From assembly GCA_902522415.1 (NCBI GenBank), contig CABYVI010000003.1, positions 5,092 through 69,091 on the forward strand: DNA of 64,000 bases, given 5' to 3'. Positions within the stretch are counted from its first letter, which is position 1. Each line of letters opens with the position of its first letter. The notes under the pieces are model-generated. The model made no database searches. It had not been told where the DNA came from and saw only the letters and a list, made by a program, of their open reading frames with translations. A program made the position numbers and the translations under genes. Below are positions 1 to 64,000 of this stretch, piece by piece. The DNA is from an uncultured SAR116 cluster alpha proteobacterium. Lineage in GTDB: Bacteria > Pseudomonadota > Alphaproteobacteria > Puniceispirillales > GCA-002684695.

Positions 1-714
1 AAGGGAATATCAAGGTTAGGGCTTTCAGACGTTCCATTGGGTGTTGGAAGTGTGCCAAAGATTTTTAACTTAGTTCAGGCTACAGACGCTGCTGGAAACG
101 ACTTATTTGTTGATGCTAACGGAAATGTTACTACAACACCCCCAGCAAACCAAGTTGATGGATTTTTTCCATTATACATTGATGAGGGTGAACTTACATT
201 TGATAAAACTGGTAAATTACTAAGTCCCAAAAATAAAGTTCACTACGAAAAGCAGGAAGAAGGTTTCTCTATTGATTTGAATATTGACTTTGCTTCTTCA
301 ACTCAGTTTGCTCAACCATTTTCGGTTCTTTCAGTTGAGCAGGATGGTTTTACATCTGGTCGTCTTGATGGTTTGGAAATTGACGCGTCAGGTACTGTCA
401 GAGCTAACTATACAAATGGACAAAACGATCCATTAGGTAAAATGGTACTTGCAAACTTTAACAACCAGAACGGTTTGAAGCAGATTGGTAACGCGACATA
501 TGTTGAAACAGCGGTATCTGGTTCTGCACAGGTTGGTGAAGCGGGCTCTGAGGGTTTCGGTACAATTCTTTCTGGTTCTCTTGAAAGATCAAATGTTGAT
601 ATTACGGAAGAGCTTGTTAATTTGATTACAGCTCAAAGAAACTTCCAGGCTTCTGCAAAAGCCATTGAGACTACAACAACCCTAACCCAGACAATCATTA
701 ATATTAGAATGTAA
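1..714 (+). CDS. flgE: Flagellar hook protein FlgE, C-terminal part (gene starts upstream of the window; frame open from nt 1)
   Basis: C-terminal axial-protein region SLERSNVDITEELVNLITAQRNFQASAKAIETT; sits directly upstream of flgF-flgG. Confidence 0.85.
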   Translation, partial: KGISRLGLSDVPLGVGSVPKIFNLVQATDAAGNDLFVDANGNVTTTPPANQVDGFFPLYIDEGELTFDKTGKLLSPKNKVHYEKQEEGFSIDLNIDFASSTQFAQPFSVLSVEQDGFTSGRLDGLEIDASGTVRANYTNGQNDPLGKMVLANFNNQNGLKQIGNATYVETAVSGSAQVGEAGSEGFGTILSGSLERSNVDITEELVNLITAQRNFQASAKAIETTTTLTQTIINIRM

Positions 715-738
715 TTATAAATTAAGCGGTTTTAAGTT

Positions 739-1491
739 ATGGATAAAATGATACACACAGCATTGAATTCAATGCATATGATAACACAAAACCAATCTAT
801 GAATGCTCAGAATTTATCTAATCTTAATGTTCCAGGTTATAGAAGAGACTTAGGTGTTGAATTTGAAACAGCTTATTTGGAAACTAAAGACGGTATAGAT
901 GCAAAGGCTTTTGCAACTAGAACAAATGTAGGAGTTTTTTCATCGAAACCTGGTCACATTAATCCTACAGGTCAGGATCTTGATGTTGCTGTTCATGGTG
1001 CAGGTTTTTTCTTTGTCCAGGCAAAGGATGCCAATGGACTTAGCAGACGAGGTGACTTTAATGTAAATGCATCTGGTTTACTGGTAAATGGAGCAAATGA
1101 ATTAGTTTTGTCAGATGGACTTGAGCCAATAGAGATACCTCCTTACAAAAATATTTCAGTATCTGAAAACGGTTCAATAGTTGTTGAACCCCTTGGGGCA
1201 GAACCAGGAACCACTCAGATTGTTGGAACTATTGGTACAACTCAAGCTTCAGGGGAAGAAATTTTCAAAGATAAAGATGGCTTGTTAAAAACAATTAATG
1301 GCGGCCTTCCTGAACCTGATCAAAAAGCTATTCTCATGCAAAAGCACCTTGAAGGCAGCAATATTAACGCAGTTGAGGAAATGATAGTTTCTCTTGACCA
1401 GCAGAGGCAATTTGAATTAAACGTTAAATTAATAAAGATTGCTAAAGACATTGATGAGGCTGCAACAAACCTCATGAGAATGCCTAATTAA
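739..1491 (+). CDS. flgF: Flagellar proximal rod protein FlgF
   Basis: 250 aa; N-terminal NLSNLNVPGYRR and C-terminal QQRQFELNVKLIK rod-family motifs; position before flgG. Confidence 0.85.
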   Translation: MDKMIHTALNSMHMITQNQSMNAQNLSNLNVPGYRRDLGVEFETAYLETKDGIDAKAFATRTNVGVFSSKPGHINPTGQDLDVAVHGAGFFFVQAKDANGLSRRGDFNVNASGLLVNGANELVLSDGLEPIEIPPYKNISVSENGSIVVEPLGAEPGTTQIVGTIGTTQASGEEIFKDKDGLLKTINGGLPEPDQKAILMQKHLEGSNINAVEEMIVSLDQQRQFELNVKLIKIAKDIDEAATNLMRMPN

Positions 1492-1534
1492 CTTTCAAAA
1501 TTAATATTACATGTAATGAGCCAAATAATATTTT

Positions 1535-1550
1535 TGGCACAAGCATTGCT
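1535..1550 (+). promoter_or_regulatory. Sigma-54 (-24/-12) promoter upstream of flgG
   Basis: TGGCAC-AAGCA-TTGCT, exact consensus spacing, about 40 nt before the flgG ATG. Confidence 0.7.
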
Positions 1551-1588
1551 TATTTATCTCTGTATAATTTTATTAAACGGAGAAATTT

Positions 1589-2377
1589 ATGTCCACAAAT
1601 GCAATGCACGTAGCAAAAACAGGTTTGAATGCGCAACAAGTTAGGATGCAAGTAATTGCTAACAACTTATCAAATGTCAACACTACGGGTTTTAAAAGAG
1701 ATAGAGCTAATTTTGAAACACTTCTATATCAAGTAATTAGAAATAGTGGTGATCAAACATCTGCTGAAACAAATCTAAACTCCGCATTTGCAGTAGGAAC
1801 TGGAACAAGAATAGTCAATTCTGACAAGCTTTTTAGTCAAGGAAATATTGTTAGTACTGACAACGCATTAGATATCTCTATTGATGGGGGTGGTTTCTTT
1901 CAAGTTTTAATGCCTGATGGAAGAATTGGCTACACAAGAAATGGTGCATTTTCGAGAAATGCTGAAGGCTTATTAACTACTTCAAGTGGTTATCTTGTTC
2001 AACCTGAAATTCAAATTCCATTGGAAGCAACGCAAGTAAATATTTCTGCTGATGGAATAGTAAGTGTACAAGTACCAGGTGCTGTAGAGGCAGAGGAAAT
2101 TGGGCAAATGCAAATTGCTGACTTTCCAAATAGAAGAGGATTGCAACCTATAGGGGAGTCATTTTTAGTTGAAACTCCTGCCAGTGGTGAAGCTGTTATA
2201 TCAGAGCCTTTTGTCGGTGGAATGGGCAAATTAGTCCAAGGTGCTCTTGAGAGCTCAAATGTCAATGTTGTTCAAGAATTAGTTGATATGATTGAAACTC
2301 AAAGAGCATATGAAGTAAACTCTAAAGCAATTTCAGGTGTTGACGATATGCTTAGATTCATAAACCAAAATCTTTAA
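1589..2377 (+). CDS. flgG: Flagellar distal rod protein FlgG
   Basis: 262 aa; NNLSNVNTTGFKR ... ALESSNVNVVQELVDMIETQRAYEVNSKAI, near-canonical FlgG. Confidence 0.95.
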   Translation: MSTNAMHVAKTGLNAQQVRMQVIANNLSNVNTTGFKRDRANFETLLYQVIRNSGDQTSAETNLNSAFAVGTGTRIVNSDKLFSQGNIVSTDNALDISIDGGGFFQVLMPDGRIGYTRNGAFSRNAEGLLTTSSGYLVQPEIQIPLEATQVNISADGIVSVQVPGAVEAEEIGQMQIADFPNRRGLQPIGESFLVETPASGEAVISEPFVGGMGKLVQGALESSNVNVVQELVDMIETQRAYEVNSKAISGVDDMLRFINQNL

Positions 2378-2379
2378 TA

Positions 2380-3069
2380 ATGAATAAGGTGGCACGTATG
2401 ACCCGTTCACTATTTAAATCTTTACTTTGTATTTTCTTGCTTTCGGGATGTGTTAATACATACATTGAGGAAAAGGCATCACTAGAATTTGAGCCAATAT
2501 ACCCAGCTCAAGAATTTGATAAACCCAATAGAAATGCGAATGGTAGCATTTATGCTCAAGCAGGTGGCGGGTTATTTGCAACAGACAGAAGAGCGCAAAA
2601 TGTTGGTGATATACTTACTGTTAATTTAAGTGAGCAATTCAGCGCAAAAAAAGCTCAAAGTGCTACATCTGGAAAGACAGATGGATTTGAAGTAACTGTT
2701 CCACTTGGTCTTCAGAATAACTTAGGAACTACTGCAGACTTAACTGCTGGAACAAAACAGTCTTTTTCTGGTTCAGGAGGAGCGACACAAAGTAATTCAT
2801 TAACAGGAAAGATCAGCGTAACTGTAATTAGATTACTTGATAACGGAAATTTAGAAATAATGGGCCAAAAGAAGTTAACTCTTAATAATGGAAATGAATA
2901 CATCAGATTGAGTGGTGTTATCCGACCAGAGGATATTTCAGCGTCTAATGAAGTTAGCTCAAACAGAATTGCCCATGCATCTATAACTTATACTGGAACT
3001 GGTGATGTTCATGATACTAACCAACCTGGATGGCTAGGAAAAGCTTTAAGGGTGGTGTCCCCATTTTAG
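2380..3069 (+). CDS. flgH: Flagellar L-ring lipoprotein FlgH (alternative start ATG 2398 has the better RBS, AAGGTGG)
   Basis: Lipobox LLSGC; TGKISVTVIRLLDNGNLEIMGQKKLTLNNGNEYIRLSGVIRPEDI is typical of FlgH. Confidence 0.9.
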   Translation: MNKVARMTRSLFKSLLCIFLLSGCVNTYIEEKASLEFEPIYPAQEFDKPNRNANGSIYAQAGGGLFATDRRAQNVGDILTVNLSEQFSAKKAQSATSGKTDGFEVTVPLGLQNNLGTTADLTAGTKQSFSGSGGATQSNSLTGKISVTVIRLLDNGNLEIMGQKKLTLNNGNEYIRLSGVIRPEDISASNEVSSNRIAHASITYTGTGDVHDTNQPGWLGKALRVVSPF

Positions 3070-3078
3070 GAGATTTAA

Positions 3079-4209
3079 ATGACAAAGTTTAAAGTTTTTA
3101 TATTAGTATTTTCTTTTCTTCTTACAGGATTAAACTCGAGTTTACTTGCTGACAGATTAAAAGATTTAACATCTGTTGCTGGCATCAGGTCTAATCAACT
3201 TATTGGATACGGGTTAGTAGTTGGACTAGCAGGAACTGGTGACGGAAATACAAAGTTAATACAACAGTCCATGAAGTCAATGGTGTCACAACTTGGTCTT
3301 TCTACAGATTCTGGTTCACTAAATGGTAAAAATGCTGCATCAGTTATGATTACAGCTGAACTTCCTCCATTTATAAAACCAGGCCAGAATATTGATATTA
3401 CTGTTTCAACACTCGGAGCTGCTAAATCCTTAAGGGGCGGCACTTTACTCATGACACCATTAAAAGGTGCAGACGGTGAAACTTACGCTATTGCTCAAGG
3501 AAATCTTGTAGTTGGTGGTTTTGGCGTTGAGGGAGGTGATGGATCATCTTTAATTGTCAACATTCCTACTGTTGGAAGAATACCTAGAGGCGCTACTGTT
3601 GAAAAATTTGTAGAAATGCCATTTTTAGAAAAACCTTTTTTGATATTGAACCTTCATCAAGGTGATTTCAGTACAGCAACTAAAGTTTCAGAAGCCATTA
3701 ATGAAATCTTTGGTCCTGAAGTATCAGTTCCACTTGACTCAACATCAGTCAGAGTAAGAGCTCCTATGGAACCTTCACAAAAAGTTGCCTTTATGAGCCT
3801 CCTTGAAAACATAGAAATGGAACCAGCAAGACCGTCAGCTAAAGTAGTAGTCAATGCAAGATCTGGAACTATAGTCATTGGCGGTGATGTCAGAGTAACA
3901 CCTGCGGCCGTCACACACGGTAGTTTGACGGTTAAAGTAAAAGAAGATGTAAACGTAACAGCTGGAACACAAATTATGGGAGCTTTAGGTAACCAAATAG
4001 GCGGAGGTGGAGAGGCTGTCCAAAATCCAGATACTGAAATGGAAGTGACTGAGACTACTGCACAAGCATTTATTTTTGATCCTGGTGTCAAATTATCTTC
4101 AATAGTTGATGCAATGAATGCTGTAGGTGCAAGCTCAGCAGACCTTGTTGCTATACTTGAAGCTTTAAGAGAAGCAGGCGCCCTGAGGGCAGAATTAGTT
4201 ATTATTTAG
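3079..4209 (+). CDS. flgI: Flagellar P-ring protein FlgI
   Basis: Signal peptide; [13 protein letters not shown] and C-terminal [22 protein letters not shown]. Confidence 0.95.
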
Positions 4210-4220
4210 GTTGAAATTAT

Positions 4221-4541
4221 ATGGAAAATTTTATCACACCAGGCTTAGATCCAAAAACTTCTTTTGAAATAAGTTCGAATAAGACTAAAAAATTAAATGC
4301 AGACACTACAAGCTTAAATGAAGCAGCAGAGAGATTTGAGGCTTTATTTTTATCTCAAATGCTCAAATCAGCGAGAGCTGCAAAATTATCAGAAGATATA
4401 ATGGGCAACAATGCAACAGATACTTACTACGCAATGATGGATAATGAATTGGCAGAAAAATTATCAAAGGCAGGTAATTTTGGGATTGCAGAAGCTCTTA
4501 TCAGACAATTTGGTGGAAATGTAGAGGACAAAGATAAGTAA
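4221..4541 (+). CDS. flgJ: FlgJ-like rod-binding protein (rod-binding domain only, no muramidase domain)
   Basis: 106 aa; AAERFEALFLSQMLKSAR rod-binding motif; lies between flgI and flgK; stop overlaps the flgK ATG (TAATG). Confidence 0.7.
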   Translation: MENFITPGLDPKTSFEISSNKTKKLNADTTSLNEAAERFEALFLSQMLKSARAAKLSEDIMGNNATDTYYAMMDNELAEKLSKAGNFGIAEALIRQFGGNVEDKDK

Positions 4542-7500
4542 TGTCTAGTTTATTTGACATTGGTAAAAGTGCTGTTCAGTCATACCGTCAGGCATTGGCA
4601 GTAACTGGACAAAACATAGCTAATGTTAACACAGATGGATATAAAAGAAGAGAAGCTGACCTCAAAGAGGTTGGAGCTAGTAGTGGCAGTGTTACTTCAA
4701 CTGGTAATTCAGCAGGCCTTGGTGTTCGTGTAGAAAATATAAGAAGGTCATTTGATCAATTTTTATTAGATCGCTCAAGAAGTTCAATTGCAAATTATGA
4801 AAAACTAAAGTCTTACACAGATCAAATGAAGCAACTCGAAGATATTTTGCTCCCAGGTGACGCTGATATCGGTAGTTATATTGGTAGATTTTTTGGTGCT
4901 TTACAGGACATAGCTGCTAATCCTGGCGATCTTGCTCCTAGAACTGTTGCTCTTGAAGAGGGGAAAAGTCTGGCTGGTGCTTTTAGAAATCTATCTTTTC
5001 AACTAGAAGAAATGCAAAAAAATGGAAAATCTCAAGCTGATGATACTTGTTCGGCAATTAATATTGTTGTAACTCAATTAGTTGACGTAAATGAAAGGCT
5101 ACTATCTTCAAGTCTGGGAAGTTCTCCAAACTCAACTCTAGACTTAAGAGACAGGCTTCTTGAAGAATTATCAAAATTAACCGATATATCAGTTTCATAT
5201 AACGAGAGAAAAGACGTAACTGTAACAATTGGTAAAACAGGTGCAGGGCCAAAATTATTATCTGGGAAAATTGCAACAAAAATTGGAGTAGCAGATACGG
5301 GCGGTGTTATACAGGTTTTAATGGGTGCCGGAACATCAAACACTCCTACAAATCAAGTAACAGGTGGCGTTCTTGGAGGAGTTATAGACTCTTATGCCTT
5401 GATTGGTGATACCAATAGAGATATTGATAATCTTGCAGTTTTAATTTCTGAAACATTAAATGATCAGCATAAACAGGGTATTACTCTTGATGGAAAAGAG
5501 GGTGAAAATATTTTTGTAACCTCTGGTATGACTGTCAGTCCAGGTAGAGCAAACAGATCTTCTGTATCAGCAGAAATTGTTATAAGTGATATTGAAAAGC
5601 TTCCAAAGGGCCAACTTACAGCAAAATTTAATGAAGTTCAGAATAGATGGACACTATCTGGTTCATCTTTAGAAAACAATATTTTTGGAACGAGTGAAAT
5701 TAAAGGACCAGGTTTCTCATTAAATATTTTAGGCAAACCAACAGATGGAGACGAATTATCAACCACTCCACTTACTGGTGCAGCTTCAGGTATGCAATTT
5801 ATGTTGAGAAGGGCACAAGATTTTGCAGCTGCTTCAAAAACATTGGTTAGTGCAACAGTTTCAAATAAAGGAACTGCAGATATTACAGCAAGTACAGGAA
5901 AAATAAAAACGTCCGATAATCCTCCATTATTGAATAATGTATTTACAAATTCTAATTCTCCCCTAACAGCAACAAATTTTCTAAGTGATGGAGCTGTTTC
6001 TGCAATACCTACTGGATCACAAGAGGCGGATATTCTTAGTTTCAAAACTCAATCACAAATGAGTTTTCAATTAACTGAGGCCGAAATACCAACAACTACT
6101 TCACTGACACTCGAAGTAAATAGTGTTCCTCATGTATTTGACCTTACTTATTCAAGTGTATACCCGAAAGCAGTTGCATCAGAAAAATGGAAATCTTGCG
6201 GTGAAATTGCAACAGCTTTAAACAGAGGTATAATTAAAAATTCTAATTCACAAACACTTTCTGATTTAGGCCTTTTTGCCTCAGGATCTGGAGGAAGCAT
6301 AACGTTTGCATCATCTGAAAACGACTTCTCAGGCCAGTCAACTATTAGTTCAGGTGGCGGTACAATTTTAGGAATAAGCAAAGCATCAGCACTTCCATCA
6401 AATGTTCAGGTTTTTACAAGAGAGGGAAGGCATCTAGCTGGGACACCCCTTACGAAAGAAGATATTGCAAAACTTGTTACCATTGACAATGGCTTTAATG
6501 AGGGAGCAAGTTACAGAGCAGATTACATAAATTTAAGTGGTGATAAAGCATACAGAGGCTTGTCTTTAGAAAGAAAGACTGCAACAGGTGACCATGTAAT
6601 TACCTTGGGGTCTAACAGTAATTCGGTTACTGCAAATACATCAGGAATTGGTTCATCAATTGGTGCAACAATTACGACAGGAACAAATCACGGTTTCTCT
6701 ACTGGAGACACTGTTCAGTACCTCGCTAATAGTACTGCCCTAACTGGATTAACTGATAAAGCAGTATATAAAGTAGCATCTATTAATGGTACAAATCAAT
6801 TTACTCTCACAAAAACTGATGGAACAACACTTACTTACGGAGGTAGTAACGGCCATGCTAATGATAGTTTTAAACTTTTTAACGTTAATTCATCAGGTAT
6901 AATTCCATCTAAAACTATTTTCCCATCAAGTGCTGTATCTGCTTATAATGCAAGTATATCAATGTTTGGCGGTGAGAGCGGAAATATTGATATTCCAGCA
7001 GGTTCATCTGCAGGATTTTCTGCAAATAAAATAAATACTGACCTTGCAAATCTTGGCGTCCAAGCAGAAGCCATTACTAGGGTTGAATTGTCAATGGCAG
7101 AAATTGGTTCTCTGTCCTATGGTCAAACAAGAGTCAACCAGGGTTCTGGATCACCAGCTATAAGCTTATCATCTACTTCCACAAATGGTGCAGCAACTGG
7201 TGAAACAGAGTTTAAAGTTGGCGATATTATAAAATATGAAGCTGTTGATGACCATGCAACAAATGGTGGGCCTTTACAGGGATTAACTGAGTTTGCTGAA
7301 TATATGGTTGCAAGTGTTTCCTCTAACAGTATAACATTAAAAAATACAGATGGAACTTCATTAACCTATGGAAACACAGGCGGGGCAACAGGGGTTGCAT
7401 CTCATTTCGATAGTTTTACCTTGGTTAGAAGAACAGGCCAAGTAACATTAGACTTTGAGTCCAAGAACCAGGATGCAATCAATATTTCAGCTACAATTTC

Positions 7501-10500
7501 ATCTGATGATATGACCGATCTAGCAAAGAAAATTAATGAGCACTCTGCAAATACTGGAGTGACAGCATTTTTATCAGTTGATAAGAAAAAAGTGGTTCTT
7601 GAGAGTAAAGACGGTGACGATATAATGATGACAAATTTTTCATCATCAAGTCCACCACTTAATTTAAAATCACTAGGAGAAAACTTTGAAACTCTTGGTA
7701 ATGAGGTAAAATTAGATAATACTAACTTTGATGCAGCAAGATTTACTGGCTATGTTAAATTGAATGCTGGAGGATCATTTTCTTTAACAACAAACGCTGG
7801 TTCAAATAACTCAACAGTCTCTAGTACAACTGATATTTTTGAAAATAGCTTTATAGAAAAAAGCATGACACCAACTGGCGAGCAAATGACTCTAAAATTT
7901 GATGCATTTGAGGGTGCTGATGGAAATGGATCTTCAGTTGACGGTTCTATGGCTCTTGCTGCAGGTGGCGAGTATAAATTGACAATTCCTAATACTGGTT
8001 CAGGGACCTCATTCTCATCTACAGTCAAAACTAAAGATTTAGAAAGTATCACATCAAATACTGTCGCTGCAGAAATAGCAAAAAAATTACGCTCTGATAC
8101 ACTCATAGCTTCGGTATCAGGTAAAAGTTCAGTAAATGAATTACCTGAAGCAGGAGACAAGTTAGTTGTAAAATTTGCAGAGCAAAATTATACACTTACA
8201 ATGCTTGATAATGGACGTGATGCAGTGCCTGCAACTGCTACGTTAAGTGTAAGCAACGCAGATACAGTTGCAGCTGCAGGAAACCGAATTCATCTAATTT
8301 TATCAGCCGGCATGGAACCAGAAATTGATTTGGATTACACTGTTCAGGCAGGTCAAACTAATATTTCAAGTATAGTTTCAGGACTTAACACTGCTCTAAA
8401 TACTGCAGGAGCTTCTGATAAATACTCATTTTCATTCAGAGGAACCAATTTAATTTTATCTAGAAAGGATGGAGTTAATTTTCAATCATACAAGGGTGCA
8501 AATCAAACAACAAATATACTATTTTTTGATGGTGTTGATATTAGAACTGGAGCTGGTAGAGAGACTATTAATGGCGCAACAACAAATAAAACGCTAATCA
8601 CAACAGATGGGAAACTTTCTGTTGAGAGAGAAATTGAAATATCTGGTGGTGAAAAGAATAGGCTTAATGCTTATTTTGATGAAAATAAAAAGTTACAAAT
8701 TTTTGCTGGTGGGAGTCTTTCTGGACAGCAAATAATAATTCCTGATGATAACTCTGTTTCAGGTAATAGTAGTGCTGCCACTAGATTTGGAATAGATCGA
8801 GCAATAGGAACATTAACAGGAAATGAGATTGCAGTCCCTGCAACAACTTCGACTACGAATGTTAAAGTAGGTGATATTGATTATACTTTAACCATTAATC
8901 CAAATAATGGTGGTAAAGTAACTGCAGAATTAAAAGATGGAAATAATATTGTTCCAACTAACATATTACTCGATGCAACTGTAAACTGGATGAGCAATAT
9001 TATTACTTCAGATACAACGAGTATTGCATCTTCAGCTGGTGCAGTTATCACTTCTGATAGTGATCACGAATTTAAGGTTGGAGACAAAGTAAAATACTTT
9101 AAAGGAGGCACTGCACTTACTGGGTTAACACATAATACTGAATATACAGTTGCATCCATTGTAAAAAAATCTAGCTCTCAAGCTAATACGGTTGGCCTCA
9201 CGCGAGCTGCTAGTTCCACAATAACAACTGCTAATGCTCACGAGTTTAAGGTTGGAGACTTTGTAAAATACGTAAAAGGCGGGACGAATAACCTTCAAAG
9301 TCTGACTGATGGGGAGGTTTATAAAATAAAAGAGGTTGTTGGCACCAATCAATTTAAACTTCAAACAGCTGGTGGCAGTGACTTCACTTACGGTGGAACT
9401 GGTGGTAGTTCAGCAGATGCATTCATCCGATTTGACGGCTTTTCGTTAAAAAGTGCAGCAGGTGCAACCATTACTTACGGTGGTGGAAACGGCCACGCAG
9501 CTGATCAGTTTGTAAAATCAGAAAATATTAGAACCGCTGATACAACAGGGCAAACGAACAATACATCTGCAACAATAACAGTTGGTGAGGGTCACGGATT
9601 TAAAGTAGGAGATTCTGTGACTTATATTCCAGCGGGAACAAGCGTTCAAGGATTAGGGGCAAATATCAACTATAGAGTAAAAGCTCTTATTGGCTCAACT
9701 GGAATTTCGCTACAGACAACAGCAGGCGCTGATTTTGCTTACTTGGGAACAGATGGAAGTGCAAATGATGTTTTTGTAAAGGCTAACGGAAGAATATCAA
9801 TAAAGACCAATCCATATAGTAATAAGGAATATAAATTTGATCATACTGCTAACGCTGAGGCTCTAGGTATTAAAGTATCGGACTACAGAGTTAATGTTGA
9901 CAATGATAAATTAGTAATTGCATCCACTGAAGGAAAAGTTGTTTCTGCTGATACAACAGGAAGCAACACAAGCGTTAAAAGCTTAATTGGAAGCAATATT
10001 AATATTAAAAATGTTGGCAATGAGGATTTAATAATGATTGTCAATGGCGGTGGCGCAAGAAGTGTCGCAACAAGGTCTGACCCCCCTGCCCCAAATTATG
10101 AAGCAAAACCTTCAAACATTGACATCAAAGTTGCAAACGCTGAGGGTAGTGTTATCGAATTCCTTGATGCAACCACGGGTCATTCAATCGCTACAAGAAC
10201 ATTAGACACTGTAGGTAGAGCTGAAGCTGCTGGTTATAAAGTTGTTGTCAAAGGTAAAGGCCAGCTCGATGACAGTTTTAAAATATCAGACAATGCTGGT
10301 GGAACAGGTGACGCAAGAAACTTAGATGCCATGATAATGCTTCAAACTGAAGATGCAAATGGTCCTAATTCAGGTGGGTTCAGAGAAGTTTTTGACAATA
10401 TTGTCACAGGTGTAGGAGCATCAGTATTATCAGGCGGTCTATCTTTAGAGGCAGCTGAAGCAACAAAAGAAGCGGCAATTGCATCAGAACTAGAATTTTC

Positions 10501-10621
10501 TGGTGTGAGTTTGGACACTGAAGCTGCACAGCTTCTGGAGCAACAACAAGCATTTCAAGCTTCTGCAAGAATTCTATCAACTGCTAAACAACTATTTCAA
10601 ACATTACTAGACGTAGTGTAG
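4541..10621 (+). CDS. flgK: Giant hook-filament junction protein FlgK (HAP1), 2026 aa
   Basis: N-terminus SSLFDIGKSAVQSYRQALAVTGQNIANVNTDGYKRR and C-terminus EAAQLLEQQQAFQASARILSTAKQLFQTLLDV are FlgK-type. The ~1500-aa central region contains flagellin-IN-like motifs and five HGF-x-x-GD modules. Confidence 0.85.
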   Translation: MSSLFDIGKSAVQSYRQALAVTGQNIANVNTDGYKRREADLKEVGASSGSVTSTGNSAGLGVRVENIRRSFDQFLLDRSRSSIANYEKLKSYTDQMKQLEDILLPGDADIGSYIGRFFGALQDIAANPGDLAPRTVALEEGKSLAGAFRNLSFQLEEMQKNGKSQADDTCSAINIVVTQLVDVNERLLSSSLGSSPNSTLDLRDRLLEELSKLTDISVSYNERKDVTVTIGKTGAGPKLLSGKIATKIGVADTGGVIQVLMGAGTSNTPTNQVTGGVLGGVIDSYALIGDTNRDIDNLAVLISETLNDQHKQGITLDGKEGENIFVTSGMTVSPGRANRSSVSAEIVISDIEKLPKGQLTAKFNEVQNRWTLSGSSLENNIFGTSEIKGPGFSLNILGKPTDGDELSTTPLTGAASGMQFMLRRAQDFAAASKTLVSATVSNKGTADITASTGKIKTSDNPPLLNNVFTNSNSPLTATNFLSDGAVSAIPTGSQEADILSFKTQSQMSFQLTEAEIPTTTSLTLEVNSVPHVFDLTYSSVYPKAVASEKWKSCGEIATALNRGIIKNSNSQTLSDLGLFASGSGGSITFASSENDFSGQSTISSGGGTILGISKASALPSNVQVFTREGRHLAGTPLTKEDIAKLVTIDNGFNEGASYRADYINLSGDKAYRGLSLERKTATGDHVITLGSNSNSVTANTSGIGSSIGATITTGTNHGFSTGDTVQYLANSTALTGLTDKAVYKVASINGTNQFTLTKTDGTTLTYGGSNGHANDSFKLFNVNSSGIIPSKTIFPSSAVSAYNASISMFGGESGNIDIPAGSSAGFSANKINTDLANLGVQAEAITRVELSMAEIGSLSYGQTRVNQGSGSPAISLSSTSTNGAATGETEFKVGDIIKYEAVDDHATNGGPLQGLTEFAEYMVASVSSNSITLKNTDGTSLTYGNTGGATGVASHFDSFTLVRRTGQVTLDFESKNQDAINISATISSDDMTDLAKKINEHSANTGVTAFLSVDKKKVVLESKDGDDIMMTNFSSSSPPLNLKSLGENFETLGNEVKLDNTNFDAARFTGYVKLNAGGSFSLTTNAGSNNSTVSSTTDIFENSFIEKSMTPTGEQMTLKFDAFEGADGNGSSVDGSMALAAGGEYKLTIPNTGSGTSFSSTVKTKDLESITSNTVAAEIAKKLRSDTLIASVSGKSSVNELPEAGDKLVVKFAEQNYTLTMLDNGRDAVPATATLSVSNADTVAAAGNRIHLILSAGMEPEIDLDYTVQAGQTNISSIVSGLNTALNTAGASDKYSFSFRGTNLILSRKDGVNFQSYKGANQTTNILFFDGVDIRTGAGRETINGATTNKTLITTDGKLSVEREIEISGGEKNRLNAYFDENKKLQIFAGGSLSGQQIIIPDDNSVSGNSSAATRFGIDRAIGTLTGNEIAVPATTSTTNVKVGDIDYTLTINPNNGGKVTAELKDGNNIVPTNILLDATVNWMSNIITSDTTSIASSAGAVITSDSDHEFKVGDKVKYFKGGTALTGLTHNTEYTVASIVKKSSSQANTVGLTRAASSTITTANAHEFKVGDFVKYVKGGTNNLQSLTDGEVYKIKEVVGTNQFKLQTAGGSDFTYGGTGGSSADAFIRFDGFSLKSAAGATITYGGGNGHAADQFVKSENIRTADTTGQTNNTSATITVGEGHGFKVGDSVTYIPAGTSVQGLGANINYRVKALIGSTGISLQTTAGADFAYLGTDGSANDVFVKANGRISIKTNPYSNKEYKFDHTANAEALGIKVSDYRVNVDNDKLVIASTEGKVVSADTTGSNTSVKSLIGSNINIKNVGNEDLIMIVNGGGARSVATRSDPPAPNYEAKPSNIDIKVANAEGSVIEFLDATTGHSIATRTLDTVGRAEAAGYKVVVKGKGQLDDSFKISDNAGGTGDARNLDAMIMLQTEDANGPNSGGFREVFDNIVTGVGASVLSGGLSLEAAEATKEAAIASELEFSGVSLDTEAAQLLEQQQAFQASARILSTAKQLFQTLLDVV

Positions 10622-10630
10622 GAGGAATAA

Positions 10631-11917
10631 ATGCAAGTAAGTACAAAATTATTCAATCAACAATCAGTTAATCAGTTCGGAAAACTGACCAGTGAAATTC
10701 AAGATCTTCAGGCAAAGGTTTCAACTGGGAAAAGTATTTTAAAATCTTCAGATGATCCAGTTGCAGCAGTTGAGTTATCTGCAGCCAAAGAGCAAAAAAA
10801 TATTTTGGAAAGGTTCAGAAGGAATATTGACTCTGCTCAAAGAAGATTAGATTTATCCGATGGTTCTATGCAGCAAGCAATCAACGTTATGACAAGAATT
10901 TCAGAATTAGCTATTCAAGCTGCCAACGACACAAATGGCGTTCCTGAGAGAATTGCCATTAGAACTGAAGTAGAGCAACTCGCAAATGTAATGCTTGAAA
11001 TAGCAAATACTAGAGATGCTCAAGGACAAAGTTTATTTGCTGGATACCACACTAATACTCAAGCTTTCATCAAAAACGTTGACGGAACATTCACTTATAA
11101 TGGAGATCGAGGGAAACACACTCTTCAGATTTCTGAATCAATGAACGTTGCAACAAGTATTGATGGAGGCACAGCTTTTGAAACAGTAGACACAGGTTCT
11201 GGCAGAAAAAGTGTTTTTGATATTATTACAAATATTGTAAACACAATTAACAATGCAGATGCTTTATCTAGCCAAGGATCTGCACGTGCGATGGCGTCAA
11301 TAGATTTCAAAGTACCCAGAGATCCTCAAAATTGGTCTTTTGTTTTAACAGGTGGATTAGGATCTTCAACTGTAGACATAACAGTTTCTGATGGAAACTA
11401 CGATGATACAGTTACTAAAATTAATGCGCTTACTTCAGTAACTGGCGTAAAAGCAAGTTTAGACAATGACACAGGCAGAATAACTTTAACGGATAGCCAA
11501 AGTCGAACTATAAAAATTTCTAATATTGAAATTGAGGGAACTGATTTTGCGACTGGAGAGATAAATAGTTATATTGATTTTAATACTCTTGAGGGATCTG
11601 GCGCAGAAGTTGGTTCTTCTCGAAGGTTGACTGATACAAATCAATTAATATCAAGTTCAGTTGAGGATGTAAAAAAGGCAACAGATCATCTGAGTTTACA
11701 AAGATCATTTTTGGGCGCTCAGCTTAATAAAGCTGAACTTCAAAAAGATTCTATTGACCAAAGGATCATGGCAACATCTGAAAGAGTTTCTGATCTTGGA
11801 GACGCAGACTTAGCTGCAATCGTTACTCAAATTCAGAGTTTGTTGATTAACAGAGATGCTGCTCAACAAGCATATGCAAAAATAAGTCAAAACAGCCTGT
11901 TTGATTTCCTAAAATAG
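10631..11917 (+). CDS. flgL: Hook-filament junction protein FlgL (HAP3)
   Basis: 428 aa; flagellin-like N-terminus (SSDDPVAAVE...RISELAIQAANDT) and C-terminal helix; follows flgK. Confidence 0.8.
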   Translation: MQVSTKLFNQQSVNQFGKLTSEIQDLQAKVSTGKSILKSSDDPVAAVELSAAKEQKNILERFRRNIDSAQRRLDLSDGSMQQAINVMTRISELAIQAANDTNGVPERIAIRTEVEQLANVMLEIANTRDAQGQSLFAGYHTNTQAFIKNVDGTFTYNGDRGKHTLQISESMNVATSIDGGTAFETVDTGSGRKSVFDIITNIVNTINNADALSSQGSARAMASIDFKVPRDPQNWSFVLTGGLGSSTVDITVSDGNYDDTVTKINALTSVTGVKASLDNDTGRITLTDSQSRTIKISNIEIEGTDFATGEINSYIDFNTLEGSGAEVGSSRRLTDTNQLISSSVEDVKKATDHLSLQRSFLGAQLNKAELQKDSIDQRIMATSERVSDLGDADLAAIVTQIQSLLINRDAAQQAYAKISQNSLFDFLK

Positions 11918-11934
11918 TAAAATTAAAAAAGTGT

Positions 11935-11960
11935 TAAACATTTTTTTATATTGACGTTTA
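11935..11960 (+). promoter_or_regulatory. Sigma-28-like promoter of flagellin 1 (TAAA-N14-GACGTTTA)
   Basis: TAAACATTTTT...GACGTTTA. The same TAAACATTTTT box and the same 14-nt spacing occur at 14335-14360 before flagellin 2. Resembles TAAA-N15-GCCGATAA. Confidence 0.45.
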
Positions 11961-11967
11961 TAAATAA

Positions 11968-12024
11968 TGAAGTGGTCAGCGCCCTTCAAAAAATTAATAT
12001 TATTTAGTCAATGAAGGGATAGTT
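11968..12024 (+). promoter_or_regulatory. Flagellin 1 leader: hairpin with GGTCAGCG loop plus alternative RBS-sequestering pairing
   Basis: TGAAG-TGGTCAGCGCC-CTTCA hairpin. CCCTTCA can instead pair with the RBS repeat TGAAGGG at 12012-12018. Confidence 0.5.
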
Positions 12025-13527
12025 ATGACTTCCATCAATAGTGACCAAATGTCTGCAATGGTTCTCGCGAGCCTTAATAAGTCTAATGCAACTATGCAAG
12101 AATCTATGCAAAGGTTATCTACAGGTAAAAGAATTAACCATGCAGGTGACGATGCTGCTGGTCTGTCTATCTCAGCAAAACTCAGAGCGCAGGTTGATAG
12201 TTTAAATGCAGCAATTAAAAATTCATCAGATGCATTGGCAATGGTGAGTACGATTGAAGGTGCACTCGTTGAAACTACGACTATACTCCAAAGAATGAGA
12301 CAATTATCTGTTCAGTCTTCCTCTGATACCAACACAGGAAATGACAGAACTTATCTTCAAGACGAAGTAAATCAATTAATTACTGAAATTAATAGAATTT
12401 CTACTAATACAGAATTTAACTCAACAAAACTTTTAGACGGAACTTTTACTGATAAAAATATTCAAATAGGAACAGCATCTAATCAAGTTTTAAGACTAGG
12501 TGTAAGTGCTACAGATTCTACAAAATTAGGAGCATATCAACTAGATAGTGTGGATGAGAGTATTGCTCCAGAAGATACTCATGCATCTGCTAAAACTGTT
12601 TTAAATGCTTTGTATGATGCCACAGCAGATTACGTTGTTAAAGGTACTTTTGGCACGTTTACAGCTTCAGTTGATGCTGGAGCTGATGCAAGAGATGTTG
12701 CTTCATCTTTTAATTTAATAGGAGGGAATACAGGCGTTAACGCGACAGCACTTACTCGTGCGAAAATGACCGTTTCTGCAGCAGCAACATTCAGTTTTAC
12801 ATTTGAGGGTAAAAGTACAACAACTTCTCAAATAACAGCTACTGTAACTTCTGCGACTGACTTGACTGCAATAAAAGATGCTATTAATGCAGTATCGGGT
12901 TCTACAGGTATTTCAGCTGCTTTGACATCTGATAAATCTGGGGTAGAAATTACACAAGCAGAGGGATACGATATTATTATCGGTGATGTATCAACTGGTT
13001 CAACTGACGCTAACTTACTAGTTACGGCCATGGATATGGATGGAAACCTTGATACAGGAAATACGAGAACATTAGATGGTGACGGAACAACTGGTGACTC
13101 AACAGCGATTGTTGGTACAGTTCGCCTTTCAAGTCAAAACGCTTATACGGTTTCGCCAGGTCATGCGAATAATCACTTTTCTGCTGCTACTACAGAATTG
13201 ACTGCATCACATAGTACAATTTCAGCAGTTTCTCTTACAACAAAGGAAGGTGCGACAAAAGCTATGTCAGTTATTGATGGTGCTTTGTTAATGATATCAG
13301 GTATTAGATCAAATATGGGTTCAGCTAACAATAGACTACAATCTACTATCGATAATCTAAGTAATATTGCAGTGAACGCTCAAAAATCACTTTCAACAAT
13401 AGAAGATGCTAACTTTGCTGAAGAAACTGCAAAACTTACAAAAGCACAAATACTTGCGAAAGCAGCTACATCTATGCTTGCTCAAGCGAATAAAGCAAAA
13501 GAAACAATGCTTGCATTGCTGCAATAA
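12025..13527 (+). CDS. fliC: Flagellin (500 aa)
   Basis: RLSTGKRINHAGDDAAGLSIS N-terminus, NRLQSTIDNL...AQANKAKETMLALLQ C-terminus; central flagellin-IN-like motif DLTAIKDAINAVSGSTGISAAL. Confidence 0.95.
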   Translation: MTSINSDQMSAMVLASLNKSNATMQESMQRLSTGKRINHAGDDAAGLSISAKLRAQVDSLNAAIKNSSDALAMVSTIEGALVETTTILQRMRQLSVQSSSDTNTGNDRTYLQDEVNQLITEINRISTNTEFNSTKLLDGTFTDKNIQIGTASNQVLRLGVSATDSTKLGAYQLDSVDESIAPEDTHASAKTVLNALYDATADYVVKGTFGTFTASVDAGADARDVASSFNLIGGNTGVNATALTRAKMTVSAAATFSFTFEGKSTTTSQITATVTSATDLTAIKDAINAVSGSTGISAALTSDKSGVEITQAEGYDIIIGDVSTGSTDANLLVTAMDMDGNLDTGNTRTLDGDGTTGDSTAIVGTVRLSSQNAYTVSPGHANNHFSAATTELTASHSTISAVSLTTKEGATKAMSVIDGALLMISGIRSNMGSANNRLQSTIDNLSNIAVNAQKSLSTIEDANFAEETAKLTKAQILAKAATSMLAQANKAKETMLALLQ

Positions 13528-13557
13528 AAATTTAATTGTTCATATAAGAATTTTTAT

Positions 13558-14100
13558 TTATTTATCAGATGGCTTCAAAGATATAGCATCAAAAATTGTA
13601 AATTCTTCAGTAGCCAGATCTCTTAAAAAATCAATATCTTTCTCGTCGTCAATTTTCCATCCACTGGGTGACGGTTTGCTTAAATCAGATCTCAGTGAAT
13701 ACATATAAGACTTAAACATTTTTATAATGCCTCTTTCTTCGTAATTACGATCTCTTTCTCCATCAAAAATTGATCCAAGAAGCGGTTTGCGATTTCTGAT
13801 TTTACCATTATCAAAGTTAATCGTATTATATATGAAACCGTCTAGGTACTTAGTTGCATCTGAACCCGCCTCTACTTCTGCTAATATCCTAATTATATCT
13901 TCTGCAATTGATGAGATCTCAATTGGATTGACTTCGTCATATTTTTCTAAAAGAGCTTTAGAATATCTTCTTGCCACTAAGTCGATGGGTATATCCTTGA
14001 CAAGAAAATCTCTAGCTGTAAGACCAATACAAGCTGCGTAAACCCATTGAGGGCAATATACAGCCATTTTACCTCCACTAGATAATAAGTTTGATAACAT
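13558..14100 (-). CDS. Hypothetical protein (180 aa) on the opposite strand inside the flagellin array
   Basis: Intact ORF, convergent with flagellin 1; no recognisable motif. Confidence 0.4.
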   Translation of the reverse strand: MLSNLLSSGGKMAVYCPQWVYAACIGLTARDFLVKDIPIDLVARRYSKALLEKYDEVNPIEISSIAEDIIRILAEVEAGSDATKYLDGFIYNTINFDNGKIRNRKPLLGSIFDGERDRNYEERGIIKMFKSYMYSLRSDLSKPSPSGWKIDDEKDIDFLRDLATEEFTIFDAISLKPSDK

Positions 14101-14334
14101 AATAATACACTTCGTTTAAAAATTATAGAACAAAGTAACTATTGCAAATTATATGCCCAAACAGTCACTTTTTCTAAATAAAGCTGAAAAGAAAAAAACA
14201 TTTAACTCTACATTATTATTTAGGCAATTTTAAACAAAATTTTTGTGAAAAAACCCATAATAAACGACACAAAAAAAATTTGTTTAGAAATAAAAAAAAA
14301 TAATAAAATCAATAACTTTTTACTAAAAATAAAC

Positions 14335-14360
14335 TAAACATTTTTACTATATGCCGTTCA
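14335..14360 (+). promoter_or_regulatory. Sigma-28-like promoter of flagellin 2 (TAAA-N14-GCCGTTCA)
   Basis: TAAACATTTTT...GCCGTTCA, same architecture as 11935-11960. Confidence 0.5.
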
Positions 14361-14370
14361 TTTACTTGTA

Positions 14371-14434
14371 CGGAGGTGGTCAGCGAAAACCTTCTCCGCG
14401 TTTAAATTTAATTAACTCGGAAAGGAGACAAAAA
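14371..14434 (+). promoter_or_regulatory. Flagellin 2 leader: hairpin with GGTCAGCGAAAA loop and anti-SD arm
   Basis: CGGAGGT-GGTCAGCGAAAA-CCTTCTCCG. The 3' arm CCTTCTCCG is also complementary to the RBS region CGGAAAGGAG at 14418-14427. Confidence 0.5.
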
Positions 14435-15952
14435 ATGGTCTCAGTGAATACTAATATTGCGTCAGTTGACGCTAGAAACACATTAATGGGTAATAATGTA
14501 ACGATGGAAAAAGCATTCGAAAGACTTTCAAGTGGAAAGAGAATTAACAGCTCAAGTGATGATGCTGCGGGTCTTCAAATTGCAAATAGCCTAACATCTC
14601 AAATTAATGGTCTAAAAATGGCAGCAAAAAATGCTGGTGATGGTATTTCATTAGTAAATACAGTTGATGGAGCTTTAAGCGAAGCAACTGACATTTTACA
14701 AAGAATGCGTGAACTTGCTGTTCAATCTTCTTCAGATACAAATGCTGGACAAGATAGAGTTTTTATCCAAGAAGAAATAAACGCACTTAATACAGAACTT
14801 AATAGAATTTCATCTACCACTCAATTTAATGGGGTGAACGTTCTTGATGGCACATTCGGTGATGTATCACTTCAGGTAGGTTATGATCCAAGCCAAACTG
14901 TTAATATGAGTGTTACTTCTTCAGACTCTGCAACATTAGGTGCATACCAGGATACATCAACAGTCGAAACATTGGCCGTAGTTGATACATATGCATTAGC
15001 AACCGCAGGTTTAACGACAACTATTGCTGACGCAGGTGATTACACAGTTTCAGGTTTTTTTGGTTCTGATACAGCATATATCGCAGCTGAGGCAGGGGCA
15101 AGAGACACAGCTGCAGCTTTCAACTTAATTGCAGGTAATACTGGCATTACAGCAACTGCAGAAACCAGAGCAAGACTTACTGTAAGTGCTGCCGCAACAT
15201 TAACTTTTGACCTTTATGGCAAAAGTTCAACTAAGTCTTCAGTGACAGCAGTTATTTCTGACACATCTGATTTATCAAACTTGAAGGATGCCATTAACGC
15301 AGTCAGTGGATCCACTGGGATTTCCGCAACTCTTACATCTGATAAAGCAGGCGTCAATATAGTTAATCCAGAGGGTTATACGATATTTTTTGCTGATGTG
15401 ACAGCTGCTGGCGGTACTGATGCAGATCTACAGGTTGCAAATTTAACTGTCGACGCTGCTGGTGCTGAAACAACAGCTAACCAAGTTGCAATGAAAGGTG
15501 ATGCAGCTACTGATGATAGTACATATGTATTAGGTCAAGTTACATTGTCTTCAGATAAAGCATTTGCTTTAAGTTCTGGAAATGCTGCAAACCATTTTGC
15601 AACAGATACTTCAGTTCAAACTAGTGCGTTGAGCCAACTAGGCGATATTAACCTTAAAAATATCCATGGTGCTCAAAAAGCTTTAGCGATAATTGATAAA
15701 GCCATTAATATGATCGATACAACACGTTCAACAATGGGTGCTTTAAATAATCGTCTTGAAAGTACTATTAACAATCTGAATAATATTCAGGTAAAAACGG
15801 AAGCGTCTCTTTCCAGAGTAATGGATGCTGATTATGCAGAAGAGACAACTTCCTTATCTAAATCTCAAGTCTTAACTCAGGCAGCTACTGCTATGCTAGC
15901 GCAAGCAAACCAAGCTCCTCAAGGAGTATTAAGATTACTTCAGGCAGGATAA
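14435..15952 (+). CDS. fliC: Flagellin (505 aa; true start MVSVNTN, not the ORF-track ATG at 14351)
   Basis: AAAGGAGA RBS 7 nt before ATG 14435; RLSSGKRINSSSDDAAGLQIA ... AQANQAPQGVLRLLQ. Confidence 0.93.
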   Translation: MVSVNTNIASVDARNTLMGNNVTMEKAFERLSSGKRINSSSDDAAGLQIANSLTSQINGLKMAAKNAGDGISLVNTVDGALSEATDILQRMRELAVQSSSDTNAGQDRVFIQEEINALNTELNRISSTTQFNGVNVLDGTFGDVSLQVGYDPSQTVNMSVTSSDSATLGAYQDTSTVETLAVVDTYALATAGLTTTIADAGDYTVSGFFGSDTAYIAAEAGARDTAAAFNLIAGNTGITATAETRARLTVSAAATLTFDLYGKSSTKSSVTAVISDTSDLSNLKDAINAVSGSTGISATLTSDKAGVNIVNPEGYTIFFADVTAAGGTDADLQVANLTVDAAGAETTANQVAMKGDAATDDSTYVLGQVTLSSDKAFALSSGNAANHFATDTSVQTSALSQLGDINLKNIHGAQKALAIIDKAINMIDTTRSTMGALNNRLESTINNLNNIQVKTEASLSRVMDADYAEETTSLSKSQVLTQAATAMLAQANQAPQGVLRLLQAG

Positions 15953-16004
15953 AGGCCGCCATTGGATTTGAGAAACTAATGGTAGTTTAGTCTACCTACT
16001 ACGG

Positions 16005-16048
16005 AGCCCCAATTTAGAAATGACCGTCTAAGTTGGGGCTAAAAAAAA
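16005..16048 (+). other. 14-bp hairpin (loop AATGACCG) followed by an A8 run, in the flagellin 2/3 intergenic region
   Basis: AGCCCCAATTTAGA-AATGACCG-TCTAAGTTGGGGCT, one G.U pair; no U-run, so not a canonical terminator. Confidence 0.5.
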
Positions 16049-16084
16049 CTCAAGATGAAAGTCTTGAACAACAAGGAGATAAAT

Positions 16085-17587
16085 ATGACCTCAATAAATA
16101 GTGACTTCATGTCGCAATTGGCTTTAAGAAGCCTCGGACAATCGTCCAATACAATGACCCAAGCAATGGAGCGTTTATCAACAGGAAAAAGAATTAATTC
16201 TGCTGCTGATGATGCTGCTGGACTTGGTATTGCTACTAAGCTAAGAGCACAAGTAAATAGTTTAGAGGCTGCTGGAAGGAATGCTTCTGACGCTTTAGCA
16301 CTTATCGGTACAATTGATGGTGCATTAGAAGAGTCAGGTGAAATTCTTCAAAGAATGCGTGAATTGGCAGTTCAATCTGCATCAGATACAAATACTGGTA
16401 CAGATAGAACTTTCATTCAAGATGAAATAAATCAACTCTCTCAAGAGTTAAACAGAATTTCTACAGCAACTGAGTTTAACAATGTGAAATTGCTTGACGG
16501 TACATACACTGATAAAGCAATTCAAATTGGTACAGGTGCAAACCAAGTATTCAGATTGGGAGTTTCTGCGACAGATGCTTCAACACTAGGTGCGTATCAA
16601 TTATCTTCAACAACAGAATCTATGGATCCAGCTGCTGAAGATACTCACGCATCTGCAATTACAGCATTTGCAGCATTATTTCATGCAGACGCAGATTATA
16701 CAGTTAAGGGTAGCTTTGGAACTGCAACTGCTTCTGTAGCTGCTGGTGCTGATGCTCGTGATGTGGCTAGAACATTCAATTTGCTCTCAGGTACAACAGG
16801 TATTAATGCAACTGTCACAACCAAAGCACAGCTTAAAGTTACTGCTGCCGAGACTTTTAGTTTTACACTTCAGGGTAAAAGTTCAGATAAATCTACAGTT
16901 AATGCAACTATAACTAGTATAAGTGATTTGACAGCTTTGAAAGACGCTGTAAATGCTGTTTCAGGACAAACTGGAATTGTTGCTTCATTAACTGAAGACT
17001 TATCAGGAGTTAATCTTACACAAGAAGAAGGTTACAATATTGTTGTAGGTGACGCGACTGCAGCTTCTGGAGCGATGACAGTCCAAGAAATGAAATCAGA
17101 TGGAACTGTAACAGGTTCAGCAAGAACATTAGACGCAGATGCAACAGCTGCAGACTCTACAGCAGTTGTAGGGCAAGTCACTTTGTCTAGCCATAAGGCC
17201 TTCACTGTAACTTCTGGAAATGCTGCTAACCATTTTGCTACTGATACAGCCGCACAAAACTCAAGTTTATCTACAGTAGGCAGCCTTAGCCTTAAAACTC
17301 AAGCTGGTGCAACATCTGCTATTGCAGTTCTTGACGGAGCAATGGCTCAAATTTCTGAAATCCGAGCAGAAATGGGTGCAGCTGAAAACAGACTAGAGTC
17401 TACAGTTGATAACATCAGTAACGTTGCTGTAAATGTTCAAAGATCTCTATCTTCAGTTGAAGATGCGAATTTTGCTGCTGAGACATCCCAGTTAACTAAG
17501 TCTCAGATACTTCAGCAAGCAGCTACTTCAATGCTTGCACAAGCAAATAAAGCAAAGCAAACAATGCTTGTACTACTTCAAGGTTAA
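16085..17587 (+). CDS. fliC: Flagellin (500 aa; start MTSINSD)
   Basis: AAGGAGA RBS before ATG 16085; close paralogue of flagellin 1 throughout, including the central domain. Confidence 0.93.
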   Translation: MTSINSDFMSQLALRSLGQSSNTMTQAMERLSTGKRINSAADDAAGLGIATKLRAQVNSLEAAGRNASDALALIGTIDGALEESGEILQRMRELAVQSASDTNTGTDRTFIQDEINQLSQELNRISTATEFNNVKLLDGTYTDKAIQIGTGANQVFRLGVSATDASTLGAYQLSSTTESMDPAAEDTHASAITAFAALFHADADYTVKGSFGTATASVAAGADARDVARTFNLLSGTTGINATVTTKAQLKVTAAETFSFTLQGKSSDKSTVNATITSISDLTALKDAVNAVSGQTGIVASLTEDLSGVNLTQEEGYNIVVGDATAASGAMTVQEMKSDGTVTGSARTLDADATAADSTAVVGQVTLSSHKAFTVTSGNAANHFATDTAAQNSSLSTVGSLSLKTQAGATSAIAVLDGAMAQISEIRAEMGAAENRLESTVDNISNVAVNVQRSLSSVEDANFAAETSQLTKSQILQQAATSMLAQANKAKQTMLVLLQG

Positions 17588-17607
17588 TAATTTCAACTTT
17601 GTTTTTA

Positions 17608-17639
17608 GGGGAAGGGTTCCGCCCTTTCCCTTTTTTTTT
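17608..17639 (+). terminator. Intrinsic terminator after flagellin 3
   Basis: GGGGAAGGG-TTCCG-CCCTTTCCC followed by T9. Confidence 0.8.
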
Positions 17640-17658
17640 AAAATAATTATCTAAATTT

Positions 17659-17674
17659 TGGCATGGTATTTGCT
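17659..17674 (+). promoter_or_regulatory. Sigma-54 promoter of the 802-aa flagellin
   Basis: TGGCAT-GGTAT-TTGCT, 40 nt upstream of ATG 17714. Confidence 0.7.
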
Positions 17675-17713
17675 CATTGGACGTTGACCTCAAAATAAAA
17701 TAAAGGTGCAACA

Positions 17714-20122
17714 ATGAGTATTTTAACAAATTTAGCGGCTTTAAAATCGCTGTATCACATAAATCAGAATGAAGGTGAATTCTCTACTTCAGTAGAAAGA
17801 GTGTCTTCTGGTAAAAGAGTAAATAACGCAGGCGATGATGCTGCAGGCGCATCAATCATCAATAGAATGACATCTCAGGTACAGGGTATGAGCGTTGCAA
17901 TAAGAAATGCTGGAGATGCTATTTCTATGGCTCAAGTAGCTGAAGGCGCACTCGATGAAACAACAGAAATTTTACACAGACTGAGAGAAATAGCTGTTCA
18001 GTCTGCTAATGGAACTTACAGCGGCGCGAATAGAGTTGCACTAAACGCCGAAGTTGTTGCATTAAAAACAGAGTTATTAAGAATCGCTGAATCTACAAAA
18101 TTTAATGATGTAAAATTATTAAATGGGCAATTTCAAGATACTACATTTGCTATTGGTTATGATGAAAGTCCCGGTCATACACACTCATTAAGTATTGAGT
18201 CTGTAAAGCCAGATGACCTTGGTATGTGGACAATTACAACCGAACAGGAAAATACTGCCACTCTTAAAACAAGTGGAATGGGAAATTATGGAGAAGCTGC
18301 AAATATAGACACTGCAGCTGATCATTTATTTGAAACAGGTGATATTATTACTTATGAACAGGGACCAGCTGCTACAAGTATTCCAGTTCCAGGTCTAGTA
18401 GACGGGAAAAGTTATAAAGTGACAGTTGTTGACTCTGATTCATTTACTCTTACACATCTTGATGGATCAAAGGTTAAATATGGCGCAATCTCAAATTTTG
18501 GCACACCATCAAATGCTAAATTTCATTTACAAAGTATCTCTAATGCACCAACAGTAGGCTTGTCCAAAGGTTCTTACGCAGCCACTGGGGGAACTGATCA
18601 ATCAGCACCAGCATCAGAGGTTTTAAAAACAGAAGATGTTATGGTCCACGGACATGTTGGTTCATCTGAAGTACAGTTAAGAACTGGAATGACAGCTCTT
18701 GAAATTGCTAATGCAGTATCAAATATGGATTCACTTACCGGTGTTCGTGCTTCAGCAGTAACAAATGCTCGAATAACAGTATCACCAAGCGATAATACTG
18801 ATGATAAGCATGTGATTGCATTTGATTTGCAGGGTATGAATACAACTACACCAGTAAAAATTTCAGCAACCATAGGATTTGGTACAGGTGACGAAGTTCA
18901 TTCAGCAGACCTCTCTGATCTAAGAGATAAAATTAATGGTTTCACAGGCACAACAGGAATTTATGCAAAACTTTCATCAGACAAAAGCTATATTGATATA
19001 AAATCACCAGATGGATATGATGTTGTAATTGACAATGTGGATATGCCAACTGACACCGGCACAACGTTAACCCAAGCACTTGTTAACGCGAGTGGAGCAA
19101 ATACGAGTGATACAATTACCTCAGCATTAGCTCATGGATTTCAAGTAGGTGACATGATTAAGCTAACGGATGTCCATGGTGAAACAGGACTTGTTGGAAT
19201 AGATATGGAAACAACCTATTTTGTCAAAACTGCTCCAACATCTACAACCTTTACTTTAGCAACAGGTTCGCCAGATGGAACAACTGTTGATATTACAACA
19301 ACCAACAACGGTCATTTAGAATTTACTAAATTAGAAAAAACACTTAACCTTCAGACACTTGACAGAGACCTTAATGTAAAAGGTGGCAAAGTAAAGTTAA
19401 TGGATAAAGACATTGAATTACAAGGCTCTGGAGTTGGTGCTGTTATGACATCAGTAGCGTCAAGTGCATCAAATGCAAATATTACCTGCAGCAATGACCA
19501 TAGGTTGCAAGTTGGAGATGTTGTAAAATATACTGTAGGAAGTGTAGTTATTGCTGGATTGACAGATGGTGAATTCTACAAAGTTAAGGCTACATCATCT
19601 GATACAGTTTTTACATTAGAGAATTTAGATGGAACCGATCCTACTTATGGTGGCTCTGGAACTGGTGGCACATTTACTAAAGTAGTATCAAATGAAAATT
19701 CATTGCGACTAACAGGTGAAGTTCAATTTGAATCTGCTTATACATTTACTGTTGTTCCAGCAGTTCAGGACTCTTTATTCAGAGCAGCACCACCTGCAGC
19801 AAACTTAAATAAAGTTTCAGATCTTGATGTTTTAACAGTTGAAAAGTCACATAAATTTCTTACAGCTCTTGATGGAGCTATTAAAAGAATTGACGCAGAA
19901 CGTGGTGACCTTGGTGCGACAATGAATAGAATGCAACATACAATTGATAATTTATCAAATGTAATTGTTGGGACTAAATCAGCACGTGGCAGAATTGAAG
20001 ATGCAGACATGGCTGCAGAAACTGCTAATCTAGCAAAAAATCAAATTCTCCAGCAAGCAGCAACCGCAATGCTTGGTCAAGCAAACCAATCAATGCAAAC
20101 AATTCTTACACTTCTAAGATAA
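17714..20122 (+). CDS. fliC: Large flagellin (802 aa) with three HGF-x-x-GD-type modules in the variable region
   Basis: RVSSGKRVNNAGDDAAGASII N-terminus, DLGATMNRMQHTIDNL...GQANQSMQTILTLLR C-terminus; flagellin-IN-like motifs; modules at about 18300-18532, 19108-19330 and 19465-19686. Confidence 0.9.
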   Translation: MSILTNLAALKSLYHINQNEGEFSTSVERVSSGKRVNNAGDDAAGASIINRMTSQVQGMSVAIRNAGDAISMAQVAEGALDETTEILHRLREIAVQSANGTYSGANRVALNAEVVALKTELLRIAESTKFNDVKLLNGQFQDTTFAIGYDESPGHTHSLSIESVKPDDLGMWTITTEQENTATLKTSGMGNYGEAANIDTAADHLFETGDIITYEQGPAATSIPVPGLVDGKSYKVTVVDSDSFTLTHLDGSKVKYGAISNFGTPSNAKFHLQSISNAPTVGLSKGSYAATGGTDQSAPASEVLKTEDVMVHGHVGSSEVQLRTGMTALEIANAVSNMDSLTGVRASAVTNARITVSPSDNTDDKHVIAFDLQGMNTTTPVKISATIGFGTGDEVHSADLSDLRDKINGFTGTTGIYAKLSSDKSYIDIKSPDGYDVVIDNVDMPTDTGTTLTQALVNASGANTSDTITSALAHGFQVGDMIKLTDVHGETGLVGIDMETTYFVKTAPTSTTFTLATGSPDGTTVDITTTNNGHLEFTKLEKTLNLQTLDRDLNVKGGKVKLMDKDIELQGSGVGAVMTSVASSASNANITCSNDHRLQVGDVVKYTVGSVVIAGLTDGEFYKVKATSSDTVFTLENLDGTDPTYGGSGTGGTFTKVVSNENSLRLTGEVQFESAYTFTVVPAVQDSLFRAAPPAANLNKVSDLDVLTVEKSHKFLTALDGAIKRIDAERGDLGATMNRMQHTIDNLSNVIVGTKSARGRIEDADMAAETANLAKNQILQQAATAMLGQANQSMQTILTLLR

Positions 20123-20184
20123 CAAGTAATTTTAATTTTAGTTCAGAGCCTTTTTGAGGTTTGAATAGTATAAAGGCTAAGTGA

Positions 20185-21624
20185 ATGGAAAATAATTTTG
20201 TTGTTAATAAATTAAAAAATGACAATAACTTAATTTCTTTTCACAATCAGGCCGATATATACAATAACAAAGGTCTTGACTTTTTTCAAAATAATGATTT
20301 TGGGAATGCACTAATCTGCTTTTTCCAAGCTTTGACCCATGATAAGAATTATGCTCATGCATATTCCAATATAGGTAATATTCTCATTCAAAAAGGTGAA
20401 TTTGAAGAAGCTATTAGTATGTATCAAAAAGCAATAAATATTGATAATCAGAATAGCTTATATCATTTCAATCTCGGAATAGCTTATTCAAATGTTAATA
20501 ATAATAAAGCATCTGCTAAAGAATATAAAAGAAGCTTAAAATTAGATCCAGGTAACTTAAAAGCTTATAAATTTCTCGGAAATTGTTACATCAAATTAAA
20601 AGATTTCAAAAAAGCTATCGATACCTACCGAAAATGGTCAGAATTAGATCCCCAAAACCCAGAACCAAATTTTATTCTCGGGCAAATACATGTGAGAAAT
20701 GGACGCTTTAATTTAGGATGGAAATTATACGAATACGGATTGAAGAATAATATAAGAAAACCTTTAAGTGGCTTTTATCACGAAAAAAAGGAAATATGGG
20801 ATGGAAAACCATTTAACGGGTCACTTCTCGTTTACGGTGAACAAGGTCTTGGAGATCAAATAAACTTTGGAACTTTACTTTTTGAACTCCTAAAAATTCA
20901 AAAGAACGTTTGTGTAAAAGTAAATAAAAAATTAGTTGATTTATTTACTTGTACTTTTCCAACAATGAGAGTTTTCAGCGAGGAAGAAGAAATTCCGCAA
21001 AATGTTTACGATAAATATATTGCTCTTGGAAGCCTAAATAAATTCTTAAAAAAACATACAAATGATTATCTTAATTCAAAATTTTATCCATTAAAAGTAC
21101 ATGGCAATAGATACCTCGAGATTAATAATTTTTTTTCTAAACTAAATGGTTTTAATATAGGAATATCCTGGCACTCTTTTTCTAGTAAAACAGGCAAAGA
21201 CAGATGCTTGAAAACACATGAATTAGCTAAAATTGTTAGTGTTCAAAATATTAATTTTTTCAATATCCAGTATGGAAATGTACATAATCAGGTCAAAGAA
21301 GTTAATTTTACTTCAGGTAAAGAGATTTTGAGAGTGCCTTTCGTTGATTTGACTAATGATATTTCATCAGTAGCTGACATTATTAATAATTGTGACTTAA
21401 TAATTTCTGTAGACAATACAACAGCACATTTAGCTGCTGCTTTAGGTAAACCTGTTTGGTTATTATTGCCTTTTAATGCTGACTTTAGATGGATGGAAGA
21501 TATTACAACATCTCTCTGGTATAAAAATGTCACTTTAATTAGACAACAAAAAGAGCATGATTGGTCTAATGAAATTGAAATAATTTACAACTCACTAAAT
21601 AGCTCAAATATAGACAAAAAATAA
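20185..21624 (+). CDS. TPR-repeat protein fused to a GT9-like (heptosyltransferase-fold) glycosyltransferase domain; FlmG-like architecture, candidate flagellin glycosyltransferase
   Basis: N-terminal TPRs. C-terminus has EQGLGDQINF, GISWHS, DLIISVDNTTAHLAAALGKPVWLLLP, FRWMED..SLWY. Location next to the flagellins. Confidence 0.7.
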   Translation: MENNFVVNKLKNDNNLISFHNQADIYNNKGLDFFQNNDFGNALICFFQALTHDKNYAHAYSNIGNILIQKGEFEEAISMYQKAINIDNQNSLYHFNLGIAYSNVNNNKASAKEYKRSLKLDPGNLKAYKFLGNCYIKLKDFKKAIDTYRKWSELDPQNPEPNFILGQIHVRNGRFNLGWKLYEYGLKNNIRKPLSGFYHEKKEIWDGKPFNGSLLVYGEQGLGDQINFGTLLFELLKIQKNVCVKVNKKLVDLFTCTFPTMRVFSEEEEIPQNVYDKYIALGSLNKFLKKHTNDYLNSKFYPLKVHGNRYLEINNFFSKLNGFNIGISWHSFSSKTGKDRCLKTHELAKIVSVQNINFFNIQYGNVHNQVKEVNFTSGKEILRVPFVDLTNDISSVADIINNCDLIISVDNTTAHLAAALGKPVWLLLPFNADFRWMEDITTSLWYKNVTLIRQQKEHDWSNEIEIIYNSLNSSNIDKK

Positions 21625-21640
21625 TTTTCAGAAGGTTTAA

Positions 21641-23833
21641 ATGCACGATATTATTCTATCTCTTGATCAATTAATGACCAGTTCCATTCAAGCAAATAAA
21701 TATGGAAATAAAACTCAAGCATTAAAATATTTTAAAAAATTTGAGGATAAAAAAAATGAAGCCATAGAATTGGCTAAACAGGCTGCTAAAGATGGTAATG
21801 TCAAATTAGTTGATGAAATACTTGGATGCTTAAACAAGTTAAAAAATTATTACAAAACTAATTTACCTGTTGAAACAAAAGAAGAAAATAAACATAGATT
21901 AGAAGAAATATTTGCAATCTATAATCAAGGAAATTTTGAAAAAACCATTTCAATTATTAAGAGCCAACTAGAAAAAAATAATCAAAATCCCAATTTATAT
22001 AACTTATTAGCTTTAAGTTTTTTTAATATCGGAAAGTTAGATCACTCAATTAAATCTTTCCATGAAGGATTAAATAGTTTTCCAAATAATTTTCATTTAA
22101 ATAATAATATTAGTGTTGTTTATAAAGAAATAAAAGATTTTGATAAAGCTTTACTCTATGGTTTAAGAGCTTTTAAGATTGATCCCAATTCTGATGAAGC
22201 ATCTACCAATTTAGGTAATATTTTCTTCGAAACTGAGAACTACGATAAATCTTTATTGTACTTTAAAAAGTCAATTTCACTTAACCCACATAATTCAACC
22301 ACAATTTACAACTTCGCAGTCTGCAACTTAAAATTAAATAATTACAAACTTGCTGATGAAGCTATTAATCTAGCTTTAAGACATCAACCAGATAATCATG
22401 AATTTTTGAATGTTAAAGGACAAATTTTAAGAGAAATGGGAAGACATGATGCATCTGAAGAGTTTTTTTACAAGGCTTTGGATTTAAATTCTAACTCAGT
22501 TTTGACCTTGAATAATTTAGGAATTTTATTACAAGACAAAGTCAAATATAAAGAATCATTAGTTATATTCAAAAAAGCATTAAGTATAGAACCTAATAAT
22601 ATTAATTTTCTATGTAATATTGCCAATTCTTATTTACACCTTGGAAGTAATAAAAAAGCAATTGAATACCTTGATAAATGTTTAATAGTTAACCCAAATT
22701 TTGATAAGGCTTTTTCATTAAAAGGGATAATTTATGCTCATTTAGGACAGAAAGAAAAGTCAGTAAAGAGTTTTAAAAATGCAATTAAAATTAATAACTT
22801 TAACGCCGATGCATATAGGCAATTATCAAGACTTCAAAATTTTAAGACAGGTGACCCTCTCATAAAACAAATGGAACAAGTTTATGATAATAAGTTTTTA
22901 ATACCAGAAGAGAGAGCAATAATGTCTTTTGCATTAGGAAAAGGTTATGAGGATCTTAAAGAATATTCAAAAAGTTTTAATTTTTATAAAAATGGTAATG
23001 ATTTTTATAAAAACAAATACAGACCTCAAATCATACCAGAAGAAGTTTTTTTTAAAAATTTAGCTAAAACAAGTATTAATATTGATACGAATAAAAAGTT
23101 ACTAAAATATAATTTAAAACCTATTTTTGTTTTAGGCTTACCAAGATCTGGAACATCTCTTATTGAACAGATACTATCATCTCATTCTAAAGTAGAAGGG
23201 ATGGGAGAATTAAATTCACTTAGTAAATTTATTGAAAGTAATCTAATTACATATAAAGAAGGGTTTTCTCCAATTATTAAAAAATTTAATAAGGAAGAAC
23301 AAATAAATTTATCCAATTTTTATATGGATTCAGTTAAAACTATTGATAGCAGCGCAAAATATTTTGTTGATAAAATGCCACATAATTTTAGATGGATAAG
23401 TTATATTTTAAATTCTTACTTTTCAGCAAAAGTAATTCTGGTTGAAAGAAATCCCATGGACAATTGTTTTTCCTTATTCAAAATGCTATTTTCTTCAAGA
23501 CAACAACATTCATATTCATTTGATCTTGAAGTACTAGGAAAATATTATTTGATATATAAGGACTTAGTTAACCATTGGAAAGAAATGTATAAAAATAATA
23601 TCTATACTTGCAAATATGAAAAACTTATTTCAGATCCAGAGACTGAAATAAAAAAATTATTAGATTTCTGTAACATTAAATGGGAAGATAAAATAATGAG
23701 ATTTTATGAGACAAAAAGGTCAGTTAATACTGCTAGTCATACTCAAGTAAGACAAAAATTGTATTCTAGCTCTATTGGTTCATGGAAAAACTATGAAAAT
23801 GAATTACAGCCTCTGAAGAAAATTATTAACTAA
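21641..23833 (+). CDS. TPR-repeat protein fused to a C-terminal sulfotransferase domain
   Basis: About 10 TPRs, then a PAPS-binding 5'-PSB-like motif GLPRSGTSLIEQILSSH and a sulfotransferase-type C-terminus (VERNPMDNCFS ... YEKLISDPETEIKKLLDFC). Confidence 0.7.
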   Translation: MHDIILSLDQLMTSSIQANKYGNKTQALKYFKKFEDKKNEAIELAKQAAKDGNVKLVDEILGCLNKLKNYYKTNLPVETKEENKHRLEEIFAIYNQGNFEKTISIIKSQLEKNNQNPNLYNLLALSFFNIGKLDHSIKSFHEGLNSFPNNFHLNNNISVVYKEIKDFDKALLYGLRAFKIDPNSDEASTNLGNIFFETENYDKSLLYFKKSISLNPHNSTTIYNFAVCNLKLNNYKLADEAINLALRHQPDNHEFLNVKGQILREMGRHDASEEFFYKALDLNSNSVLTLNNLGILLQDKVKYKESLVIFKKALSIEPNNINFLCNIANSYLHLGSNKKAIEYLDKCLIVNPNFDKAFSLKGIIYAHLGQKEKSVKSFKNAIKINNFNADAYRQLSRLQNFKTGDPLIKQMEQVYDNKFLIPEERAIMSFALGKGYEDLKEYSKSFNFYKNGNDFYKNKYRPQIIPEEVFFKNLAKTSINIDTNKKLLKYNLKPIFVLGLPRSGTSLIEQILSSHSKVEGMGELNSLSKFIESNLITYKEGFSPIIKKFNKEEQINLSNFYMDSVKTIDSSAKYFVDKMPHNFRWISYILNSYFSAKVILVERNPMDNCFSLFKMLFSSRQQHSYSFDLEVLGKYYLIYKDLVNHWKEMYKNNIYTCKYEKLISDPETEIKKLLDFCNIKWEDKIMRFYETKRSVNTASHTQVRQKLYSSSIGSWKNYENELQPLKKIIN

Positions 23834-23834
23834 A

Positions 23835-25391
23835 TCAAAAAAGTTTATTTTTACAAATTTCAATTAATTTCAAAATTTCCTTGTCCCATGACATTGTCTT
23901 TCTTAAAATATAGGTTTTTGGATACCAAAGACTATTAGTACTATTATCAAACCATCTCCAGTCACTTACTTCAGGGATTAGTGCCACAGTATCTTTTTTA
24001 AGTAAGCTTGATAAATGAAGTGTTGAATTATCTATTGAGATAACCATATCGCAAGCTAAAATTTTTTCAGCTAGTCCTTCAATATTATTTTTATTATCAG
24101 TGTTATCTTCAACAAAAAGACATTTTTTAATTTTTTTAGAAACGCGATCAATTTCCGTTTTAAAATCGCCATATTGAAGGTTAATAAAATTTGCATCTAA
24201 ATTTGTAAAGAGGGGGGCAAATTGTTTTAATTTAATATTTCTCTTTGGTCCAAGCTGTTTATTATTAGTATGCCAAGAAATGCCAATAGTGACTTTATTA
24301 TTATTAATTAATAATTTTAATTTATTTCTCTTACTTTTGTTCTCGGTAAAATTAAAATTAGTTGCTCTAGCAAAATCACTTTCTCTTTTTAGAAAATATT
24401 TACAAAGAGATCCAATAGGAAGATAAGATTCGTATTTTTTTTCTATTGCCTCATCAAATGTTGTTATAAATTCATGTTTTATGTCAGATATACGAAATAA
24501 ATTCTTTAGTCTTTCATCCAGTAAAAGTCCTAATCTATACTTTTTTGAATCTAAATTTTTCAAAAGCGATGAAAACATTAATTCATCACCTAAACCCTGC
24601 TCACCTACAATTAAAATTGAGTTAAAATTTAAATTTGGCTCCCATTTTGGAAGTATGCTAAGAGCTTTTTTTTCTACTCTAAGTTTCCTTTCCCCAAGTT
24701 CAATACCTATTTCGTATCTGTCCCAACCAGCATCAAAACATTTTTCTTTTAAATTTATTATTCCAAGGTTATATTTTGCTTTTTTAGAAGACAACCTGCT
24801 TAATATTTTCTTGGATTTTTCTAAAAATCCTAGTTGATACAAATTTGATGCTATATTTAATTCTACATCATGTCTCTTTTCATTTAAATTTGAAATTTTA
24901 GTGTATTCTGACAAAGATTTTTCAAAATCTCCTTTTAAAAAAAAGATTTTACCAAAAAGGTCAATAACTTTATAAGAATTAGGTTCGATTTTCTTAGCTT
25001 TCTTGGCATAAATCAATGAGTTTTCAAATTCTTCATTTTCATAGAATATCTTTGATATTTCTATTATTGTTTTTACACAAAGAGGTCTAATTTTATGCGA
25101 ATGGAGATAGTGTTTCATTGCAATTTTTGGTTTTTTTGCATCTCTAAATAAATTTGCTAAATTAAAATAATTATCAAATTCATTTGGAAATAAATCACAT
25201 AAAATTTGGAAGTATTTTATAGCTTGAGAAAATTTTTTCTGTTTAGCCAATGAAACAGCAAGCAAATTACATAACCACGGATCAGTAAACCCCTTACTTA
25301 AAAGATAAGTGGCATCTTGTTCAACGTTGTAATAATTACCAGAGTTATAAGTGTTTAAAATTTTATTTTTAAAGTTTTGGCTTACAAGCAT
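23835..25391 (-). CDS. Second TPR plus GT9-like glycosyltransferase fusion, immediately downstream of fliD
   Basis: TPRs; EQGLGDELMF, GISWHT, DMVISIDNSTLHLSSLL, DWRWFDNSTNSLWYP; paralogue of 20185-21624. Confidence 0.7.
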   Translation of the reverse strand: MLVSQNFKNKILNTYNSGNYYNVEQDATYLLSKGFTDPWLCNLLAVSLAKQKKFSQAIKYFQILCDLFPNEFDNYFNLANLFRDAKKPKIAMKHYLHSHKIRPLCVKTIIEISKIFYENEEFENSLIYAKKAKKIEPNSYKVIDLFGKIFFLKGDFEKSLSEYTKISNLNEKRHDVELNIASNLYQLGFLEKSKKILSRLSSKKAKYNLGIINLKEKCFDAGWDRYEIGIELGERKLRVEKKALSILPKWEPNLNFNSILIVGEQGLGDELMFSSLLKNLDSKKYRLGLLLDERLKNLFRISDIKHEFITTFDEAIEKKYESYLPIGSLCKYFLKRESDFARATNFNFTENKSKRNKLKLLINNNKVTIGISWHTNNKQLGPKRNIKLKQFAPLFTNLDANFINLQYGDFKTEIDRVSKKIKKCLFVEDNTDNKNNIEGLAEKILACDMVISIDNSTLHLSSLLKKDTVALIPEVSDWRWFDNSTNSLWYPKTYILRKTMSWDKEILKLIEICKNKLF

Positions 25392-25393
25392 TT

Positions 25394-27631
25394 TTAGTCA
25401 CTATTCTGAGCTTCCATGAAGTTATCTAGGTATTCACCAGTAGATTTAAAGCTATTTACAACAGATTCCATTGCTCCATACTGTTCTTTATATCTATCAC
25501 GCAATTTTTCAATATCTTTATCTAATTCAATCAAGTCTTCATTGTATTCATTTAATTCTTGGTTAAGTGTGTTTGTTCTTGTAGACAATGATCCTGAGTT
25601 TGAAAGTATAGAGTTGAGATATTTTGTAATAGTTGAAACATAACTATTACCTATTGAAATATATGCATCTGAACCTGGAGCAACAACTCCAAGACTAAGT
25701 CCAAAAGCATCACCAGATAAAGTTCTAAATCCCGTTGATGTTTGCTCAATTGAAGATCCTGCAAGTGTGGCACCAGTAACATCTCCAGTCCCTGAAACAA
25801 CTGTACCGCCCTCAATTCCAAGAAAATTATTCAATCCGCTGTCAATTGAATTTATAACAATGTTACTTTCTGAACCATATTTTTTAGAAGTAATCACATA
25901 CTTTCCATTTAAGTAAGACACTGTTACACCCTCACCTTTAACAGCCAGAATGTTATCTGCATTTATTGCAGTTTCAAGTGCATTTGCTAAAGATGAAGTT
26001 GTAGAAAATGGACCGCCAGTGACGTTTATTGTATTTGATGTTACTCCATTTAATGTTATTGAAAGACTTTGGCTGCCATTTGATGGTGTATAGTTTGAAG
26101 CTGTAATATCTGTAGATGGGGAGCTACCAGTGAGTGTTGCTTGAGTTCCAATATCAAAAAAGTAATATCCAGGTTTATAATTTGAGCCTGTTAAAAATGG
26201 TGATATAAAAGATGAAGTGCTATGCAGTCTATCTGAAAAAAGTGCTGTTAAAGCTTGAGGGTCTTCTTTAAATGCTAAGTCAAACATTCTTTCATTAAGT
26301 TTAAGCCCGCCAGTTTTAGTAGTTGAAACTCCTAAATTAGCCAAATAAATAGGTTTTTCCCCGTAACCAAAAATTGGTTCAGTAGTTAATTTTCCTAACC
26401 TATCAGAGATTGCACGAATTGATGAATCACCGGCAAGAGCTCCCTTTTTTCCACCGTTCAAACCTCTTTCAGTAAGTTCACTTAGTTGACTTGCAAGATT
26501 ATTAACTTCTTCTACTAAACTCTCTAAAGCTGAGAGCACTTTATCTTTTGAAGTGGAAACTGATACAATAGCAGGAGAGGAGGTAGTATTAACTAATGAT
26601 AGGGTTGCTCCATCTATAACATCAACAATTTCATTATTGCTTCTTGAAATTGAAACACCATCAACTGTAAATGAAGCATTTTGTGCGTTTGCTGTCTCTG
26701 TGTTTGTTCTTAAAAAAGTATCATTTGAACTTCCATTACCTCCACCATATGTAATTGTATTCCCATTGCTATCATTTAAAGTAAATGACGTGGTAGATGG
26801 AACAGATGCAATTTTATACGATGTGAGAGAAGAAAGTCCATTTAAAGCTGTACCACCAGCTAAGTACTGAACAGTATCACCAACTTTTAAGCCATGTGCA
26901 GATGTTGAATTTAATACCGCTCCTGATGAACTTGATATAGCCGAAGTATTTGATGTATATGTAGTATGTTCTATAGATTTCAAACCCGAGTTTGAACCCT
27001 CAGTTATATCTATTTTAAATGCATTTGATAAACCAGTATTAGATCTTAGAACTAAAGCATAATCTGAAGTATCTTTTTTTACAATAGATGCAGTTACTCC
27101 AAGATTACCAAGATTTATTTTATCCTTAATATCAGTTAACGAATAAGCCGAGTTAGAAATACTCACTGTTTTTTGAGAATAAGACGTATCAGCTGTAAAT
27201 ACCCCATTGGACCACGTACCCTTTTGAAAAACAATATCACCATCACCAACAAGAGCACTACTTGAAGCAAAACCATCAAAAACAAGGGTCTGTGACGATG
27301 CGAGTTTAGAAACATTTATTGAGCTTGTAATCTCTTTAACAGAAGCAGGATCTGTAACGGTTAATGCAACGGAAGTACTAGTACTGGAACCCTCAAAAAC
27401 ATTTGTTCCTTCCATAGCATCAATTATTTTTGTTGATTCTGATATAGATTTTTTCAATTCAGCGATTGCAGAAATAGAAATTTCATTTTTCTCTATTTTA
27501 TCATTAATTTTTTTCTCTTTTGGAGCTCTTTCTGCTGTAATGAGGTTTTTAATTAATTCAGTCGTATTTAATCCACTTCCGACGTTTAATGCACTAAAGA
27601 CATCAGTTTCTGACATTTTGTAATTATCCAA
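25394..27631 (-). CDS. fliD: Filament cap protein FliD (HAP2), enlarged (745 aa), with one HGF-x-x-GD-type module
   Basis: N-terminus GSGLNTTELIKNLITAERAPKEKKIN, C-terminus LIELDKDIEKLRDRYKEQYGAMESVV; module SAHGLKVGDTVQYLAGGTALNGL... at about 26709-26935. Confidence 0.9.
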   Translation of the reverse strand: MDNYKMSETDVFSALNVGSGLNTTELIKNLITAERAPKEKKINDKIEKNEISISAIAELKKSISESTKIIDAMEGTNVFEGSSTSTSVALTVTDPASVKEITSSINVSKLASSQTLVFDGFASSSALVGDGDIVFQKGTWSNGVFTADTSYSQKTVSISNSAYSLTDIKDKINLGNLGVTASIVKKDTSDYALVLRSNTGLSNAFKIDITEGSNSGLKSIEHTTYTSNTSAISSSSGAVLNSTSAHGLKVGDTVQYLAGGTALNGLSSLTSYKIASVPSTTSFTLNDSNGNTITYGGGNGSSNDTFLRTNTETANAQNASFTVDGVSISRSNNEIVDVIDGATLSLVNTTSSPAIVSVSTSKDKVLSALESLVEEVNNLASQLSELTERGLNGGKKGALAGDSSIRAISDRLGKLTTEPIFGYGEKPIYLANLGVSTTKTGGLKLNERMFDLAFKEDPQALTALFSDRLHSTSSFISPFLTGSNYKPGYYFFDIGTQATLTGSSPSTDITASNYTPSNGSQSLSITLNGVTSNTINVTGGPFSTTSSLANALETAINADNILAVKGEGVTVSYLNGKYVITSKKYGSESNIVINSIDSGLNNFLGIEGGTVVSGTGDVTGATLAGSSIEQTSTGFRTLSGDAFGLSLGVVAPGSDAYISIGNSYVSTITKYLNSILSNSGSLSTRTNTLNQELNEYNEDLIELDKDIEKLRDRYKEQYGAMESVVNSFKSTGEYLDNFMEAQNSD

Positions 27632-27653
27632 ATAAATTATTTACATAATAATT

Positions 27654-27669
27654 TGCAAAAAAAATGCCA
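27654..27669 (-). promoter_or_regulatory. Sigma-54 promoter of fliD (minus strand)
   Basis: The reverse complement reads TGGCAT-TTTTT-TTGCA, about 23 nt upstream of the fliD ATG. Confidence 0.65.
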
Positions 27670-27692
27670 AAAATATCATATTTTATATGCAC

Positions 27693-27708
27693 AGGCATAG
27701 ATATTGCA
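27693..27708 (+). promoter_or_regulatory. Sigma-54-like promoter, divergent from the fliD promoter
   Basis: AGGCAT-AGATA-TTGCA (GG-N10-GC kept), 24 nt before ATG 27732. Confidence 0.55.
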
Positions 27709-27731
27709 GAAAAATTTTAAGGAGTTAAAAT

Positions 27732-28367
27732 ATGTTTAATCTATCGCCTCAATATAATTTGCTTTTAGATCAATATAGTTACATGGCAGAAAACGGATAC
27801 CATAGAACTGATGGTCAATTTGTAAAAAATGTATATTCAGATGCTGAGCCTTTGAAGTTTTCAGAGAGCATAAAGGAAATTGTTAAGTGTTTTAATTCAA
27901 AAAATGCTTTAGATTATGGTTCAGGTGGAACTAATTTAAACACTAAAATACTAAAAGAAGATATTAAGTTTATTGACTTCATAGGTCTAAAAAAAATTTA
28001 TTCTTATGAGCCTGCTAGAAAAAAAGGCAACCCTAAAAAATGTGATTTGGTTTTATGCTTTGATGTTCTTGAACATATCTTTATTAATGATATTCCGTGG
28101 GTTTTAAAAGAATTATTTGCAAATGCAAAACAATGTGTAATCATAAATGTTGCTTGCTATAAAGCTGCTGCACTTTTACCTAATGGAGAAAATGCACACA
28201 TAACAGTAAGACCTCCCCATTGGTGGTTAGGACAAATCGAGTGTATAAGCACATTGTATCCTGAAGTTTATTGGGCACTTTTTACTTCTCAAGGTCATCA
28301 GAATTTTGATTTTCTTGGTGTGCATAGAATGAAAGACAAAATAGATAGCAAAAAATTTGTCCAGTAA
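27732..28367 (+). CDS. Putative class I SAM-dependent methyltransferase (211 aa)
   Basis: Motif I-like LDYGSGGT, and CDLVLCFDVLEHI; sits in the flagellin-modification neighbourhood. Confidence 0.55.
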   Translation: MFNLSPQYNLLLDQYSYMAENGYHRTDGQFVKNVYSDAEPLKFSESIKEIVKCFNSKNALDYGSGGTNLNTKILKEDIKFIDFIGLKKIYSYEPARKKGNPKKCDLVLCFDVLEHIFINDIPWVLKELFANAKQCVIINVACYKAAALLPNGENAHITVRPPHWWLGQIECISTLYPEVYWALFTSQGHQNFDFLGVHRMKDKIDSKKFVQ

Positions 28368-28424
28368 AAAAAATATTAAAAATTCTTAAAAGTTTTATAC
28401 AAATCTCCGTTACTATATATGAGA

Positions 28425-28440
28425 CTATTTCGCTGACCTC
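28425..28440 (+). other. 16-nt sequence exactly complementary to the loop of sRNA copy 2, displayed in the hairpin GACTAT/ATAGTC
   Basis: CTATTTCGCTGACCTC is the reverse complement of GAGGTCAGCGAAATAG at 30448-30463. Confidence 0.8.
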
Positions 28441-28442
28441 AT

Positions 28443-28478
28443 AGTCCCTCCATATATTAATGGAGGGACTTTCACTTT
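28443..28478 (+). terminator. Probable intrinsic terminator of the 27732 transcript
   Basis: AGTCCCTCCA-TATATTAA-TGGAGGGACT followed by the T-rich TTCACTTT. Confidence 0.5.
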
Positions 28479-28494
28479 ATATTGTAATATGATT

Positions 28495-28510
28495 AGGCAT
28501 AAATATTGCA
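28495..28510 (+). promoter_or_regulatory. Sigma-54-like promoter upstream of the TPR gene at 28544
   Basis: AGGCAT-AAATA-TTGCA. Confidence 0.55.
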
Positions 28511-28543
28511 CATATCTATTGGTAAAACTTAGATGTGTGAAAA

Positions 28544-30163
28544 ATGTTAATAGATAGAAAACTATCAACAGCTGAAAAACTCAGAAAAATCGGAAATTTT
28601 GAACAAGCAATTATTATTTATGAAGAAATTCTCTCTAAATTCCCATTAAATAAACGTGCTCAATTAGGGAAATCTTCTTGCATAAAATATGCACCTCAAA
28701 TGGAGTTGGATTTTGTCATAAACTTATTTGATAAAAAATTATATAATGAAGCTGAGAGCGAAATTCAGAATTTGATAGTTAAATATAAAAATGATGAGAA
28801 TTTATATAATATTTATGGTGCTATCTTATCTAGACTACAAATATTTGACAAAGCAAAAGAGAAATATCAAAAAGCATTAGAATTGAACCCTAGATTCCCT
28901 GAAGCTCTCAATAATCTTGCGGAATTAATGAACCAAACTAAAGAATTTAATGAAGCAAAGCAATTATGCGAAGAGGCCATAAAACTTAATAAGAATTATG
29001 CAGAGGCTTACAATAATTTAGGTAATTCATATCTAAACCTAGGATCTTACAAGGAAGCAAATACTTTTTATGAAAAATCTTTATTCCTTAACAATCCTAA
29101 CAAATATAGCGTTTTAAATAATTTAGGATTAGTGAATGCTTTTCTAAATAATTTTAAAGTTTCCAATAAATATTTAATTCAGGCAACTAATTTGATCCCA
29201 AAAGAAATTGAAGCAGTTAATACATTAGCTTCAATAGCAATTTATCAAGATAAAGCGGATTATAGTAATATTTCTGATCATTTAATAAAAAATTTAGATT
29301 TTTATGACACAAAAAGTAAAATCTTCATTTTAACTTACTTAAGCATCCTCTTTTATATTGAAGGTGAAATAGAGAAATCAAAAAATTATAACAAGAATCT
29401 AATAAATAGATTAAATGAATTCTTAGAAAACAGAAGAATTTTTGAACCTAAGGATTTAAATTTTGTAAAGGCTTATAGTTCTTTTTTGCGTTCTTTAAAT
29501 AAAATGGCTGCCCAAGAAAGCTTAACTAATAATTTATCAAATAAAAATATAATTTATCATTTAGGTGAGAGCCATTGCCTATCCTTTGCTCATAGAAACA
29601 TTCAAATCAATGATAAAAAATTTAGAATTAAACCTTTAATAACTGTAGGAGCTAAAGCCTGGCATCTCACAGACAAAAGACATAATAAGCAAAAACCTTT
29701 TTTCATTTCGCAATTGAAAAAGGTTCCTTACAATTCAAAGGTATTTATATCTATTGGCGAAATAGATACCAGAATTAGTGAAGGTATTATTACATTCCAT
29801 CAGAAATCAAAAAAAGATTTAAATGAAATAATTAAAGAAACTGTATATGGTTATGTGAGTTTTATTGAAAGCTTTTTAGAGAGTAAACAAATAGAAAAAT
29901 TCTATTTTAGTGTTCATGCCCCTTATCAAATTCGAGAAAATAAAGACTATAACTCTGAACTTGAACTGAGAAGAATAGAAGTTATCAAGACTTTCAATAA
30001 TTATTTAGAAAAATATACTAAAGAGTTTAATTCTAAATTTATAGACACCTTTAGCTTTACATGTAATGAAAAAGGCGAGTCCAACAAGAAATATATGATT
30101 GATCCAACACATCTTTCACCAAAAGCTCTACCAATCATTGAAACAAAGATTAATAATCTTTAG
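28544..30163 (+). CDS. TPR-repeat protein with an uncharacterised ~220-aa C-terminal domain
   Basis: N-terminal TPRs similar to the neighbouring TPR enzymes. I do not recognise the C-terminal half (HLGESHCLSF...ISIGEIDTR...). Confidence 0.6.
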   Translation: MLIDRKLSTAEKLRKIGNFEQAIIIYEEILSKFPLNKRAQLGKSSCIKYAPQMELDFVINLFDKKLYNEAESEIQNLIVKYKNDENLYNIYGAILSRLQIFDKAKEKYQKALELNPRFPEALNNLAELMNQTKEFNEAKQLCEEAIKLNKNYAEAYNNLGNSYLNLGSYKEANTFYEKSLFLNNPNKYSVLNNLGLVNAFLNNFKVSNKYLIQATNLIPKEIEAVNTLASIAIYQDKADYSNISDHLIKNLDFYDTKSKIFILTYLSILFYIEGEIEKSKNYNKNLINRLNEFLENRRIFEPKDLNFVKAYSSFLRSLNKMAAQESLTNNLSNKNIIYHLGESHCLSFAHRNIQINDKKFRIKPLITVGAKAWHLTDKRHNKQKPFFISQLKKVPYNSKVFISIGEIDTRISEGIITFHQKSKKDLNEIIKETVYGYVSFIESFLESKQIEKFYFSVHAPYQIRENKDYNSELELRRIEVIKTFNNYLEKYTKEFNSKFIDTFSFTCNEKGESNKKYMIDPTHLSPKALPIIETKINNL

Positions 30164-30172
30164 TTTGTTGTT

Positions 30173-30188
30173 TGGCATAAATATTGCT
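30173..30188 (+). promoter_or_regulatory. Sigma-54 promoter of sRNA copy 1
   Basis: TGGCAT-AAATA-TTGCT. Confidence 0.65.
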
Positions 30189-30197
30189 CAATATAAA

Positions 30198-30275
30198 TGT
30201 TCCTAGAGGTCAGCGAAAATAGCTAGGAACAATCTCCGATGGCGGTCTTGTCTTTAGTGGCAAGGCCGCTTTTTT
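30198..30275 (+). ncRNA. Candidate small RNA, copy 1 (about 78 nt)
   Basis: GTTCCTAG-AGGTCAGCGAAAATAG-CTAGGAAC hairpin, CAATCTCCGATG linker, terminator GCGGTCTTG...CAAGGCCGC plus T6. Confidence 0.6.
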
Positions 30276-30413
30276 AACATTATATCTAACTAGATTAATT
30301 TTATAAAACAGTTATTAATTTGAAGTAATTGTCAATACAAACTTAAGCACCTATACGATATATCTAGGCAATTATATGATATTTTTAATACTATTTTTTC
30401 AAGTCTTAAACTT

Positions 30414-30429
30414 TGGCATGACTATTGCA
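30414..30429 (+). promoter_or_regulatory. Sigma-54 promoter of sRNA copy 2
   Basis: TGGCAT-GACTA-TTGCA. Confidence 0.65.
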
Positions 30430-30439
30430 AATCATAAGT

Positions 30440-30524
30440 AGTTCCTAGAGGTCAGCGAAATAGCTAGGAACAATCTCCGATGGCGGTCTTGTTGATTTAA
30501 CTCTTCAAGACCGCTAATTTTTTT
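30440..30524 (+). ncRNA. Candidate small RNA, copy 2 (about 85 nt)
   Basis: Same hairpin (loop AGGTCAGCGAAATAG), same linker, terminator GCGGTCTTG...CAAGACCGC plus T7. Confidence 0.6.
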
Positions 30525-30536
30525 AATTTCATACTT

Positions 30537-30552
30537 TGGCATGACTATTGCA
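30537..30552 (+). promoter_or_regulatory. Sigma-54 promoter of sRNA copy 3
   Basis: TGGCAT-GACTA-TTGCA, identical to copy 2. Confidence 0.65.
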
Positions 30553-30562
30553 AATTATTAGT

Positions 30563-30648
30563 CAGTTCCTAGAGGTCTGCGAAAATAGCTAGGAACAATC
30601 TCCGATGGCGGTCTTGTTGATTTAACTCTTCAAGACCGCTAATTTTTT
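30563..30648 (+). ncRNA. Candidate small RNA, copy 3 (about 86 nt)
   Basis: Near-identical direct repeat of copy 2; loop variant AGGTCTGCGAAAATAG; same terminator plus T6. Confidence 0.6.
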
Positions 30649-30658
30649 GAGTTTAATT

Positions 30659-31039
30659 TTATGCTAATAAATTAACTTTTTTAGTAAATCTTGGTTCTTC
30701 AACAGACCAACTTGATATTCTTGAATATTTCGTTTGCGCAACATTATGAGTATACATAGGAGATGATAAAGATTTAGCCATAAGAAATGTTTCAGATGTA
30801 ACAGCTGAAGGTGCTCCATCAGGGTGAGAAATTCTATTCATAGAATATCTTTTCAAGTCCAAATTAGTTTTAGTGACTGCGCCAGGGTTAAAAACTCCAA
30901 CAGAAGTTTGTCTTTCACTTGGCATTAAATTTGCACTAATTCCAAGAAGTTGAGTGTTAGTTTGAGACAAATTGTTTCTAACATTAACGTTTCGGCTAAT
31001 ATTTGAGTTAGAAATATTGTTCAAAATTGGATTATCCAT
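30659..31039 (-). CDS. Hypothetical S/T/N-rich protein (126 aa), cysteine-free, probably disordered
   Basis: Intact ORF divergent from fliS; its composition resembles flagellar export substrates or regulators, but I find no diagnostic motif. Confidence 0.4.
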   Translation of the reverse strand: MDNPILNNISNSNISRNVNVRNNLSQTNTQLLGISANLMPSERQTSVGVFNPGAVTKTNLDLKRYSMNRISHPDGAPSAVTSETFLMAKSLSSPMYTHNVAQTKYSRISSWSVEEPRFTKKVNLLA

Positions 31040-31099
31040 TTTAGATTCTTAGCTTAAATATAAGTAAATATCAAGTTTAAAGACGAGGTAAATGGTATC

Positions 31100-31495
31100 A
31101 TGTCATATAATGTAGCTTCTGAAGCTTATAAACAAGCAGAAAATCTTGGGTTAGCAGAAGTAACTAATCCCCATGAAGTTGTCCAGAAATTATTTAATGA
31201 ACTTATAAAATCTATGAGTTTATTTGAAGAATCATTTAAGGATAAAACCCATTCCGAAACAAGGTCATCAAGCTTTGCACGATCTTTAACGATAATTTAT
31301 TCATTACAATCTAGCTTAGACTTCGAAAAAGGTGGTGAAATTTCTACCAATTTATTTCGAATCTACGAGTATTCAAGACAACAATTAATTTCAGATTTAA
31401 AAAATGCAAAAGCTGAAGGTGTGACAAATGCTATTCACATAATTAAAGAAATTGCTGGTGCATGGGATCAAATAGCAGATGAGGTAAAAAAATGA
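31100..31495 (+). CDS. fliS: Flagellin export chaperone FliS
   Basis: 131 aa; AYKQAE..., [19 protein letters not shown] and AGAWDQI match the FliS family. Confidence 0.9.
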
Positions 31496-31782
31496 AAAAT
31501 GAATATAATATAATTCTCGACCAATTAATGGAAAAAATATCAAAAGCAGTTGCTGAAGAACAATATGCAGAGGTTATTATTTACAATGAAGAACTCTGTA
31601 CTGCGGTTATGGAAATGACTGATAGTTGCTCAGAAGAAGACAAAGAAAGCTTATATAATCTAATTTCTGACGCAAGAGACGAAATTGATGGTTTAAAAGA
31701 CCAAATTATTGCAAGACAGAATAAATTATCAGCTGATACAAATAAATCTAATAAAGCTAAGATAAATTATAACGTCGCTTAA
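31492..31782 (+). CDS. Hypothetical acidic helical protein (96 aa) in the FliT-like position
   Basis: ATGA overlap with the fliS stop; helical and acidic; call rests on position only. Confidence 0.35.
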
Positions 31783-31786
31783 AAAA

Positions 31787-32908
31787 TTAATGATTAATTG
31801 AGAGTTTTTTCATTTTCTCAATTAATGTTGTTCTGTTTAGCCTTAAGCATTCAGATGCTTTTGTGATATGACCACTATTTTTTTCAATTGCAGCTTTGAT
31901 TAAAACTTCCTCTACATCTATTAAGTGCCTTCTTATATCAATGCTGTCATAGTATAAAAACCAATCACTATAGTGAGAAGGGTCAGGTAATGGAGGACTG
32001 TTTTCATTTTCTGCATCTTCCTCAATTTCAAAAGATATATTTGAAGTTGCTTCCCACATAGCATCTTTTTCAATTTGAGGATCAGGCACTTTAAGCCTGA
32101 GAAGATTTTCTAATACATTTTTACCATTAATTTTTTTATTAGGAAATAAAACTGCAGCCCTTTCAACAACATTTCTAAGTTCTCTGATGTTTCCAGGCCA
32201 ATTATATCTTCCCAATTCTCTAAAAGCAGTATCATCAAATTCAGGAATATTATCCCCCTGTTTTCTTAATTCTGACAACATAAATTCAACAATTACAGGT
32301 ATATCAACAATCCTTTCTGCAAGACTAGGCACAATGATTGGAAAAACATTTATTCTAAAAAATAAATCTGCTCTAAATTTTCCTTCATCTACATATTTAT
32401 CAATATTCTGATGTGTGGCACAAATTAACCTTAAATCAATTTTAATTTCTTTATCACCACCCACTCTTTGGATAGTTTTGTTTTCAAGTGCCCTTAGTAA
32501 TTTACTCTGCAGTGAAAGAGGCATGTCTCCAATTTCATCTAAAAATAATGTTCCACCACTTGATTGCTCAAAGCGCCCTGCCCGCGATTTATCAGCGCCT
32601 GTGAAGGCACCTTTCTCATGTCCAAATAACTCACTTTCAAGAAGTTCTGTTGGAATTGCTGCGCAATTTACTGAAATCAATGGTCCTTTTTTTCCAGACG
32701 CTTCGTGAATACCTTTTGCAACAAGTTCTTTGCCTGACCCAGTTGGACCTAAAATTAATGCTGAACTTCCTGTTGGCGCCACTACAGACATCAGACGTTT
32801 CAACTCACTTGCAGGTGCTGAAATTCCTGAGATAAGCTTGTTTATTGATAATGGTATTAAATTTGGATCTTTATTTAGCTTTGTCATAAATTTGTCATTA
32901 CTTAACAA
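31787..32908 (-). CDS. Sigma-54 enhancer-binding protein: AAA+ domain plus C-terminal Fis-type HTH, no receiver domain (FleQ/FlrA-like)
   Basis: Walker A GPTGSGKE, ESELFGHEKGAFTGA (GAFTGA loop), GGTLFLDEIGDM, WPGNIRELRNVVER; C-terminal HITKASECLRLNRTTLIEKMKKL; only about 45 aa precede the AAA+ domain. Confidence 0.85.
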   Translation of the reverse strand: MLSNDKFMTKLNKDPNLIPLSINKLISGISAPASELKRLMSVVAPTGSSALILGPTGSGKELVAKGIHEASGKKGPLISVNCAAIPTELLESELFGHEKGAFTGADKSRAGRFEQSSGGTLFLDEIGDMPLSLQSKLLRALENKTIQRVGGDKEIKIDLRLICATHQNIDKYVDEGKFRADLFFRINVFPIIVPSLAERIVDIPVIVEFMLSELRKQGDNIPEFDDTAFRELGRYNWPGNIRELRNVVERAAVLFPNKKINGKNVLENLLRLKVPDPQIEKDAMWEATSNISFEIEEDAENENSPPLPDPSHYSDWFLYYDSIDIRRHLIDVEEVLIKAAIEKNSGHITKASECLRLNRTTLIEKMKKLSINH

Positions 32909-33010
32909 TATAAGTATATCATGTCAGAATATTGACTTATTTTGCAAATGAAAAATTTTTATTGTTATTTTTCAATGGTTTAGATGCCTACTATACTATT
33001 TTCAAAATTT

Positions 33011-33026
33011 TGGAACGCCATTTGCC
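33011..33026 (+). promoter_or_regulatory. Sigma-54 promoter of the EBP2-fliE... operon
   Basis: TGGAAC-GCCAT-TTGCC. Confidence 0.6.
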
Positions 33027-33092
33027 TTTATACATTCGCTAAGTGAATGAAGTTTCACCAAAGTATAAAAATTAGGCGGGGAGGCCTTTGAA

Positions 33093-34250
33093 ATGAAAAA
33101 TGTAGGTATCATTAAAGAGAATTTTGATCTTGCACATAAATTGACTAAATTACTTAATACAAAACAAATGAATATAGTTGAGCTTCCACTATATAATTCT
33201 GTTCAGATTAATAGCTTAGTTCTAAGTGCTGCAAAAGAGATTGAGATGGGCGGCCAGCAAGCTGTAATCGAATTTTCAAGAAATACCAAAGCTGATCAGA
33301 TAATGATAATCGAAGAAAAAGCAAAAACTTACAAAACTGAAGTGAATTTCGGTGGAAAATTAATCAAAATTAGCATCCCTGAAAAAGAAGATACTCATGA
33401 CTGGATATTGGAGATATCCGCACAAATGCTCGCTACTAAAGAGTTAGTGATGGCAAACGATATTAGAAGTAGAGAACTTTTAGCTTTAGCAAAAAAGGTT
33501 GCAACTACAAATGTTACTGTTTTTATCAATGGTCCTACAGGAACTGGTAAAGAAGTAATTTCAAATTTCATTCATAATAATAGTTCAAGATCAGAATTTC
33601 CTTTTGTGGCAGTCAACTGTGCAGCTATTCCAGAGAACATGCTTGAAGCAATTTTATTTGGACATGAAAAGGGTTCATTTACTGGAGCCTCTCAGGCCAA
33701 TAAAGGTATTTTCCGAGCTGCAGATGGAGGCACTCTTTTGTTAGATGAAATTTCTGAAATGCCACTTTCACTTCAGTCAAAGCTTTTAAGAGTACTACAG
33801 GAGAGAAAAGTAACACCAATTGGTGGATCAAAAGATGTTCAAGTAGATGTACGAGTTGTTGCGACAACTAATCGAGATATGCTTTCAGAAATAAAAAAAG
33901 GAACATTCAGAGAAGACTTATACTATAGGCTTAATGTTTTTCCTCTAAGAACTTTAGCACTTAAAGAGAGACCAGATGATATATTACCTATAAGTGCTGC
34001 ATTACTTAAAAAACATACAAGTGAAGACAAATCTCTACCACTTTTAACAGCTAAAGCATTAGATGTTTTGAAAAATCATTCATGGCCTGGGAATGTAAGA
34101 GAATTAGAGAATGTATTACAAAGAGCAATGGTAATTTGTAATGAAGATATAATAACTGAAAATGACATAATGATTGATAATTCGGCAATTAGTACAGAGA
34201 GGAACCTTGCTGATAGAATTCAATCTGGAAATATGGTTGCTACTGCATAA
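33093..34250 (+). CDS. Sigma-54 enhancer-binding protein with an N-terminal ~130-aa domain and AAA+ core but no DNA-binding HTH (FleT-like)
   Basis: GPTGTGKE, FGHEKGSFTGA, GGTLLLDEISEM, WPGNVRELENVLQR; the protein ends about 45 aa after the AAA+ core with no HTH; first gene before fliE, as fleT is in R. sphaeroides fla1. Confidence 0.8.
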   Translation: MKNVGIIKENFDLAHKLTKLLNTKQMNIVELPLYNSVQINSLVLSAAKEIEMGGQQAVIEFSRNTKADQIMIIEEKAKTYKTEVNFGGKLIKISIPEKEDTHDWILEISAQMLATKELVMANDIRSRELLALAKKVATTNVTVFINGPTGTGKEVISNFIHNNSSRSEFPFVAVNCAAIPENMLEAILFGHEKGSFTGASQANKGIFRAADGGTLLLDEISEMPLSLQSKLLRVLQERKVTPIGGSKDVQVDVRVVATTNRDMLSEIKKGTFREDLYYRLNVFPLRTLALKERPDDILPISAALLKKHTSEDKSLPLLTAKALDVLKNHSWPGNVRELENVLQRAMVICNEDIITENDIMIDNSAISTERNLADRIQSGNMVATA

Positions 34251-34260
34251 GGAGTTTAAT

Positions 34261-34575
34261 ATGACGAATATTGGAATAAAACCTTCTCAATTAACAGATA
34301 TAAGATCTGCATTACTAGAGGCTTCAAAGAGTAATACTCTAGAACCAAATGCTAATGAAAATTTTGGCAATAAAATTAAAGACGCTCTCGATAGTGTTGC
34401 CAATGCACAAGAGAGTTCAAAGGTTCTAGCCCAAAATTATGAATTAGGTAAAGAACACGATTTGACTAAAGTTATGGTTAGTCAAAATATATCCTCACTA
34501 GCATTTCAAATGACATTAAATGTCAGAAACAAAATGTTAAATGCATATAAAGATATTATGAATATGCCTGTTTAG
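34261..34575 (+). CDS. fliE: Flagellar hook-basal body protein FliE (start at ATG 34261 with GGAG RBS, not 34174)
   Basis: 104 aa; FGNKIKDALDSVANAQ...VMVSQNISSLAFQMTLNVRNKMLNAYKDIMNMPV. Confidence 0.85.
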   Translation: MTNIGIKPSQLTDIRSALLEASKSNTLEPNANENFGNKIKDALDSVANAQESSKVLAQNYELGKEHDLTKVMVSQNISSLAFQMTLNVRNKMLNAYKDIMNMPV

Positions 34576-34614
34576 TAATGTTTAATATGAATATAAATAG
34601 AATAAGAGAAAAAA

Positions 34615-36342
34615 ATGGCTGAAACTACCGCAAATGAAATTCAAAGTGATTTAACAACTACTTCAACTAGCACTGGTGTCATGGCTAGAACTGGAGGGGC
34701 AATTTCTGAATTAAGGAGAATGGCAAGCCAACCTGCGGTTCAAAGAGCTATGCCAGCCGCTGCGGCTATACTAGTTGCTTTTATAGGTTTAGTTGCTTAT
34801 TTAATATTACAACAGCCAAGCAGAACTACTTTGTATGCTTCTCTTCCTGAGTCAGAAAAATCAAAAATACTAGATGCATTAACTAATTCAGGTATTGACG
34901 CTACTATCGACCCTACTACTGGTGATGTTATGGTGCCAGTTCCTGATTATCATGAATCAAAGATGAAATTAGCTGCGCAAGGATTACCAACAAGTGTGCC
35001 AGGCGGCTATGATTCTCTTGGTGAAATTCAAATGGGAACAAGTAGAGCTGTTGAAAGTATGCGACTTAAAGAGAGCCAAGAAATTGAATTAGCCAGATCT
35101 ATTTCTGAGATAGATTACGTTACTGCATCAAGAGTTCACTTAGCAATTCCTGAAAAATCAGTTTTTGTTAGGGATACAGCACCCGTTACAGCATCTGTAT
35201 TTGTTCAACTTCTTGAAGGACGTGCACTTGGTGCTTCCCAAGTAAAAGCTATAACTCACTTAGTATCTTCATCAGTGCCTGGTTTAAATGAGGAAAATGT
35301 TACGATTGTAGATCAATATGGGAAACTTTTATCAAATCCTATTGATGATCCAGAATCAATTTTATCAAATTCTCAATTGCAGCACAGAGTTAGATTAGAA
35401 AATATTTATCGTAGTAGGGTTATTTCTATAATTACTCCAATTGTAGGTGCTGGAAATGTGTCTGCACAGATTAATCTTGAATTGGATTTTACCTTATCAG
35501 AAGAAACCGAAGAAATTGTAGATCCAGAGCAAAGTGTTTTACGTAGTGAACAAAATACATTGGATACTACAACTGACGGCAAAGCAAAAGGGATACCTGG
35601 AGCATTATCAAACACACCTCCCATGGCTGCAGAATTAAAAAATTCTCCTGCAGCTGCTACTGCTGGTCAAAGTGTTTTAAGCTCCTCCTCAAGTAACGTA
35701 AGAAACTATGAAATTAGTAGAAAAGTATTAACAAAGAAAAACCCATCCGGAGGCATTACTAAAATTCAGGCTGCCGTTTTAGTAAGAGAAACGACTAGCT
35801 TAAATGAAGATGGTGTAGAAGTATCATCTATATCCGATGCAACCAAGGAAAGAATTACTTTGTTAGTAAAAGATGTGATTGGTTTCAACGAAGATAGAGG
35901 TGACAGCTTAACTGTATCAAGCAGTCCTTTTGTTGCTACAATAGAAGGCGTAAATTTACCTTGGTATGAATTGGATTGGATACAAAAGGGTTTAACGCAA
36001 GCTATAATGGTAATTTTATTAGGCATTGTGACTTTTGGGGTATTAAGACCTCTTGTTAATAGAATTATAGTACCGATTGATGCTGGTCGTCCAGGAGAGC
36101 CTATCAGTGGGACTGATGACGATGAAGTGGACCTAGATAAAGTTACTGTTCAAGAAGGTGAGACTTTAGAAGATATTAAAGCAAAACTAAAACCAAAGAA
36201 ACAAACTATTTCAGCTGAAATGCTTGATACAGCAAATACATATGATGATAAAGTTGCTGTAATAAGAATGATAGTAAGTGATGAAGCTGGAAGAGTATCA
36301 AATGTGTTTAGAACAATGATGAAGAAAGATATAGAAATATAA
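34615..36342 (+). CDS. fliF: Flagellar MS-ring protein FliF
   Basis: 575 aa; N-terminal TM segment, LAAQGLP, ELARSI...V.SARVHLAIPE, second TM near the C-terminus. Confidence 0.95.
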   Translation: MAETTANEIQSDLTTTSTSTGVMARTGGAISELRRMASQPAVQRAMPAAAAILVAFIGLVAYLILQQPSRTTLYASLPESEKSKILDALTNSGIDATIDPTTGDVMVPVPDYHESKMKLAAQGLPTSVPGGYDSLGEIQMGTSRAVESMRLKESQEIELARSISEIDYVTASRVHLAIPEKSVFVRDTAPVTASVFVQLLEGRALGASQVKAITHLVSSSVPGLNEENVTIVDQYGKLLSNPIDDPESILSNSQLQHRVRLENIYRSRVISIITPIVGAGNVSAQINLELDFTLSEETEEIVDPEQSVLRSEQNTLDTTTDGKAKGIPGALSNTPPMAAELKNSPAAATAGQSVLSSSSSNVRNYEISRKVLTKKNPSGGITKIQAAVLVRETTSLNEDGVEVSSISDATKERITLLVKDVIGFNEDRGDSLTVSSSPFVATIEGVNLPWYELDWIQKGLTQAIMVILLGIVTFGVLRPLVNRIIVPIDAGRPGEPISGTDDDEVDLDKVTVQEGETLEDIKAKLKPKKQTISAEMLDTANTYDDKVAVIRMIVSDEAGRVSNVFRTMMKKDIEI

Positions 36343-36398
36343 TTTCAAGTTAAATTAATTAAAAATTTAGACTAATATAATTTATAACGGAGTAAAAG

Positions 36399-37436
36399 AT
36401 GGCAGAAGCAGTTGAGAACAATGAAGAACAGGATGAATATTCCAAACTTACTGGTACTCAAAAATGTGCTATACTAATGATGCTTCTTGGTGAAGAAGAA
36501 GCCTCGGAGATACTAAGAAACTTAGGCCCTAAAGAAGTACAGCATTTAGGATCAGCTATGTACTCTGTTCAAGGCCTAGATCAAGTTACTGTTAATCGTG
36601 TTCTAGATGAATTTTTATCTATCATTAAAGCTCAAACAAGCTTGGGATTAGGTGCAGGCAATTATATCAAGAATGTCTTAACTAAAGCTTTAGGTGATGA
36701 TAAAGCGCAGTCTGTATTAAGTAGAATAACTCCCGTAAGCAGTGACAGGCCTATTGAAATACTTGATTGGATGGATGCTAGATCAATAGCTGAATTAATC
36801 TCTGATGAGCACCCACAAATTATATCTTTAGTAATTTCATATTTAGAATTTGGTTTAGCGGCAGATGTTTTAGGACTTCTACCACATAATTTACAACCTG
36901 ATATTATTAAACGAATTGCAACTCTTCAAACTGTTCAACCCGATGCGTTGGCAGAGTTAGAGAGGGTTATGCAAAGAAAGTTTAAAGATAATACATCTTT
37001 AAGAGCATCACAAGTTGGAGGTGTTAAAGCCGCTGCTAAGATCATGAATTTCACCAAGCAACAGATGGAAACTAGAATAATGAAATCTCTCAATAGAGAA
37101 GATAAAAATCTTATGCAACAAATTCAAGATAGTATGTTTGTCTTTGATAATCTAATTATGGCTGACGATAAATCATTACAAACACTTCTCAGAAACGTTG
37201 ACAATGAAATGCTAATTTTATCACTTAAAGGAGCAGATGAACCTTTAAGAGAGAAGATTTTTTCATGTATGTCAACAAGGGCTGCAGCGAATATTCAAGA
37301 CGAAATGGGTGCTATGGGTCCAGTAAGACTTACTGAAGTTCAAGAAGCACAAAAGCAAATAATTTCTGTTGCAAGAAGATTATCTGATGAAGGCACAATT
37401 GTGTTGGCAGGCAGAGGTGGCGATGATTTTGTTTAA
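36399..37436 (+). CDS. fliG: Flagellar motor switch protein FliG
   Basis: 345 aa; LTGTQKCAILMMLLGEEEASEILRNL, MFVFDNL, EAQKQIISVARRL. Confidence 0.95.
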   Translation: MAEAVENNEEQDEYSKLTGTQKCAILMMLLGEEEASEILRNLGPKEVQHLGSAMYSVQGLDQVTVNRVLDEFLSIIKAQTSLGLGAGNYIKNVLTKALGDDKAQSVLSRITPVSSDRPIEILDWMDARSIAELISDEHPQIISLVISYLEFGLAADVLGLLPHNLQPDIIKRIATLQTVQPDALAELERVMQRKFKDNTSLRASQVGGVKAAAKIMNFTKQQMETRIMKSLNREDKNLMQQIQDSMFVFDNLIMADDKSLQTLLRNVDNEMLILSLKGADEPLREKIFSCMSTRAAANIQDEMGAMGPVRLTEVQEAQKQIISVARRLSDEGTIVLAGRGGDDFV

Positions 37437-37475
37437 ATCAAAAAAATGAAATATTCAGTAAAGTAATTAATTTTC

Positions 37476-38495
37476 ATGGAAAAAGCAGAAAACATCAAAA
37501 AGCTTGATACTTACGAACCTCAAGTATTAAGAAAAGCAGAAATTACAAGAATTTTGGATTCTGTAAAAAATGCGTCTTTTAATCCAAAAGAAACAAATAA
37601 CTCTCCAGAAAATACTTCATTTAAAAAGAGAACCTTATTAGATATTGCTTTAGAATCGTCTAGTTCAAAAAATTCCTCAGACGGTAATGTATCTAGTGGG
37701 GATGAAGTGAAAAGTGAAGAAAAACTTGAAGAAGATAAAACTAAATCTGACCAAAACCTTGAAACAGAAAAAAAATTGTCAAATGAAAATTATGTTAATG
37801 ACACAAGTGAAGATAATTTTAACGAGTTAAATAAACAACAATTAATAGAAGAAAATAATGCTTTATTAGAGCAAAAAATTAAAGAAGCTGAACAAATTGC
37901 TTTTGAAAAAGGGAAACAAGAAGGTTTAAAAGAAGGCCATGAAGCTGGTGTTTCTGAAGCACGAGCGCAATCTCAAGAGGGTTTAGATGGAGCGATTTCT
38001 GTTTTCAGGATTGCTGCTGAAACTATTGATAATAATAACCATGCTAATCTAGATATACTCAATGACTCTATCCAAAAAACTATTATCGAACTTACTCAAC
38101 AAAGTGTAGGTTTCATATTAGATTCATTTCCTGAAAAACTAGTAAAGAGAATTAAAGAATTTTCTAAAATCATAAATGAAAATCTTAAAAAAATCTCATT
38201 GGAGATTAACGACGAAGACTACGATATTATTAAAGAATTTATTCAAGGAGATGATTTTTTAGCTTCGATTAATTTTATTCAAAATAAAGAGTTATCCAGG
38301 GGAGATATGAAATTAAATGCTGACGGAATTAAAGTTGAAGACATAATGAGTTTTAGAGAATTAAATTTAATTGATGAGTTAAGAGGACCTGATGCTGAAA
38401 CAAATCCTGTTGAAAGTTCAGCTGATACCCCTGCCGAAGCCAGTGAAACATCTGATCCTGAAACAAATCCTGTAAAAAAGGATGAAAATGAATAA
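37476..38495 (+). CDS. fliH: Flagellar export protein FliH (long acidic, low-complexity N-terminus)
   Basis: Lies between fliG and fliI; central coiled coil AFEKGKQEGLKEGHEAGVSEA is typical of FliH; overlaps fliI by 14 nt. Confidence 0.65.
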   Translation: MEKAENIKKLDTYEPQVLRKAEITRILDSVKNASFNPKETNNSPENTSFKKRTLLDIALESSSSKNSSDGNVSSGDEVKSEEKLEEDKTKSDQNLETEKKLSNENYVNDTSEDNFNELNKQQLIEENNALLEQKIKEAEQIAFEKGKQEGLKEGHEAGVSEARAQSQEGLDGAISVFRIAAETIDNNNHANLDILNDSIQKTIIELTQQSVGFILDSFPEKLVKRIKEFSKIINENLKKISLEINDEDYDIIKEFIQGDDFLASINFIQNKELSRGDMKLNADGIKVEDIMSFRELNLIDELRGPDAETNPVESSADTPAEASETSDPETNPVKKDENE

Positions 38496-39813
38496 ATTTG
38501 TTAATAACACAATTCAGAATATTGGTCTTGTTAAGGGATTAAGAAAAAAAATTTATTCTGGAAGGGTTAGTAGATATGACGGAAATACAATAGAATGCAG
38601 TGGATTTCCAGCTACAATTGGAACACTTTGTAAAGTATTAACTGACGATGGATCAGCTGCAATTGCTGAAATTATAGGTTTTTCAAATGGCAATAATCTT
38701 GCAGCTATGCACCAACCTAATAGCAGGGTTTTAGTTGGTTCAGAAGTAGTTGCTTTTGATGATGGTTTTTCTATACCAGTAGGCCCAGGAATTCTTGGTA
38801 GAGTTGTTGATGCTTTAGGCCAACCTCTAGATGGTAATATGATCCACGAAGTAAATGAAAGTTGGCCACTAGCAGGCGAGAAAATTAACCCTCTAGAAAG
38901 AAAAGCGGTTGATAGTCCTCTTGATGTTGGAGTAAGAGTAATAAATTCCTTACTAACTGTAGGTAAAGGTCAAAGACTTGGCATTATTGCAGGTTCTGGT
39001 GTTGGAAAATCAGTTTTATTAGGCATGATAACTCGGTTCACTACCGCTGATATTGTTGTTGTAGGTTTAATAGGTGAAAGAGGAAGAGAGGTAGGTAATT
39101 TTGTCAGCTCTAATTTAACAGAAGATACAAAAAAAAGAACTGTTATGGTTGTTGAACCAGCAGACAGATCTCCATTACTTAGAATTAGAGCAGCAAATAG
39201 AGCCACAGCAATAGCTGAATACTTTCGTGATAAAGGGAAAAATGTTCTATTGATTATGGATTCTTTGACAAGAGTTGCTCATGCTAGAAGAGAAATTGGC
39301 CTCGCATTAGGAGAGCAACCAACATCTAAAGGTTACCCACCTTCTGTGATATCTTTGATACCTACTCTAATTGAAAGAACTGGTTCAGGTTCTCACGGGA
39401 AAGGAACTATAACATCTTTTTATACAATTCTCGCTGACGGAGATGACCAAAATGATCCTGTCGTTGATACTGCAAGAGCAATTTTAGATGGTCATATTAT
39501 GTTATCAAGAGACCAAGCACAATTAGGAATTTATCCGGCAGTAGATGTACCTTCCTCAGTGAGTAGAGTGATGAATGAAATTGTTGATGAAAAACATATT
39601 CAGGCTAGCATTAAGTTTAGAGAACTTGTTACTACTTATAATGAAAATAGAGATTTATTGATGATGGGGGGCTATACACAGGGTCAGGATAAAATTCTTG
39701 ATCAAGCCATTGCTCTTTGGCCAAAAATTACTGAATTCATTAAACAAAAAGAAGATAAAATTGAAAACTTTAGTGCATCATTATCTCAGCTGATGCAAGT
39801 CTTTGGAAATTAA
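38482..39813 (+). CDS. fliI: Flagellum-specific ATPase FliI
   Basis: Walker A GSGVGKS, Walker B LLIMDSLTR, F1/T3SS-ATPase signature throughout. Confidence 0.95.
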   Translation: MKMNKFVNNTIQNIGLVKGLRKKIYSGRVSRYDGNTIECSGFPATIGTLCKVLTDDGSAAIAEIIGFSNGNNLAAMHQPNSRVLVGSEVVAFDDGFSIPVGPGILGRVVDALGQPLDGNMIHEVNESWPLAGEKINPLERKAVDSPLDVGVRVINSLLTVGKGQRLGIIAGSGVGKSVLLGMITRFTTADIVVVGLIGERGREVGNFVSSNLTEDTKKRTVMVVEPADRSPLLRIRAANRATAIAEYFRDKGKNVLLIMDSLTRVAHARREIGLALGEQPTSKGYPPSVISLIPTLIERTGSGSHGKGTITSFYTILADGDDQNDPVVDTARAILDGHIMLSRDQAQLGIYPAVDVPSSVSRVMNEIVDEKHIQASIKFRELVTTYNENRDLLMMGGYTQGQDKILDQAIALWPKITEFIKQKEDKIENFSASLSQLMQVFGN

Positions 39814-39819
39814 CATTCA

Positions 39820-40233
39820 ATGAATAAAAAAAATTTATTTGATCTTCTAGCTTTAAAAGAAAAAATTTCGTCTAGCAAATATATTCAAAAACTGAGACCG
39901 CTTAATGATGAAAAGTTAAAAATAATTAACATTCTTGAACAACTCAATGATTTGAAAGAAAATAAAAATACTTCAATATCCATGTCAGCATGGGAACTTA
40001 AGTCTGCATCTAATATCCAAGAAAAAATTTTTAATCAAATCGCAATAGCTGAAACACGAATAGAGAATATAAAAATAGAAATAAATGATTTAGAAAAAAA
40101 ATTTATTGAACATGAAATTAGAAAAAAAAGAGCCTTTGATAAGTCTCTATCAATAAATAAAGAGAAAAAATTAGAGAGTGACAAAAAATTAGATGATGAA
40201 ATTCAAACATATAGTAAGAGTAAATTAATATAA
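39820..40233 (+). CDS. fliJ: Flagellar export chaperone/stalk protein FliJ
   Basis: 137 aa, all coiled coil, follows fliI. Confidence 0.55.
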   Translation: MNKKNLFDLLALKEKISSSKYIQKLRPLNDEKLKIINILEQLNDLKENKNTSISMSAWELKSASNIQEKIFNQIAIAETRIENIKIEINDLEKKFIEHEIRKKRAFDKSLSINKEKKLESDKKLDDEIQTYSKSKLI

Positions 40234-40244
40234 TTTATAATCAT

Positions 40245-40260
40245 GGCATTAATATTGCAA
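40245..40260 (+). promoter_or_regulatory. Sigma-54 promoter upstream of fliK
   Basis: TGGCAT-TAATA-TTGCA. Confidence 0.65.
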
Positions 40261-40291
40261 TCTTGGAATCATTGTACAATATGAGGTTATA

Positions 40292-41794
40292 ATGGTTGCT
40301 GTAGGTTCAAAATCTATACCTGAAAAACAAAGTATTTCTGTTGGAGTATCAAAAAACTCTGAAAATAATTTAGAAAATGAACTTTTTGGTGATATATTTG
40401 CTTCTACTTCTCTAGATACAAAAAAAAATCCTCTTTCTTCTGATAACATAGAAACAGATGATGTCGAAATAACTAAGCAAGAGCATCAAGTTAAAACAAG
40501 CTCAATAAGTAAGGAAGATTCTCAAATTAATACTAACAGTATTGTTGTTAATCAAAACATAGATGATAATACTGATTTGCCAAAATTAGATTATAATTTG
40601 AATGAAGTTTTAAGGGACAATGTTTCCAACGATAAGGAACTAAGTTCAAATTTAAATGAGATTGATTTTGAAACAGGCGTTTCAGCAGAATTGAAAATTA
40701 TCAAAGAGAATTTTCCAATAGAAAATGATATAGGTGTTTTACAGGCTGGATATCTTAGCTATAAATTAAATAGAAATGCTGATAAAGAAACTAATACTAA
40801 AACTGAGAGTTATGTCTCGGAAACAGAAAATAATTTATATAAAAATAGTTTACACTTAAATCAATTTGTCAGAAAAGAAGAGTTTAAAACCAGTGAACAA
40901 AAGCCTGAAGAAACTCATGAATATTTCAATCCAAAAATACACTCAAATAAGTCAAGTTTGAATATAAACAATTTAACTGAGGAAGCAGTTTTAGTGAAAT
41001 CAGTGAACAAAGAAAAAGATCTAAATTATGATGATCATCTAGATAATATAAAAATTAATAAAGAAGATTATTCAAAATTAAACAAAAATGATAAACTAAT
41101 TTATAAAAAGTTTGATAATTTTAGTAATGATATGCAAAATCATGTTGATACAAATACAAACAGGTTTTTTGAAACTAAATACGTTAGTTCTACAAATACC
41201 TATATTCCTCAAAATAAAAATAATATATTGAACAATCAAACTAATTTAACAAATTCATCTTTTGAGCTAAGCAACCTCAATATTTCAAGTAATTTTAGTG
41301 GTGGTAGTTCTAATCAGCAAAATGGAACACAATCCCAAAATAGTGTTAATAATTTTCAGATGTTAAATGATATAAAAGAAAATCTTGATATGTCTGATAA
41401 AAGATGGGCATCTAACTTAGTTTCTCGTCTAAACAAAGCACATTCTTCAAATATTAATGAAATTGAATTAATATTAACACCAAAAAACTTAGGAAGAATG
41501 AAAATAAAAATAAGTCTTTCTGATAAAACAGCTTTTGTAAAAATTACAACTGATAGTGCAGCTGCCTCGTCATTAATTCAAGATGAGCAAGATAAACTCA
41601 ACGAAATGCTTAAAGAGGTTGGATTAGAGTTAGAAGATTTCTCTTCAAGCCAATCATTTCACCAAACATCTGACGATGGTAAAAATCAAGCCAATAAAGA
41701 TAGCAGTGAAACATTAGTCGATCTTAAGAGAAATGATAAAAGTGAAGAAAAACAATTTTTTAAAGACAAGAGTTTGTTAAATATTAAAGTATAA
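40292..41794 (+). CDS. fliK: Hook-length control protein FliK
   Basis: 500 aa; low-complexity N-terminus and middle; C-terminal Flg_hook-type domain IELILTPKNLGRMKIKISLSDKTAFVKITTDSAAASSLI. Confidence 0.75.
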   Translation: MVAVGSKSIPEKQSISVGVSKNSENNLENELFGDIFASTSLDTKKNPLSSDNIETDDVEITKQEHQVKTSSISKEDSQINTNSIVVNQNIDDNTDLPKLDYNLNEVLRDNVSNDKELSSNLNEIDFETGVSAELKIIKENFPIENDIGVLQAGYLSYKLNRNADKETNTKTESYVSETENNLYKNSLHLNQFVRKEEFKTSEQKPEETHEYFNPKIHSNKSSLNINNLTEEAVLVKSVNKEKDLNYDDHLDNIKINKEDYSKLNKNDKLIYKKFDNFSNDMQNHVDTNTNRFFETKYVSSTNTYIPQNKNNILNNQTNLTNSSFELSNLNISSNFSGGSSNQQNGTQSQNSVNNFQMLNDIKENLDMSDKRWASNLVSRLNKAHSSNINEIELILTPKNLGRMKIKISLSDKTAFVKITTDSAAASSLIQDEQDKLNEMLKEVGLELEDFSSSQSFHQTSDDGKNQANKDSSETLVDLKRNDKSEEKQFFKDKSLLNIKV

Positions 41795-41825
41795 ATAAAT
41801 TATTAATAAAATAAGGGATTTTATT

Positions 41826-42395
41826 ATGGCTGAAGAAGAAAAAGAAGAGAAGAAAAGCAGTAAATTAATGCCAATTTTAATTGGTGCTGCAGGGGGTATA
41901 GTTTTATTATTAGCAGGTTTAGCTTTAGGATTTTTTCTATTTTCTTCTCCTGCTGCTGATCCTTCAGCTGAAGTTGATGAAATTATTGAAAAAAATACTG
42001 AAGATGATGAAGAAACTGAAGAAGATGATAATTCAACTCCTGATAAGGTTGCATTAGACACCCCTGAAAACCAAGTTTTTTTAACAACTTATTATGAATT
42101 CCCTGGTTCGTTTACTACAAACCTTATGAATTCTAGAAAATTTTTACAAATTTCAGTTGGAGTTTCTACACAATATGATGATAGAGTAATGGTTAATGTC
42201 GAAGCACACCAATTGGCCTTGAGGTCAGAAATTTTAGGCACAATGAGTGAGTTTACAGAAGAAAGTATACAGGGCAAAGCTGGTAGAGAAGCTTTAGCAA
42301 TGTCTCTTCAAGATGCAATAAATTCAAAATTAGAAATGTTAGAGAATTTTGGAGGAATTGATGAAGTTCATTTTACTTCATTTGTTTTACAATAA
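41826..42395 (+). CDS. fliL: Flagellar basal-body-associated protein FliL
   Basis: Single N-terminal TM segment; YYEFPGSFTTNL...RKFLQISVGV...LALRSEILGTM. Confidence 0.8.
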   Translation: MAEEEKEEKKSSKLMPILIGAAGGIVLLLAGLALGFFLFSSPAADPSAEVDEIIEKNTEDDEETEEDDNSTPDKVALDTPENQVFLTTYYEFPGSFTTNLMNSRKFLQISVGVSTQYDDRVMVNVEAHQLALRSEILGTMSEFTEESIQGKAGREALAMSLQDAINSKLEMLENFGGIDEVHFTSFVLQ

Positions 42396-42429
42396 TAATG
42401 ATTAAATCAATTCAAACTAAGGATCTTTA

Positions 42430-43416
42430 ATGTCTACATCCAGAAAACTATCAACAGACGAAGTCGATGCTTTAATGGAAGGACTCCAATCCGGAGTTAT
42501 TTCAACGGAAGGTAATATAAGTCCAGAAGCTGAAGTTAGACCATTTGTCTTTGGATCAGATGACCTTTCATTGCTGGGAGATTATTATGCTCTAAGATTA
42601 ATAAATGAGAGATTTGCAAGATTGGCTCGAAGTACCTTTTTGCCAATGTTAAGAATTCAACCACGAATAAGTTCTTTCCCACCTGAAGTAAAAACTTTTG
42701 ACGAATACTGTAGTAGCATTGATGGTTTCATGAGTTTAAACACAAGTAGGATTGAGGAATTGAAGGGTTTATTGCTTACCGTTTTGCACCCAAGTTTTAT
42801 TTCAGTATTAACAAACTCATATTACGGTGGTGAGATTTCTCTGTCACAAAATCAAAGAACAGAATTTACTGCTACTGAAGAAAGAGTAATTGAAATAATA
42901 TCTAGTGGTTTAAATGATGCGCTTGAGATATCATGGCGTGACCTGATGCCAATTAACCTTAGAGAACAAGGTAGAGAAGTTAACCCTCAATTTACTTCAT
43001 TTGTTGATGGAAGTGACTTAGTCATTATATGTTCTTTTGTTGTACAGTTACCAGAAATTGATGCTGCTACTTTTGATATAATTTATCCATTACAAACATT
43101 AAAACCAATTGCGTCACAACTTAGATCTAGAGTTCAATCAGATGTTATTGACGATGACTTAACATGGAGAGACAGATTGGAAAAAGCTGTATTAGATATT
43201 CCCCTTCATGTTACTGCAAGGTTAAGTGAACCAACAGTTCAAATGCCAAAATTGTTAAATATGAATGTTGGAGACACAATGCCGATTTCAGTTAGTGACG
43301 GAGTTGAACTTCTTGTAGAGGGAACAGAAATTTTTGAAGGTGATATTGGTGAGGTTGCCGGACAATCAGCAATAAACTTAACAAAAAGAATTGAACAAAT
43401 AGAAAATGAAATTTAA
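42430..43416 (+). CDS. fliM: Flagellar motor switch protein FliM
   Basis: 328 aa; N-terminal LSTDEVDALMEG (CheY-P binding-type peptide), FliM middle domain, C-terminal SpoA-like domain. Confidence 0.9.
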   Translation: MSTSRKLSTDEVDALMEGLQSGVISTEGNISPEAEVRPFVFGSDDLSLLGDYYALRLINERFARLARSTFLPMLRIQPRISSFPPEVKTFDEYCSSIDGFMSLNTSRIEELKGLLLTVLHPSFISVLTNSYYGGEISLSQNQRTEFTATEERVIEIISSGLNDALEISWRDLMPINLREQGREVNPQFTSFVDGSDLVIICSFVVQLPEIDAATFDIIYPLQTLKPIASQLRSRVQSDVIDDDLTWRDRLEKAVLDIPLHVTARLSEPTVQMPKLLNMNVGDTMPISVSDGVELLVEGTEIFEGDIGEVAGQSAINLTKRIEQIENEI

Positions 43417-43430
43417 TATGGAGTGTTACC

Positions 43431-43772
43431 ATGGCCGAAGAAAATGAAATAGTTGAAGAAAATGTAGAAGCCGCAGAGGCACAGGCTGAGCCTGAAACAA
43501 AAGAGCGTGGCAGCAGTGAAAATTTGAGAGTTCTTGAGAATATTGAAGTCAAGTTGACTGTAGAAGTTGGAAGTACTGAAATTAAAATAAGAGACTTATT
43601 AAAATTAAATGAGGGATCAGTAGTTGAATTGGATAGACTAGCTGGTGATCCTCTTGACATTCTAGCTAATGGAACAACAATTGCTAAAGGTGAGGTTGTT
43701 ATGGTTGGTGAAAGATTTGGAATTAGATTTACTGAAGTTGCAGATCCCGAGGAAAGAGTCCAAAACTTATAA
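43431..43772 (+). CDS. fliN: Flagellar motor switch protein FliN
   Basis: LENIEVKLTVEVGSTEIKIRDLLKLNEGSVVELDRLAGDPLDILANG..IAKGEVV. Confidence 0.95.
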   Translation: MAEENEIVEENVEAAEAQAEPETKERGSSENLRVLENIEVKLTVEVGSTEIKIRDLLKLNEGSVVELDRLAGDPLDILANGTTIAKGEVVMVGERFGIRFTEVADPEERVQNL

Positions 43773-43857
43773 GTCAAAAATCTGACATTTTTTTATTTTT
43801 GCTAACTTACCTTTAATAAATACCTTAAAACCTCACAAATAAAAGAATACTGACATT

Positions 43858-43873
43858 TGGCATGTTATTTGCC
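43858..43873 (+). promoter_or_regulatory. Sigma-54 promoter upstream of fliO-fliPQR-flhB
   Basis: TGGCAT-GTTAT-TTGCC in the 130-nt fliN-fliO gap. Confidence 0.6.
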
Positions 43874-43903
43874 TTTTCCAAATATATTAAATTTGGAGTA
43901 TTT

Positions 43904-44212
43904 ATGGGCATTGAAGATCCAATTTGGGGAAGAGTAATAATTGTACTTTTTTTCATTATAATTCTTTTAGGAGCTTTATATTTTTCAAAATATAGAGGAA
44001 AAGAATTTTTTTCTAAACTTTCCAACAATGAATTTCTTAAACTTGACGAAACAATTTCAATATCAAATGTTTCAAAAGTAAGTTTGATTACTGCTCACAA
44101 CCAAAAGTTTTTAATTATTCATGGTAAAGGCCAAAGTGCCTCAATAAGTCACTTATCTCTAGATAATCAATTAAAATCAAATAAAACTAATCATTCTGAG
44201 GACTATCGTTAA
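43904..44212 (+). CDS. fliO: Flagellar biosynthesis protein FliO (start placed downstream of the predicted sigma-54 transcription start)
   Basis: Single-TM small protein before fliP; GGAG RBS before ATG 43904. Confidence 0.55.
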   Translation: MGIEDPIWGRVIIVLFFIIILLGALYFSKYRGKEFFSKLSNNEFLKLDETISISNVSKVSLITAHNQKFLIIHGKGQSASISHLSLDNQLKSNKTNHSEDYR

Positions 44213-44982
44213 TGATCAAGATTTTTAAAAAAAGTTATACCATTCAGGCATTAGTTATTTTATTTTCTCTTCTGTCTATACCAGCTATTGCTCAGTCTCT
44301 CCCGGGGTTGCCGGCACTGAATATTACAGAACAAAGCAATGGGGAAACAACTTACTCATTGTCTTTACAAATATTAGCTTTGATGACTGCATTAACAGTT
44401 TTACCCTCACTCGTTTTGGGAATGACTTCATTTACAAGAATAATTATTGTTTTATCAATTTTAAGACAAGCTATGGGAACTCAACAAACTCCTCCTAATC
44501 AGGTTCTTATTGCAATTGCGTTGTTCCTAAGCTTTTTTATTATGTCGCCAACCTTAACCAAAATTTATGATGAAACAATTACACCATTTATGGCGGAACA
44601 AATGTCTGCTGAAGATGCTATTCTTAATGGGAGCTCTCAAATCAAAGAATTCATGGTTAAAAATACACGAAAAAATGACCTTTCAATGTTCTCTGACATG
44701 TCAGGCACTGGATCATATGAAGGGCCTGGAGATGTTCCTTTTTCAGTTATATTACCTGCTTTTATAACTTCAGAACTTAAGACGGCTTTCCAAATTGGAT
44801 TTTTATTATTTTTGCCATTTTTAGTGATTGATATGGTTATTGCATCTATACTTATGTCCTTAGGAATGATGATGCTCTCACCAATGTTAGTTTCATTGCC
44901 ATTTAAACTATTATTATTTGTTCTTGTTGATGGATGGGCCATGACTGTTGGCTCCCTTGCAAGTACATTTGTAGCTATATAG
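44212..44982 (+). CDS. fliP: Flagellar export apparatus protein FliP
   Basis: FTRIIIVLSILRQAMGTQQTPPNQVLIAIALFLSFFIMSP, canonical. Confidence 0.95.
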   Translation: MIKIFKKSYTIQALVILFSLLSIPAIAQSLPGLPALNITEQSNGETTYSLSLQILALMTALTVLPSLVLGMTSFTRIIIVLSILRQAMGTQQTPPNQVLIAIALFLSFFIMSPTLTKIYDETITPFMAEQMSAEDAILNGSSQIKEFMVKNTRKNDLSMFSDMSGTGSYEGPGDVPFSVILPAFITSELKTAFQIGFLLFLPFLVIDMVIASILMSLGMMMLSPMLVSLPFKLLLFVLVDGWAMTVGSLASTFVAI

Positions 44983-44989
44983 GTTATTT

Positions 44990-45256
44990 ATGACTTTTGA
45001 TGGAAATATTGACATGCTTGAAATGGCCTTTTGGCAAATCATTTTAGCATCAGCGCCTGTTTTATTAATTGCATTGGCAATTGGTTTATTTATTGGTATT
45101 TTTCAAGCAGCAACTTCAATAAATGAAATGACACTAAGTTTTGTACCTAAAGTGATTATTGTAATGCTTACGTTGTTGGTAACTGCAAACTTTGTTTTTA
45201 TTTCTTTAACAGATTACTTTCAGTTTATATTTGATCAAATTGCGGCTCTAAATTAA
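44990..45256 (+). CDS. fliQ: Flagellar export apparatus protein FliQ
   Basis: 88 aa, two TM segments, PVLLIALAIGLFIGIFQAATSINEMTLSFVPK. Confidence 0.9.
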   Translation: MTFDGNIDMLEMAFWQIILASAPVLLIALAIGLFIGIFQAATSINEMTLSFVPKVIIVMLTLLVTANFVFISLTDYFQFIFDQIAALN

Positions 45257-46083
45257 TGATAGATTTAAGTCTGCTAAATAATAATGTTAATGCATTTCCT
45301 GGATTATATTTGTCTAACATTATAAATTTACTCCCACTTTTTTTACTTGCTTCCATTAGAATTGGGGCATTTATCTTATCTGTACCTTTTTTTGGAATGA
45401 AAGGTGTGCCAACACCTCTAAGAATTGTTGTATCTTTCATACTCGGTTTAGCTGTTGTAAGTTTCGTGGGCCTTCCCTCAGAGGAATTACTGAATGATTT
45501 AAATTTTATTTTTATTGTTATGGTTGAGATTGCAGTTGGATTGACCGCAGGTCTAATTGTTACTATTTGGTTTGCTTCTGTTGCTCTTGCAGGAGAGAAA
45601 ATGGCGACTAGTGCAGGTTTAGGCTATGCAGCCCAAATAGACCCTTTAGCAGGAGGCCAGACCCCTGTTATAAGTCAGACTTTAAATTTATTTTTAATTG
45701 TACTTTTTGTGACCCTTGATGGTCACTTATTAATGTTAAGAGTGTTTTTTGAGAGTTATTCAATACTTCCTATTGGAGCAATGCCTCCCCCTTTTGTACT
45801 AATTGGTGCTGGAATAAAGGCGGCAGGATCTATGTTTATTGCTGCTTCTTTAATAATGCTTCCAGTAGTTGGAATAATTCTCATGATCAATGTTTCAGCT
45901 GGCATTATGACTCGCTCAGCTCCACAGTTAAATCTTTTTTCTTTTGTTTTTCCAGTGACCATATTAAGTGCTTTTGTAATTCTATATTTTTCAACTGGTA
46001 CTATGGCTCTAGCTTTTTCTGATTTAATTTTTTCTACAATTGAAGCTCTTGAAGACTTAATGATAGGTATAAATGATGGCTGA
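45256..46083 (+). CDS. fliR: Flagellar export apparatus protein FliR
   Basis: 275 aa polytopic protein between fliQ and flhB. Confidence 0.85.
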   Translation: MIDLSLLNNNVNAFPGLYLSNIINLLPLFLLASIRIGAFILSVPFFGMKGVPTPLRIVVSFILGLAVVSFVGLPSEELLNDLNFIFIVMVEIAVGLTAGLIVTIWFASVALAGEKMATSAGLGYAAQIDPLAGGQTPVISQTLNLFLIVLFVTLDGHLLMLRVFFESYSILPIGAMPPPFVLIGAGIKAAGSMFIAASLIMLPVVGIILMINVSAGIMTRSAPQLNLFSFVFPVTILSAFVILYFSTGTMALAFSDLIFSTIEALEDLMIGINDG

Positions 46084-47242
46084 ACAATCTGAAGATGGTC
46101 AGGAAAAAACCGAAGAACCCACTGCCAGAAAATTGGAAAAGGCAGCGGAGGAAGGTCAAGTATTATCATCAAAAGAAATGTTTGTTTTTACAGGTATTAT
46201 AGGAATGTTTGGCTTAATTTATATCCTACCCTATTTTTCACAAATATTACTTTCCTATTGGTCGATGTTTTTTGACTGGTCAGATATCGTAAATGATAAA
46301 AAATCAATTTTAGATATACTATTCTATGCTTTACGTTTCTTTACTTTAATTATTTTCTTTATTTCTATACCAATGTTTATCATAGTTCTTCTTACACAAA
46401 TATCAGTTGGTGGAATTAATTTTGCTCCTAAAGCAATCCAATTCAAAGGAAAAAAAATAAATCCGGTTGAAGGTTTTAAAAGAATGTTTTCCCAAAAAGC
46501 ATTGGCAGAATTGGTAAAAGCTATTCTGAAAGTTTTACTATTATTTGGTCTAACTGCTTTGGTAATATATGACAGATTAGATGATATGCTTCAGTTGACA
46601 GAAAGAGAGCTTTCCCAAGCAATTATAGTTATGGGTCAGTCTTTTCCTAGGTTACTATTTGTTTTGTTAATTGGTTTAGCAATAATAGCAGCAATTGATT
46701 ACTTTTGGCAGAGACATATATTTATTCAAGGCTTAAGAATGACCAAGCAGGAGATTAAAGATGAATTCAAACAGACAGAGGGGTCGCCAGAAGTTAAAGC
46801 AAAAATACGAAGAAAACAGATGGAAGCATCGGCCAATACGGCTAAGCAAGCTGCGGCTTTAGATGATGTAAAAAATGCTACAGCAGTCATTACAAACCCA
46901 ACACATTTTGCTGTTGCACTTAAATATGAAGTAGGCACCAAAGGTGCACCTACTATTTTAGCATTAGGAAAAGGACCCATGGCTAAAAATATAATAGAAA
47001 GAGCAGAAAATGCTAAAATAACCCTTTTTAGATCACCTTTGCTTGCAAGAGCCTTATTTTTTACAGGCGAAATAGGACAAGAAATAAATGATAAGCTTTA
47101 TACAGCAGTAGCAGTAGCCTTAGCATATATTTATAAAATAGATAGAGGAGAATTTGCTTCGGAACCCGAAATAAATGTTCCTCTAGATATGCAATTTAAT
47201 GAGCAAGGCGAATTACTCGAAGGATCAAAAAATGCTCAATAG
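46073..47242 (+). CDS. flhB: Flagellar export switch protein FlhB
   Basis: EKTEEPTARKLEKAAEEGQV, KQTEGSPEVKAKIRRKQ, autocleavage site NPTHFAVAL. Confidence 0.95.
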   Translation: MMAEQSEDGQEKTEEPTARKLEKAAEEGQVLSSKEMFVFTGIIGMFGLIYILPYFSQILLSYWSMFFDWSDIVNDKKSILDILFYALRFFTLIIFFISIPMFIIVLLTQISVGGINFAPKAIQFKGKKINPVEGFKRMFSQKALAELVKAILKVLLLFGLTALVIYDRLDDMLQLTERELSQAIIVMGQSFPRLLFVLLIGLAIIAAIDYFWQRHIFIQGLRMTKQEIKDEFKQTEGSPEVKAKIRRKQMEASANTAKQAAALDDVKNATAVITNPTHFAVALKYEVGTKGAPTILALGKGPMAKNIIERAENAKITLFRSPLLARALFFTGEIGQEINDKLYTAVAVALAYIYKIDRGEFASEPEINVPLDMQFNEQGELLEGSKNAQ

Positions 47243-47444
47243 AACTAGTTTAGGCCAATTGATAAGTACTGCTGTTTTTTATGGCGTAGCATTGTTAATA
47301 TTTTTAAAAGGAATGGATTTTTTAGCTAATGAACAAAAATTCCATGCTTATTTAAGTTTCTTATGCGCTTTTCTAAATTTTTTGGCTGGAATGCGATTTG
47401 CAATAGCTAGTCTATATCAAAGGATTAAAAAACTTTTGAAATGA
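47199..47444 (+). CDS. Small membrane protein (alternative start ATG 47232), coupled to flhB
   Basis: Two predicted TM segments; overlaps the flhB end; ATGA overlap with the next ORF. Confidence 0.4.
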   Translation: MSKANYSKDQKMLNRTSLGQLISTAVFYGVALLIFLKGMDFLANEQKFHAYLSFLCAFLNFLAGMRFAIASLYQRIKKLLK

Positions 47445-47668
47445 AAAAAAATTTAAAAAAAATAAATTGTAATGATTGCATCGGACTGTTTATTACTCAT
47501 GACCCAAAAAGGAGATGGGGGTGCAATTTTTTTGGATTTAAATCAAATTTTATACCTTCTATTGAGGTTAAAAAGATAACTGGCATGGAATGTGCTTATT
47601 TTAAACTTAAAGAAAGAAAAAAATTGCATAATATTGAAAAAATTAATTCAAATGGGAGACTAGCATGA
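47441..47668 (+). CDS. Small basic Cys-containing protein (75 aa)
   Basis: CNDC...C...C; ATGA overlaps on both sides. Confidence 0.4.
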   Translation: MKKNLKKINCNDCIGLFITHDPKRRWGCNFFGFKSNFIPSIEVKKITGMECAYFKLKERKKLHNIEKINSNGRLA

Positions 47669-48408
47669 GTGTAGATACTAGTGCAGTTCATGAAAGTATT
47701 AAATTAGCATTAGATGCTGCAGATGCTGCAACTGATGTTACCACTGAATATAATAGAGTTAAAAGAGATCATCGAAATCTGGAGGCATCTGTGAAACAAA
47801 TTCACCGTTATACAACTATAATTTTTTCAGTTTCAATAGGAACTGCGATATTAGCAATTTTACTTACCTCATTATTATATTTTAGGTCATTATCTGATTT
47901 ATCAGTTATGACTACAACCAGTAAAGAAGCACTTGTTGTTTTTGCAGAAAATGTCGAAAACGTTAATAGTTCTCTTTCACAATTAGAAGGTGCTCTCCAA
48001 AAACAGACTGAACTTTTAGATGTAAATAGACAGTTAATAAAGAGTATGGAAGGCCTGCAAACTATTGTGACAGATTCAAATGACCAAATGGTTGTTGAAC
48101 TAAGAGCTCTTACTCAAGAAATGAGTGAATCTACACAACAGGTATCTGAATTAGTCAGAGGTTCCTCCCAATCCCAAATTAAATCTATTAATCTTGAGAT
48201 CAAAAAACAATTGTCTGGAGCATCAAATAAAACTATTGAAGAGATCTCTCAATTAAAGTCTAAAATTAAAAATACTGATAGTGATACATTGAGAAAGCTC
48301 TCTCTTAATCAAGCAGCAATTTTATCAACTCTTCAAGCAGTATCATCACAAAATGATGATATTAAAAAAAGATTTGAAGACCAACAAGATAAAATTTCAT
48401 TTCCATAA
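47665..48408 (+). CDS. Single-pass membrane protein with a long coiled coil (247 aa)
   Basis: TM segment YTTIIFSVSIGTAILAILLTSLLYF followed by heptad-rich sequence. Confidence 0.5.
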   Translation: MSVDTSAVHESIKLALDAADAATDVTTEYNRVKRDHRNLEASVKQIHRYTTIIFSVSIGTAILAILLTSLLYFRSLSDLSVMTTTSKEALVVFAENVENVNSSLSQLEGALQKQTELLDVNRQLIKSMEGLQTIVTDSNDQMVVELRALTQEMSESTQQVSELVRGSSQSQIKSINLEIKKQLSGASNKTIEEISQLKSKIKNTDSDTLRKLSLNQAAILSTLQAVSSQNDDIKKRFEDQQDKISFP

Positions 48409-48434
48409 ACTTGAAGTTGCATTAATAAATTACT

Positions 48435-49232
48435 ATGGCAGAGGAAAATTTAAATAATAACTTAGAAGAAGACACAAATTCTAATTCTACAGCAATTGAA
48501 GAAGAAGATTTACAAAAAACTGCGTCATTTTTAAAACTTAATGAATTAAAACTAAGGTGTCGGGCACGCAATCTTAGATTAAAAGAAGATGATGTAATTG
48601 CGGCTGTTGATGGAGAACCTTTTCATGGATCTATTTTAGAACTTACAAATATTTTATCTGAAGAAGACAAAAAGACTTTATTAACTATAAGAAGAAATGG
48701 TATTTTCTTTGAAGTTATTGCTTTTGGTTCGCTTGGCTCAACTTTTAAATTTACTTCACCTGAAGAAACTATTGAAATTGAGAATGCACTAAAAACTCAT
48801 ACTTTTTATCCAATTGAAGAATATAAAATATACGAAATTCTTAGAAATCTTAGAAGAAAAGTTGATATAATTGATACAACCACTTCACCTATGTCATGGA
48901 TACTACCACCTTTTTGGCTTATTCAAAATAAACTCTGGGAAGTTCTTCTAGTAACAATATCGGTATACTTGATAACCCTTAGTGTTGCTTGGTGGATGTT
49001 TGTAATAACTTGGATCCTTTTAGCAATATATTTTAACAAAGGTCAAACTACAATTCTAAGAAGTTTTAGCATATATAGGGATAAACATTTTTGGCTTATT
49101 CTTGCAGGAATTAATGAAGAAGAGATTCAGAAAGTTTGTATAAAGCTAGATGAAAAGTGTAGTTTTGATTATCCGCTTATTCCAACAGTTGAGAATAATA
49201 CTAACTTAAAAAAAAATAAGGCGTTTGCTTGA
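48435..49232 (+). CDS. Hypothetical membrane protein (265 aa)
   Basis: Acidic N-terminus, central domain, two C-terminal TM segments. Confidence 0.45.
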   Translation: MAEENLNNNLEEDTNSNSTAIEEEDLQKTASFLKLNELKLRCRARNLRLKEDDVIAAVDGEPFHGSILELTNILSEEDKKTLLTIRRNGIFFEVIAFGSLGSTFKFTSPEETIEIENALKTHTFYPIEEYKIYEILRNLRRKVDIIDTTTSPMSWILPPFWLIQNKLWEVLLVTISVYLITLSVAWWMFVITWILLAIYFNKGQTTILRSFSIYRDKHFWLILAGINEEEIQKVCIKLDEKCSFDYPLIPTVENNTNLKKNKAFA

Positions 49233-49269
49233 TTTTACTTGAATCATATTTCGTCCCTTAATTATAATT

Positions 49270-50565
49270 TTAATATAGTTTATTTTTAATTTCATTTCCA
49301 TTGACCCAAGTTTTCGTAATCGCTCTGTCATCCCCCATTATTAAAGTTGGGAAAAAACTCTCCCAAAAGTTTTTAGCTCTTTTTTGTCTTTGTTCTATTT
49401 CTATTGTTGATGCTAAATTAATTACTATTAAATCAGCATAATATCCTTTTTTAATATTTCCGATCTTACTCTCTAAGCCTAGTGATATTGATGATCCAAC
49501 AGTAGCTAACCAAAACAGTTGAGCAGGATGGATAGAAAAGTTATTTAGCTGAGATATTTTATATGCTTCAGAAATCGTTCTTAACATAGAAAATGAGGTG
49601 CCGCCTCCTGTATCAGTTGCTAATCCAATATTAATTTTTTTACTGCTAATCTCTTTCATTTTAAAAATACCAGAACCAATAAAAGTATTAGATGTTGGGC
49701 AATGTGCTATAGATGATTGTCTTTCTTTCAACATTTCTATTTCATTGCCTTTTAGATGAATGCAATGTCCAAAGATTGAGTTTTTTTTAACTAGATTAAA
49801 TTTATCATAAATGTCCAGATAACTATCAGATTCAGGAAATAGTTTGCTTACCCATTCAATTTCTTCTTTTTGCTCTGATAAATGAGTTTGCATTAAACAA
49901 TCAGGGTATTCTGACCATAAACTTCCAAGACTATCTAGTTGTTCTGGGGTTGAGGTTGGTGCAAACCTTGGTGTAATAGCATAATATGATCTGTTACTAT
50001 TATGCCATTTTTTTATCAGCCGTTTACTGTCATCATAAGCTGAATTGACACTATCAATTAAATATTCTGGTGCGTTTCGATCCATACATGTCTTTCCAGC
50101 TATTACAGACATATTTCTCTTTTTAGCTTCCTCAAAAAATGCATCAACACTATTAATTGATGTTGTGCAAAAGCTTGCAAGGGTTGTAGTTCCATTTTTA
50201 ATGCAAAGATCAAGCGTTAGTGATGCTACTTTTCTTGCATAATTTTTATCTGTAAATTTTTTTTCTTCAGGAAAAGTATATTCATTGAGCCAATCTAAAA
50301 GTCTTTTCCCATAACTCGCTATAATAGCTGTTTGAGGGTAGTGCATATGGCAATCAACAAAACCAGATGTAATTAAATTTTTGCCATAGTTGTAAACCCT
50401 TGCATGCGGATAATTGGATTTAAGCTTTGAAAATTCACCAACATCTCTAATAAATGAACCATCTACTAGCACTCCGCCTGATTCAATTAATTTTACTGAA
50501 TCATTGATATCAACTAAGAAAGGATTATTTGCAAAACTTAATATTGTTCCCTTTAAGAGCTTCAT
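49270..50565 (-). CDS. guaD: Guanine deaminase (amidohydrolase superfamily)
   Basis: GFVDCHMHYPQTAIIASYGKRLLDWLNEYTFPEE, HLSE, GLATDTGGG. Confidence 0.85.
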   Translation of the reverse strand: MKLLKGTILSFANNPFLVDINDSVKLIESGGVLVDGSFIRDVGEFSKLKSNYPHARVYNYGKNLITSGFVDCHMHYPQTAIIASYGKRLLDWLNEYTFPEEKKFTDKNYARKVASLTLDLCIKNGTTTLASFCTTSINSVDAFFEEAKKRNMSVIAGKTCMDRNAPEYLIDSVNSAYDDSKRLIKKWHNSNRSYYAITPRFAPTSTPEQLDSLGSLWSEYPDCLMQTHLSEQKEEIEWVSKLFPESDSYLDIYDKFNLVKKNSIFGHCIHLKGNEIEMLKERQSSIAHCPTSNTFIGSGIFKMKEISSKKINIGLATDTGGGTSFSMLRTISEAYKISQLNNFSIHPAQLFWLATVGSSISLGLESKIGNIKKGYYADLIVINLASTIEIEQRQKRAKNFWESFFPTLIMGDDRAITKTWVNGNEIKNKLY

Positions 50566-50675
50566 TTTAAGAGCTTCATTTTATTAATATAGTTATTTGA
50601 ATCAATTATATAAAAGTACCAAAATAACTTTTTATATTATTTACAATAAAAAAAAAATATAATTTGAAAAAAAAT

Positions 50676-53534
50676 CTAAACTTGCTTAGTTTCAAGATTT
50701 AATGACTTCAGTTCATTTTCAAATTTTTTGTTAGATAAAACTGATTTTTTACATTCAACTGTTAGATAGGTTTCAGCAACCTCAATAAGCCTTTCAACAG
50801 TTGTTTCAATTACTTTTTGCCTAAACTCTGTTCTCATTTGCTGTGTGTAGCCATTATTATTTGAACTATAATCTGCTAGCGCTTCACTCGCAGGCGATGA
50901 TGGTTTATCTATGGAAGAGATTATGTTCAATATACCTTCCTCAAGTTTATCTTTTGTAATTGACTTGACTGCCCAATTAATTGACTCATTAAAAGCATCA
51001 AATGTTAATGCAACATTTGGATCTCTATAAGAAAAAAATTTAAACGTTTTTGTGCTCATGTCTTGCATAGCGCCAGATCCGTAGGCTCCACCCTTCTCTC
51101 TAATTGCTGTATGCAAAAAACCGTTTCGCAAAACTGCGCCTAAAACGGTTAGAACAGGAGCATCAGGGTGCTTATACCCAACACTTTTAAAAGATTGTGC
51201 ACAAAAGTTAACATCAGTTTCTGTTAACCAAGCTGAACCATTTTGAAATAAAGATATACCAGTAATATCCTCTAATTTATCATTTAAAACTTTATCGCTT
51301 TCAGAAGAAACTAATTTGAGGTCATTAGATGAAACGGTTACATCAGAGGTGGGTTTTATCACAATTTTGTTTTTTAAATTCTGGAATATACCAATAAGTT
51401 TTTGTACATCAGTATTACCATCAGGCAGTCTTAAATTTTTTAAGTTCTTTAAATATGATATTCCACCAGAAACTTCTGAAACCACTCCTAAAAAGGACAT
51501 TTGAGCATCTGCACTAGTCATTGCAAAATAATGCCCGGCATTAGTAAGGCTTTTCTCAAGGCCAGAAATATGCATTTTTGTAATTTCATTTATTCTATCT
51601 ATTTCATCTAATCTAAAATTTTCAATAGTCTCATTTATTAATTCCTTCATTTCATCGGACTTAGATTGAAGGGAATAACCACCCATTTTGATACCTAATT
51701 TAAATGAACTGTTATTTACATCTCTTAATATTGTGAAATTTGAGGTTATTTGGCCTAGAATTTCTGATTGAAGTTTTTGTATATCCTCATAATTTTTTTC
51801 TTTTATGCCTACTTCGCACATAATATCAGCAAATAAAGTTGCATACTTTAAATCATCAAACGTGGGTTTTATTATAGAATGAATAGCTTGATAGTAATCT
51901 ATGCCATTGGTTCCTGCTTTATAATAATTTTTTTTTGTTCCATTTGAAATGTAACTTTTAGATTTGGGATATGATTTAGATTTACCAACATCATTAACCG
52001 TGACTTTTGGCAGTATATTCGGGTCATCTTTTTTTGACTGCCTGATTTCTAATAATTCAGAATTTTTTCTTATATTTTCACGATCGAGTTTACTTAGCAA
52101 TTCTTGTTTATTTGAAATATAATCATTAATTTTTTTGAGTTTTTTCTTATCATGTTGGTCATCAGGTATTAATTGAAAAGTTAGTCTACTACTATTTTTA
52201 ATAAACATTTCATCTAGTTTATTTTCTAGATAATTTATCTTAGTGAGCCTTTTCTTCAATTCATTTAAAGATTTTTCAAGATCATATGATTTTATAATGT
52301 CTGCATCATGAAGAATATATGGCATGGAACCCATCAGTAATTGAAGACCATATGGGAAGCCACCACTTATTTTCTTTAATTTTATTTCCATTTGGTGCAA
52401 AGAAGCATCCACTATAGATTTAGGTATGCCCTCTTTAACCAGCTTTTTAAATACATTAATAACTAAATCTTCAACTTCTTTTTCTTTATTTTTAGCAACA
52501 CCTTCTAAGCCAGCAACAAAAAACATTTGTTTTTTATATGTATCAAAAGAAGTTAAGTCTGACGGCACTCTTCCAATTTTTGATACCTCTAATGCTTTTG
52601 CCAAAGGAGATGCAGAATTTTCTAAAAGAATGCTTTCAATTAACTTTGCTTCCATCTTATCAACTGGATCTAGAGAACTCCCTAAAAGCCAGCTTATTAT
52701 AACATGGTAATTATTTTCATCACCAGATAAAGGCTTATAGTTTTTAGATCCATATCTCGGTGTTTTAAAGTATTCACTTTCTTTAACTTCAATTTTTTCT
52801 AAAGAAGGATTAAAACTAGATAAAACACTTGATTGTATTTCATCCTGTATTGAATTTATATCTATATTCCCATATGTAAAAAAAACTGCATTTGAGGGGT
52901 GATAGTGTTTTCTATGAAATTCTAACAGATTATCATATGTTAAATTAAGTATATCTTCTGGTTCCCCCCCACTATTAAATCCATATGTATGGTTAGGGAA
53001 TAGAAATTCATTGATACCTTGATCAGCCTGACTAGAAATTGAACTCATTGCACCTTTCATTTCATTATAGACTATCCCTTTTAATTCTAGTTTTTCTGAA
53101 CCATCTTTTAATTTAGAAAGTTCAAATCTATGACCCTCTTGCATAAAGTCTAGTTGATTTAGATTTGGGAAGAAGGTTGCATCTAAATAAACAGATAAAA
53201 GATTTTTGAAGTCTTTATCATTTAGGGTTGAGAAAGGATAAGCTGTAAAATCGGATGCTGTAAAAGCATTCATAAAAGTACTTAGAGAACGCCTTGTCAT
53301 CATAAAGAAAGGATCTCTAACAGGGTATTTTTTTGATCCGCATAAAACCGTGTGCTCCAATATATGAGCTACACCAGTTGAATCTGAAGGTAGGGTTTTA
53401 AAAGCAACAACAAAACATTTTTCATTGCTATCGCAAGCTAAATGAATATGTTTGGTAGAAAATTTATCATCTACAAAACATTGAATTTCTACATCACTTA
53501 ATGGAATATATTTTTTTTCAGAAAGTTTAAACAT
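50676..53534 (-). CDS. M16C family metallopeptidase (presequence protease PreP-like), 952 aa
   Basis: Inverted zinc motif HILEH in GVAHILEHTVLCGSKKYPVRDPFFMM; length and layout match M16C. Confidence 0.85.
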   Translation of the reverse strand: MFKLSEKKYIPLSDVEIQCFVDDKFSTKHIHLACDSNEKCFVVAFKTLPSDSTGVAHILEHTVLCGSKKYPVRDPFFMMTRRSLSTFMNAFTASDFTAYPFSTLNDKDFKNLLSVYLDATFFPNLNQLDFMQEGHRFELSKLKDGSEKLELKGIVYNEMKGAMSSISSQADQGINEFLFPNHTYGFNSGGEPEDILNLTYDNLLEFHRKHYHPSNAVFFTYGNIDINSIQDEIQSSVLSSFNPSLEKIEVKESEYFKTPRYGSKNYKPLSGDENNYHVIISWLLGSSLDPVDKMEAKLIESILLENSASPLAKALEVSKIGRVPSDLTSFDTYKKQMFFVAGLEGVAKNKEKEVEDLVINVFKKLVKEGIPKSIVDASLHQMEIKLKKISGGFPYGLQLLMGSMPYILHDADIIKSYDLEKSLNELKKRLTKINYLENKLDEMFIKNSSRLTFQLIPDDQHDKKKLKKINDYISNKQELLSKLDRENIRKNSELLEIRQSKKDDPNILPKVTVNDVGKSKSYPKSKSYISNGTKKNYYKAGTNGIDYYQAIHSIIKPTFDDLKYATLFADIMCEVGIKEKNYEDIQKLQSEILGQITSNFTILRDVNNSSFKLGIKMGGYSLQSKSDEMKELINETIENFRLDEIDRINEITKMHISGLEKSLTNAGHYFAMTSADAQMSFLGVVSEVSGGISYLKNLKNLRLPDGNTDVQKLIGIFQNLKNKIVIKPTSDVTVSSNDLKLVSSESDKVLNDKLEDITGISLFQNGSAWLTETDVNFCAQSFKSVGYKHPDAPVLTVLGAVLRNGFLHTAIREKGGAYGSGAMQDMSTKTFKFFSYRDPNVALTFDAFNESINWAVKSITKDKLEEGILNIISSIDKPSSPASEALADYSSNNNGYTQQMRTEFRQKVIETTVERLIEVAETYLTVECKKSVLSNKKFENELKSLNLETKQV

Positions 53535-53674
53535 TTATCATATTAAGTATTAATAAAAACTAATATAATTACAACTTTATAAAGTACAACTATTTAGATG
53601 ATATCTTTTATATTTAAATTATAATAAATATTTGTATCAGAAATATTCTGGTTAATTTTAAGAATACAAATTAA

Positions 53675-54180
53675 ATGAAAAAATCAAATTACTTATTTTT
53701 AGTGGTAATCAATTTGATACCAAAAAATTATTCTTAGAAACATTGGTCTAACTAGCAACACTTCATCAAATTTAAAATATATTGGTAGAGTCATCGTTAC
53801 AGATGGCGACACAATTCGCAAAGTAAATCTAAAAATTAGATTGCATGGAATTGATGCTCCTGTATATAAACAAAAATGTAAAAACTCAGAAGGTCAGTTT
53901 TATGCATGTGGTATAAAGTCAACAGATTTTTTTGAAATCTGTTATTAATACAAATGATGTTTACTGTACGGGAAAGAATACAGATCGTTACGGTAGATTA
54001 ATAGCAATCTTTTTTGTTAATAATATAAATTTAAATTCTACCATTGTTAAAGATGGATGGGCTATTGCCTATAGATACCAATCAAAAGATTACATTGCCG
54101 AATAAGAAAGAGCAAAGAATAAAAGGGTAATTTGGCAAGGTGTTTTTGAAAAACCTTATATTTGGAGAAAAAATAATTAG
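53675..54180 (+). pseudogene. Decayed staphylococcal-nuclease-like (SNase/thermonuclease) gene
   Basis: Fragments in different frames: signal peptide MKKSNYLFLVV...*, then IGRVIVTDGDTIRKVNLKIRLHGIDAP...*, then TDRYGRLIAIFFVNNINLNSTIVKDGWAIAYRYQSKDYIAE*ERAKNKRVIWQGVFEKPYIWR. Confidence 0.65.
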
Positions 54181-54190
54181 TTACTAATTA

Positions 54191-55513
54191 TTATATTAAA
54201 GCACTCAGCAGTTCATTTACAACTTCCTTACCGCTCGTATCCGCTCCGTGTACTGTTCCATAATTCGTTGATGTCGCTTCACCAGCAAAATAAATTCTAT
54301 CTCCTACAGGAAGCTTTAAAACATTTCTTAAATGTGATTTACCAGGTCTTGCGCTTGAGTAAGAGCCCATCGTATATTTGTTTTTACCCCAACTAGTAGC
54401 GTGAGCTTTAATAAAATACTGATCAAAATTAGAACCAAAAATTGATCTTAGAGAATTTAGTACAAAATCAACTGAAGCATCGTGGCCCTCTTCCTCTAAA
54501 TCTTTTGCAAATTGTCCACCCACATCAAAGTATGATAGATTTGATTTATGAAGTCTTAAACTTCCAAAAAATCCTTTTGGAGGAATACTATTTTTTTCTA
54601 CTTTTGAGAAAAAATAAGTGTCCGGTTGTATCTCAAAGTTTTCGTAAAATTTTTTCTTTAATTTAAGAGTTATATGATTGTATGTGCCTAAAGTAATGCC
54701 ATCAAAAGCTTCATACTTTTCAATTGGTAGTGACGGTATGAATTTTATTTTTCCTAAACGAAGTATCTCAATTGAAACTGTTACGATACAGTATTTTGCT
54801 TTTATTGTACCTTGATTTGTTTCTAAAACAACACCTTTACCATTCCATTTAATTTCTCTAACTTCCGTATTAAGGCTTACTTGTACTTCTTTTCTTAAAT
54901 CTGCCAAAAGTGTACCGTAACCTTCTTTTACAAAACCGTCATTTTCTCCTAGATGCTCATAATTTAACTTCTCATCTATAATTGTATACTTATCGAAATC
55001 AACCCCTGCCAAACATGCCCCCAATGTTAGGTGGGCAGTTTGAAACCACTTATTATCTTTTAATTTTTTTGGTATCTGATTGATAAATGGAACGTCATCT
55101 CTGTAAGACTTTTTGTCTTTATTTAAAACAATATTTCTCTCTAAAAGTTTCTCTTTAAATTCTTTTATATTATTTATGGTTTCAACAAGATGCTTAGGTG
55201 AGACCTTTTTCTTTCCATCATAAACTAAAATATCCTCTTTTATTTTATAGATGGTGAATTTTTTATTTTTTCTTAAACCATATTGAACTATATGATTTCC
55301 TGAATAATTATGAAGCCAGTGCGCTCCAACATCAAATGGCGAGCCAAAAATATCATGGTTAGTAAAGCATCTTCCACCTATTCTATTCATTGCCTCAACA
55401 CAAAGAACAGATCTGCCTTTTTTTATTAGCTCAGAGGATGCTGATAAACCTGCAGCACCTGCGCCTATTACAACAACGTCAATTTCAGAACTTTTACTTA
55501 ATTTTGTTTTCAA
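54191..55513 (-). CDS. FAD-dependent amine oxidase family protein
   Basis: N-terminal dinucleotide fold DVVVIGAGAAGLSASSEL...VLCVEAMNRIGGR; C-terminal YFAGEATS. Confidence 0.8.
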   Translation of the reverse strand: MKTKLSKSSEIDVVVIGAGAAGLSASSELIKKGRSVLCVEAMNRIGGRCFTNHDIFGSPFDVGAHWLHNYSGNHIVQYGLRKNKKFTIYKIKEDILVYDGKKKVSPKHLVETINNIKEFKEKLLERNIVLNKDKKSYRDDVPFINQIPKKLKDNKWFQTAHLTLGACLAGVDFDKYTIIDEKLNYEHLGENDGFVKEGYGTLLADLRKEVQVSLNTEVREIKWNGKGVVLETNQGTIKAKYCIVTVSIEILRLGKIKFIPSLPIEKYEAFDGITLGTYNHITLKLKKKFYENFEIQPDTYFFSKVEKNSIPPKGFFGSLRLHKSNLSYFDVGGQFAKDLEEEGHDASVDFVLNSLRSIFGSNFDQYFIKAHATSWGKNKYTMGSYSSARPGKSHLRNVLKLPVGDRIYFAGEATSTNYGTVHGADTSGKEVVNELLSALI

Positions 55514-55618
55514 TGGTTTAATTACAATTTTATTATAAATTTTTATAGTTGATTGATATCAAATTTAGTATGACTAATATAGATAAATACTTGAAATAAT
55601 TTTCATTGGAAATTTAGT

Positions 55619-56374
55619 TTGTTTAATTTCAAATCTATTTTAGATGTCACAAAAAAAGAATGGTTAAATGGCTTGTGTATCTCTGAAAAAGAAATCCCAG
55701 ATATGGTTATCCAAGAAGGTTCATGGTGGAGGGAAGAAAGACAAAAATTAAGATTAATGCATTTAGAGAGTGTTCGTGAACTTGGATTTCCAGATATTTA
55801 CTGGGGAAAGTGGAAAGATAAAAAAATAGTTTTTTGCATGACATATGGAGCACCACGCGCTTTAGAAATATCACATATTTTTTCAAAAATTGGTTGTAAA
55901 TTGGTTGTCCAAATTGGAACATGTGGAGGTCTACAACCACATCTTTCTCCAGGAGATATTATATTACCTGATCATATCAGTTGCGAGGATGGAGTTGCTA
56001 GACACTTTTCAAAATCAAACTTTGTTAATGCAAGTCCTAAATGGATAAAGCTTGCTGAAAGTCTTCTTAAAAAACAAAATCGAAACGTCTATATAGGAAA
56101 ACATGTTACTTTCTCTTCTTTATTTGCAGAAACTAAAAAGATGTATGAAAAATGGAATAAAAATGGTTTTCTATGTGTTGAAATGGAAACAGCAACAACT
56201 GTTGCCGCTGCAACTCAAAACAATGTTGACGCTATATCTATGGTTGTGGTTTGGGATGAATTAACAGCAGGTAGAAGATTTATGGACCCAATGACAAAAA
56301 AGGCCCTAAAAGAATTAGAAATTAGTAACGAAACTATCTTTAAAGTTGCTTTATCTCTATCTGAAAAATTATAG
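55619..56374 (+). CDS. Nucleoside phosphorylase family (PNP_UDP_1) protein; TTG start
   Basis: VVQIGTCGGL, FLCVEMETATT. Confidence 0.6.
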   Translation: MFNFKSILDVTKKEWLNGLCISEKEIPDMVIQEGSWWREERQKLRLMHLESVRELGFPDIYWGKWKDKKIVFCMTYGAPRALEISHIFSKIGCKLVVQIGTCGGLQPHLSPGDIILPDHISCEDGVARHFSKSNFVNASPKWIKLAESLLKKQNRNVYIGKHVTFSSLFAETKKMYEKWNKNGFLCVEMETATTVAAATQNNVDAISMVVVWDELTAGRRFMDPMTKKALKELEISNETIFKVALSLSEKL

Positions 56375-56561
56375 ATCTAGAAACTATTACTATAAGAAAT
56401 AATAGTTAGTATTAAAATATAGCATAATTATAAATTTGATATTATTTCATTTAGATATAGTAGAAGCCTGTAATATCCGATTCTAATTTAAATGGAAATG
56501 TAGTAGACAATAAATAGTATAAAATAAAGCATAATGCATTTACTAACTAAAAATTTAAATA

Positions 56562-57443
56562 ATGAAGTCTCAAAGTAAAACAAAACAACCTTTATTGGGT
56601 ATTTTGTTTTTTATAATTGCCATTTTTCTTATATCTGTTGTCGATACTGTATGTAAATTTTATACAAAAGAACTCCATTCAATTCAGCTTGTATGGGGTT
56701 ATTTTACTGGAATTAATTTAATTTTATGGACTTTCTTTTTTTTTAAAGGAGAAAAACTTTCAAAATTAAAAGCAACTGAAAGACCATTATTACAAATTTC
56801 TCGTCCCGCTTTCTTAGTTTTTTCAATATCAAGTCTTTTTCTTGGTTTAACATATTTACCTATAGCAGAAGCAACAGCTATTGGATTTGTTGCTCCATTA
56901 TTTATTACAGTACTTTCGGTTCCAATCTTAAAAGAAAGAGTTGATATACATCGTTGGTGTGCCGTAATTATTGGTTTAGCTGGCGTTATGATAATTGTGC
57001 GTCCTGGTGGGGCTTTTTGGCAATTAGCTTCTATAATGCCTTTGCTTGGCGCATTATTTTTTGCTCTCTTTCAAATTATGACAAGATTACTGTCTGCAAC
57101 TGAAAATACCTATACAACTTTATTTTATACAGGCCTTGGGGGATTAGGATGGTCTAGTTTAATGGTACCTTTTGTTTGGACTACACCATTTAAGATACAT
57201 TTTCTTGTGTTTCTTGGTACTGGGACAATGGGTGCACTAGCGCATTTATGCATGATAAATGCCTTTGATCGTGCTGAAGCTTCTCTCATAGCTCCTTATA
57301 ATTACACCAAATTATTATGGGTTGTATTTTTAGGTTATTGGATGTTTGGTGATATCCCAAGTCTTGAAATGTGGATTGGGGCTTTTATAATAATTTCAGC
57401 AGGATTTTATGTTTTCTATAGAGAAATGAATTTAAATAATTAA
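56562..57443 (+). CDS. EamA/DMT-family transporter
   Basis: 293 aa, about 10 TM segments, duplicated EamA pattern. Confidence 0.8.
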   Translation: MKSQSKTKQPLLGILFFIIAIFLISVVDTVCKFYTKELHSIQLVWGYFTGINLILWTFFFFKGEKLSKLKATERPLLQISRPAFLVFSISSLFLGLTYLPIAEATAIGFVAPLFITVLSVPILKERVDIHRWCAVIIGLAGVMIIVRPGGAFWQLASIMPLLGALFFALFQIMTRLLSATENTYTTLFYTGLGGLGWSSLMVPFVWTTPFKIHFLVFLGTGTMGALAHLCMINAFDRAEASLIAPYNYTKLLWVVFLGYWMFGDIPSLEMWIGAFIIISAGFYVFYREMNLNN

Positions 57444-57500
57444 TAGATTGTTTCAAGATAGCATTAACTAAAAAAATAAAACTAGATTGAAGGTGAGGAT

Positions 57501-58352
57501 ATGTTTCCTAAAATTATCAATAATGAACAATTTGAGTTTTGGAATAAAGGAATAGGTCAAAAGTGGGTAAATGAAGACAGTGCAATGAATGAAAGGTTCA
57601 CCGTTTTAACAAATGAATTTTTCAAAAGAGCAAAAATTAATAAAAATGAAAACGTTCTGGATATTGGTTGTGGAGGAGGCATTACATCTTTTGAGGCATC
57701 AAAATTAGTAGGGGAAAATGGATATGTATTAGGCGCTGATATTTCTCAAATTTTACTAGATTTAGCAGAAAAGAATTATTCAAATATTCAAAATTTAGAA
57801 TTTAAATATTGCGATGTACAAAATTATAAATTTAAAAAAAATATTTTCAATAAAGTTATTTCTAGATTTGGAGTTATGTTTTTTGAAAATCCTTTTGAAG
57901 CCTTTAAAAATATTCATAATTCAATTGAGGATGAGGGTTCATTACATTTTATATGCTGGACAAATGTTATGGAAAATGAGTTTTTTACTGCTGCAGCCAA
58001 TATTATTATAAACAGTCTTAATAAAGATTTTCCAGAAGTTACTAGAGCGCCAGGTCCGTTTGCTTTCAGCGAAGAAGAGTATATAAAACAAATTTTAATT
58101 GAAACAGATTTTAGAAATATAAAAGTCGAAAAGTTTTATTCAGAGATTTCAACAAATGACCCACCAACAAAAGATGGAAACCTTCTGTTTAATATTGGTT
58201 TAGCTGGAAGATTATTATCAGAGGAAAATTTGTCAGAGGAGAAACTTTCAATTATTAAAAATGAAATAATAGAGATGTCTCAGAAAAGACAAAAGAATGG
58301 TAAGATCTCATATAAGGCATGCTTAAACTATGTGTCGGCAGATAAAAAATAA
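57501..58352 (+). CDS. Class I SAM-dependent methyltransferase
   Basis: VLDIGCGGG motif I, VISRFGVMFF. Confidence 0.8.
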   Translation: MFPKIINNEQFEFWNKGIGQKWVNEDSAMNERFTVLTNEFFKRAKINKNENVLDIGCGGGITSFEASKLVGENGYVLGADISQILLDLAEKNYSNIQNLEFKYCDVQNYKFKKNIFNKVISRFGVMFFENPFEAFKNIHNSIEDEGSLHFICWTNVMENEFFTAAANIIINSLNKDFPEVTRAPGPFAFSEEEYIKQILIETDFRNIKVEKFYSEISTNDPPTKDGNLLFNIGLAGRLLSEENLSEEKLSIIKNEIIEMSQKRQKNGKISYKACLNYVSADKK

Positions 58353-58549
58353 AAATTTTTTTTTAAATCTTCTGGCGGAGGAACCATCCGCCTCACCTCA
58401 CCGCATAACGGTTGATTTGCTTCAATTCTAGCATTTTGGGATTTTTCAGTCCACAATTTAGTCTACAATATTTAATATCTTAAGATTAACTTTAAAGAAT
58501 AAGTTGATTTTAAATTATCATTTAAAGATATTGTGTTGTAGAGTTATTT

Positions 58550-58915
58550 ATGGCTTTTTATTTTACAGTTCATTTTTTACTTGGGATGTTAGCTGGAAAC
58601 TCAGTGAACATAATAATGAAAGCAAAAACTAATGTTGCCGCTTACCCATTGTGGTTAAACAACTCCCTCTGGTCTACTCTTGGTTCAAGTATAATGGTAT
58701 TTTCAGCTATTTTGGCACTTCCAACAACTTTTTTCCAATGGGGTTTTACTTATACGATGGCAACATTAGGGGAACTGGTTGTAGGAGCATTTGTAGTCGG
58801 ATTTTTTCCTATTCCCTTTAGAATTATTCTGGTTGCAATCGGACCAATCATTTCAATTGCTATAATGGGTGCTTTATGGGGGTTGTGGTATTTATATATC
58901 CCCTTTATTTCTTAA
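58550..58915 (+). CDS. Small polytopic membrane protein (121 aa)
   Basis: Three to four hydrophobic segments; no recognisable family. Confidence 0.45.
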   Translation: MAFYFTVHFLLGMLAGNSVNIIMKAKTNVAAYPLWLNNSLWSTLGSSIMVFSAILALPTTFFQWGFTYTMATLGELVVGAFVVGFFPIPFRIILVAIGPIISIAIMGALWGLWYLYIPFIS

Positions 58916-58984
58916 TTCATGAATTAAAAAAACTAAATGATAGAATGAACTACCATTTAGTTAAGTTTAGGGAGGAAATAATGA

Positions 58985-59506
58985 TTAAATTGGGTTTACT
59001 GTTATAGAGTATTCCTTCAAAACCTTCTTGATTTGAGGAATACCTTTTTCATCAAATTGAATGGAGTTTAATCTCTTTAGATACCAGATGGATAATGCTG
59101 TGGCTTCTGCTGTGCATCGTGTTTTAACTATGCCACTGCCATCAAAGTCTTCAAAGACACATTCTTCATCACGATATTTTATCCAATCTCTCTGAACGTT
59201 TCTTATTCTCTTTTTCTGCTTGGGAAACACAGCGTATCTTTCCATCACATCTTTATAAATTCTATTGAGTTCTGAATCCATTGAAACATTAATTCTATGG
59301 GCACAGACAACTCCATCACCTGTTTTTGGAGCAACACCTCTTTTAAACATAACATTACATTCAGGGTGCTTTTCATTGGTCATGTCCATAACCATTCTGG
59401 TTATTTCACCATCTGATACTTTGGCATTTGTCTGGTAGGAAAAGAATAGTGAGAAAATTAAGAGTGCTGGGAAATAAATTGAATATTCTTTGATTTTACT
59501 GAGCAT
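58985..59506 (-). CDS. Secreted DUF1311/LprI-like (lysozyme-inhibitor-like) protein
   Basis: Signal peptide; LNRIYKDVMERY ... VQRDWIKYRDEEC pattern. Confidence 0.6.
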   Translation of the reverse strand: MLSKIKEYSIYFPALLIFSLFFSYQTNAKVSDGEITRMVMDMTNEKHPECNVMFKRGVAPKTGDGVVCAHRINVSMDSELNRIYKDVMERYAVFPKQKKRIRNVQRDWIKYRDEECVFEDFDGSGIVKTRCTAEATALSIWYLKRLNSIQFDEKGIPQIKKVLKEYSITVNPI

Positions 59507-59665
59507 GAATACCTCCTTGTTGAAACAGTGATACTCTTATAAGAAGGTATGTTGTCTTAAAGGTGATTTAATAATGACCAAAAGAAGGTTTGTTTAAAGA
59601 ATTATTCTCAATTTGAACATAATGTTATTATATTTAAAGAATGTTTGCTTTAGGAAGTTAGAGTT

Positions 59666-60208
59666 TTGAGAATGAAGAAGTATTATTTAATATTGTTTAT
59701 TGTTTTTGGCTTCGTATTAAACTCGTCATATGCCTCTGAAAAAATAACTGAAATTAACTTTAATGACGGAGCAAATTATTATGAATCCCAAGCAATAGCT
59801 AAGGGTTTAAATAAAGAAATTATTTATGCATTTCATACTTGGCTTGAAGTAAGTCATTTTAATTATGGATGCTTATCAGAAGATAATTGCAGACAAAACA
59901 TTAAGTATGAAATGAGTTTTGAAACATATTCAGCAGACTTAAATTCAGATGGAGTTGATGAAGTATTTGTATATTTGAAAGGACCGGGAATATGTGGTTC
60001 TGGAGGGTGTACTACATACATTCTTCAAAAAAAAAGTGAAGATAAATGGATGATAATTGGGGAATATTTTCCAAATTATGGAACAAGTATTTCTTCAAAA
60101 AAACATGAAGGTTTTTCAATTATTTATCATAAAGGGAAATTTGGAAAATATGAGTGTTTTTATCAAGCATGGGAAAAAAATTTATATAGCTGTTATGAAA
60201 AAAAATAA
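59666..60208 (+). CDS. Secreted Cys-containing hypothetical protein
   Basis: Signal peptide; DLNSDGVDEVFVYLKGPGICGSGGCTTYIL. Confidence 0.5.
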   Translation: MRMKKYYLILFIVFGFVLNSSYASEKITEINFNDGANYYESQAIAKGLNKEIIYAFHTWLEVSHFNYGCLSEDNCRQNIKYEMSFETYSADLNSDGVDEVFVYLKGPGICGSGGCTTYILQKKSEDKWMIIGEYFPNYGTSISSKKHEGFSIIYHKGKFGKYECFYQAWEKNLYSCYEKK

Positions 60209-60339
60209 CTTTAGCCCCAAACATCCCCACCCAAACTGGATAGATAATGCTCTTTAGATTGCTTAAATTTAATTTAATACTTACATTACAAGTATTTTTG
60301 TAAGATTTATATATTGTAAATTTAATAGTAAATTAATTA

Positions 60340-61215
60340 ATGATGGAATTATTAATAGTAATTGCTGGAATTATTGGACTTGTCTGGTTTTTTAACAGAG
60401 ACACATCAGACAAAAATATAGACTATACTCCACCCAGAAATAGATCTTCATCAAAAATATTTAAATATAAAGAGTTCTCTAAAAAGTCAAAGCCAAAAAT
60501 TAAATTTAATAACTCGAATCATAAAATAAAAACTGAAAATAGTAAAATTATTAAATGCAAAAGCTGCCAACAAAAACTTAGAGTAGGAAAAATTCCAGCT
60601 GGGAAAAGTGGGGTTGTTACTTGCCCATCTTGCAACTTTAAAAATAAGATTACAGTTAAAAAAAATAAAACAACAGAAAATATTTTAAATTTTGACGGCA
60701 TTAATGATGCTTATACTGGAATACCAATTAATCCCTCAAAACAACTATATAACTGCGGTTGCGGCGTTTTTTATCACGCTGAAAGTTATGAGGTTATTGT
60801 TCAAGAAAATTTTTCACAATGTGTTGCTTGTTCTAAAACAAATATATCAGCTTTTCATTCAAAAGAAGATGTTTCAATCAATATCTCTACTCCAAGAAAC
60901 CACAAAGCTAGTGTTATAACTCTAGTCAATTATAGAAATTATTTAAATAAGGTTGTTACATTTGAAGGAGAGGTAAAAAAGATTTTACAAAGCAGATCAG
61001 GAACAAGTTATGCCGTTATGTTTGAAAATAAAGGTTGGACAAAAGGTTTCAAACTAGTATTTTTTAGGGATGCAGTAAGCCAATATGGAGGCTCTAGATA
61101 TATTTATTCATTAGAAAGAAAAAAGTTAAAAGTTAGAGGTTTATTAATTAAACATAAAACTTTTGGATATGAGATTATAATAAATGAAAAATCAATGATC
61201 ATGAGTGTAGAATAA
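60340..61215 (+). CDS. Membrane-anchored protein with two Cys4 zinc-ribbon-like motifs and a C-terminal OB-fold-like domain; first gene of the Ubl operon
   Basis: N-terminal TM segment; CKSCQQKLRV...VTCPSCNF; CGC...CVAC; VVTFEGEVKKIL...YAVMFEN...LKVRGLL. Confidence 0.6.
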   Translation: MMELLIVIAGIIGLVWFFNRDTSDKNIDYTPPRNRSSSKIFKYKEFSKKSKPKIKFNNSNHKIKTENSKIIKCKSCQQKLRVGKIPAGKSGVVTCPSCNFKNKITVKKNKTTENILNFDGINDAYTGIPINPSKQLYNCGCGVFYHAESYEVIVQENFSQCVACSKTNISAFHSKEDVSINISTPRNHKASVITLVNYRNYLNKVVTFEGEVKKILQSRSGTSYAVMFENKGWTKGFKLVFFRDAVSQYGGSRYIYSLERKKLKVRGLLIKHKTFGYEIIINEKSMIMSVE

Positions 61216-61416
61216 ATGAAATGGAAAAACATAGATTTAAAGAATAAAAAAACAACTAAATATTCTGATGAAGTTTCAGTAGATTATCCTAAAACTAAAG
61301 AAGATTATCATAAGAGTGTAAAAAAATATCACCCCGATATAAATGACCCTTTTTTCAAAAATCGTAATACAAAAAAAATGCAAAAGTTAAATCAAAATAA
61401 AGACAAGTTAAAATAA
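61216..61416 (+). CDS. Mini J-domain-like protein (66 aa) with an HPD motif
   Basis: EDYHKSVKKYHPDIN; abuts both neighbouring genes with no gap. Confidence 0.45.
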   Translation: MKWKNIDLKNKKTTKYSDEVSVDYPKTKEDYHKSVKKYHPDINDPFFKNRNTKKMQKLNQNKDKLK

Positions 61417-62556
61417 GTGGAAAAATTCGCTCGAATATCAGCAATCAATGGATATGATAGAGATTTTATTTCTTCAATAAAAATAATTGTTATAGGCGCT
61501 GGTGCCATAGGAAATGAGATAGTAAAAAATCTTGCTCTTTTTGGTGTTAAAGAAATATTAATTTTTGATTTTGATAAAATTGAGATTCATAATCTTACAA
61601 GAAGTATTTTCTTCAGGGAAGAAGATATAGGAAGATTTAAAGCTGAAACAGTTGCTAAAAGAGCTTCAACTGTTTCTCCAGAAACAAATATAATAGCTAT
61701 TAATGAAAACTTTTGGGATTACTTAACATTTGAAATGTTATCACAATATTCAGCTGTAATATGTGCTGTGGATAATTTTGAAGCGAGAATTCGTTTAAAT
61801 ACATTATGTTCATTTTCAAAAAAACTATTTATAAATACTGGCATTGACCATACATTTGGTGCTGTTGAAGCTTTCCCCTTTGATCAAAATATTAATAACA
61901 CTGTAGCATGTTATGAATGTGGAATACCTTCTTCTGTTTATCTTAGAATGTCAGAAAGATATTCTTGTGGGTGGATTAGAAAAAAATACTTAAAAGAAAA
62001 GGTTATACCAACAACCACAATCACCTCTAGTATTACCTCTGCACATGCAATTTCAGTTTTATTTGAATATTTAAATCCAGACCTCCAAATTGAAGGTTTT
62101 GATTATTCTAAATCAGTAAAAAAACTAATCAATACAAAAACCCTTTCAGTGTCAATAACTGATATCCCCATAAAAGAACTATGTCCTTCCACATTTCATA
62201 ATACTCAAGATACAGTATTCTCAAAATCAAAAAGAAATATGAATAATCTGTTCTCTCAAAATCAAAGTTTAATTGACGCTTCTCAAAACATTAATATTGA
62301 GTTTAGTGAACCCATAATTTTATACACCAAAGAAAAGGATGGTTCTAAAAAATATTTCTTTGATAGAGCTGAAAATTACGATGAAACAATATTAATAAAA
62401 AATGGAGTTCGCTCTTTAGATGCAAAAATTATACAAAATATAAATTTCAAAACATTAATAGATGAATATAATAAATATGAAATACCTTCTAAGTTCATAC
62501 TTTGTAATTTAGATAATTATAAAAAAGCAATTATTGTGGAGATGATAAATGAGTGA
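61417..62556 (+). CDS. E1-like ubiquitin-activating enzyme (ThiF/MoeB/HesA fold); GTG start
   Basis: IIVIGAGAIGNEIVKNLALFGVKEILIFDFDKIEIHNLTRSIFF, CAVDNFEAR, CYECG. Confidence 0.85.
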   Translation: MEKFARISAINGYDRDFISSIKIIVIGAGAIGNEIVKNLALFGVKEILIFDFDKIEIHNLTRSIFFREEDIGRFKAETVAKRASTVSPETNIIAINENFWDYLTFEMLSQYSAVICAVDNFEARIRLNTLCSFSKKLFINTGIDHTFGAVEAFPFDQNINNTVACYECGIPSSVYLRMSERYSCGWIRKKYLKEKVIPTTTITSSITSAHAISVLFEYLNPDLQIEGFDYSKSVKKLINTKTLSVSITDIPIKELCPSTFHNTQDTVFSKSKRNMNNLFSQNQSLIDASQNINIEFSEPIILYTKEKDGSKKYFFDRAENYDETILIKNGVRSLDAKIIQNINFKTLIDEYNKYEIPSKFILCNLDNYKKAIIVEMINE

Positions 62557-62845
62557 TGATATTATAGAAATTGATCAAGGTGGAGATAACAATATTTCTG
62601 TTATTTTAAGAACAGCTGATCAAACAAGAAAAGCTGAAGTAGAGGTTTCAAAAGAAGACTTAATTAGTGAAATAATTGCGAGTGCAATAGAAAATTGGCA
62701 ACTAGATAAAGAAGTTGATTATTCAATTTCAAATGTTACGCAAAGCATTTCTTTAGATCCAGACCAAACCATTGGTGGAACAAATACCAGCAATGGGGAT
62801 ACTTTAGAAATTCAACCTGTATTGGTTGCTGGTTATGGGTGGTAG
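62549..62845 (+). CDS. Ubiquitin-like (beta-grasp) protein, 98 aa, C-terminus ...LVAGYGW
   Basis: Right size and position between E1 and E2; C-terminal GDTLEIQPVLVAG resembles a Ubl tail; overlaps both neighbours. Confidence 0.6.
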   Translation: MSDDIIEIDQGGDNNISVILRTADQTRKAEVEVSKEDLISEIIASAIENWQLDKEVDYSISNVTQSISLDPDQTIGGTNTSNGDTLEIQPVLVAGYGW

Positions 62846-63455
62846 AGCATCAAGAATAGAAAATGATTTAAAAAAAGTAAAAGAACTTTGCCTAAAGAGC
62901 AATGGGGCTATCAATATTATATCTCAAAATAATGAAGAAATTGAATTAGAATTTAAATATAGAACGATTGAAAATTCATCTGGGAAAATAATTAATAAAT
63001 CGATTGTTGAAATTGAGTTTGGACCTAAATACCCTTTTATTGAGCCCAAAGCATTTTTTAAATCTGAAATTTTTCATCCCAATGTTTATACTTCAGGACA
63101 AATATGTTTCGGGATAAAATGGGTTGGTTCACAAACATTAGATTTTTTGGTTGAAAGAATTGCAAATATAATAATATTTGACTCAAACATTCTTAACCTA
63201 GATTCTCCAGCTAATTCAACTGCTGTTAATTGGTATAAAAAAACAATTAGAAACAACCCAGATATTTTTCCTACTGATACATTTGTAAAACAGACACAAA
63301 CTAAAAAAAGCACTATAAAATGGAAAAATGTGAGTAACAACAATTTTGTTGTCAAAAATTGCCCGAGTTGTAATCAAGCATTAAGGTTGCCCACTGGAAA
63401 AAAACTCAAGGTAACATGTCGAAAATGTAAACAGATTTTTGAGACAAAGACATAA
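62835..63455 (+). CDS. E2-like ubiquitin-conjugating enzyme with a C-terminal zinc ribbon (the ORF track starts at TTG 62826)
   Basis: UBC active-site signature FHPNVYTSGQICFG; C-terminal CPSCNQALRL...VTCRKCKQIF. Confidence 0.8.
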   Translation: MGGRASRIENDLKKVKELCLKSNGAINIISQNNEEIELEFKYRTIENSSGKIINKSIVEIEFGPKYPFIEPKAFFKSEIFHPNVYTSGQICFGIKWVGSQTLDFLVERIANIIIFDSNILNLDSPANSTAVNWYKKTIRNNPDIFPTDTFVKQTQTKKSTIKWKNVSNNNFVVKNCPSCNQALRLPTGKKLKVTCRKCKQIFETKT

Positions 63456-63457
63456 TA

Positions 63458-64000
63458 ATGAAGTGGAATTCAGTAAAGCCGGATATTAAAATACACAGTC
63501 TTCATTCTGTTATAAATGAAATTGGCTTTATGTATGGAATCGCATTTATTAATACCAATGAAAATTACCTATTACTATGTTTTCAGAGTTGTTGGGATAA
63601 AATCATCAAACATCTCAAACCACATAAAGTGGAGATGGGTGGATTAATAATTGGCAAAATACATGAAGATCAAAGTTTAGATAAAACAATTGTTCTTTTG
63701 GAGGATATTGTTGTTTCAAATGATCACAAAAGTACATCTGTTTCTCTTGAAATGGGTGCAGGTATTTGGTCAGAAGCCAATAGCAATAAAAATAATGACC
63801 AAGCAGTTGTAGGTTGGTATCACTCTCATCCAAATCTAGGAGCATTTTTTAGTGGTACCGATGTCAAAAATCAAAAAGCTAATTTTAATTCCGCTTTTCA
63901 TTTTGGCTTAGTCATAGACCCTTTTAGAGATGAGTATGCGATATTTAGAGGCGCAGAATCAAAACCTATTAATTTATCAAACTTTTTTATTGGAGACAAT
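63458..64000 (+). CDS. JAB/JAMM (MPN+) metalloisopeptidase, 3' end beyond the window
   Basis: My own translation of an open frame running to nt 64000: ...KVEMGGLIIGK...VVGWYHSHPNLGAFFSGTDV... (E, HxH, S..D JAMM residues). Confidence 0.85.
   Translation, partial: MKWNSVKPDIKIHSLHSVINEIGFMYGIAFINTNENYLLLCFQSCWDKIIKHLKPHKVEMGGLIIGKIHEDQSLDKTIVLLEDIVVSNDHKSTSVSLEMGAGIWSEANSNKNNDQAVVGWYHSHPNLGAFFSGTDVKNQKANFNSAFHFGLVIDPFRDEYAIFRGAESKPINLSNFFIGDN

What the first reader, a model, noticed from the sequence alone, without database searches (positions are those of the whole stretch)
4541..10621. Giant FlgK: 2026 aa, roughly four times the usual hook-associated protein 1
Canonical FlgK N- and C-terminal helices flank about 1500 aa of Ser/Thr/Gly/Asn-rich inserted domains. 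These include several flagellin-IN-like motifs (for example DMTDLAKKINEHSANTGVTAFL) and five copies of a ~70-aa module.

E. coli FlgK is 547 aa. A junction protein of this size implies a large decorated collar at the hook-filament junction.
Basis: partly seen in the sequence, partly recalled or inferred. Interest (0 to 1): 0.6.

Follow-up and report, generated by a model that had tools for sequence, protein, structure and literature searches.

The report
Giant FlgK junction protein in SAR116
This is a real, intact 2026-residue flagellar hook-filament junction protein (FlgK) from a marine SAR116 bacterium, but oversized FlgKs are normal in its branch of the family and were already studied in Rhodobacter sphaeroides, so only its extra barrel modules are new.

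Summary
The ORF at 4541-10621 (+) is real. It encodes a complete FlgK of 2026 aa (211 kDa) between flgJ and flgL in a large flagellar cluster of a SAR116 (Puniceispirillales) alphaproteobacterium.

All of Salmonella FlgK maps onto residues 1-434 and 1920-2026. About 1485 aa are therefore inserted at a single site.

It is not an assembly chimera:
- Thirteen 90%-identity clusters, including single-cell genomes, give 2024-2030 aa orthologues.
- Metagenome coverage shows no gap and no supported rearrangement.
- There are no long DNA repeats.
- dN/dS in the insert is about 0.06-0.08.

The size is not exceptional for its relatives. Among the 116 complete nearest cluster representatives the median is 1364 aa, and two are longer (2125 and 2341 aa). 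Cereibacter (Rhodobacter) sphaeroides FlgK1 (1363 aa) has an EM-visible bulky junction. It shares the same insert core.

What is specific to this lineage is about 600 extra residues. They include five copies of a roughly 74-aa beta-barrel module that looks like the E1-FCCH domain and phage baseplate or fibre domains, and one copy is nested inside another.

The same module also occurs in the 802-aa flagellin and the FliD cap in this window, and in a 1433-aa FlgE hook protein of a relative.

Only one Flagellin_IN motif is statistically supported.

Verdict: a new variant of a known kind, of moderate interest.

The parts
4541..10621 (+). flgK, 2026 aa, 211 kDa, pI 5.0
4541..5842 (+). Canonical FlgK N-terminal part (aa 1-434: D0, D1 and the D2/D3-equivalent region), colinear with Salmonella FlgK residues 1-440
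   Evidence: Pfam
5843..10297 (+). Single-site insert of about 1485 aa (aa 435-1919). Four blocks are shared with the 1360-1780-aa FlgKs, including C. sphaeroides FlgK1 (aa 435-700, 963-1229, 1361-1460, 1751-1919). Three blocks are lineage-specific (about 700-960, 1230-1360, 1490-1750).
6659..6880 (+). Module copy 1 (aa 707-780)
7175..7420 (+). Module copy 2 (aa 879-960), the most variable copy among orthologues (64% mean pairwise identity)
7445..7612 (+). Flagellin_IN motif (aa 969-1024), the only statistically supported one
9035..9169 (+). Module copy 3, N-terminal half (aa 1499-1543; profile positions 1-47)
9209..9433 (+). Module copy 4 (aa 1557-1631), nested inside copy 3. Weak Pfam E1_FCCH hit.
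9434..9520 (+). Module copy 3, C-terminal half (aa 1632-1660; profile positions 46-74)
9563..9790 (+). Module copy 5 (aa 1675-1750)
10298..10618 (+). Canonical FlgK C-terminal D1/D0 helices (aa 1920-2026), colinear with Salmonella FlgK residues 447-552
4221..4541 (+). flgJ, short form (106 aa, rod-binding domain only), translationally coupled to flgK
10631..11917 (+). flgL (428 aa), the junction partner of FlgK
17714..20122 (+). 802-aa flagellin carrying three copies of the same module
25394..27631 (-). fliD cap protein (745 aa) carrying one copy of the module, 49-50% identical to FlgK copies 1 and 3

Best explanation
This is the functional hook-associated protein 1 (FlgK) of a SAR116 alphaproteobacterium. 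It belongs to the giant-FlgK lineage of Fla1-type flagella, whose studied member is C. sphaeroides FlgK1.

By analogy with Salmonella and Campylobacter, eleven subunits polymerise on the hook tip through the conserved D0/D1 helices at the two ends. The roughly 1485-aa insert leaves and re-enters the chain at one point on the outer side, equivalent to Salmonella residues 440-447. It is built from flagellin-outer-domain-like alpha/beta units plus five small E1-FCCH-like / phage-fibre-like beta-barrels.

Inferred, not shown: the insert projects radially and forms a collar of about 2.3 MDa that stiffens or buffers the hook-to-filament transition under load. That collar would sit between a hook, filament subunit and cap that are themselves enlarged with the same barrel module.

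This lineage grew from the roughly 1400-aa ancestral giant form by three insertions. These include module duplication, exchange of modules between flagellar genes, and one nested insertion.
For: Identity as FlgK:
- Pfam and TIGR02492 hits above their cutoffs.
- Colinearity with the solved Salmonella FlgK over its whole length.
- Gene order flgF-G-H-I-J-K-L followed by flagellins.

Real and under selection:
- 13 clusters of 2024-2030 aa at 80-94% identity, plus a 1989-aa relative at 57%.
- Present in SAR116 single-cell genomes and MAGs.
- Metagenome contigs cover the whole gene in three runs with no gap, and a metatranscriptome covers most of it.
- The only DNA repeats are short and diverged.
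- dN/dS is 0.06-0.08 in the insert.

Same kind as C. sphaeroides FlgK1:
- P0189 is C. sphaeroides FlgK, 1363 aa.
- It aligns to query residues 3-689, 969-1149, 1351-1451 and 1717-2026.
- The cluster has two sigma-54 activators, only one with an HTH domain, and a short FlgJ, as in Fla1 systems.
- PMC7277832 reports a bulky HAP region for FlgK1 and swimming defects after 100-aa deletions in its centre.

Stoichiometry: 11 FlgK per junction (PMC12221982).

Fold of the insert:
- The model of aa 435-1500 (pLDDT 71.5; shared cores 80-92) matches P. aeruginosa FliC D2/D3 (E 4e-7) and H. pylori and C. jejuni flagellins.
- The module model matches the E1 FCCH domain and phage depolymerases in the PDB. 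It matches cyanophage baseplate and fibre proteins in BFVD (E 1e-9).

Shared module: found in the 802-aa flagellin and FliD here, and in FlgE (1433 aa) and flagellins of relatives.
Against: - No structural or microscopic data exist for any SAR116 flagellum, so the collar and its mechanical role rest on analogy with one organism.
- AlphaFold gives no reliable inter-domain arrangement. pTM is about 0.6, and aa 1310-1360 and several linkers have pLDDT below 50.
- dS is saturated (1.2-2.6), so the dN/dS values are approximate.
- The metatranscriptome evidence comes from contigs only and may contain DNA.
- The module's similarity to E1_FCCH is below Pfam's threshold (20.8 against 29.5 bits).
Confidence: 0.8

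Rival explanations
1. The main job of the insert, especially the five barrels, is surface interaction rather than mechanics. Candidates are binding glycans or particles (flagellar adhesion), serving as a scaffold for glycosylation or sulfation, or shielding the axial core from flagellotropic phages or grazers. The collar would then be only one part of a continuous module coat on hook, junction, filament and cap.
For: - The same module is present on all four extracellular axial proteins.
- Its fold resembles the repeated decoration domains of marine phage baseplate, fibre and depolymerase proteins, which contact cell surfaces.
- The insert is Ser/Thr-rich.
- TPR-glycosyltransferase-like and TPR-sulfotransferase genes lie beside the flagellin genes.
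- Copy 2 evolves fastest.
Against: - No ligand-binding motif or family above threshold was found.
- The modules are under purifying selection (dN/dS 0.08-0.14), not the diversifying pattern expected for immune or phage evasion.
- In C. sphaeroides, deletions in the FlgK centre abolish swimming with normal-looking flagella, which points to mechanics.
- Only 11 FlgK copies exist per flagellum, a small adhesive surface.
Confidence: 0.17
2. The giant ORF is an artefact: an assembly chimera, a repeat expansion by the assembler, or a fusion of flgK with a neighbouring gene.
For: - It comes from an uncultured marine population with microdiversity.
- One Logan contig in run X1 joins position 6841 to 7449, skipping 607 nt.
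Against: - Independent assemblies, including three single-cell genomes, give the same length and architecture.
- The two halves of the canonical FlgK lie at the two ends of the ORF.
- DNA repeats are at most 78% identical over 65 nt.
- Three metagenomes cover the whole gene with no gap.
- The single odd joint has only 31 nt on one side, is out of frame and appears in one run.
Confidence: 0.01
3. The extra domains are neutral accretion with no function. They would be tolerated because only 11 subunits are made per flagellum and the insertion site faces solvent.
For: - The insert site is a known hot spot. B. pseudomallei FlgK (673 aa) carries its extra residues at the same place.
- Insert content differs between lineages.
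Against: - Strong purifying selection acts across the whole insert.
- Length is conserved within 6 residues over 13 clusters diverged to 80% identity. The nested architecture is kept even at 57% identity.
- Exporting 2026 residues through the type III channel is costly.
Confidence: 0.02

Closest known systems
FlgK1 (HAP1) of Cereibacter/Rhodobacter sphaeroides Fla1 flagellum, 1363 aa (Castillo et al. 2009 as summarised in PMC7277832)
   Same: - Homologous at the canonical ends and also across the insert core: query residues 435-689, 969-1149, 1351-1451 and 1717-1919.
- Has Flagellin_IN motifs in the insert.
- Has a Fla1-type gene cluster with sigma-54 activators and a short FlgJ.
- Its size correlates with an EM-visible bulky HAP region, and the centre is needed for swimming.
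   Different: The SAR116 protein is 663 aa longer. It has three extra blocks (about aa 700-960, 1230-1360, 1490-1750) containing five E1-FCCH-like barrels. The module profile did not detect these barrels in any of the 1411-1780-aa relatives from the whole-protein search or in the nearest representatives, which include C. sphaeroides FlgK. The one exception is P0129. One barrel is nested in another.
Canonical FlgK of Salmonella (553 aa; PDB 2d4y, 9go6) and E. coli (547 aa, from my own knowledge)
   Same: The D0/D1/D2/D3 regions are colinear with query residues 1-434 and 1920-2026. By inference it shares the same position in the flagellum, with 11 subunits per junction.
   Different: There is no insert at residues 440-447, so the protein is 3.7 times smaller.
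Giant flagellins of marine gammaproteobacteria (Bermanella, Oleibacter; PMC6248924)
   Same: The principle is the same: an axial flagellar protein enlarged by outward-facing domain insertions that yield a thicker structure, in marine bacteria.
   Different: It is a different protein, with thousands of filament subunits rather than an 11-subunit junction. That paper does not mention FlgK.
E1_FCCH domain (PF16190) and the repeated barrel domains of cyanophage baseplate-wedge and fibre proteins
   Same: These are the best fold matches for the 74-aa module. There are also weak profile hits.
   Different: The scores are below Pfam's gathering score, and tblastn against cultured phage genomes finds no match. 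The context is a flagellar axial protein, not ubiquitin activation or a virion.

Membership tests
FlgK / hook-associated protein 1 (TIGR02492, PF22638) | N-terminal rod-type D0 motif and FlgK D1 helical domain | tested here: met
   PF00460 at 6-35 and PF22638 at 96-325 with E 2e-50
FlgK / hook-associated protein 1 (TIGR02492, PF22638) | C-terminal Flg_bbr_C heptad region | tested here: met
   PF06429 at 1984-2024, E 7e-10
FlgK / hook-associated protein 1 (TIGR02492, PF22638) | Equivalog model score above the curated cutoff | tested here: met
   TIGR02492 scores 242.9 bits against a cutoff of 170.75
FlgK / hook-associated protein 1 (TIGR02492, PF22638) | Gene lies between flgJ and flgL in a flagellar operon | tested here: met
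   the same order is seen in L007
FlgK / hook-associated protein 1 (TIGR02492, PF22638) | Assembles as the proximal 11-subunit layer of the hook-filament junction | not testable with these tools
   Known for Salmonella and Campylobacter (PMC12221982); inferred here
Giant FlgK of the C. sphaeroides Fla1 type | More than 1300 aa, with a large central region between conserved ends | tested here: met
   2026 aa with an insert of about 1485 aa
Giant FlgK of the C. sphaeroides Fla1 type | Central region homologous to that of FlgK1 | tested here: met
   BLASTP segments at 3-689, 969-1149, 1351-1451 and 1717-2026 against P0189
Giant FlgK of the C. sphaeroides Fla1 type | Flagellin_IN motifs in the centre | tested here: met
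   One significant motif at 969-1024; FlgK1 shows two significant stretches in the same scan
Giant FlgK of the C. sphaeroides Fla1 type | Bulky HAP region visible by EM, with the centre required for swimming | not testable with these tools
   Reported for C. sphaeroides only
E1_FCCH (PF16190), for the 74-aa module | Pfam score at or above the gathering threshold | tested here: not met
   20.8 bits in FlgK and 22.8 bits in the flagellin, against 29.5
E1_FCCH (PF16190), for the 74-aa module | Five-stranded small beta-barrel fold matching FCCH | tested here: inconclusive
   The top PDB hits are UBA6 and UBA1, with probability 0.9-1.0 but E of only 8e-3. The solution structure of the FCCH domain alone (2v31) has TMt 0.47. 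The module pLDDT is 70-86.

The most novel reading that the evidence does not exclude
In this SAR116 lineage every extracellular axial component carries the same phage-fibre-like beta-barrel module: hook FlgE (1433 aa), junction FlgK (2026 aa), one flagellin (about 700-800 aa) and cap FliD (745 aa). The whole flagellum would then be wrapped in a continuous protein coat. The coat's function would go beyond stiffness, for example glycan or particle binding, or masking of phage receptors. The module would have been exchanged between flagellar genes, and possibly with marine phages.
Probability: 0.2. Interest if true: 0.65.

Novelty: new variant of a known kind. Interest (0 to 1): 0.38.

Why it matters
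SAR116 is an abundant surface-ocean clade. No description of its flagellar structure turned up in the literature searches run here.

The finding does not reveal a new kind of machine. It shows three things:
- The R. sphaeroides 'bulky HAP' phenomenon is widespread among marine alphaproteobacteria.
- The FlgK insertion site can accept about 1500 to 1800 residues.
- Size is gained by modular insertion, including domain-in-domain nesting and sharing of one barrel module among hook, junction, filament and cap proteins.

This gives structural biologists a natural series of 1360, 1415, 1560, 2026, 2125 and 2341 aa. The series could be used to test what the junction collar does mechanically, and how the type III export system handles 200-kDa substrates.

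Tried and rejected
- Self-BLASTP of the protein returned nothing, because the module copies are only 34-49% identical. Profile methods were needed.
- A profile search with the 9-copy module alignment against the 5.8-billion-protein collection returned only 16 short fragments of 66-142 aa and not even the parent proteins. The module's wider distribution could therefore not be surveyed that way.
- tblastn of aa 1473-1770 against 50,697 phage genomes found nothing. The phage link is at fold and profile level only.
- NCBIfam gave nothing meaningful for the module.
- An HMM built from the five Flagellin_IN instances in this window found no second significant IN motif in FlgK.
- Literature searches for 'giant flagellin' with FlgK, SAR116 with FlgK, Puniceispirillum with flagella, and FCCH with flagellin found no prior description of this protein or module.
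- The assembly-chimera and neutral-junk explanations were rejected, as set out under the rival explanations.
I could not verify in 3D that the two halves of copy 3 form one barrel, or superimpose the five IN-like units.
Full report
**Observation**

The window contains one uninterrupted ORF at 4541-10621 (+) of 2026 codons. Its ATG overlaps the stop codon of the preceding gene as TAATG. It lies in the order flgE(3' end)-flgF-flgG-flgH-flgI-flgJ(short, rod-binding only)-ORF-flgL. Four flagellin genes follow.

Several results identify the protein as FlgK:
- Pfam finds Flg_bb_rod (6-35), FlgK_D1 (96-325, E 2e-50), one Flagellin_IN (969-1024) and Flg_bbr_C (1984-2024).
- The NCBIfam equivalog TIGR02492 scores 242.9 bits against a cutoff of 170.75.
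- A profile of 14 orthologues aligns Salmonella FlgK (553 aa, PDB 9go6) residues 1-440 to query 1-434, and residues 447-552 to query 1920-2026.

The entire canonical FlgK is therefore present, and about 1485 aa are inserted at one point. B. pseudomallei FlgK (673 aa, 4ut1) carries its smaller extra segment at the same site.

**Repeats**

There are no DNA tandem repeats. The only dispersed DNA repeats are short and at most 78% identical.

At protein level, five copies of a roughly 74-aa module share the pattern H-x-F-x-V-G-D-x-V-x-Y ... G-L ... Y-x-V ... F-x-L ... G ... Y-G-G. Profiles built from the orthologues of one copy detect the others with E down to 1e-23. Nothing else in the protein repeats detectably.

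Copy 3 is split. Profile positions 1-47 lie at aa 1499-1545 and positions 46-74 at aa 1632-1660, with the complete copy 4 (1557-1631) between them. This is a domain nested in the beta3-beta4 loop of its paralogue. The arrangement is conserved in all 14 orthologues, including one at only 57% identity.

Only one Flagellin_IN motif is statistically supported, by Pfam and by an HMM built from this window's five IN instances. The AlphaFold model shows four further beta-beta-alpha-beta-beta units, with helices at about aa 553-561, 824-834, 1172-1185 and 1275-1288. I could not superimpose them.

**Not an artefact**

- The whole-protein search found 13 clusters of 2024-2030 aa at 80-94% identity from independent ENA, JGI, NCBI and Logan assemblies, plus a 1989-aa relative at 57%.
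- A scan of species-representative genomes found the gene in SAR116 single-amplified genomes (AG-899-J15, AG-343-K16; AG-891-F06 is titled a MAG) and in MAGs. This also identifies the organism.
- Contigs from three marine metagenomes cover the gene in every bin with no gap. A metatranscriptome covers most of it.
- Nei-Gojobori dN/dS against four orthologues is 0.03-0.05 in the canonical N-terminal part, 0.06-0.08 across the insert and 0.08-0.14 in the modules. dS is saturated, so these values are approximate.
- Amino-acid conservation in the insert (about 81-85%) is close to that of the ends (89-93%).

**How unusual is the length?**

I searched only the canonical N-terminal 330 aa against 1.84 billion cluster representatives, so that insert length could not bias the ranking. 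The search found 9722 relatives.

Of the best 150, 116 have both ends. Their median length is 1364 aa, 87 of the 116 exceed 1100 aa, and two exceed the query at 2125 and 2341 aa. FlgKs of ordinary size (620-680 aa) appear only near E 1e-36.

Named members of these clusters include:
- Cereibacter sphaeroides FlgK (1363 aa);
- alpha proteobacterium IMCC14465 (1439 aa);
- Candidatus Puniceispirillum sp. (cluster of a 1421-aa representative);
- Candidatus Puniceispirillales (the 2125-aa cluster).

A Parvibaculales MAG FlgK is 1414 aa. Giant FlgK is thus the rule in this branch, and 2026 aa lies in its upper tail.

**Relation to the known giant FlgK**

The review PMC7277832 states the following for R. 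sphaeroides FlgK1:
- It has 1363 residues, including an 860-residue non-conserved centre.
- This size correlates with a bulky HAP region seen by EM.
- The centre contains at least three IN motifs and internal repeats.
- 100-residue deletions in the centre impair or abolish swimming, in two cases with normal-looking flagella.

BLASTP shows the SAR116 protein aligns with it at 3-689, 969-1149, 1351-1451 and 1717-2026. The same four blocks align with the 1411-1780-aa marine relatives. The window also has two adjacent sigma-54 activators, one with and one without an HTH domain, upstream of fliF-G-H-I, fliK, fliL and fliM, as well as a short FlgJ. This resembles the Fla1 system; that comparison draws on my own knowledge of FleQ and FleT.

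The 2,0xx-aa form is therefore the Fla1-type giant FlgK plus three lineage-specific blocks: about aa 700-960 with modules 1-2, 1230-1360, and 1490-1750 with modules 3-5. The module profile hits no other giant FlgK examined except P0129 (1693 aa, two copies). The 2125-aa and 2341-aa proteins reach their size with other sequence.

**Folds**

The model of aa 435-1500 was built from a 36-sequence alignment and has mean pLDDT 71.5. The shared core blocks score 80-92, and aa 1310-1360 score below 35. Its best PDB matches are:
- P. aeruginosa FliC D2/D3 (E 4e-7 to 4e-6, TM to target 0.61-0.64);
- H. pylori and C. jejuni flagellins;
- FliD D2-D3 domains.

The core of the insert is thus made of flagellin-type outer domains.

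The model of aa 1473-1770 has pLDDT 69 overall and 70-86 in the modules. It is all-beta, with five strands per module. In the PDB it matches the FCCH barrel of the ubiquitin E1 enzymes UBA6 and UBA1 (probability up to 1.0, E 8e-3) and Klebsiella phage depolymerases. In BFVD it matches baseplate-wedge, fibre and uncharacterised proteins of cyanophages and uncultured marine phages (E 1e-9 to 1e-4).

Pfam E1_FCCH and several PHROG tail or baseplate families give weak sub-threshold hits. There is no sequence-level match in cultured phage genomes.

**The module on other flagellar proteins**

An HMM built only from the five FlgK copies also hits:
- the 802-aa flagellin in this window (three copies, E 6e-8 to 2e-16);
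- the 745-aa FliD cap (one copy, E 9e-25, 80 bits).

The FliD copy is 49-50% identical to FlgK copies 1 and 3, as close as the FlgK copies are to each other. This suggests exchange between genes.

In related SAR116 loci the module is present in several flagellins and twice in FlgE. In one relative the hook protein FlgE is 1433 aa. In this window FlgE runs off the 5' end. All four extracellular axial components of this lineage therefore carry the module.

**Mechanism**

Shown:
- The protein is a complete FlgK.
- The insert sits at one solvent-side point.
- The insert is made of flagellin-outer-domain-like units plus small barrels.
- It is under purifying selection.
- It shares its core with the one giant FlgK that has been studied.

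Inferred:
- Eleven subunits form the proximal junction layer.
- With 211 kDa per subunit, this gives about 2.3 MDa.
- The inserts form a collar like, but larger than, the bulky HAP region of C. sphaeroides.
- The collar helps the junction carry load between an enlarged hook and filament.

An additional or alternative role of the barrel coat in adhesion, glycosylation or protection cannot be excluded, and I rate it at about 0.2.

**Novelty and score**

Giant FlgK, its IN motifs, its internal repeats and its bulky junction are already known. The present protein is a longer variant from an uncultured but abundant marine clade. The new elements are five E1-FCCH-like barrels, a nested domain, and sharing of the module across hook, junction, filament and cap proteins. 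My interest score is 0.38.

Noticed in passing
window 17714-20122 (+) and 25394-27631 (-): The 802-aa flagellin carries three copies of the same roughly 74-aa barrel module found in FlgK, and the 745-aa FliD cap carries one. The FliD copy is 49-50% identical to FlgK copies 1 and 3, which suggests domain exchange between flagellar genes.
   Followed up: yes
L007 1883-6184 (relative, GCA_902578035.1); window 37-714 is the 3' end of the same gene: The hook protein FlgE of a close SAR116 relative is 1433 aa, against roughly 400 aa in E. coli, and contains two copies of the module. In this window flgE runs off the 5' end. A giant hook protein may be more unusual than the giant FlgK.
   Followed up: partly
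window 20185-25391 and 28544-30163: Genes for TPR proteins fused to a GT9-like glycosyltransferase segment (20185-21624) and to a sulfotransferase domain (21641-23833), plus two further TPR proteins, lie between the flagellin genes and fliD. They are candidate enzymes for flagellin glycosylation or sulfation.
   Followed up: no
window 31787-32908 (-) and 33093-34250 (+): Two divergent sigma-54 activator genes sit upstream of fliF-G-H-I, fliK, fliL and fliM. One has an HTH_8 domain and the other does not. This resembles the FleQ/FleT pair of the C. sphaeroides Fla1 system.
   Followed up: partly
window 6841 to 7449: One Logan contig in metagenome run X1 joins these positions, skipping 607 nt from the end of module 1 to the start of the IN domain. 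It has only 31 nt on one side, is out of frame and was not seen in the other runs. It is probably a graph artefact, though it could be a variant lacking module 2.
   Followed up: no
P0152 (2125 aa, Puniceispirillales), P0158 (2341 aa), P0129 (1693 aa): Larger FlgKs exist and lack this module, so they reach their size with other sequence. P0129 has two copies of the module. Insert content appears to evolve independently in different lineages.
   Followed up: partly
window 13558-14100 (-): A 180-aa ORF on the opposite strand lies between the first two flagellin genes and has no Pfam hit. A similar 177-aa gene occupies the same position in L007 (18985-19518, -), so it is probably a real conserved gene of unknown function.
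   Followed up: no
window 12025-20122: Four tandem flagellin genes encode proteins of 500, 533, 510 and 802 aa, each with one Flagellin_IN motif. Only the largest carries the barrel module, which suggests a multi-flagellin filament with one decorated subunit.
   Followed up: partly

Follow-up and report, generated by a model that had tools for sequence, protein, structure and literature searches.

Nine homologous modules of approximately 74 residues are carried by three different axial proteins of a SAR116 flagellum: five by a giant FlgK, three by an 802-residue flagellin and one by the filament cap protein FliD. All three are encoded in the window, the 64,000-nucleotide stretch of DNA that was analysed. 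The module very probably represents homologous copies of an insertion domain of the FCCH/endosialidase-barrel type, and we infer that it most likely acts as an insertion-tolerant, outward-facing decoration domain, possibly one that binds glycans.

Nine copies in three axial proteins

A search HMM made with no copies other than those of FlgK was run over every six-frame open reading frame of the window. It recovered three copies in the 802-residue flagellin (i-E 6e-11, 5e-7 and 2e-15) and one in the 745-residue FliD (i-E 8.4e-25), with zero matches at i-E <0.1 elsewhere, including the three flagellins of 500–533 residues, FlgL and the rod and hook proteins. A broader family HMM returned the same nine copies and added none, so that both HMMs confirm the predicted absence of the module from the three shorter flagellins. 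The original prediction had proposed nine copies across three axial proteins; all nine were placed by the HMM, each coordinate it gave for them falls on a real copy and its example of the module sequence is correct. The FlgK features are as follows.

4541–10621, + strand: flgK, giant 2026-residue hook-associated protein 1 with five modules (Pfam FlgK_D1, Flg_bb_rod and Flg_bbr_C; NCBIfam flgK_ends, 242.9 bits)
6665–6883, + strand: FlgK module 1, residues 709–781 (HMM; AF2 model, pLDDT 94.8)
7193–7426, + strand: FlgK module 2, residues 885–962 (HMM)
9041–9163, + strand: FlgK module 3, N-terminal half, residues 1501–1541, HMM positions 1–41 (i-E 1.7e-18)
9215–9436, + strand: FlgK module 4, residues 1559–1632, complete and nested in module 3 (i-E 1.1e-34, full HMM length)
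9434–9523, + strand: FlgK module 3, C-terminal half, residues 1632–1661, HMM positions 42–70 (i-E 4.8e-11)
9569–9787, + strand: FlgK module 5, residues 1677–1749 (HMM)

In module 2 the HGF motif has lost its His, and there are two small insertions. Residues 1501–1541 and 1632–1661 are the two halves of a single copy, and when spliced they match an HMM of unrelated modules along their whole length, at 56.4 bits; as read from the sequence, copy 4 is inserted in a loop of copy 3. For the nested region, the AF2 model is of only moderate confidence (pLDDT 67.9).

The copies in the large flagellin and FliD lie between the conserved terminal regions of their hosts, as do those of FlgK.

17714–20122, + strand: 802-residue flagellin, three modules in the variable region at its centre (Pfam Flagellin_N, residues 3–139; Flagellin_C, residues 716–801)
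18299–18520, + strand: flagellin module 1, residues 196–269 (HMM)
19103–19339, + strand: flagellin module 2, residues 464–542 (HMM)
19472–19690, + strand: flagellin module 3, residues 587–659 (HMM)
25394–27631, − strand: fliD, 745-residue filament cap protein (Pfam FliD_N, residues 19–114; FliD_C, from residue 316; NCBIfam FliD models)
26699–26920, − strand: FliD module, residues 238–311, between FliD_N and FliD_C (i-E 8.4e-25)

In solved homologues, the regions corresponding to the module sites are outer regions, and the module sites of the SAR116 proteins would likewise be surface exposed.

Significance of the similarity among copies was assessed by profile–profile comparison: the FlgK copies and the flagellin copies align in hhalign with a probability of 99.0% (E 7.1e-18). 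An HMM derived solely from 66 modules of unrelated proteins, all outside the SAR116 lineage, also scores 38–58 bits on all nine window copies over their full length. Together these scores indicate that the similarity is not due to a T/G/S-rich composition.

Fold and relatives

The AF2 model of FlgK module 1, computed with an alignment of 77 sequences, is an all-β structure forming a confidently predicted small β-barrel (pLDDT 94.8, pTM 0.82). No Foldseek match has an E-value better than 0.002. Among PDB structures, those ranked highest by fold are the endosialidases of phi92 and K1F, the coat I-domain of P22, and Uba1/Uba6, and a PDB profile search returned gp15, a phage tail protein (10lj), the endosialidase of phi92 (4hiz) and the FCCH domain of Uba1 (2lzj). 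Relatives of known structure are loop insertions in larger proteins.

Among 77 diverse modules compared with Pfam, 14 matched E1_FCCH (best E 2.8e-5) and 12 matched End_beta_barrel (best E 1.5e-4), with every other family matched by at most two. The module passes no Pfam or NCBIfam curated threshold. The original prediction could name no family; an approximate name is nevertheless possible, namely the superfamily of the ubiquitin-E1 FCCH and the endosialidase β-barrel, below those thresholds.

The resemblance to phage tail-fibre and large adhesin proteins that had been remarked on is substantiated by profiles and folds alike. PHROG 584 (major tail protein) is matched by six of the nine copies (best E 4.4e-6, profile positions 32–89 of 218), PHROG 2885 (baseplate wedge protein) by four of nine (E 9.8e-5) and phrog_15694 at E 7.9e-6. 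Fold matches in BFVD are to proteins of the cyanophage baseplate wedge, fibre, tailspike and sheath (probability 1.0, TM-score up to 0.82), and hundreds of giant surface proteins contain the domain. A single-sequence tblastn search of the module against phage GenBank entries found nothing. The significant profile matches to phage families represent homology at the level of the domain only.

Family distribution and conservation

A profile search found the HGF-x-x-GD β-barrel family in at least 1954 representative proteins (50% identity clusters) at E ≤ 1e-3. The carriers are mostly giant unannotated surface proteins, together with flagellins and FliDs of other lineages, and the module is thus not special to flagella. 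Single giant secreted adhesin-like proteins, such as a LEPR-XLL domain protein, contain up to 18–24 copies. Thirteen carrier proteins tested gave no Pfam match whatever. The module belongs to a large family without a Pfam or NCBIfam model; building one would bring annotation to many phage tail proteins and to many giant surface proteins now called ‘hypothetical’.

A second flagellar occurrence is found in a gammaproteobacterial (Litorivicinus-like) lineage, with four modules in a 1667-residue flagellin and three or four in FliD. Modules resemble one another most when they come from a single lineage, even if their host proteins differ. This grouping by lineage and not by host suggests, on sequence grounds, that the module moved among flagellar genes.

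Thirteen orthologues of FlgK, the most divergent at 57% identity, keep all five copies and the split produced by nesting, and orthologues at 57–94% identity have equal length and equal module layout. The FliD module is retained in SAR116 relatives at 97%, 77% and 62% FliD identity. These data bear on the idea that the module has no specific function and is a neutral or antigenic-variation filler of hypervariable flagellar regions, perhaps evading flagellotropic phages or grazers. Such a role would accord with the many unrelated inserts that flagellar outer regions accept (PMC6248924), with a copy number that varies between lineages and with the absence of the module from related giant FlgKs of 1411–1780 residues. 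It is nonetheless improbable, given that copy number, order and nesting are preserved to 57% identity in FlgK and 62% in FliD, and that in each of two distinct classes of bacteria both flagellin and FliD took up the module. The conserved layout and this recurrence argue for selection on a shared property, and the common module in both classes points to a surface property of the whole distal flagellum. SAR116 is among the most abundant marine clades, in which this idea is testable.

Promoters and neighbouring genes

The window contains 13 σ54-type −24/−12 boxes (TGGCAY-N5-TTGC), compared with 2.5 expected by chance. Three of them precede the module genes or the gene series that includes flgK.

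1535–1549, + strand: σ54-type box before flgG, TGGCAC-N5-TTGC, perfect match (consensus match)
17659–17673, + strand: σ54-type box 40 nt 5′ of the start codon of the 802-residue flagellin (consensus match)
27655–27669, − strand: σ54-type box just upstream of fliD (consensus match)

The flgG box is followed by a contiguous flgG-H-I-J-K-L series without sizeable gaps. The promoter classes originally proposed therefore stand in part: predicted σ54-type boxes are present before the large flagellin, fliD and flgG, whereas the enteric σ28 consensus is unmatched upstream of the three small flagellins, two of which have in common a looser TAAA-N14-G(C/A)CGTT motif. As all three module genes lie behind σ54-type boxes, they are probably co-expressed in the middle flagellar class.

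The stretch from the large flagellin to fliD, together with the DNA just past fliD, encodes four TPR proteins, of which one has a GT9-like region and another a sulfotransferase domain; SAR116 relatives maintain this arrangement. The module had been suggested as a docking site for these enzymes, which appears unlikely. In its fuller form, the proposal is that the neighbouring TPR proteins, among them the glycosyltransferase and the sulfotransferase, use the module as a substrate or as a platform for docking, and that it exists to carry a dense coat of glycans or sulfated glycans. The conserved gene neighbourhood is compatible with this, as are the Ser plus Thr content of the modules (23% of residues) and the sugar-nucleotide and glycosyltransferase genes that adjoin the module-bearing flagellin and FliD of the second lineage. 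However, the three module-free flagellins of the same island would be substrates just as well, the second lineage has a different enzyme set (NeuB, CTP_transf_3 and GT41), the module-rich flagellin P0085 is without any flagellar or glycosylation neighbours, and most family members reside in giant proteins and phage tails that are not accompanied by enzymes of this kind. Islands for flagellin glycosylation are, moreover, common whatever the outer domain, and we assign this explanation a very low probability.

A proposed outer coat

We infer outward exposure, a coat, adhesion and an order of expression. In this model, a self-folding small β-barrel of approximately 74 residues, distantly akin to FCCH, to the endosialidase barrel and to outward domains of phage tail tubes, baseplates and fibres, would have been duplicated in SAR116 and moved into variable, exposed inserts of FlgK (five), one flagellin (three) and FliD (one). 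The barrels would point outward from the assembled flagellum and cover the junction, the filament segment made of decorated flagellin and the cap with one shared coat. Co-expression of the module genes before the module-free flagellins would place the decorated flagellin beside the hook. Since FlgL, which has no module, is positioned between FlgK and the filament, any such coat would be discontinuous. It may provide a thicker, more robust surface and probably weak binding of glycans or particles, and could be likened to the FCCH-like or Ig-like decoration domains of phage tails. The identity of the module and this coat function, taken jointly, form a reading that we favour slightly; the coat function in itself is plausible but somewhat doubtful.

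Alternatively, the module may be mainly a lectin or adhesin, making the hook-proximal filament, junction and cap an adhesive organelle for polysaccharides or marine particles, with any structural part secondary. Its best PDB relative by both sequence and fold, the endosialidase β-barrel, has a polysialic-acid binding site (PMC12632334), and the family is abundant in the multi-copy giant adhesin-like proteins and has members among the host-recognition proteins of phages. Similarity to that barrel, however, stays below threshold, the strongly conserved positions of the module (G, D, Y, L and G) resemble core or turn residues and not a binding pocket, and for many relatives, among them the FCCH-like domains of tail tubes and the I-domain of P22, no ligand has been demonstrated. 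Glycan binding is possible by analogy with one distant relative, and a mainly adhesive module is rather unlikely.

A broader proposition, which we consider unlikely, extends the decoration reading. The module would be a general decoration or lectin domain of helical tubes, used in phage tails, giant adhesins and flagella, and would have been co-recruited into σ54-class axial proteins in both marine SAR116 and the Litorivicinus-like gammaproteobacterium, yielding a thickened, glycan-binding hook-proximal segment and cap; the nested FlgK copy would be a natural insertion of the fold into itself. If so, the flagellum would double as an attachment organelle.

Junction, filament and cap proteins can have one outer module in common. 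In the conserved, self-nested FlgK copy, nature provides a clean case of this fold tolerating an insertion, and an insertion-tolerant module is potentially useful in flagellar or phage display engineering.

Comparison with known systems

Flagellin_IN (Pfam PF07196) is, like the module, a short element that recurs in the variable parts of hook-associated proteins and flagellins. In the window, FlgK, FlgL and all four flagellins have it once each. The two are distinct, as originally proposed: the Flagellin_IN matches (residues 969–1024 of FlgK and 398–425 of the large flagellin, for example) fall outside every module, and neither the window copies nor the 77 diverse modules match PF07196.

Giant flagellins of marine bacteria contain repeated DE regions, the internal duplication of which enlarges the protein (PMC6248924). 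Both the DE region and the module are inserted centrally, in the surface-exposed portion of an axial protein whose chain runs out and back, and both enlarge it by internal duplication. By its description, the DE region is set apart as a distinct, far longer unit, reported from flagellins only (PMC6248924), whereas the small module is common to flagellin, FliD, FlgK, non-flagellar giant proteins and phage tails.

The endosialidase β-barrel (Pfam PF12195, End_beta_barrel; 4hiz of phi92, 1v0e/3gvk of K1F) is the best PDB profile match (E 0.02–0.045), and 4hiz is the top Foldseek PDB match (probability 0.94), but with E 0.05 and a TM-score of 0.45. Both domains start with HG(L/F)-x-VGD-x-V-x-(F/Y), and both are small barrels inserted in a larger protein, the endosialidase barrel being located in a surface-exposed virion fibre. 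PF12195 matches FlgK copy 1 at 16.8 bits (E 0.0068), far under its gathering threshold of 35 bits. The module has a longer C terminus, with a TYGG-x-G-x3-D-x-F tail, and its hosts are flagellar axial proteins in place of a depolymerase.

The E1 FCCH domain (Pfam PF16190), the commonest Pfam match of the modules, reaches 20.8 bits on whole FlgK and 22.8 bits on the flagellin, under its 29.5-bit gathering threshold, and E 0.0056 at best on single window copies. The FCCH domain of Uba1 is a six-stranded closed β-barrel; the model of the module is all-β, and its Foldseek matches to Uba1 and Uba6 have probabilities of 0.2–0.66, TM-scores of 0.4–0.5 and E-values of 0.2 or weaker. In E1 the single FCCH is an insert in an adenylation domain, whereas the module is repeated and nested in hosts that lack any E1 context.

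The P22 coat I-domain (PDB 2m5s) is also a small β-barrel inserted in a structural protein, exposed in P22 on the particle surface, and is matched by Foldseek with a probability of 0.98 and a TM-score of 0.62. It differs in being larger (124 residues), with 14% identity and no sequence-level signal. FCCH-like domains at the N terminus of siphovirus tail tube proteins of the PF08813 family point outward (PMC13576161). The PHROG 584 matches likewise cover the tail protein's N-terminal region, and a domain directed outward from a helical tube is the geometry proposed for the module.

A flagellar gene cluster with a shared module

The window covers a cluster of flagellar genes in which flgE (3′ end), flgF, flgG, flgH, flgI, flgJ, flgK and flgL are followed by three flagellins of 500–533 aa and then by one of 802 aa. 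A low-GC island after the flagellins encodes a TPR/GT9-like protein, a TPR/sulfotransferase protein, a TPR protein, FliD (minus strand) and one more TPR protein, and downstream of it lie fliS, two σ54 activators, fliF, fliG, fliI, fliK, fliM and others. The genes that bear on the argument are:

4541–10621, FlgK, 2026 aa, several-fold the usual length
20185–21624, TPR protein
21641–23833, TPR protein whose sulfotransferase domain matches Sulfotransfer_3 (E 1e-39), between flagellin and fliD
23835–25391, minus strand, TPR protein
28544–30163, TPR protein (one of the three without the sulfotransferase domain is GT9-like)

The ends of FlgK are normal, matching Pfam FlgK_D1, the rod N- and C-terminal motifs and NCBIfam flgK_ends, and they enclose an insert of ~1500 aa, ~1000 aa of which, outside the ends, one Flagellin_IN motif and five modules, gave no match. 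The module, of ~74 aa, follows the motif (A/S)TIT-x4-HGF-x-VGD-x-V-x-Y ... GL ... Y-x-V ... F-x-L ... G ... TYGG-x-G-x3-D-x-F. An HMM of the FlgK copies alone gave three matches in the 802-aa flagellin (i-E 6e-11, 5e-7 and 2e-15), one in FliD (8e-25) and no further copy among the ORFs of all six frames across the window; a broader family HMM recovered the identical set of nine copies. Profile–profile comparison of FlgK with flagellin copies (hhalign) returned a probability of 99.0% and E 7e-18, and an external profile, built from 66 modules of proteins unrelated to those of the window, scored 38–58 bits against 9/9 copies. The similarity is real, with a composition effect excluded. The original prediction of a shared repeated module is therefore correct in its description, each interval that it assigned translating to a ~74-aa copy. 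It had named two ways in which it could fail, non-significant similarity among copies and a match to a well-known flagellar domain family; the profile–profile similarity is highly significant, and no such family fits.

Nesting of two copies in FlgK

FlgK copy 3 is in two pieces, HMM positions 1–41 corresponding to aa 1501–1541 and positions 42–70 to aa 1632–1661, the two being separated by a linker and by the whole of copy 4 (aa 1559–1632). The break maps to the loop between the central β-strands E34–40 and E45–49 in an AF2 model of copy 1, and the two halves, once spliced, reach 56.4 bits from end to end with the external profile, on a par with any contiguous copy. This split and nested layout is kept in all orthologous FlgKs found (13/13), the lowest identity being 57%. 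An AF2 model of FlgK aa 1492–1762 has a strand pattern that agrees with the nesting, at moderate confidence only (pLDDT 67.9), so that the nesting of copy 4 within copy 3 is claimed at the level of sequence only.

Fold and family of the module

No Pfam or NCBIfam model reaches threshold for the module. Among 77 diverse modules, recurrent sub-threshold Pfam matches were to E1_FCCH (14/77, best E 2.8e-5) and End_beta_barrel (12/77, best 1.5e-4), every other family occurring in ≤2/77. Significant matches to PHROG families were obtained for six of the nine window copies (major tail protein, best 4.4e-6) and for four of the nine (baseplate wedge), and PDB sequence profiles pointed to phage tail protein gp15, phi92 endosialidase and, weakly, the Uba1 FCCH domain. 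The AF2 model from the 77-sequence alignment is all-β and confident (pLDDT 94.8, pTM 0.82). Its top-ranking Foldseek matches in the PDB, all with weak E-values, are the phi92 and K1F endosialidases, the P22 coat I-domain and Uba1/Uba6; those in BFVD, with probability 1.0 and TM-scores ≤0.82, are cyanophage baseplate wedge initiators, tail fibres, tailspikes and one tail sheath protein. Neither the PDB profile searches nor Foldseek against the PDB found a solved flagellar protein with this fold. The sequence and fold searches thus agree on a neighbourhood of small insertion β-barrels of the FCCH or endosialidase-barrel type. The statistics from HMM and hhalign, the scores with the external profile and the confidence of the AF2 fold together rule out a low-complexity artefact.

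Flagellin_IN is a separate element, sited elsewhere in the module-bearing proteins: no module matches it and its matches fall outside the modules, which rejects this identity and bears out the distinction drawn originally. A tblastn search with the FliD module found no match in phage GenBank records and hence no sign of recent phage-to-host transfer, and literature searches linking FCCH with flagellin, or endosialidase with the flagellin outer domain, yielded nothing relevant.

Distribution and probable movement between genes

At E ≤ 1e-3 an exhaustive profile search matched 1954 representative proteins, of which 496 remain at ≤ 1e-10 and 78 at ≤ 1e-30. A length of 4–8 kaa, with up to 18–24 matched stretches, is common among them; named carriers include a LEPR-XLL domain protein (Methylococcaceae MAG) and hypothetical proteins (Syntrophales and Pirellulales MAGs). 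Giants of this size, with up to 18–24 modules, are found among protein search matches P0020–P0168, from these three groups and other metagenome bins. A Pfam scan of 13 carrier proteins gave no match in 13/13, and these giants without any Pfam match mark the module as an unmodelled domain family. Of the best 150 matches, ~11 are flagellins (520–1771 aa), three are FliD clusters and one is a cluster of FlgK fragments. From this distribution, the module is neither flagellum-specific nor restricted to the SAR116 lineage. Related marine alphaproteobacteria (one labelled Parvibaculales) have giant FlgKs of 1411–1780 aa that lack the module, so its acquisition by FlgK is particular to the clade of the window.

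One FliD cluster contains a protein of Litorivicinus sp., a gammaproteobacterium. A Litorivicinus-type locus (GC 50%) encodes a 1667-aa flagellin with four modules and a 741-aa FliD with three, and a related metagenomic locus an 832-aa FliD with four; no module was found in the readable part of the FlgK of this second lineage. In pairwise comparison, modules group by lineage and not by host protein, the nearest neighbours being FlgK and FliD copies in SAR116 (45–54% identity) and flagellin and FliD copies in the gammaproteobacterial lineage (55–63%). The simplest reading of these sequence groupings is that the module has been repeatedly duplicated and transferred among flagellar genes inside a genome. 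Taken together, these results identify the module, with high confidence, as a small β-barrel that tolerates insertion, from an unmodelled family of the FCCH or endosialidase-barrel kind, recruited into presumably exposed inserts of three axial proteins.

Promoters

The original prediction placed the module-bearing genes under σ54 promoters and the three small flagellins under σ28. In favour of the σ54 part are σ54-type boxes 40 nt upstream of the 802-aa flagellin, directly upstream of fliD and upstream of flgG, the first of the contiguous genes flgG–L, the window containing 13 matches against 2.5 expected. For the σ28 part, the enteric consensus has no match before any of the three small flagellins, and its scan total (14 matches against 7.5 expected) is only a marginal excess. 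A common TAAACATTTTT...G(C/A)CGTT + GTGGTCAGCG element upstream of the first two (11935–11990 and 14335–14385), absent upstream of the third, is possibly a σ28-like promoter peculiar to the lineage, together with a regulatory motif in the 5′-UTR. As judged by motif matches, the promoter dichotomy is plausible.

Two identical σ54-like boxes (TGGCATGACTATTGC) at 30414–30428 and 30537–30551, 123 nt apart, sit in the long intergenic stretch from the TPR gene to fliS; two further boxes occur at 30173 and 30920. The boxes in this stretch could be repeated promoters or mark small unannotated genes.

The TPR/fliD island and the role of the module

Across the TPR/fliD island (20001–32000), GC content drops from ~37% to 26–30%, unlike that of the flanking flagellar genes; this stretch is perhaps a glycosylation island that is hypervariable or exchanged horizontally. 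When relatives' loci were sought with FliD as query, a single-cell genome labelled ‘uncultured SAR116 cluster alpha proteobacterium’ had a FliD 97% identical to that of the window, and a second SAR116 genome had one 62% identical in the same gene order; the placement of TPR genes beside fliD is kept in SAR116 relatives. Pfam gave no match for two ORFs within the flagellin/fliD region, one of 180 aa (13558–14100, minus strand) and one of 211 aa (27732–28367); the SAR116 relative L001 has the latter at 90% identity.

The TPR sulfotransferase and neighbouring TPR proteins suggest a sulfated flagellar glycan, and the module had been proposed as a docking site for such enzymes. In the second lineage the sugar genes differ (NeuB, CTP_transf_3, GT41), flagellin and FliD adjoining FlaG, NeuB, CMP-sugar transferase and GT41 genes in the Litorivicinus-like loci L004 (4962–12226) and L005 (4963–12499); one module-rich flagellin has unrelated neighbours; and the three flagellins without modules lie in the same island as the TPR enzymes. 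These observations argue against a dedicated TPR docking site, and that the module serves as a glycosylation platform is improbable.

In solved structures of flagellin, FlgK and FliD, the region between the conserved axial termini is surface-exposed. The modules occupy this position, which by analogy implies that they would be exposed in the flagellum. Their most likely role is outward-facing decoration, which would give junction, cap and one segment of the filament a common outer layer. Neutral or antigenic filler is improbable; against pure neutrality stand the conserved copy number and nesting and the parallel recruitment of the module by two classes. The endosialidase barrel contains a polysialic-acid site (PMC12632334), and the modules may bind glycan weakly; that the module is primarily a lectin or adhesin is tenable, if rather doubtful.

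The proposed decoration has a counterpart in siphovirus tail tubes, on which FCCH-like domains point outward (PMC13576161). What is new is that one module is common to flagellin, FliD and FlgK, that it recurs in a second lineage, that FlgK contains a self-nested copy and that the module family lacks any database model. The module is less exotic than originally supposed, being a widespread domain of the phage-tail and giant-adhesin type.

Follow-up and report, generated by a model that had tools for sequence, protein, structure and literature searches.

Flagellar gene control is, in the textbook account, a transcriptional cascade, and RNA-level control within this cascade is a recent finding in E. 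coli, Campylobacter and Vibrio. In sRNA sponges such as SroC, which acts on GcvB, and 3'ETS-leuZ, which acts on RyhB, one RNA pairs with the functional region of another sRNA and titrates it, the two being under differing transcription control. Translation of rpoS is activated when the sRNAs DsrA or RprA pair with the anti-Shine-Dalgarno (anti-SD) strand itself, and CsrA, which recognises GGA motifs, has sRNA decoys in other species. SAR116 is an abundant clade of marine bacteria, small-genome oligotrophs with few protein regulators.

In Vibrio cholerae, the class III (RpoN-dependent) sRNA FlaX, which RNase E releases from the flaA 3' UTR and which binds ProQ, pairs with several stretches of the 5' leader of the later-class flaB flagellin mRNA, the ribosome-binding site among them, and determines the order of the flagellins as well as their composition (PMC11879080). 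In Campylobacter jejuni, the RpoN-dependent FlmE (CJnc230) and the FliA-dependent FlmR (CJnc170) have opposing effects on filament synthesis (PMC11187230). Control of flagellin translation by CsrA-FliW (C. jejuni flaA, B. subtilis hag; see also PMC4894983) works through hairpin and SD elements of the leader and is coupled to assembly.

In the flagellar cluster of a SAR116 bacterium, within the 64-kb stretch of DNA that we analysed as a whole (the window), we found what appears from its sequence to be an undescribed set of sRNAs, predicted to pair with each other and with flagellin messages. We favour, with some reserve, the reading that region 11934-12032, the leader of flagellin 1, is a two-state switch whose octamer GGTCAGCG is the docking site for a sigma28-type antisense RNA (the anti-loop RNA) and is mimicked by sigma54-type sRNAs (the loop-sRNAs). 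The latter are FlaX-like in description: they have sigma54 promoters and two predicted, conserved complements in the flagellin-3 leader, one at the leader start and one over the start codon. They differ from FlaX in being free-standing, with their own sigma54 promoters in 2-3 tandem genes, and not derived from a 3' UTR; neither an antisense or sponge partner nor mimicry by other flagellin leaders is described for FlaX (PMC11879080). As with FlmE and FlmR, one sigma54-class and one sigma28-class sRNA lie inside the flagellar hierarchy; however, FlmE targets flgM and a regulator, not flagellin leaders, and in that account mutual pairing is unreported and the word "sponge" absent (PMC11187230), whereas the SAR116 classes are complementary over 12-17 nt and co-evolve.

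Unlike in the known sponges, what the RNAs share in SAR116 is a structured hairpin loop, which two mRNA leaders have as well; the decoy thus copies presentation in addition to sequence, and the system sits within a sigma-factor cascade. The comparison with CsrA fails on the GGA motif: the loops read (U/A)GGUCAGCG... and hold no GGA, and each sRNA has a single hairpin. A scan of ORFs in the 64-kb window gave neither csrA nor fliW. The decoy logic appears to be RNA-RNA. As at rpoS, the ribosome-binding site has a predicted pairing partner in the 5' part of the leader, and alternative pairing would decide translation; unlike at rpoS, the complementary RNA pairs beside the anti-SD strand and not with it, and activation by simple strand competition is therefore not predicted.

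Database searches with these elements gave little. The whole window had zero matches in Rfam 15 at the gathering threshold, and at E<=10 the regions 28300-30700 and 11900-14460 drew chance-level, unrelated eukaryotic and other families, none of them on the elements; no description of the leader switch, the loop-sRNAs or the antisense RNA was found in Rfam families or the literature. Close to the RNAs lie small ORFs of uncharacterised product (126, 96, 180, 75, 81 and 211 aa), for which Pfam and NCBIfam scans, and a PDB sequence search with the 126-aa protein, were not informative; FlaF and FlbT had no Pfam or NCBIfam match among the small ORFs beside the flagellins and sRNAs, and flagellin 1 of the window was not on record in an exact look-up. 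The elements are short and well defined, and are candidates for RNA family databases, which are now without them. Should the model prove right, no RNA-level flagellar control system would have been described in SAR116 before this one.

The flagellin-1 leader was compared among 17 distinct orthologues, gathered by protein similarity and not by motif. Its parts are as follows:

11934-11960, + strand: sigma28-type promoter (TTAAAC...-N-GACGTTTA), kept in all orthologous leaders
11968-11988, + strand: 5'-terminal hairpin (ON state), 92.9% paired in the 17 leaders, two pairs changed on both sides, loop invariant
Within it, + strand: 5' arm UGAAG 11968-11972, loop UGGUCAGCGCC 11973-11983, octamer 11974-11981, 3' arm CUUCA 11984-11988
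11982-11988, + strand: anti-SD strand CCCUUCA, common to both competing helices and directly adjoining the octamer
12012-12018, + strand: SD box UGAAGGG, pairing with 11982-11988 in the OFF state, 93.3% paired in the 17 leaders, three covarying pairs
12025-12032, + strand: start codon and ACUUC (12028-12032), the latter pairing with 5'-arm GAAGU (11969-11973) in the OFF state

A preliminary description had placed a TGAAG/CTTCA hairpin at 11968-11988, and it is indeed there (TGAAG, 11968-11972; loop TGGTCAGCGCC, 11973-11983; CTTCA, 11984-11988), together with the duplicated AATGAAG box (11966-11972 and 12010-12016) and the complementarity of CCCTTCA (11982-11988) to TGAAGGG (12012-12018), 6 nt 5' of the flagellin-1 ATG at 12025. 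Its proposal of mutually exclusive hairpins over the ribosome-binding site also stands: CCCUUCA can pair with either UGAAG of the 5' arm or UGAAGGG of the SD box, and both helices show covariation. The promoter box that it saw at equal spacing before flagellins 1 and 2 (TAAACATTTTT-N7-GACGTT, 11935-11958, and TAAACATTTTT-N7-GCCGTT, 14335-14358) is a sigma28-type promoter; the motif, CTAAA-N15-GCCGTTAA-like, precedes the antisense RNA too, and its strict matches are limited to the two flagellin genes, the anti-loop RNA and a single site that lies antisense inside a coding region. Since the hairpin follows 7 nt after the last base (11960) of the predicted -10 element, it is expected at the extreme 5' end of the transcript, and the predicted start does not lie 3' of the hairpin, an arrangement that would have spoken against the proposal.

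Among the orthologues, 13 nt (TGGTCAGCGCCCT) are invariant in 17/17 leaders, and stem pairs swap from A-U to G-C and from G-C to A-U. The shared 3'-arm position (alignment column 22) covaries with both of its alternative partners, columns 6 and 54, six sequences having changed on both sides and one having a G-U pair; this is the signature expected of two competing helices, and the leader covariation as a whole may go back to 2-3 independent events, the marine populations compared being close relatives. The observed pairing was unmatched by any shuffle or slid register. In the minimum-energy fold the SD is paired in all 17 orthologues (OFF, -15.8 to -22.1 kcal/mol; ON, -11.2 to -15.9 kcal/mol), and pairing of ACUUC in codons 2-3 with GAAGU of the 5' arm is retained at 4-5 of 5 positions in each of them. 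The predicted ground state is thus the SD-hidden OFF state, not the 5' hairpin, in every orthologue. With an anti-SD strand, a competing partner for it and compensatory changes in both helices, the flagellin-1 leader has the sequence features of a candidate SD-sequestering switch.

The leader of flagellin 2 carries the same octamer in a hairpin of its own:

14334-14437, + strand: promoter and leader of flagellin 2 (sigma28-type promoter 14334-14360, ATG 14435)
14371-14398, + strand: 5' hairpin CGGAGGUGG-UCAGCGAAAA-CCUUCUCCG, octamer 14378-14385
14418-14428, + strand: SD region CGGAAAGGAGA

In one lineage (L002-type), the SD-sequestered fold of this leader is the minimum-energy structure (-25.2 versus -19.0 kcal/mol). 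Covariation was sought in the stems of the flagellin-2 leaders and none was seen, the main stem CGGAG/CUCCG being invariant. The earlier suggestion of a functional loop on co-varying stems is consequently borne out among flagellin-1 orthologues, where the loop is invariant and the stems swap, whereas for flagellin 2 it comes down to a comparison of paralogues.

The window holds five exact copies of GGTCAGCG against 0.15 expected, a count reached in none of 100 shuffles, and its one-mismatch variants are not enriched (11 versus 8 expected). When the octamer was counted over 298,943 bases of SAR116 DNA, as the preliminary description had advised, 71 of the 72 copies fell in flagellin leaders, loop-sRNAs or the antisense RNA; enrichment in leaders and RNA elements was thereby confirmed, and the octamer is not common in random contexts. 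A 5-bp hairpin is trivial by itself, the octamer being the non-trivial part.

The octamer's complement lies in a small RNA gene far from the flagellins:

28386-28413, + strand: sigma28-type promoter of the anti-loop RNA (TTAAAAG...-N-TCCGTTAC), with an equivalent promoter at equal distance in every lineage, at two genomic positions
28420-28478, + strand: anti-loop small RNA (the antisense RNA; ends approximate), seed CUAUUUCGCUGACCUC 28425-28440, octamer complement 28431-28438, terminal hairpin 28443-28470

Region 28431-28438 was considered as a fourth, minus-strand member of the hairpin family and rejected in this role, since every lineage has a sigma28-type promoter and a hairpin terminator for the unit on the + strand, at both genomic positions, and since in distant lineages the unit is flanked on either side by a + strand sRNA gene; in the window's own lineage the terminator has a weak U-tract. 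The predicted contiguous pairing of this RNA is longest with loop-sRNA B (16 nt) and shorter with the leaders of flagellin 2 (11 nt) and flagellin 1 (8 nt). When both strands of the window were scanned, it scored best with loop-sRNAs B and A, followed by an antisense match in the FlgK-coding region and then the flagellin-2 leader, and among 56 translation-initiation regions the two best predicted partners were flagellin 2 (-23.1) and flagellin 1 (-19.1). The 8-bp flagellin-1 match, at -19 kcal/mol with flanks, is barely better than the best background sites (-17) and, because the anti-loop RNA was found via the octamer's complement, is not independent evidence. As the octamer is invariant in the leaders, the pairing of leader and antisense RNA itself is without covariation.

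The flagellin-leader loop recurs in three tandem genes with sigma54 promoters (30173-30648), about 10 kb from the flagellin genes:

30173-30275, + strand: loop-sRNA A (sigma54 promoter TGGCATAAATATTGC 30173-30187, hairpin 30199-30230, linker AAUCUCCGAUGG 30231-30242, terminator 30242-30275)
30414-30523, + strand: loop-sRNA B (sigma54 promoter 30414-30428, hairpin 30441-30471, linker 30472-30483, terminator 30483-30523)
30537-30648, + strand: loop-sRNA C, with loop variant GGUCUGCG (sigma54 promoter 30537-30551, hairpin 30565-30596, linker 30597-30608, terminator 30608-30648)

The sigma54 motif has nine matches against 0.13 expected, all of them 5' of flagellar genes or of these three sRNAs. 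The loop-sRNAs are free-standing genes in sets of 2-3, each with its own promoter, and end in hairpin-plus-U terminators in all lineages; the fold of loop-sRNA B has a z-score of -4.8. Cognate pairs of antisense RNA and sRNA form 12-17 contiguous bp, versus 6-10 for non-cognate pairs, and compensatory double changes are seen at loop position 9 (sRNA G to A, antisense C to U) and position 14 (A to U, U to A). In the A-type lineage the leaders retain G where the sRNA has A, and the antisense U pairs with both. Own promoters and terminators and an extended, co-evolving complementarity are what is expected of a base-pairing sRNA and its anti-sRNA, and the two classes are good candidates for such a pair.

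Sequence and comparison show the hairpin with the helix that competes with it, the complementary stretches, the promoters with their terminators, and a joint evolution of antisense RNA and sRNAs. The following scheme is proposed. Transcribed from its sigma28-type promoter, the flagellin-1 leader would work as a two-state translational switch. In the ON state, the anti-SD strand CCCUUCA would be kept in the 5'-terminal hairpin, leaving the SD free; in the OFF state, the predicted ground state, CCCUUCA would pair with the SD box and the 5' arm with codons 2-3. The octamer GGUCAGCG would lie in the hairpin loop in ON and in an internal loop in OFF, exposed both ways, and most likely docks the trans-encoded, sigma28-dependent RNA 28420-28478, whose 5' seed carries CGCUGACC; we infer both this binding to the flagellin-1 loop and its consequences. 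Because the loop-sRNAs pair with the antisense RNA over the entire loop (16 nt), they should compete with the flagellin leaders for it, as a sponge or target mimic.

As to the outcome of docking, our guess is that the anti-SD:SD helix would be extended into a continuous stack, by which OFF is locked or prolonged, or that decay would be triggered; flagellin synthesis would then be limited when sigma54 sRNA levels drop. The sign may also be the opposite, with docking leading to activation. The octamer is contiguous with the anti-SD strand, and co-folding gave one unbroken run of pairs across both. When the octamer was blocked in 2D thermodynamics, the ON/OFF balance did not move and the SD-hidden fold was still favoured (-15.8 kcal/mol), so that the proposed effect of docking rests on stacking or geometry and not on computation. 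Activation through simple strand competition was rejected, given that the anti-SD strand has no complement in the antisense RNA and that the SD-hidden fold is kept under octamer blocking. If true, the design would be unusual, with a switch loop copied by sigma54 decoy sRNAs, recognised by a sigma28 antisense RNA and subject to compensatory evolution between separate genes; it would amount to an RNA sponge that links two tiers of sigma factors and sets the timing or the amount of the costliest flagellar protein, a matter of weight for a small-genome oligotroph.

Further sites lie in the messages of flagellins 3 and 4:

15952-15966, + strand: AAGGCCGCCAUUGGA, at the flagellin-2 stop codon and flagellin-3 leader start, 15 contiguous bp with the invariant sRNA linker segment UCCGAUGGCGGUCUU
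16006-16093, + strand: flagellin-3 leader hairpin 16006-16039 (loop AAUGACCG) and start codon region A-UGACCUCA 16085-16093, both with the complement of GGUCA
17659-17692, + strand: flagellin-4 sigma54 promoter 17659-17673 and predicted mRNA 5' end UGACCUCA 17685-17692

The linker site at 15952-15966 is the best non-self match of 25,588 windows scored (-27.8 kcal/mol; mean -7.3, sd 3.0; next-best -21.8), and is kept in 7/7 distinct flagellin-3 leaders. The flagellin-3 hairpin retains its loop core although the stems are unrelated, AUGACCUCA does not vary among the 10 loci with a flagellin-3 start, and GACCUCAAAA, at the flagellin-4 mRNA 5' end, is retained in four lineages, the bases immediately upstream being variable. 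It is conceivable, if rather doubtful, that in this SAR116 clade two complementary words are divided among the four flagellin mRNAs and the two sRNA classes, each RNA having one of them. The result would be a protein-independent circuit of competing RNAs, in which mutual titration of mRNA leaders, regulators and decoys would set paralogue order and stoichiometry across the sigma54-to-sigma28 transition. The word (G[A/U])GGUCAGCG would belong to the flagellin-1 and flagellin-2 leaders and the sigma54 sRNAs, and the word (CGC)UGACC(UCA) to the sigma28 antisense RNA, the flagellin-3 loop and start codon and the flagellin-4 mRNA 5' end.

Invariance of the leader octamer, even in lineages with a changed sRNA loop and antisense RNA, could instead mean that the loop is the site of a dedicated RNA-binding protein (CsrA- or FlbT-like), the sigma54 sRNAs being CsrB/RsmY-type sponges and the antisense RNA regulating the sRNAs only. 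We consider this unlikely. The octamer is always in a hairpin loop at the transcript 5' end and the several tandem decoy copies resemble protein-titrating sRNAs, and, as loop blocking does not shift the 2D fold, a structure-specific binder would explain switching more easily; however, we found no positive evidence for such a protein. The loops are without a GGA motif, CsrA, FliW, FlbT, FlaF and other RNA-binding families are absent among the small ORFs scanned in the 64-kb cluster, and each sRNA has one hairpin, not many repeated sites. Moreover, there is a complementary RNA with compensatory changes over the whole loop; it accounts for the flanks of the loop, whereas a protein site in common would leave them unexplained. 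Less probable again is a leader loop that has no trans partner and is conserved for cis reasons (OFF-state fold or 5'-end stability), its likeness to the sRNAs reflecting common ancestry. The sRNAs do resemble duplicated flagellin-2 leaders, having the same loop followed by UCUCCG, the leader's 3' arm; in the minimum-energy fold of the window's sequence, GGUCAGC is paired in part with GUUAUGAC, which surrounds the start codon, and the switch could act kinetically during transcription, factor-free. Yet the opposite strand, made up of spacer and start codon, varies by lineage (AUAGUUAUGACU, UAAACCAUGUCU, UUAGCCAUGGCU) while 8/8 loop bases are fixed, the predicted pairing of the loop varies among leaders, and ancestry alone would not fix 8 nt while stems and spacers drift, the flagellin proteins being only 65% identical.

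Direct contacts between mRNAs seem very unlikely to us. In this reading, the flagellin-1 and flagellin-2 loops of GGUCA type would form kissing contacts with flagellin 3, at its UGACC-type loop or its start codon, or with the flagellin-4 5' end; paralogue translation would be coupled in this way, and the antisense RNA would not be the partner that matters. Such contacts would fit the retention of UGACC (or GACCAC) in the flagellin-3 hairpin, the invariance of AUGACCUCA at synonymous sites of the flagellin-3 start, the 7-nt match of the A-type flagellin-3 loop GACCACU with AGUGGUC of the flagellin-1 leader, and the six copies of TGACCTCA against 1.3 expected. The matches, however, are of 5-7 bp only and cover GGUCA but not the invariant GCG of the octamer, which is complemented by the antisense RNA only, and these sites are a better fit for the sRNA loop (GAGGUCA) than for the leader loops. 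Hardly credible, finally, is a DNA operator for a transcription factor, formed by the inverted repeat with GGTCAGCG just 3' of flagellar promoters: although the element is always found within about 10-25 nt of a promoter, sigma28 or sigma54, its stems stay paired through G-U wobbles (in L031), relevant only in RNA, and the 3' arm covaries with the distant SD box as well. The leader and sRNA stems are wholly different, with no common palindrome, and the antisense copy is complementary, not identical, and has its own terminator.

Some minor candidates were set aside. The sRNA linker was considered as an anti-SD for flagellins 1 and 2 and rejected, the pairing being of 5-7 bp only, unconserved across lineages and 7th or lower among the 56 initiation regions; the top match of the linker in that scan, flagellin 4, was discarded because much of the site is upstream of the predicted transcription start. 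The anti-loop unit and the linker of the sRNAs have AATCTCCG in common, which was judged a coincidence because of its overlap with the -10 element (TCCGTTAC). At two loci of more distant relatives (flagellin 4 at 50-54% identity, 40-48% GC) the sigma54 promoters are present and the RNA elements are absent within 10 kb.

The window DNA comes from a low-GC (33%) SAR116/Puniceispirillales alphaproteobacterium and carries a flagellar gene cluster, whose flagellin 1 shares 99% identity with its counterpart on a single-cell genome contig. The gene order of the cluster is as follows:

FlgK (giant), then FlgL: first in the order
12025, 14435, 16085 and 17714: starts of the four flagellin paralogues, after FlgL
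TPR, sulfotransferase and glycosyltransferase genes: after the flagellins
FliD, FliS and two sigma54 activators: after these

The promoters of flagellins 1 and 2 are of the sigma28 type (CTAAA-N15-GCCGTTAA-like) and share identical box spacing, as had been described previously, and that of flagellin 4 is of the sigma54 class. There are 9 matches to the sigma54 motif TGGCAY-N5-TTGC, versus 0.13 expected, all upstream of flagellar genes or of the loop-sRNAs, small RNAs displaying the same loop as the flagellin-1 leader hairpin.

The preliminary description had proposed that the 3' arm of this hairpin can alternatively mask the Shine-Dalgarno (SD) region. All of the elements involved were found, namely the hairpin UGAAG / UGGUCAGCGCC / CUUCA at 11968-11988, a duplicated AATGAAG box, and the anti-SD strand CCCUUCA (11982-11988), which is complementary to UGAAGGG (12012-12018), 6 nt upstream of the ATG at 12025. 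The 5-bp hairpin by itself is ordinary; the unusual part is the loop octamer (11974-11981), present in 5 exact copies in 64 kb where 0.15 are expected (0 shuffles gave 5), with one-mismatch variants at chance level in the window. The enrichment envisaged for the octamer was also borne out, with 71 of 72 copies in 299 kb of related DNA lying within leaders, sRNAs or the antisense RNA described below.

Flagellin-1 orthologues were gathered from genomes and metagenomes by protein similarity, not by motif, and every one having upstream DNA carries TGGTCAGCGCCCT approximately 50 nt upstream of the start codon. An alignment of 17 distinct leader sequences agrees with the co-varying stems and mutually exclusive helices claimed for this leader: pairing stands at 92.9% in the 5' hairpin, where both bases have changed in 2 of the pairs (A-U to G-C, G-C to A-U), and at 93.3% in the anti-SD:SD helix, where 3 pairs covary. 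Neither shuffles nor slid registers came near the observed pairing for either helix. Mutually exclusive helices predict three-way covariation, and indeed column 22, which lies in the 3' arm and belongs to both helices, changes from U to C together with column 6 (5' arm) and column 54 (SD box), while one leader sequence carries G-U at both column 22 pairings. Leader covariation probably represents two or three independent events only, in related marine populations. The minimum-energy fold is the SD-sequestered (OFF) state in 17/17 leaders, with energies of -15.8 to -22.1 kcal/mol versus -11.2 to -15.9 kcal/mol when the 5' hairpin is forced; in the OFF state the 5' arm is also paired to codons 2-3, with 4-5 of 5 pairs retained. 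On these alignments and folds, the flagellin-1 leader is predicted to be a conserved two-state switch.

Flagellin-2 leaders follow the same design, and add no covariation because their main stem is invariant. In one lineage, a 3'-arm insertion (GGUCCUCUCC) matches the SD-to-AUG spacer (GGAGACGACC), both being lineage-specific, and the OFF fold of this leader is the minimum (-25.2 vs -19.0).

The loop-sRNAs (A, B and C) are organized as follows:

30173-30648: three tandem sRNA units, each with a sigma54 promoter, a hairpin, a single-stranded segment and a terminator
12 nt past the sigma54 promoter: hairpin GUUCCUAG-AGGUCAGCGAAA(A)UAG-CUAGGAAC
after the hairpin: invariant single-stranded segment AAUCUCCGAUGG
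after AAUCUCCGAUGG: intrinsic terminator

Fold z-scores of the units reach down to -4.8. Loci of relatives, located via FliS, TPR-sulfotransferase and flagellin-4 homologues, show that almost every related lineage examined has two copies adjoining FliS and a 126-aa gene; the short contig L056 shows a single copy.

The fifth octamer copy lies on the minus strand at 28431-28438, the plus strand reading CGCUGACC, with a sigma28-type promoter upstream (28386-28413, plus strand) and a strong hairpin downstream. Distant lineages carry an equivalent antisense unit between the two sRNA genes; its -10 element is of the GACGTTAA type and its terminator a clean hairpin-plus-U structure. This position and these signals of its own argue that the predicted antisense RNA must be an independent plus-strand transcript, of approximately 60 nt with its seed at the 5' end. 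The seed is complementary to the whole loop of sRNA B (16 contiguous bp) and, over shorter stretches, to the loops of flagellin 2 (11 nt) and flagellin 1 (8 nt). When both strands of the window are scanned, sRNAs B and A come out on top, followed by an antisense site within coding sequence (presumably a chance match) and the flagellin-2 leader; among 56 initiation regions, flagellin 2 ranks first and flagellin 1 second.

Distant lineages have AGGUCAGCAAAAUUG as the sRNA loop and AAUUUUGCUGACCU as the antisense seed: two loop positions and their antisense partners are both altered (G-C to A-U and A-U to U-A), and cognate sRNA:antisense combinations form 12-17 contiguous Watson-Crick pairs versus 6-10 for non-cognate ones. 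These compensatory changes and the longer cognate pairing argue strongly for in vivo pairing between the antisense RNA and the sRNAs. Evidence for leader:antisense pairing is weaker, since the octamer never varies, leaving no room for covariation, and the antisense RNA was discovered through it. In the A-type lineage (one contig), leaders retain GGUCAGCG and sRNAs carry GGUCAGCA; the antisense RNA there has a U at the opposing position, able to pair with both. We note that sRNA C (30574-30581) has GGUCUGCG in place of GGUCAGCG, one mismatch to the antisense seed that makes the duplex less stable (-22.4 instead of -30.8 kcal/mol); this copy may be decaying or may serve as a weaker decoy.

For the invariant sRNA segment UCCGAUGGCGGUCUU, a single complementary site stands out in the window and is also the best non-self one: AAGGCCGCCAUUGGA at 15952-15966, which marks the stop codon of flagellin 2 and the beginning of the flagellin-3 leader (15 contiguous bp, -27.8 kcal/mol; background mean -7.3, sd 3.0, next-best -21.8). 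The site occurs in 7/7 distinct flagellin-3 leaders, even where the remaining leader is unrelated; besides the window, it is present in L001, L004, L028, L035, L044, L045/L055 and L057. The flagellin-3 leader hairpin (16006-16039) displays a UGACC-type loop (AAUGACCG) on at least 3 unrelated stems across lineages, and the flagellin-3 start (16085-16093) reads A-UGACCUCA / AUGACCUCA in the 10/10 loci holding it, synonymous freedom notwithstanding; loop and start alike complement GGUCA, the core of the octamer loops. The flagellin-4 mRNA (sigma54, 17659-17692) has a predicted 5' end (U)GACCUCAAAA, a 7-8-mer that is also found in the antisense seed and is kept in four lineages with variable bases just upstream. 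Together with TGACCTCA (6 occurrences vs 1.3 expected), the flagellin-3 loop and start and the flagellin-4 5' end complement GAGGUCA of the sRNA loop. The conserved best site and these complements indicate that flagellin 3 is probably a direct mRNA target of the sigma54 sRNAs via two seeds, and suggest that it is their main one. Seen against these target sites, the sigma28 antisense RNA resembles an optimised mimic.

Sequence and comparison establish the structures, complementarities, promoter classes and conservation; we infer further that the leader octamer is a docking site for the sigma28 antisense RNA, a model that we favour by a small measure. The octamer directly adjoins the anti-SD strand, and the two form one unbroken run of pairs on co-folding; the docked duplex should hence continue as a stack onto the anti-SD:SD helix, so that the SD-hidden state would be favoured or locked. 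An 8-bp duplex within the 11-nt loop of the ON-state hairpin would be strained, on a geometric argument that was not computed, and blocking the octamer left the winning state unchanged in 2D energies. As the antisense RNA is bound far better by the sigma54 sRNAs, in this model these would act as its buffer for as long as the sigma54 tier operates, and flagellin translation would be favoured just after the sigma28 switch and later damped. We regard the repressive direction as doubtful, roughly half as probable as docking itself: the antisense RNA could equally activate a leader that is OFF by default, with a threshold imposed by the sRNAs.

Each kind of part (leader switch, base-pairing sRNA, sponge) is already known. 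The closest systems include V. cholerae FlaX acting on flaB (PMC11879080), much like the predicted action of the sigma54 sRNAs on flagellin 3; C. jejuni FlmE (RpoN-dependent) and FlmR (FliA-dependent), for which mutual pairing is not reported (PMC11187230); and a set of E. coli sRNAs dependent on sigma28, two of them pairing with fliC mRNA. There is no support for CsrA-type control, as the SAR116 loops lack GGA and neither csrA nor fliW was found among the ORFs scanned in the flagellar cluster; nor were FlaF/FlbT found among the small ORFs next to the flagellins and sRNAs. The RNA elements had no match in Rfam, and full-text literature searches gave no paper dealing with sRNAs of SAR116 or Puniceispirillales. 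The RNA families are new, as is the arrangement, in which a hairpin loop common to mRNA leaders and decoy sRNAs would be read by an antisense RNA one sigma tier later, together with compensatory evolution between separate genes. All related sequences come from one clade, and the taxonomic range appears narrow, since around the flagellin genes of two more distant relatives (40-48% GC) the RNAs are missing.

Other features of the window were also noted. FlgK (4541-10621) is exceptionally long (2026 aa) and flagellin 4 (17714-20122) has 802 aa; the inserted middle regions of both give weak E1_FCCH domain matches. A TPR protein block between the flagellins and FliD/FliS (20185-25391 and 27732-30163) includes fusions with domains of the sulfotransferase or glycosyltransferase-9 type, along with a methyltransferase-like gene, and is probably a flagellin modification island; its gene at 28544 has its own sigma54-like promoter (AGGCATAAATATTGC, 1 base off TGGCAY), placed directly after the antisense RNA. 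The conserved 126-aa protein (30659-31039, minus strand), always between the sRNA genes and FliS, has no match in Pfam, NCBIfam or PDB, and in all lineages its coding region contains a sigma54 motif (30920-30934, plus strand) directed at FliS. Lastly, the operon at 61417-63455 encodes proteins of 379 aa (ThiF/E1-like), 98 aa (without any family match) and 209 aa, the last combining a ubiquitin-conjugating (UQ_con) domain with a region resembling a zinc ribbon or IBR. These genes form a bacterial ubiquitin-like conjugation cassette that has no relation to the flagellar RNAs.
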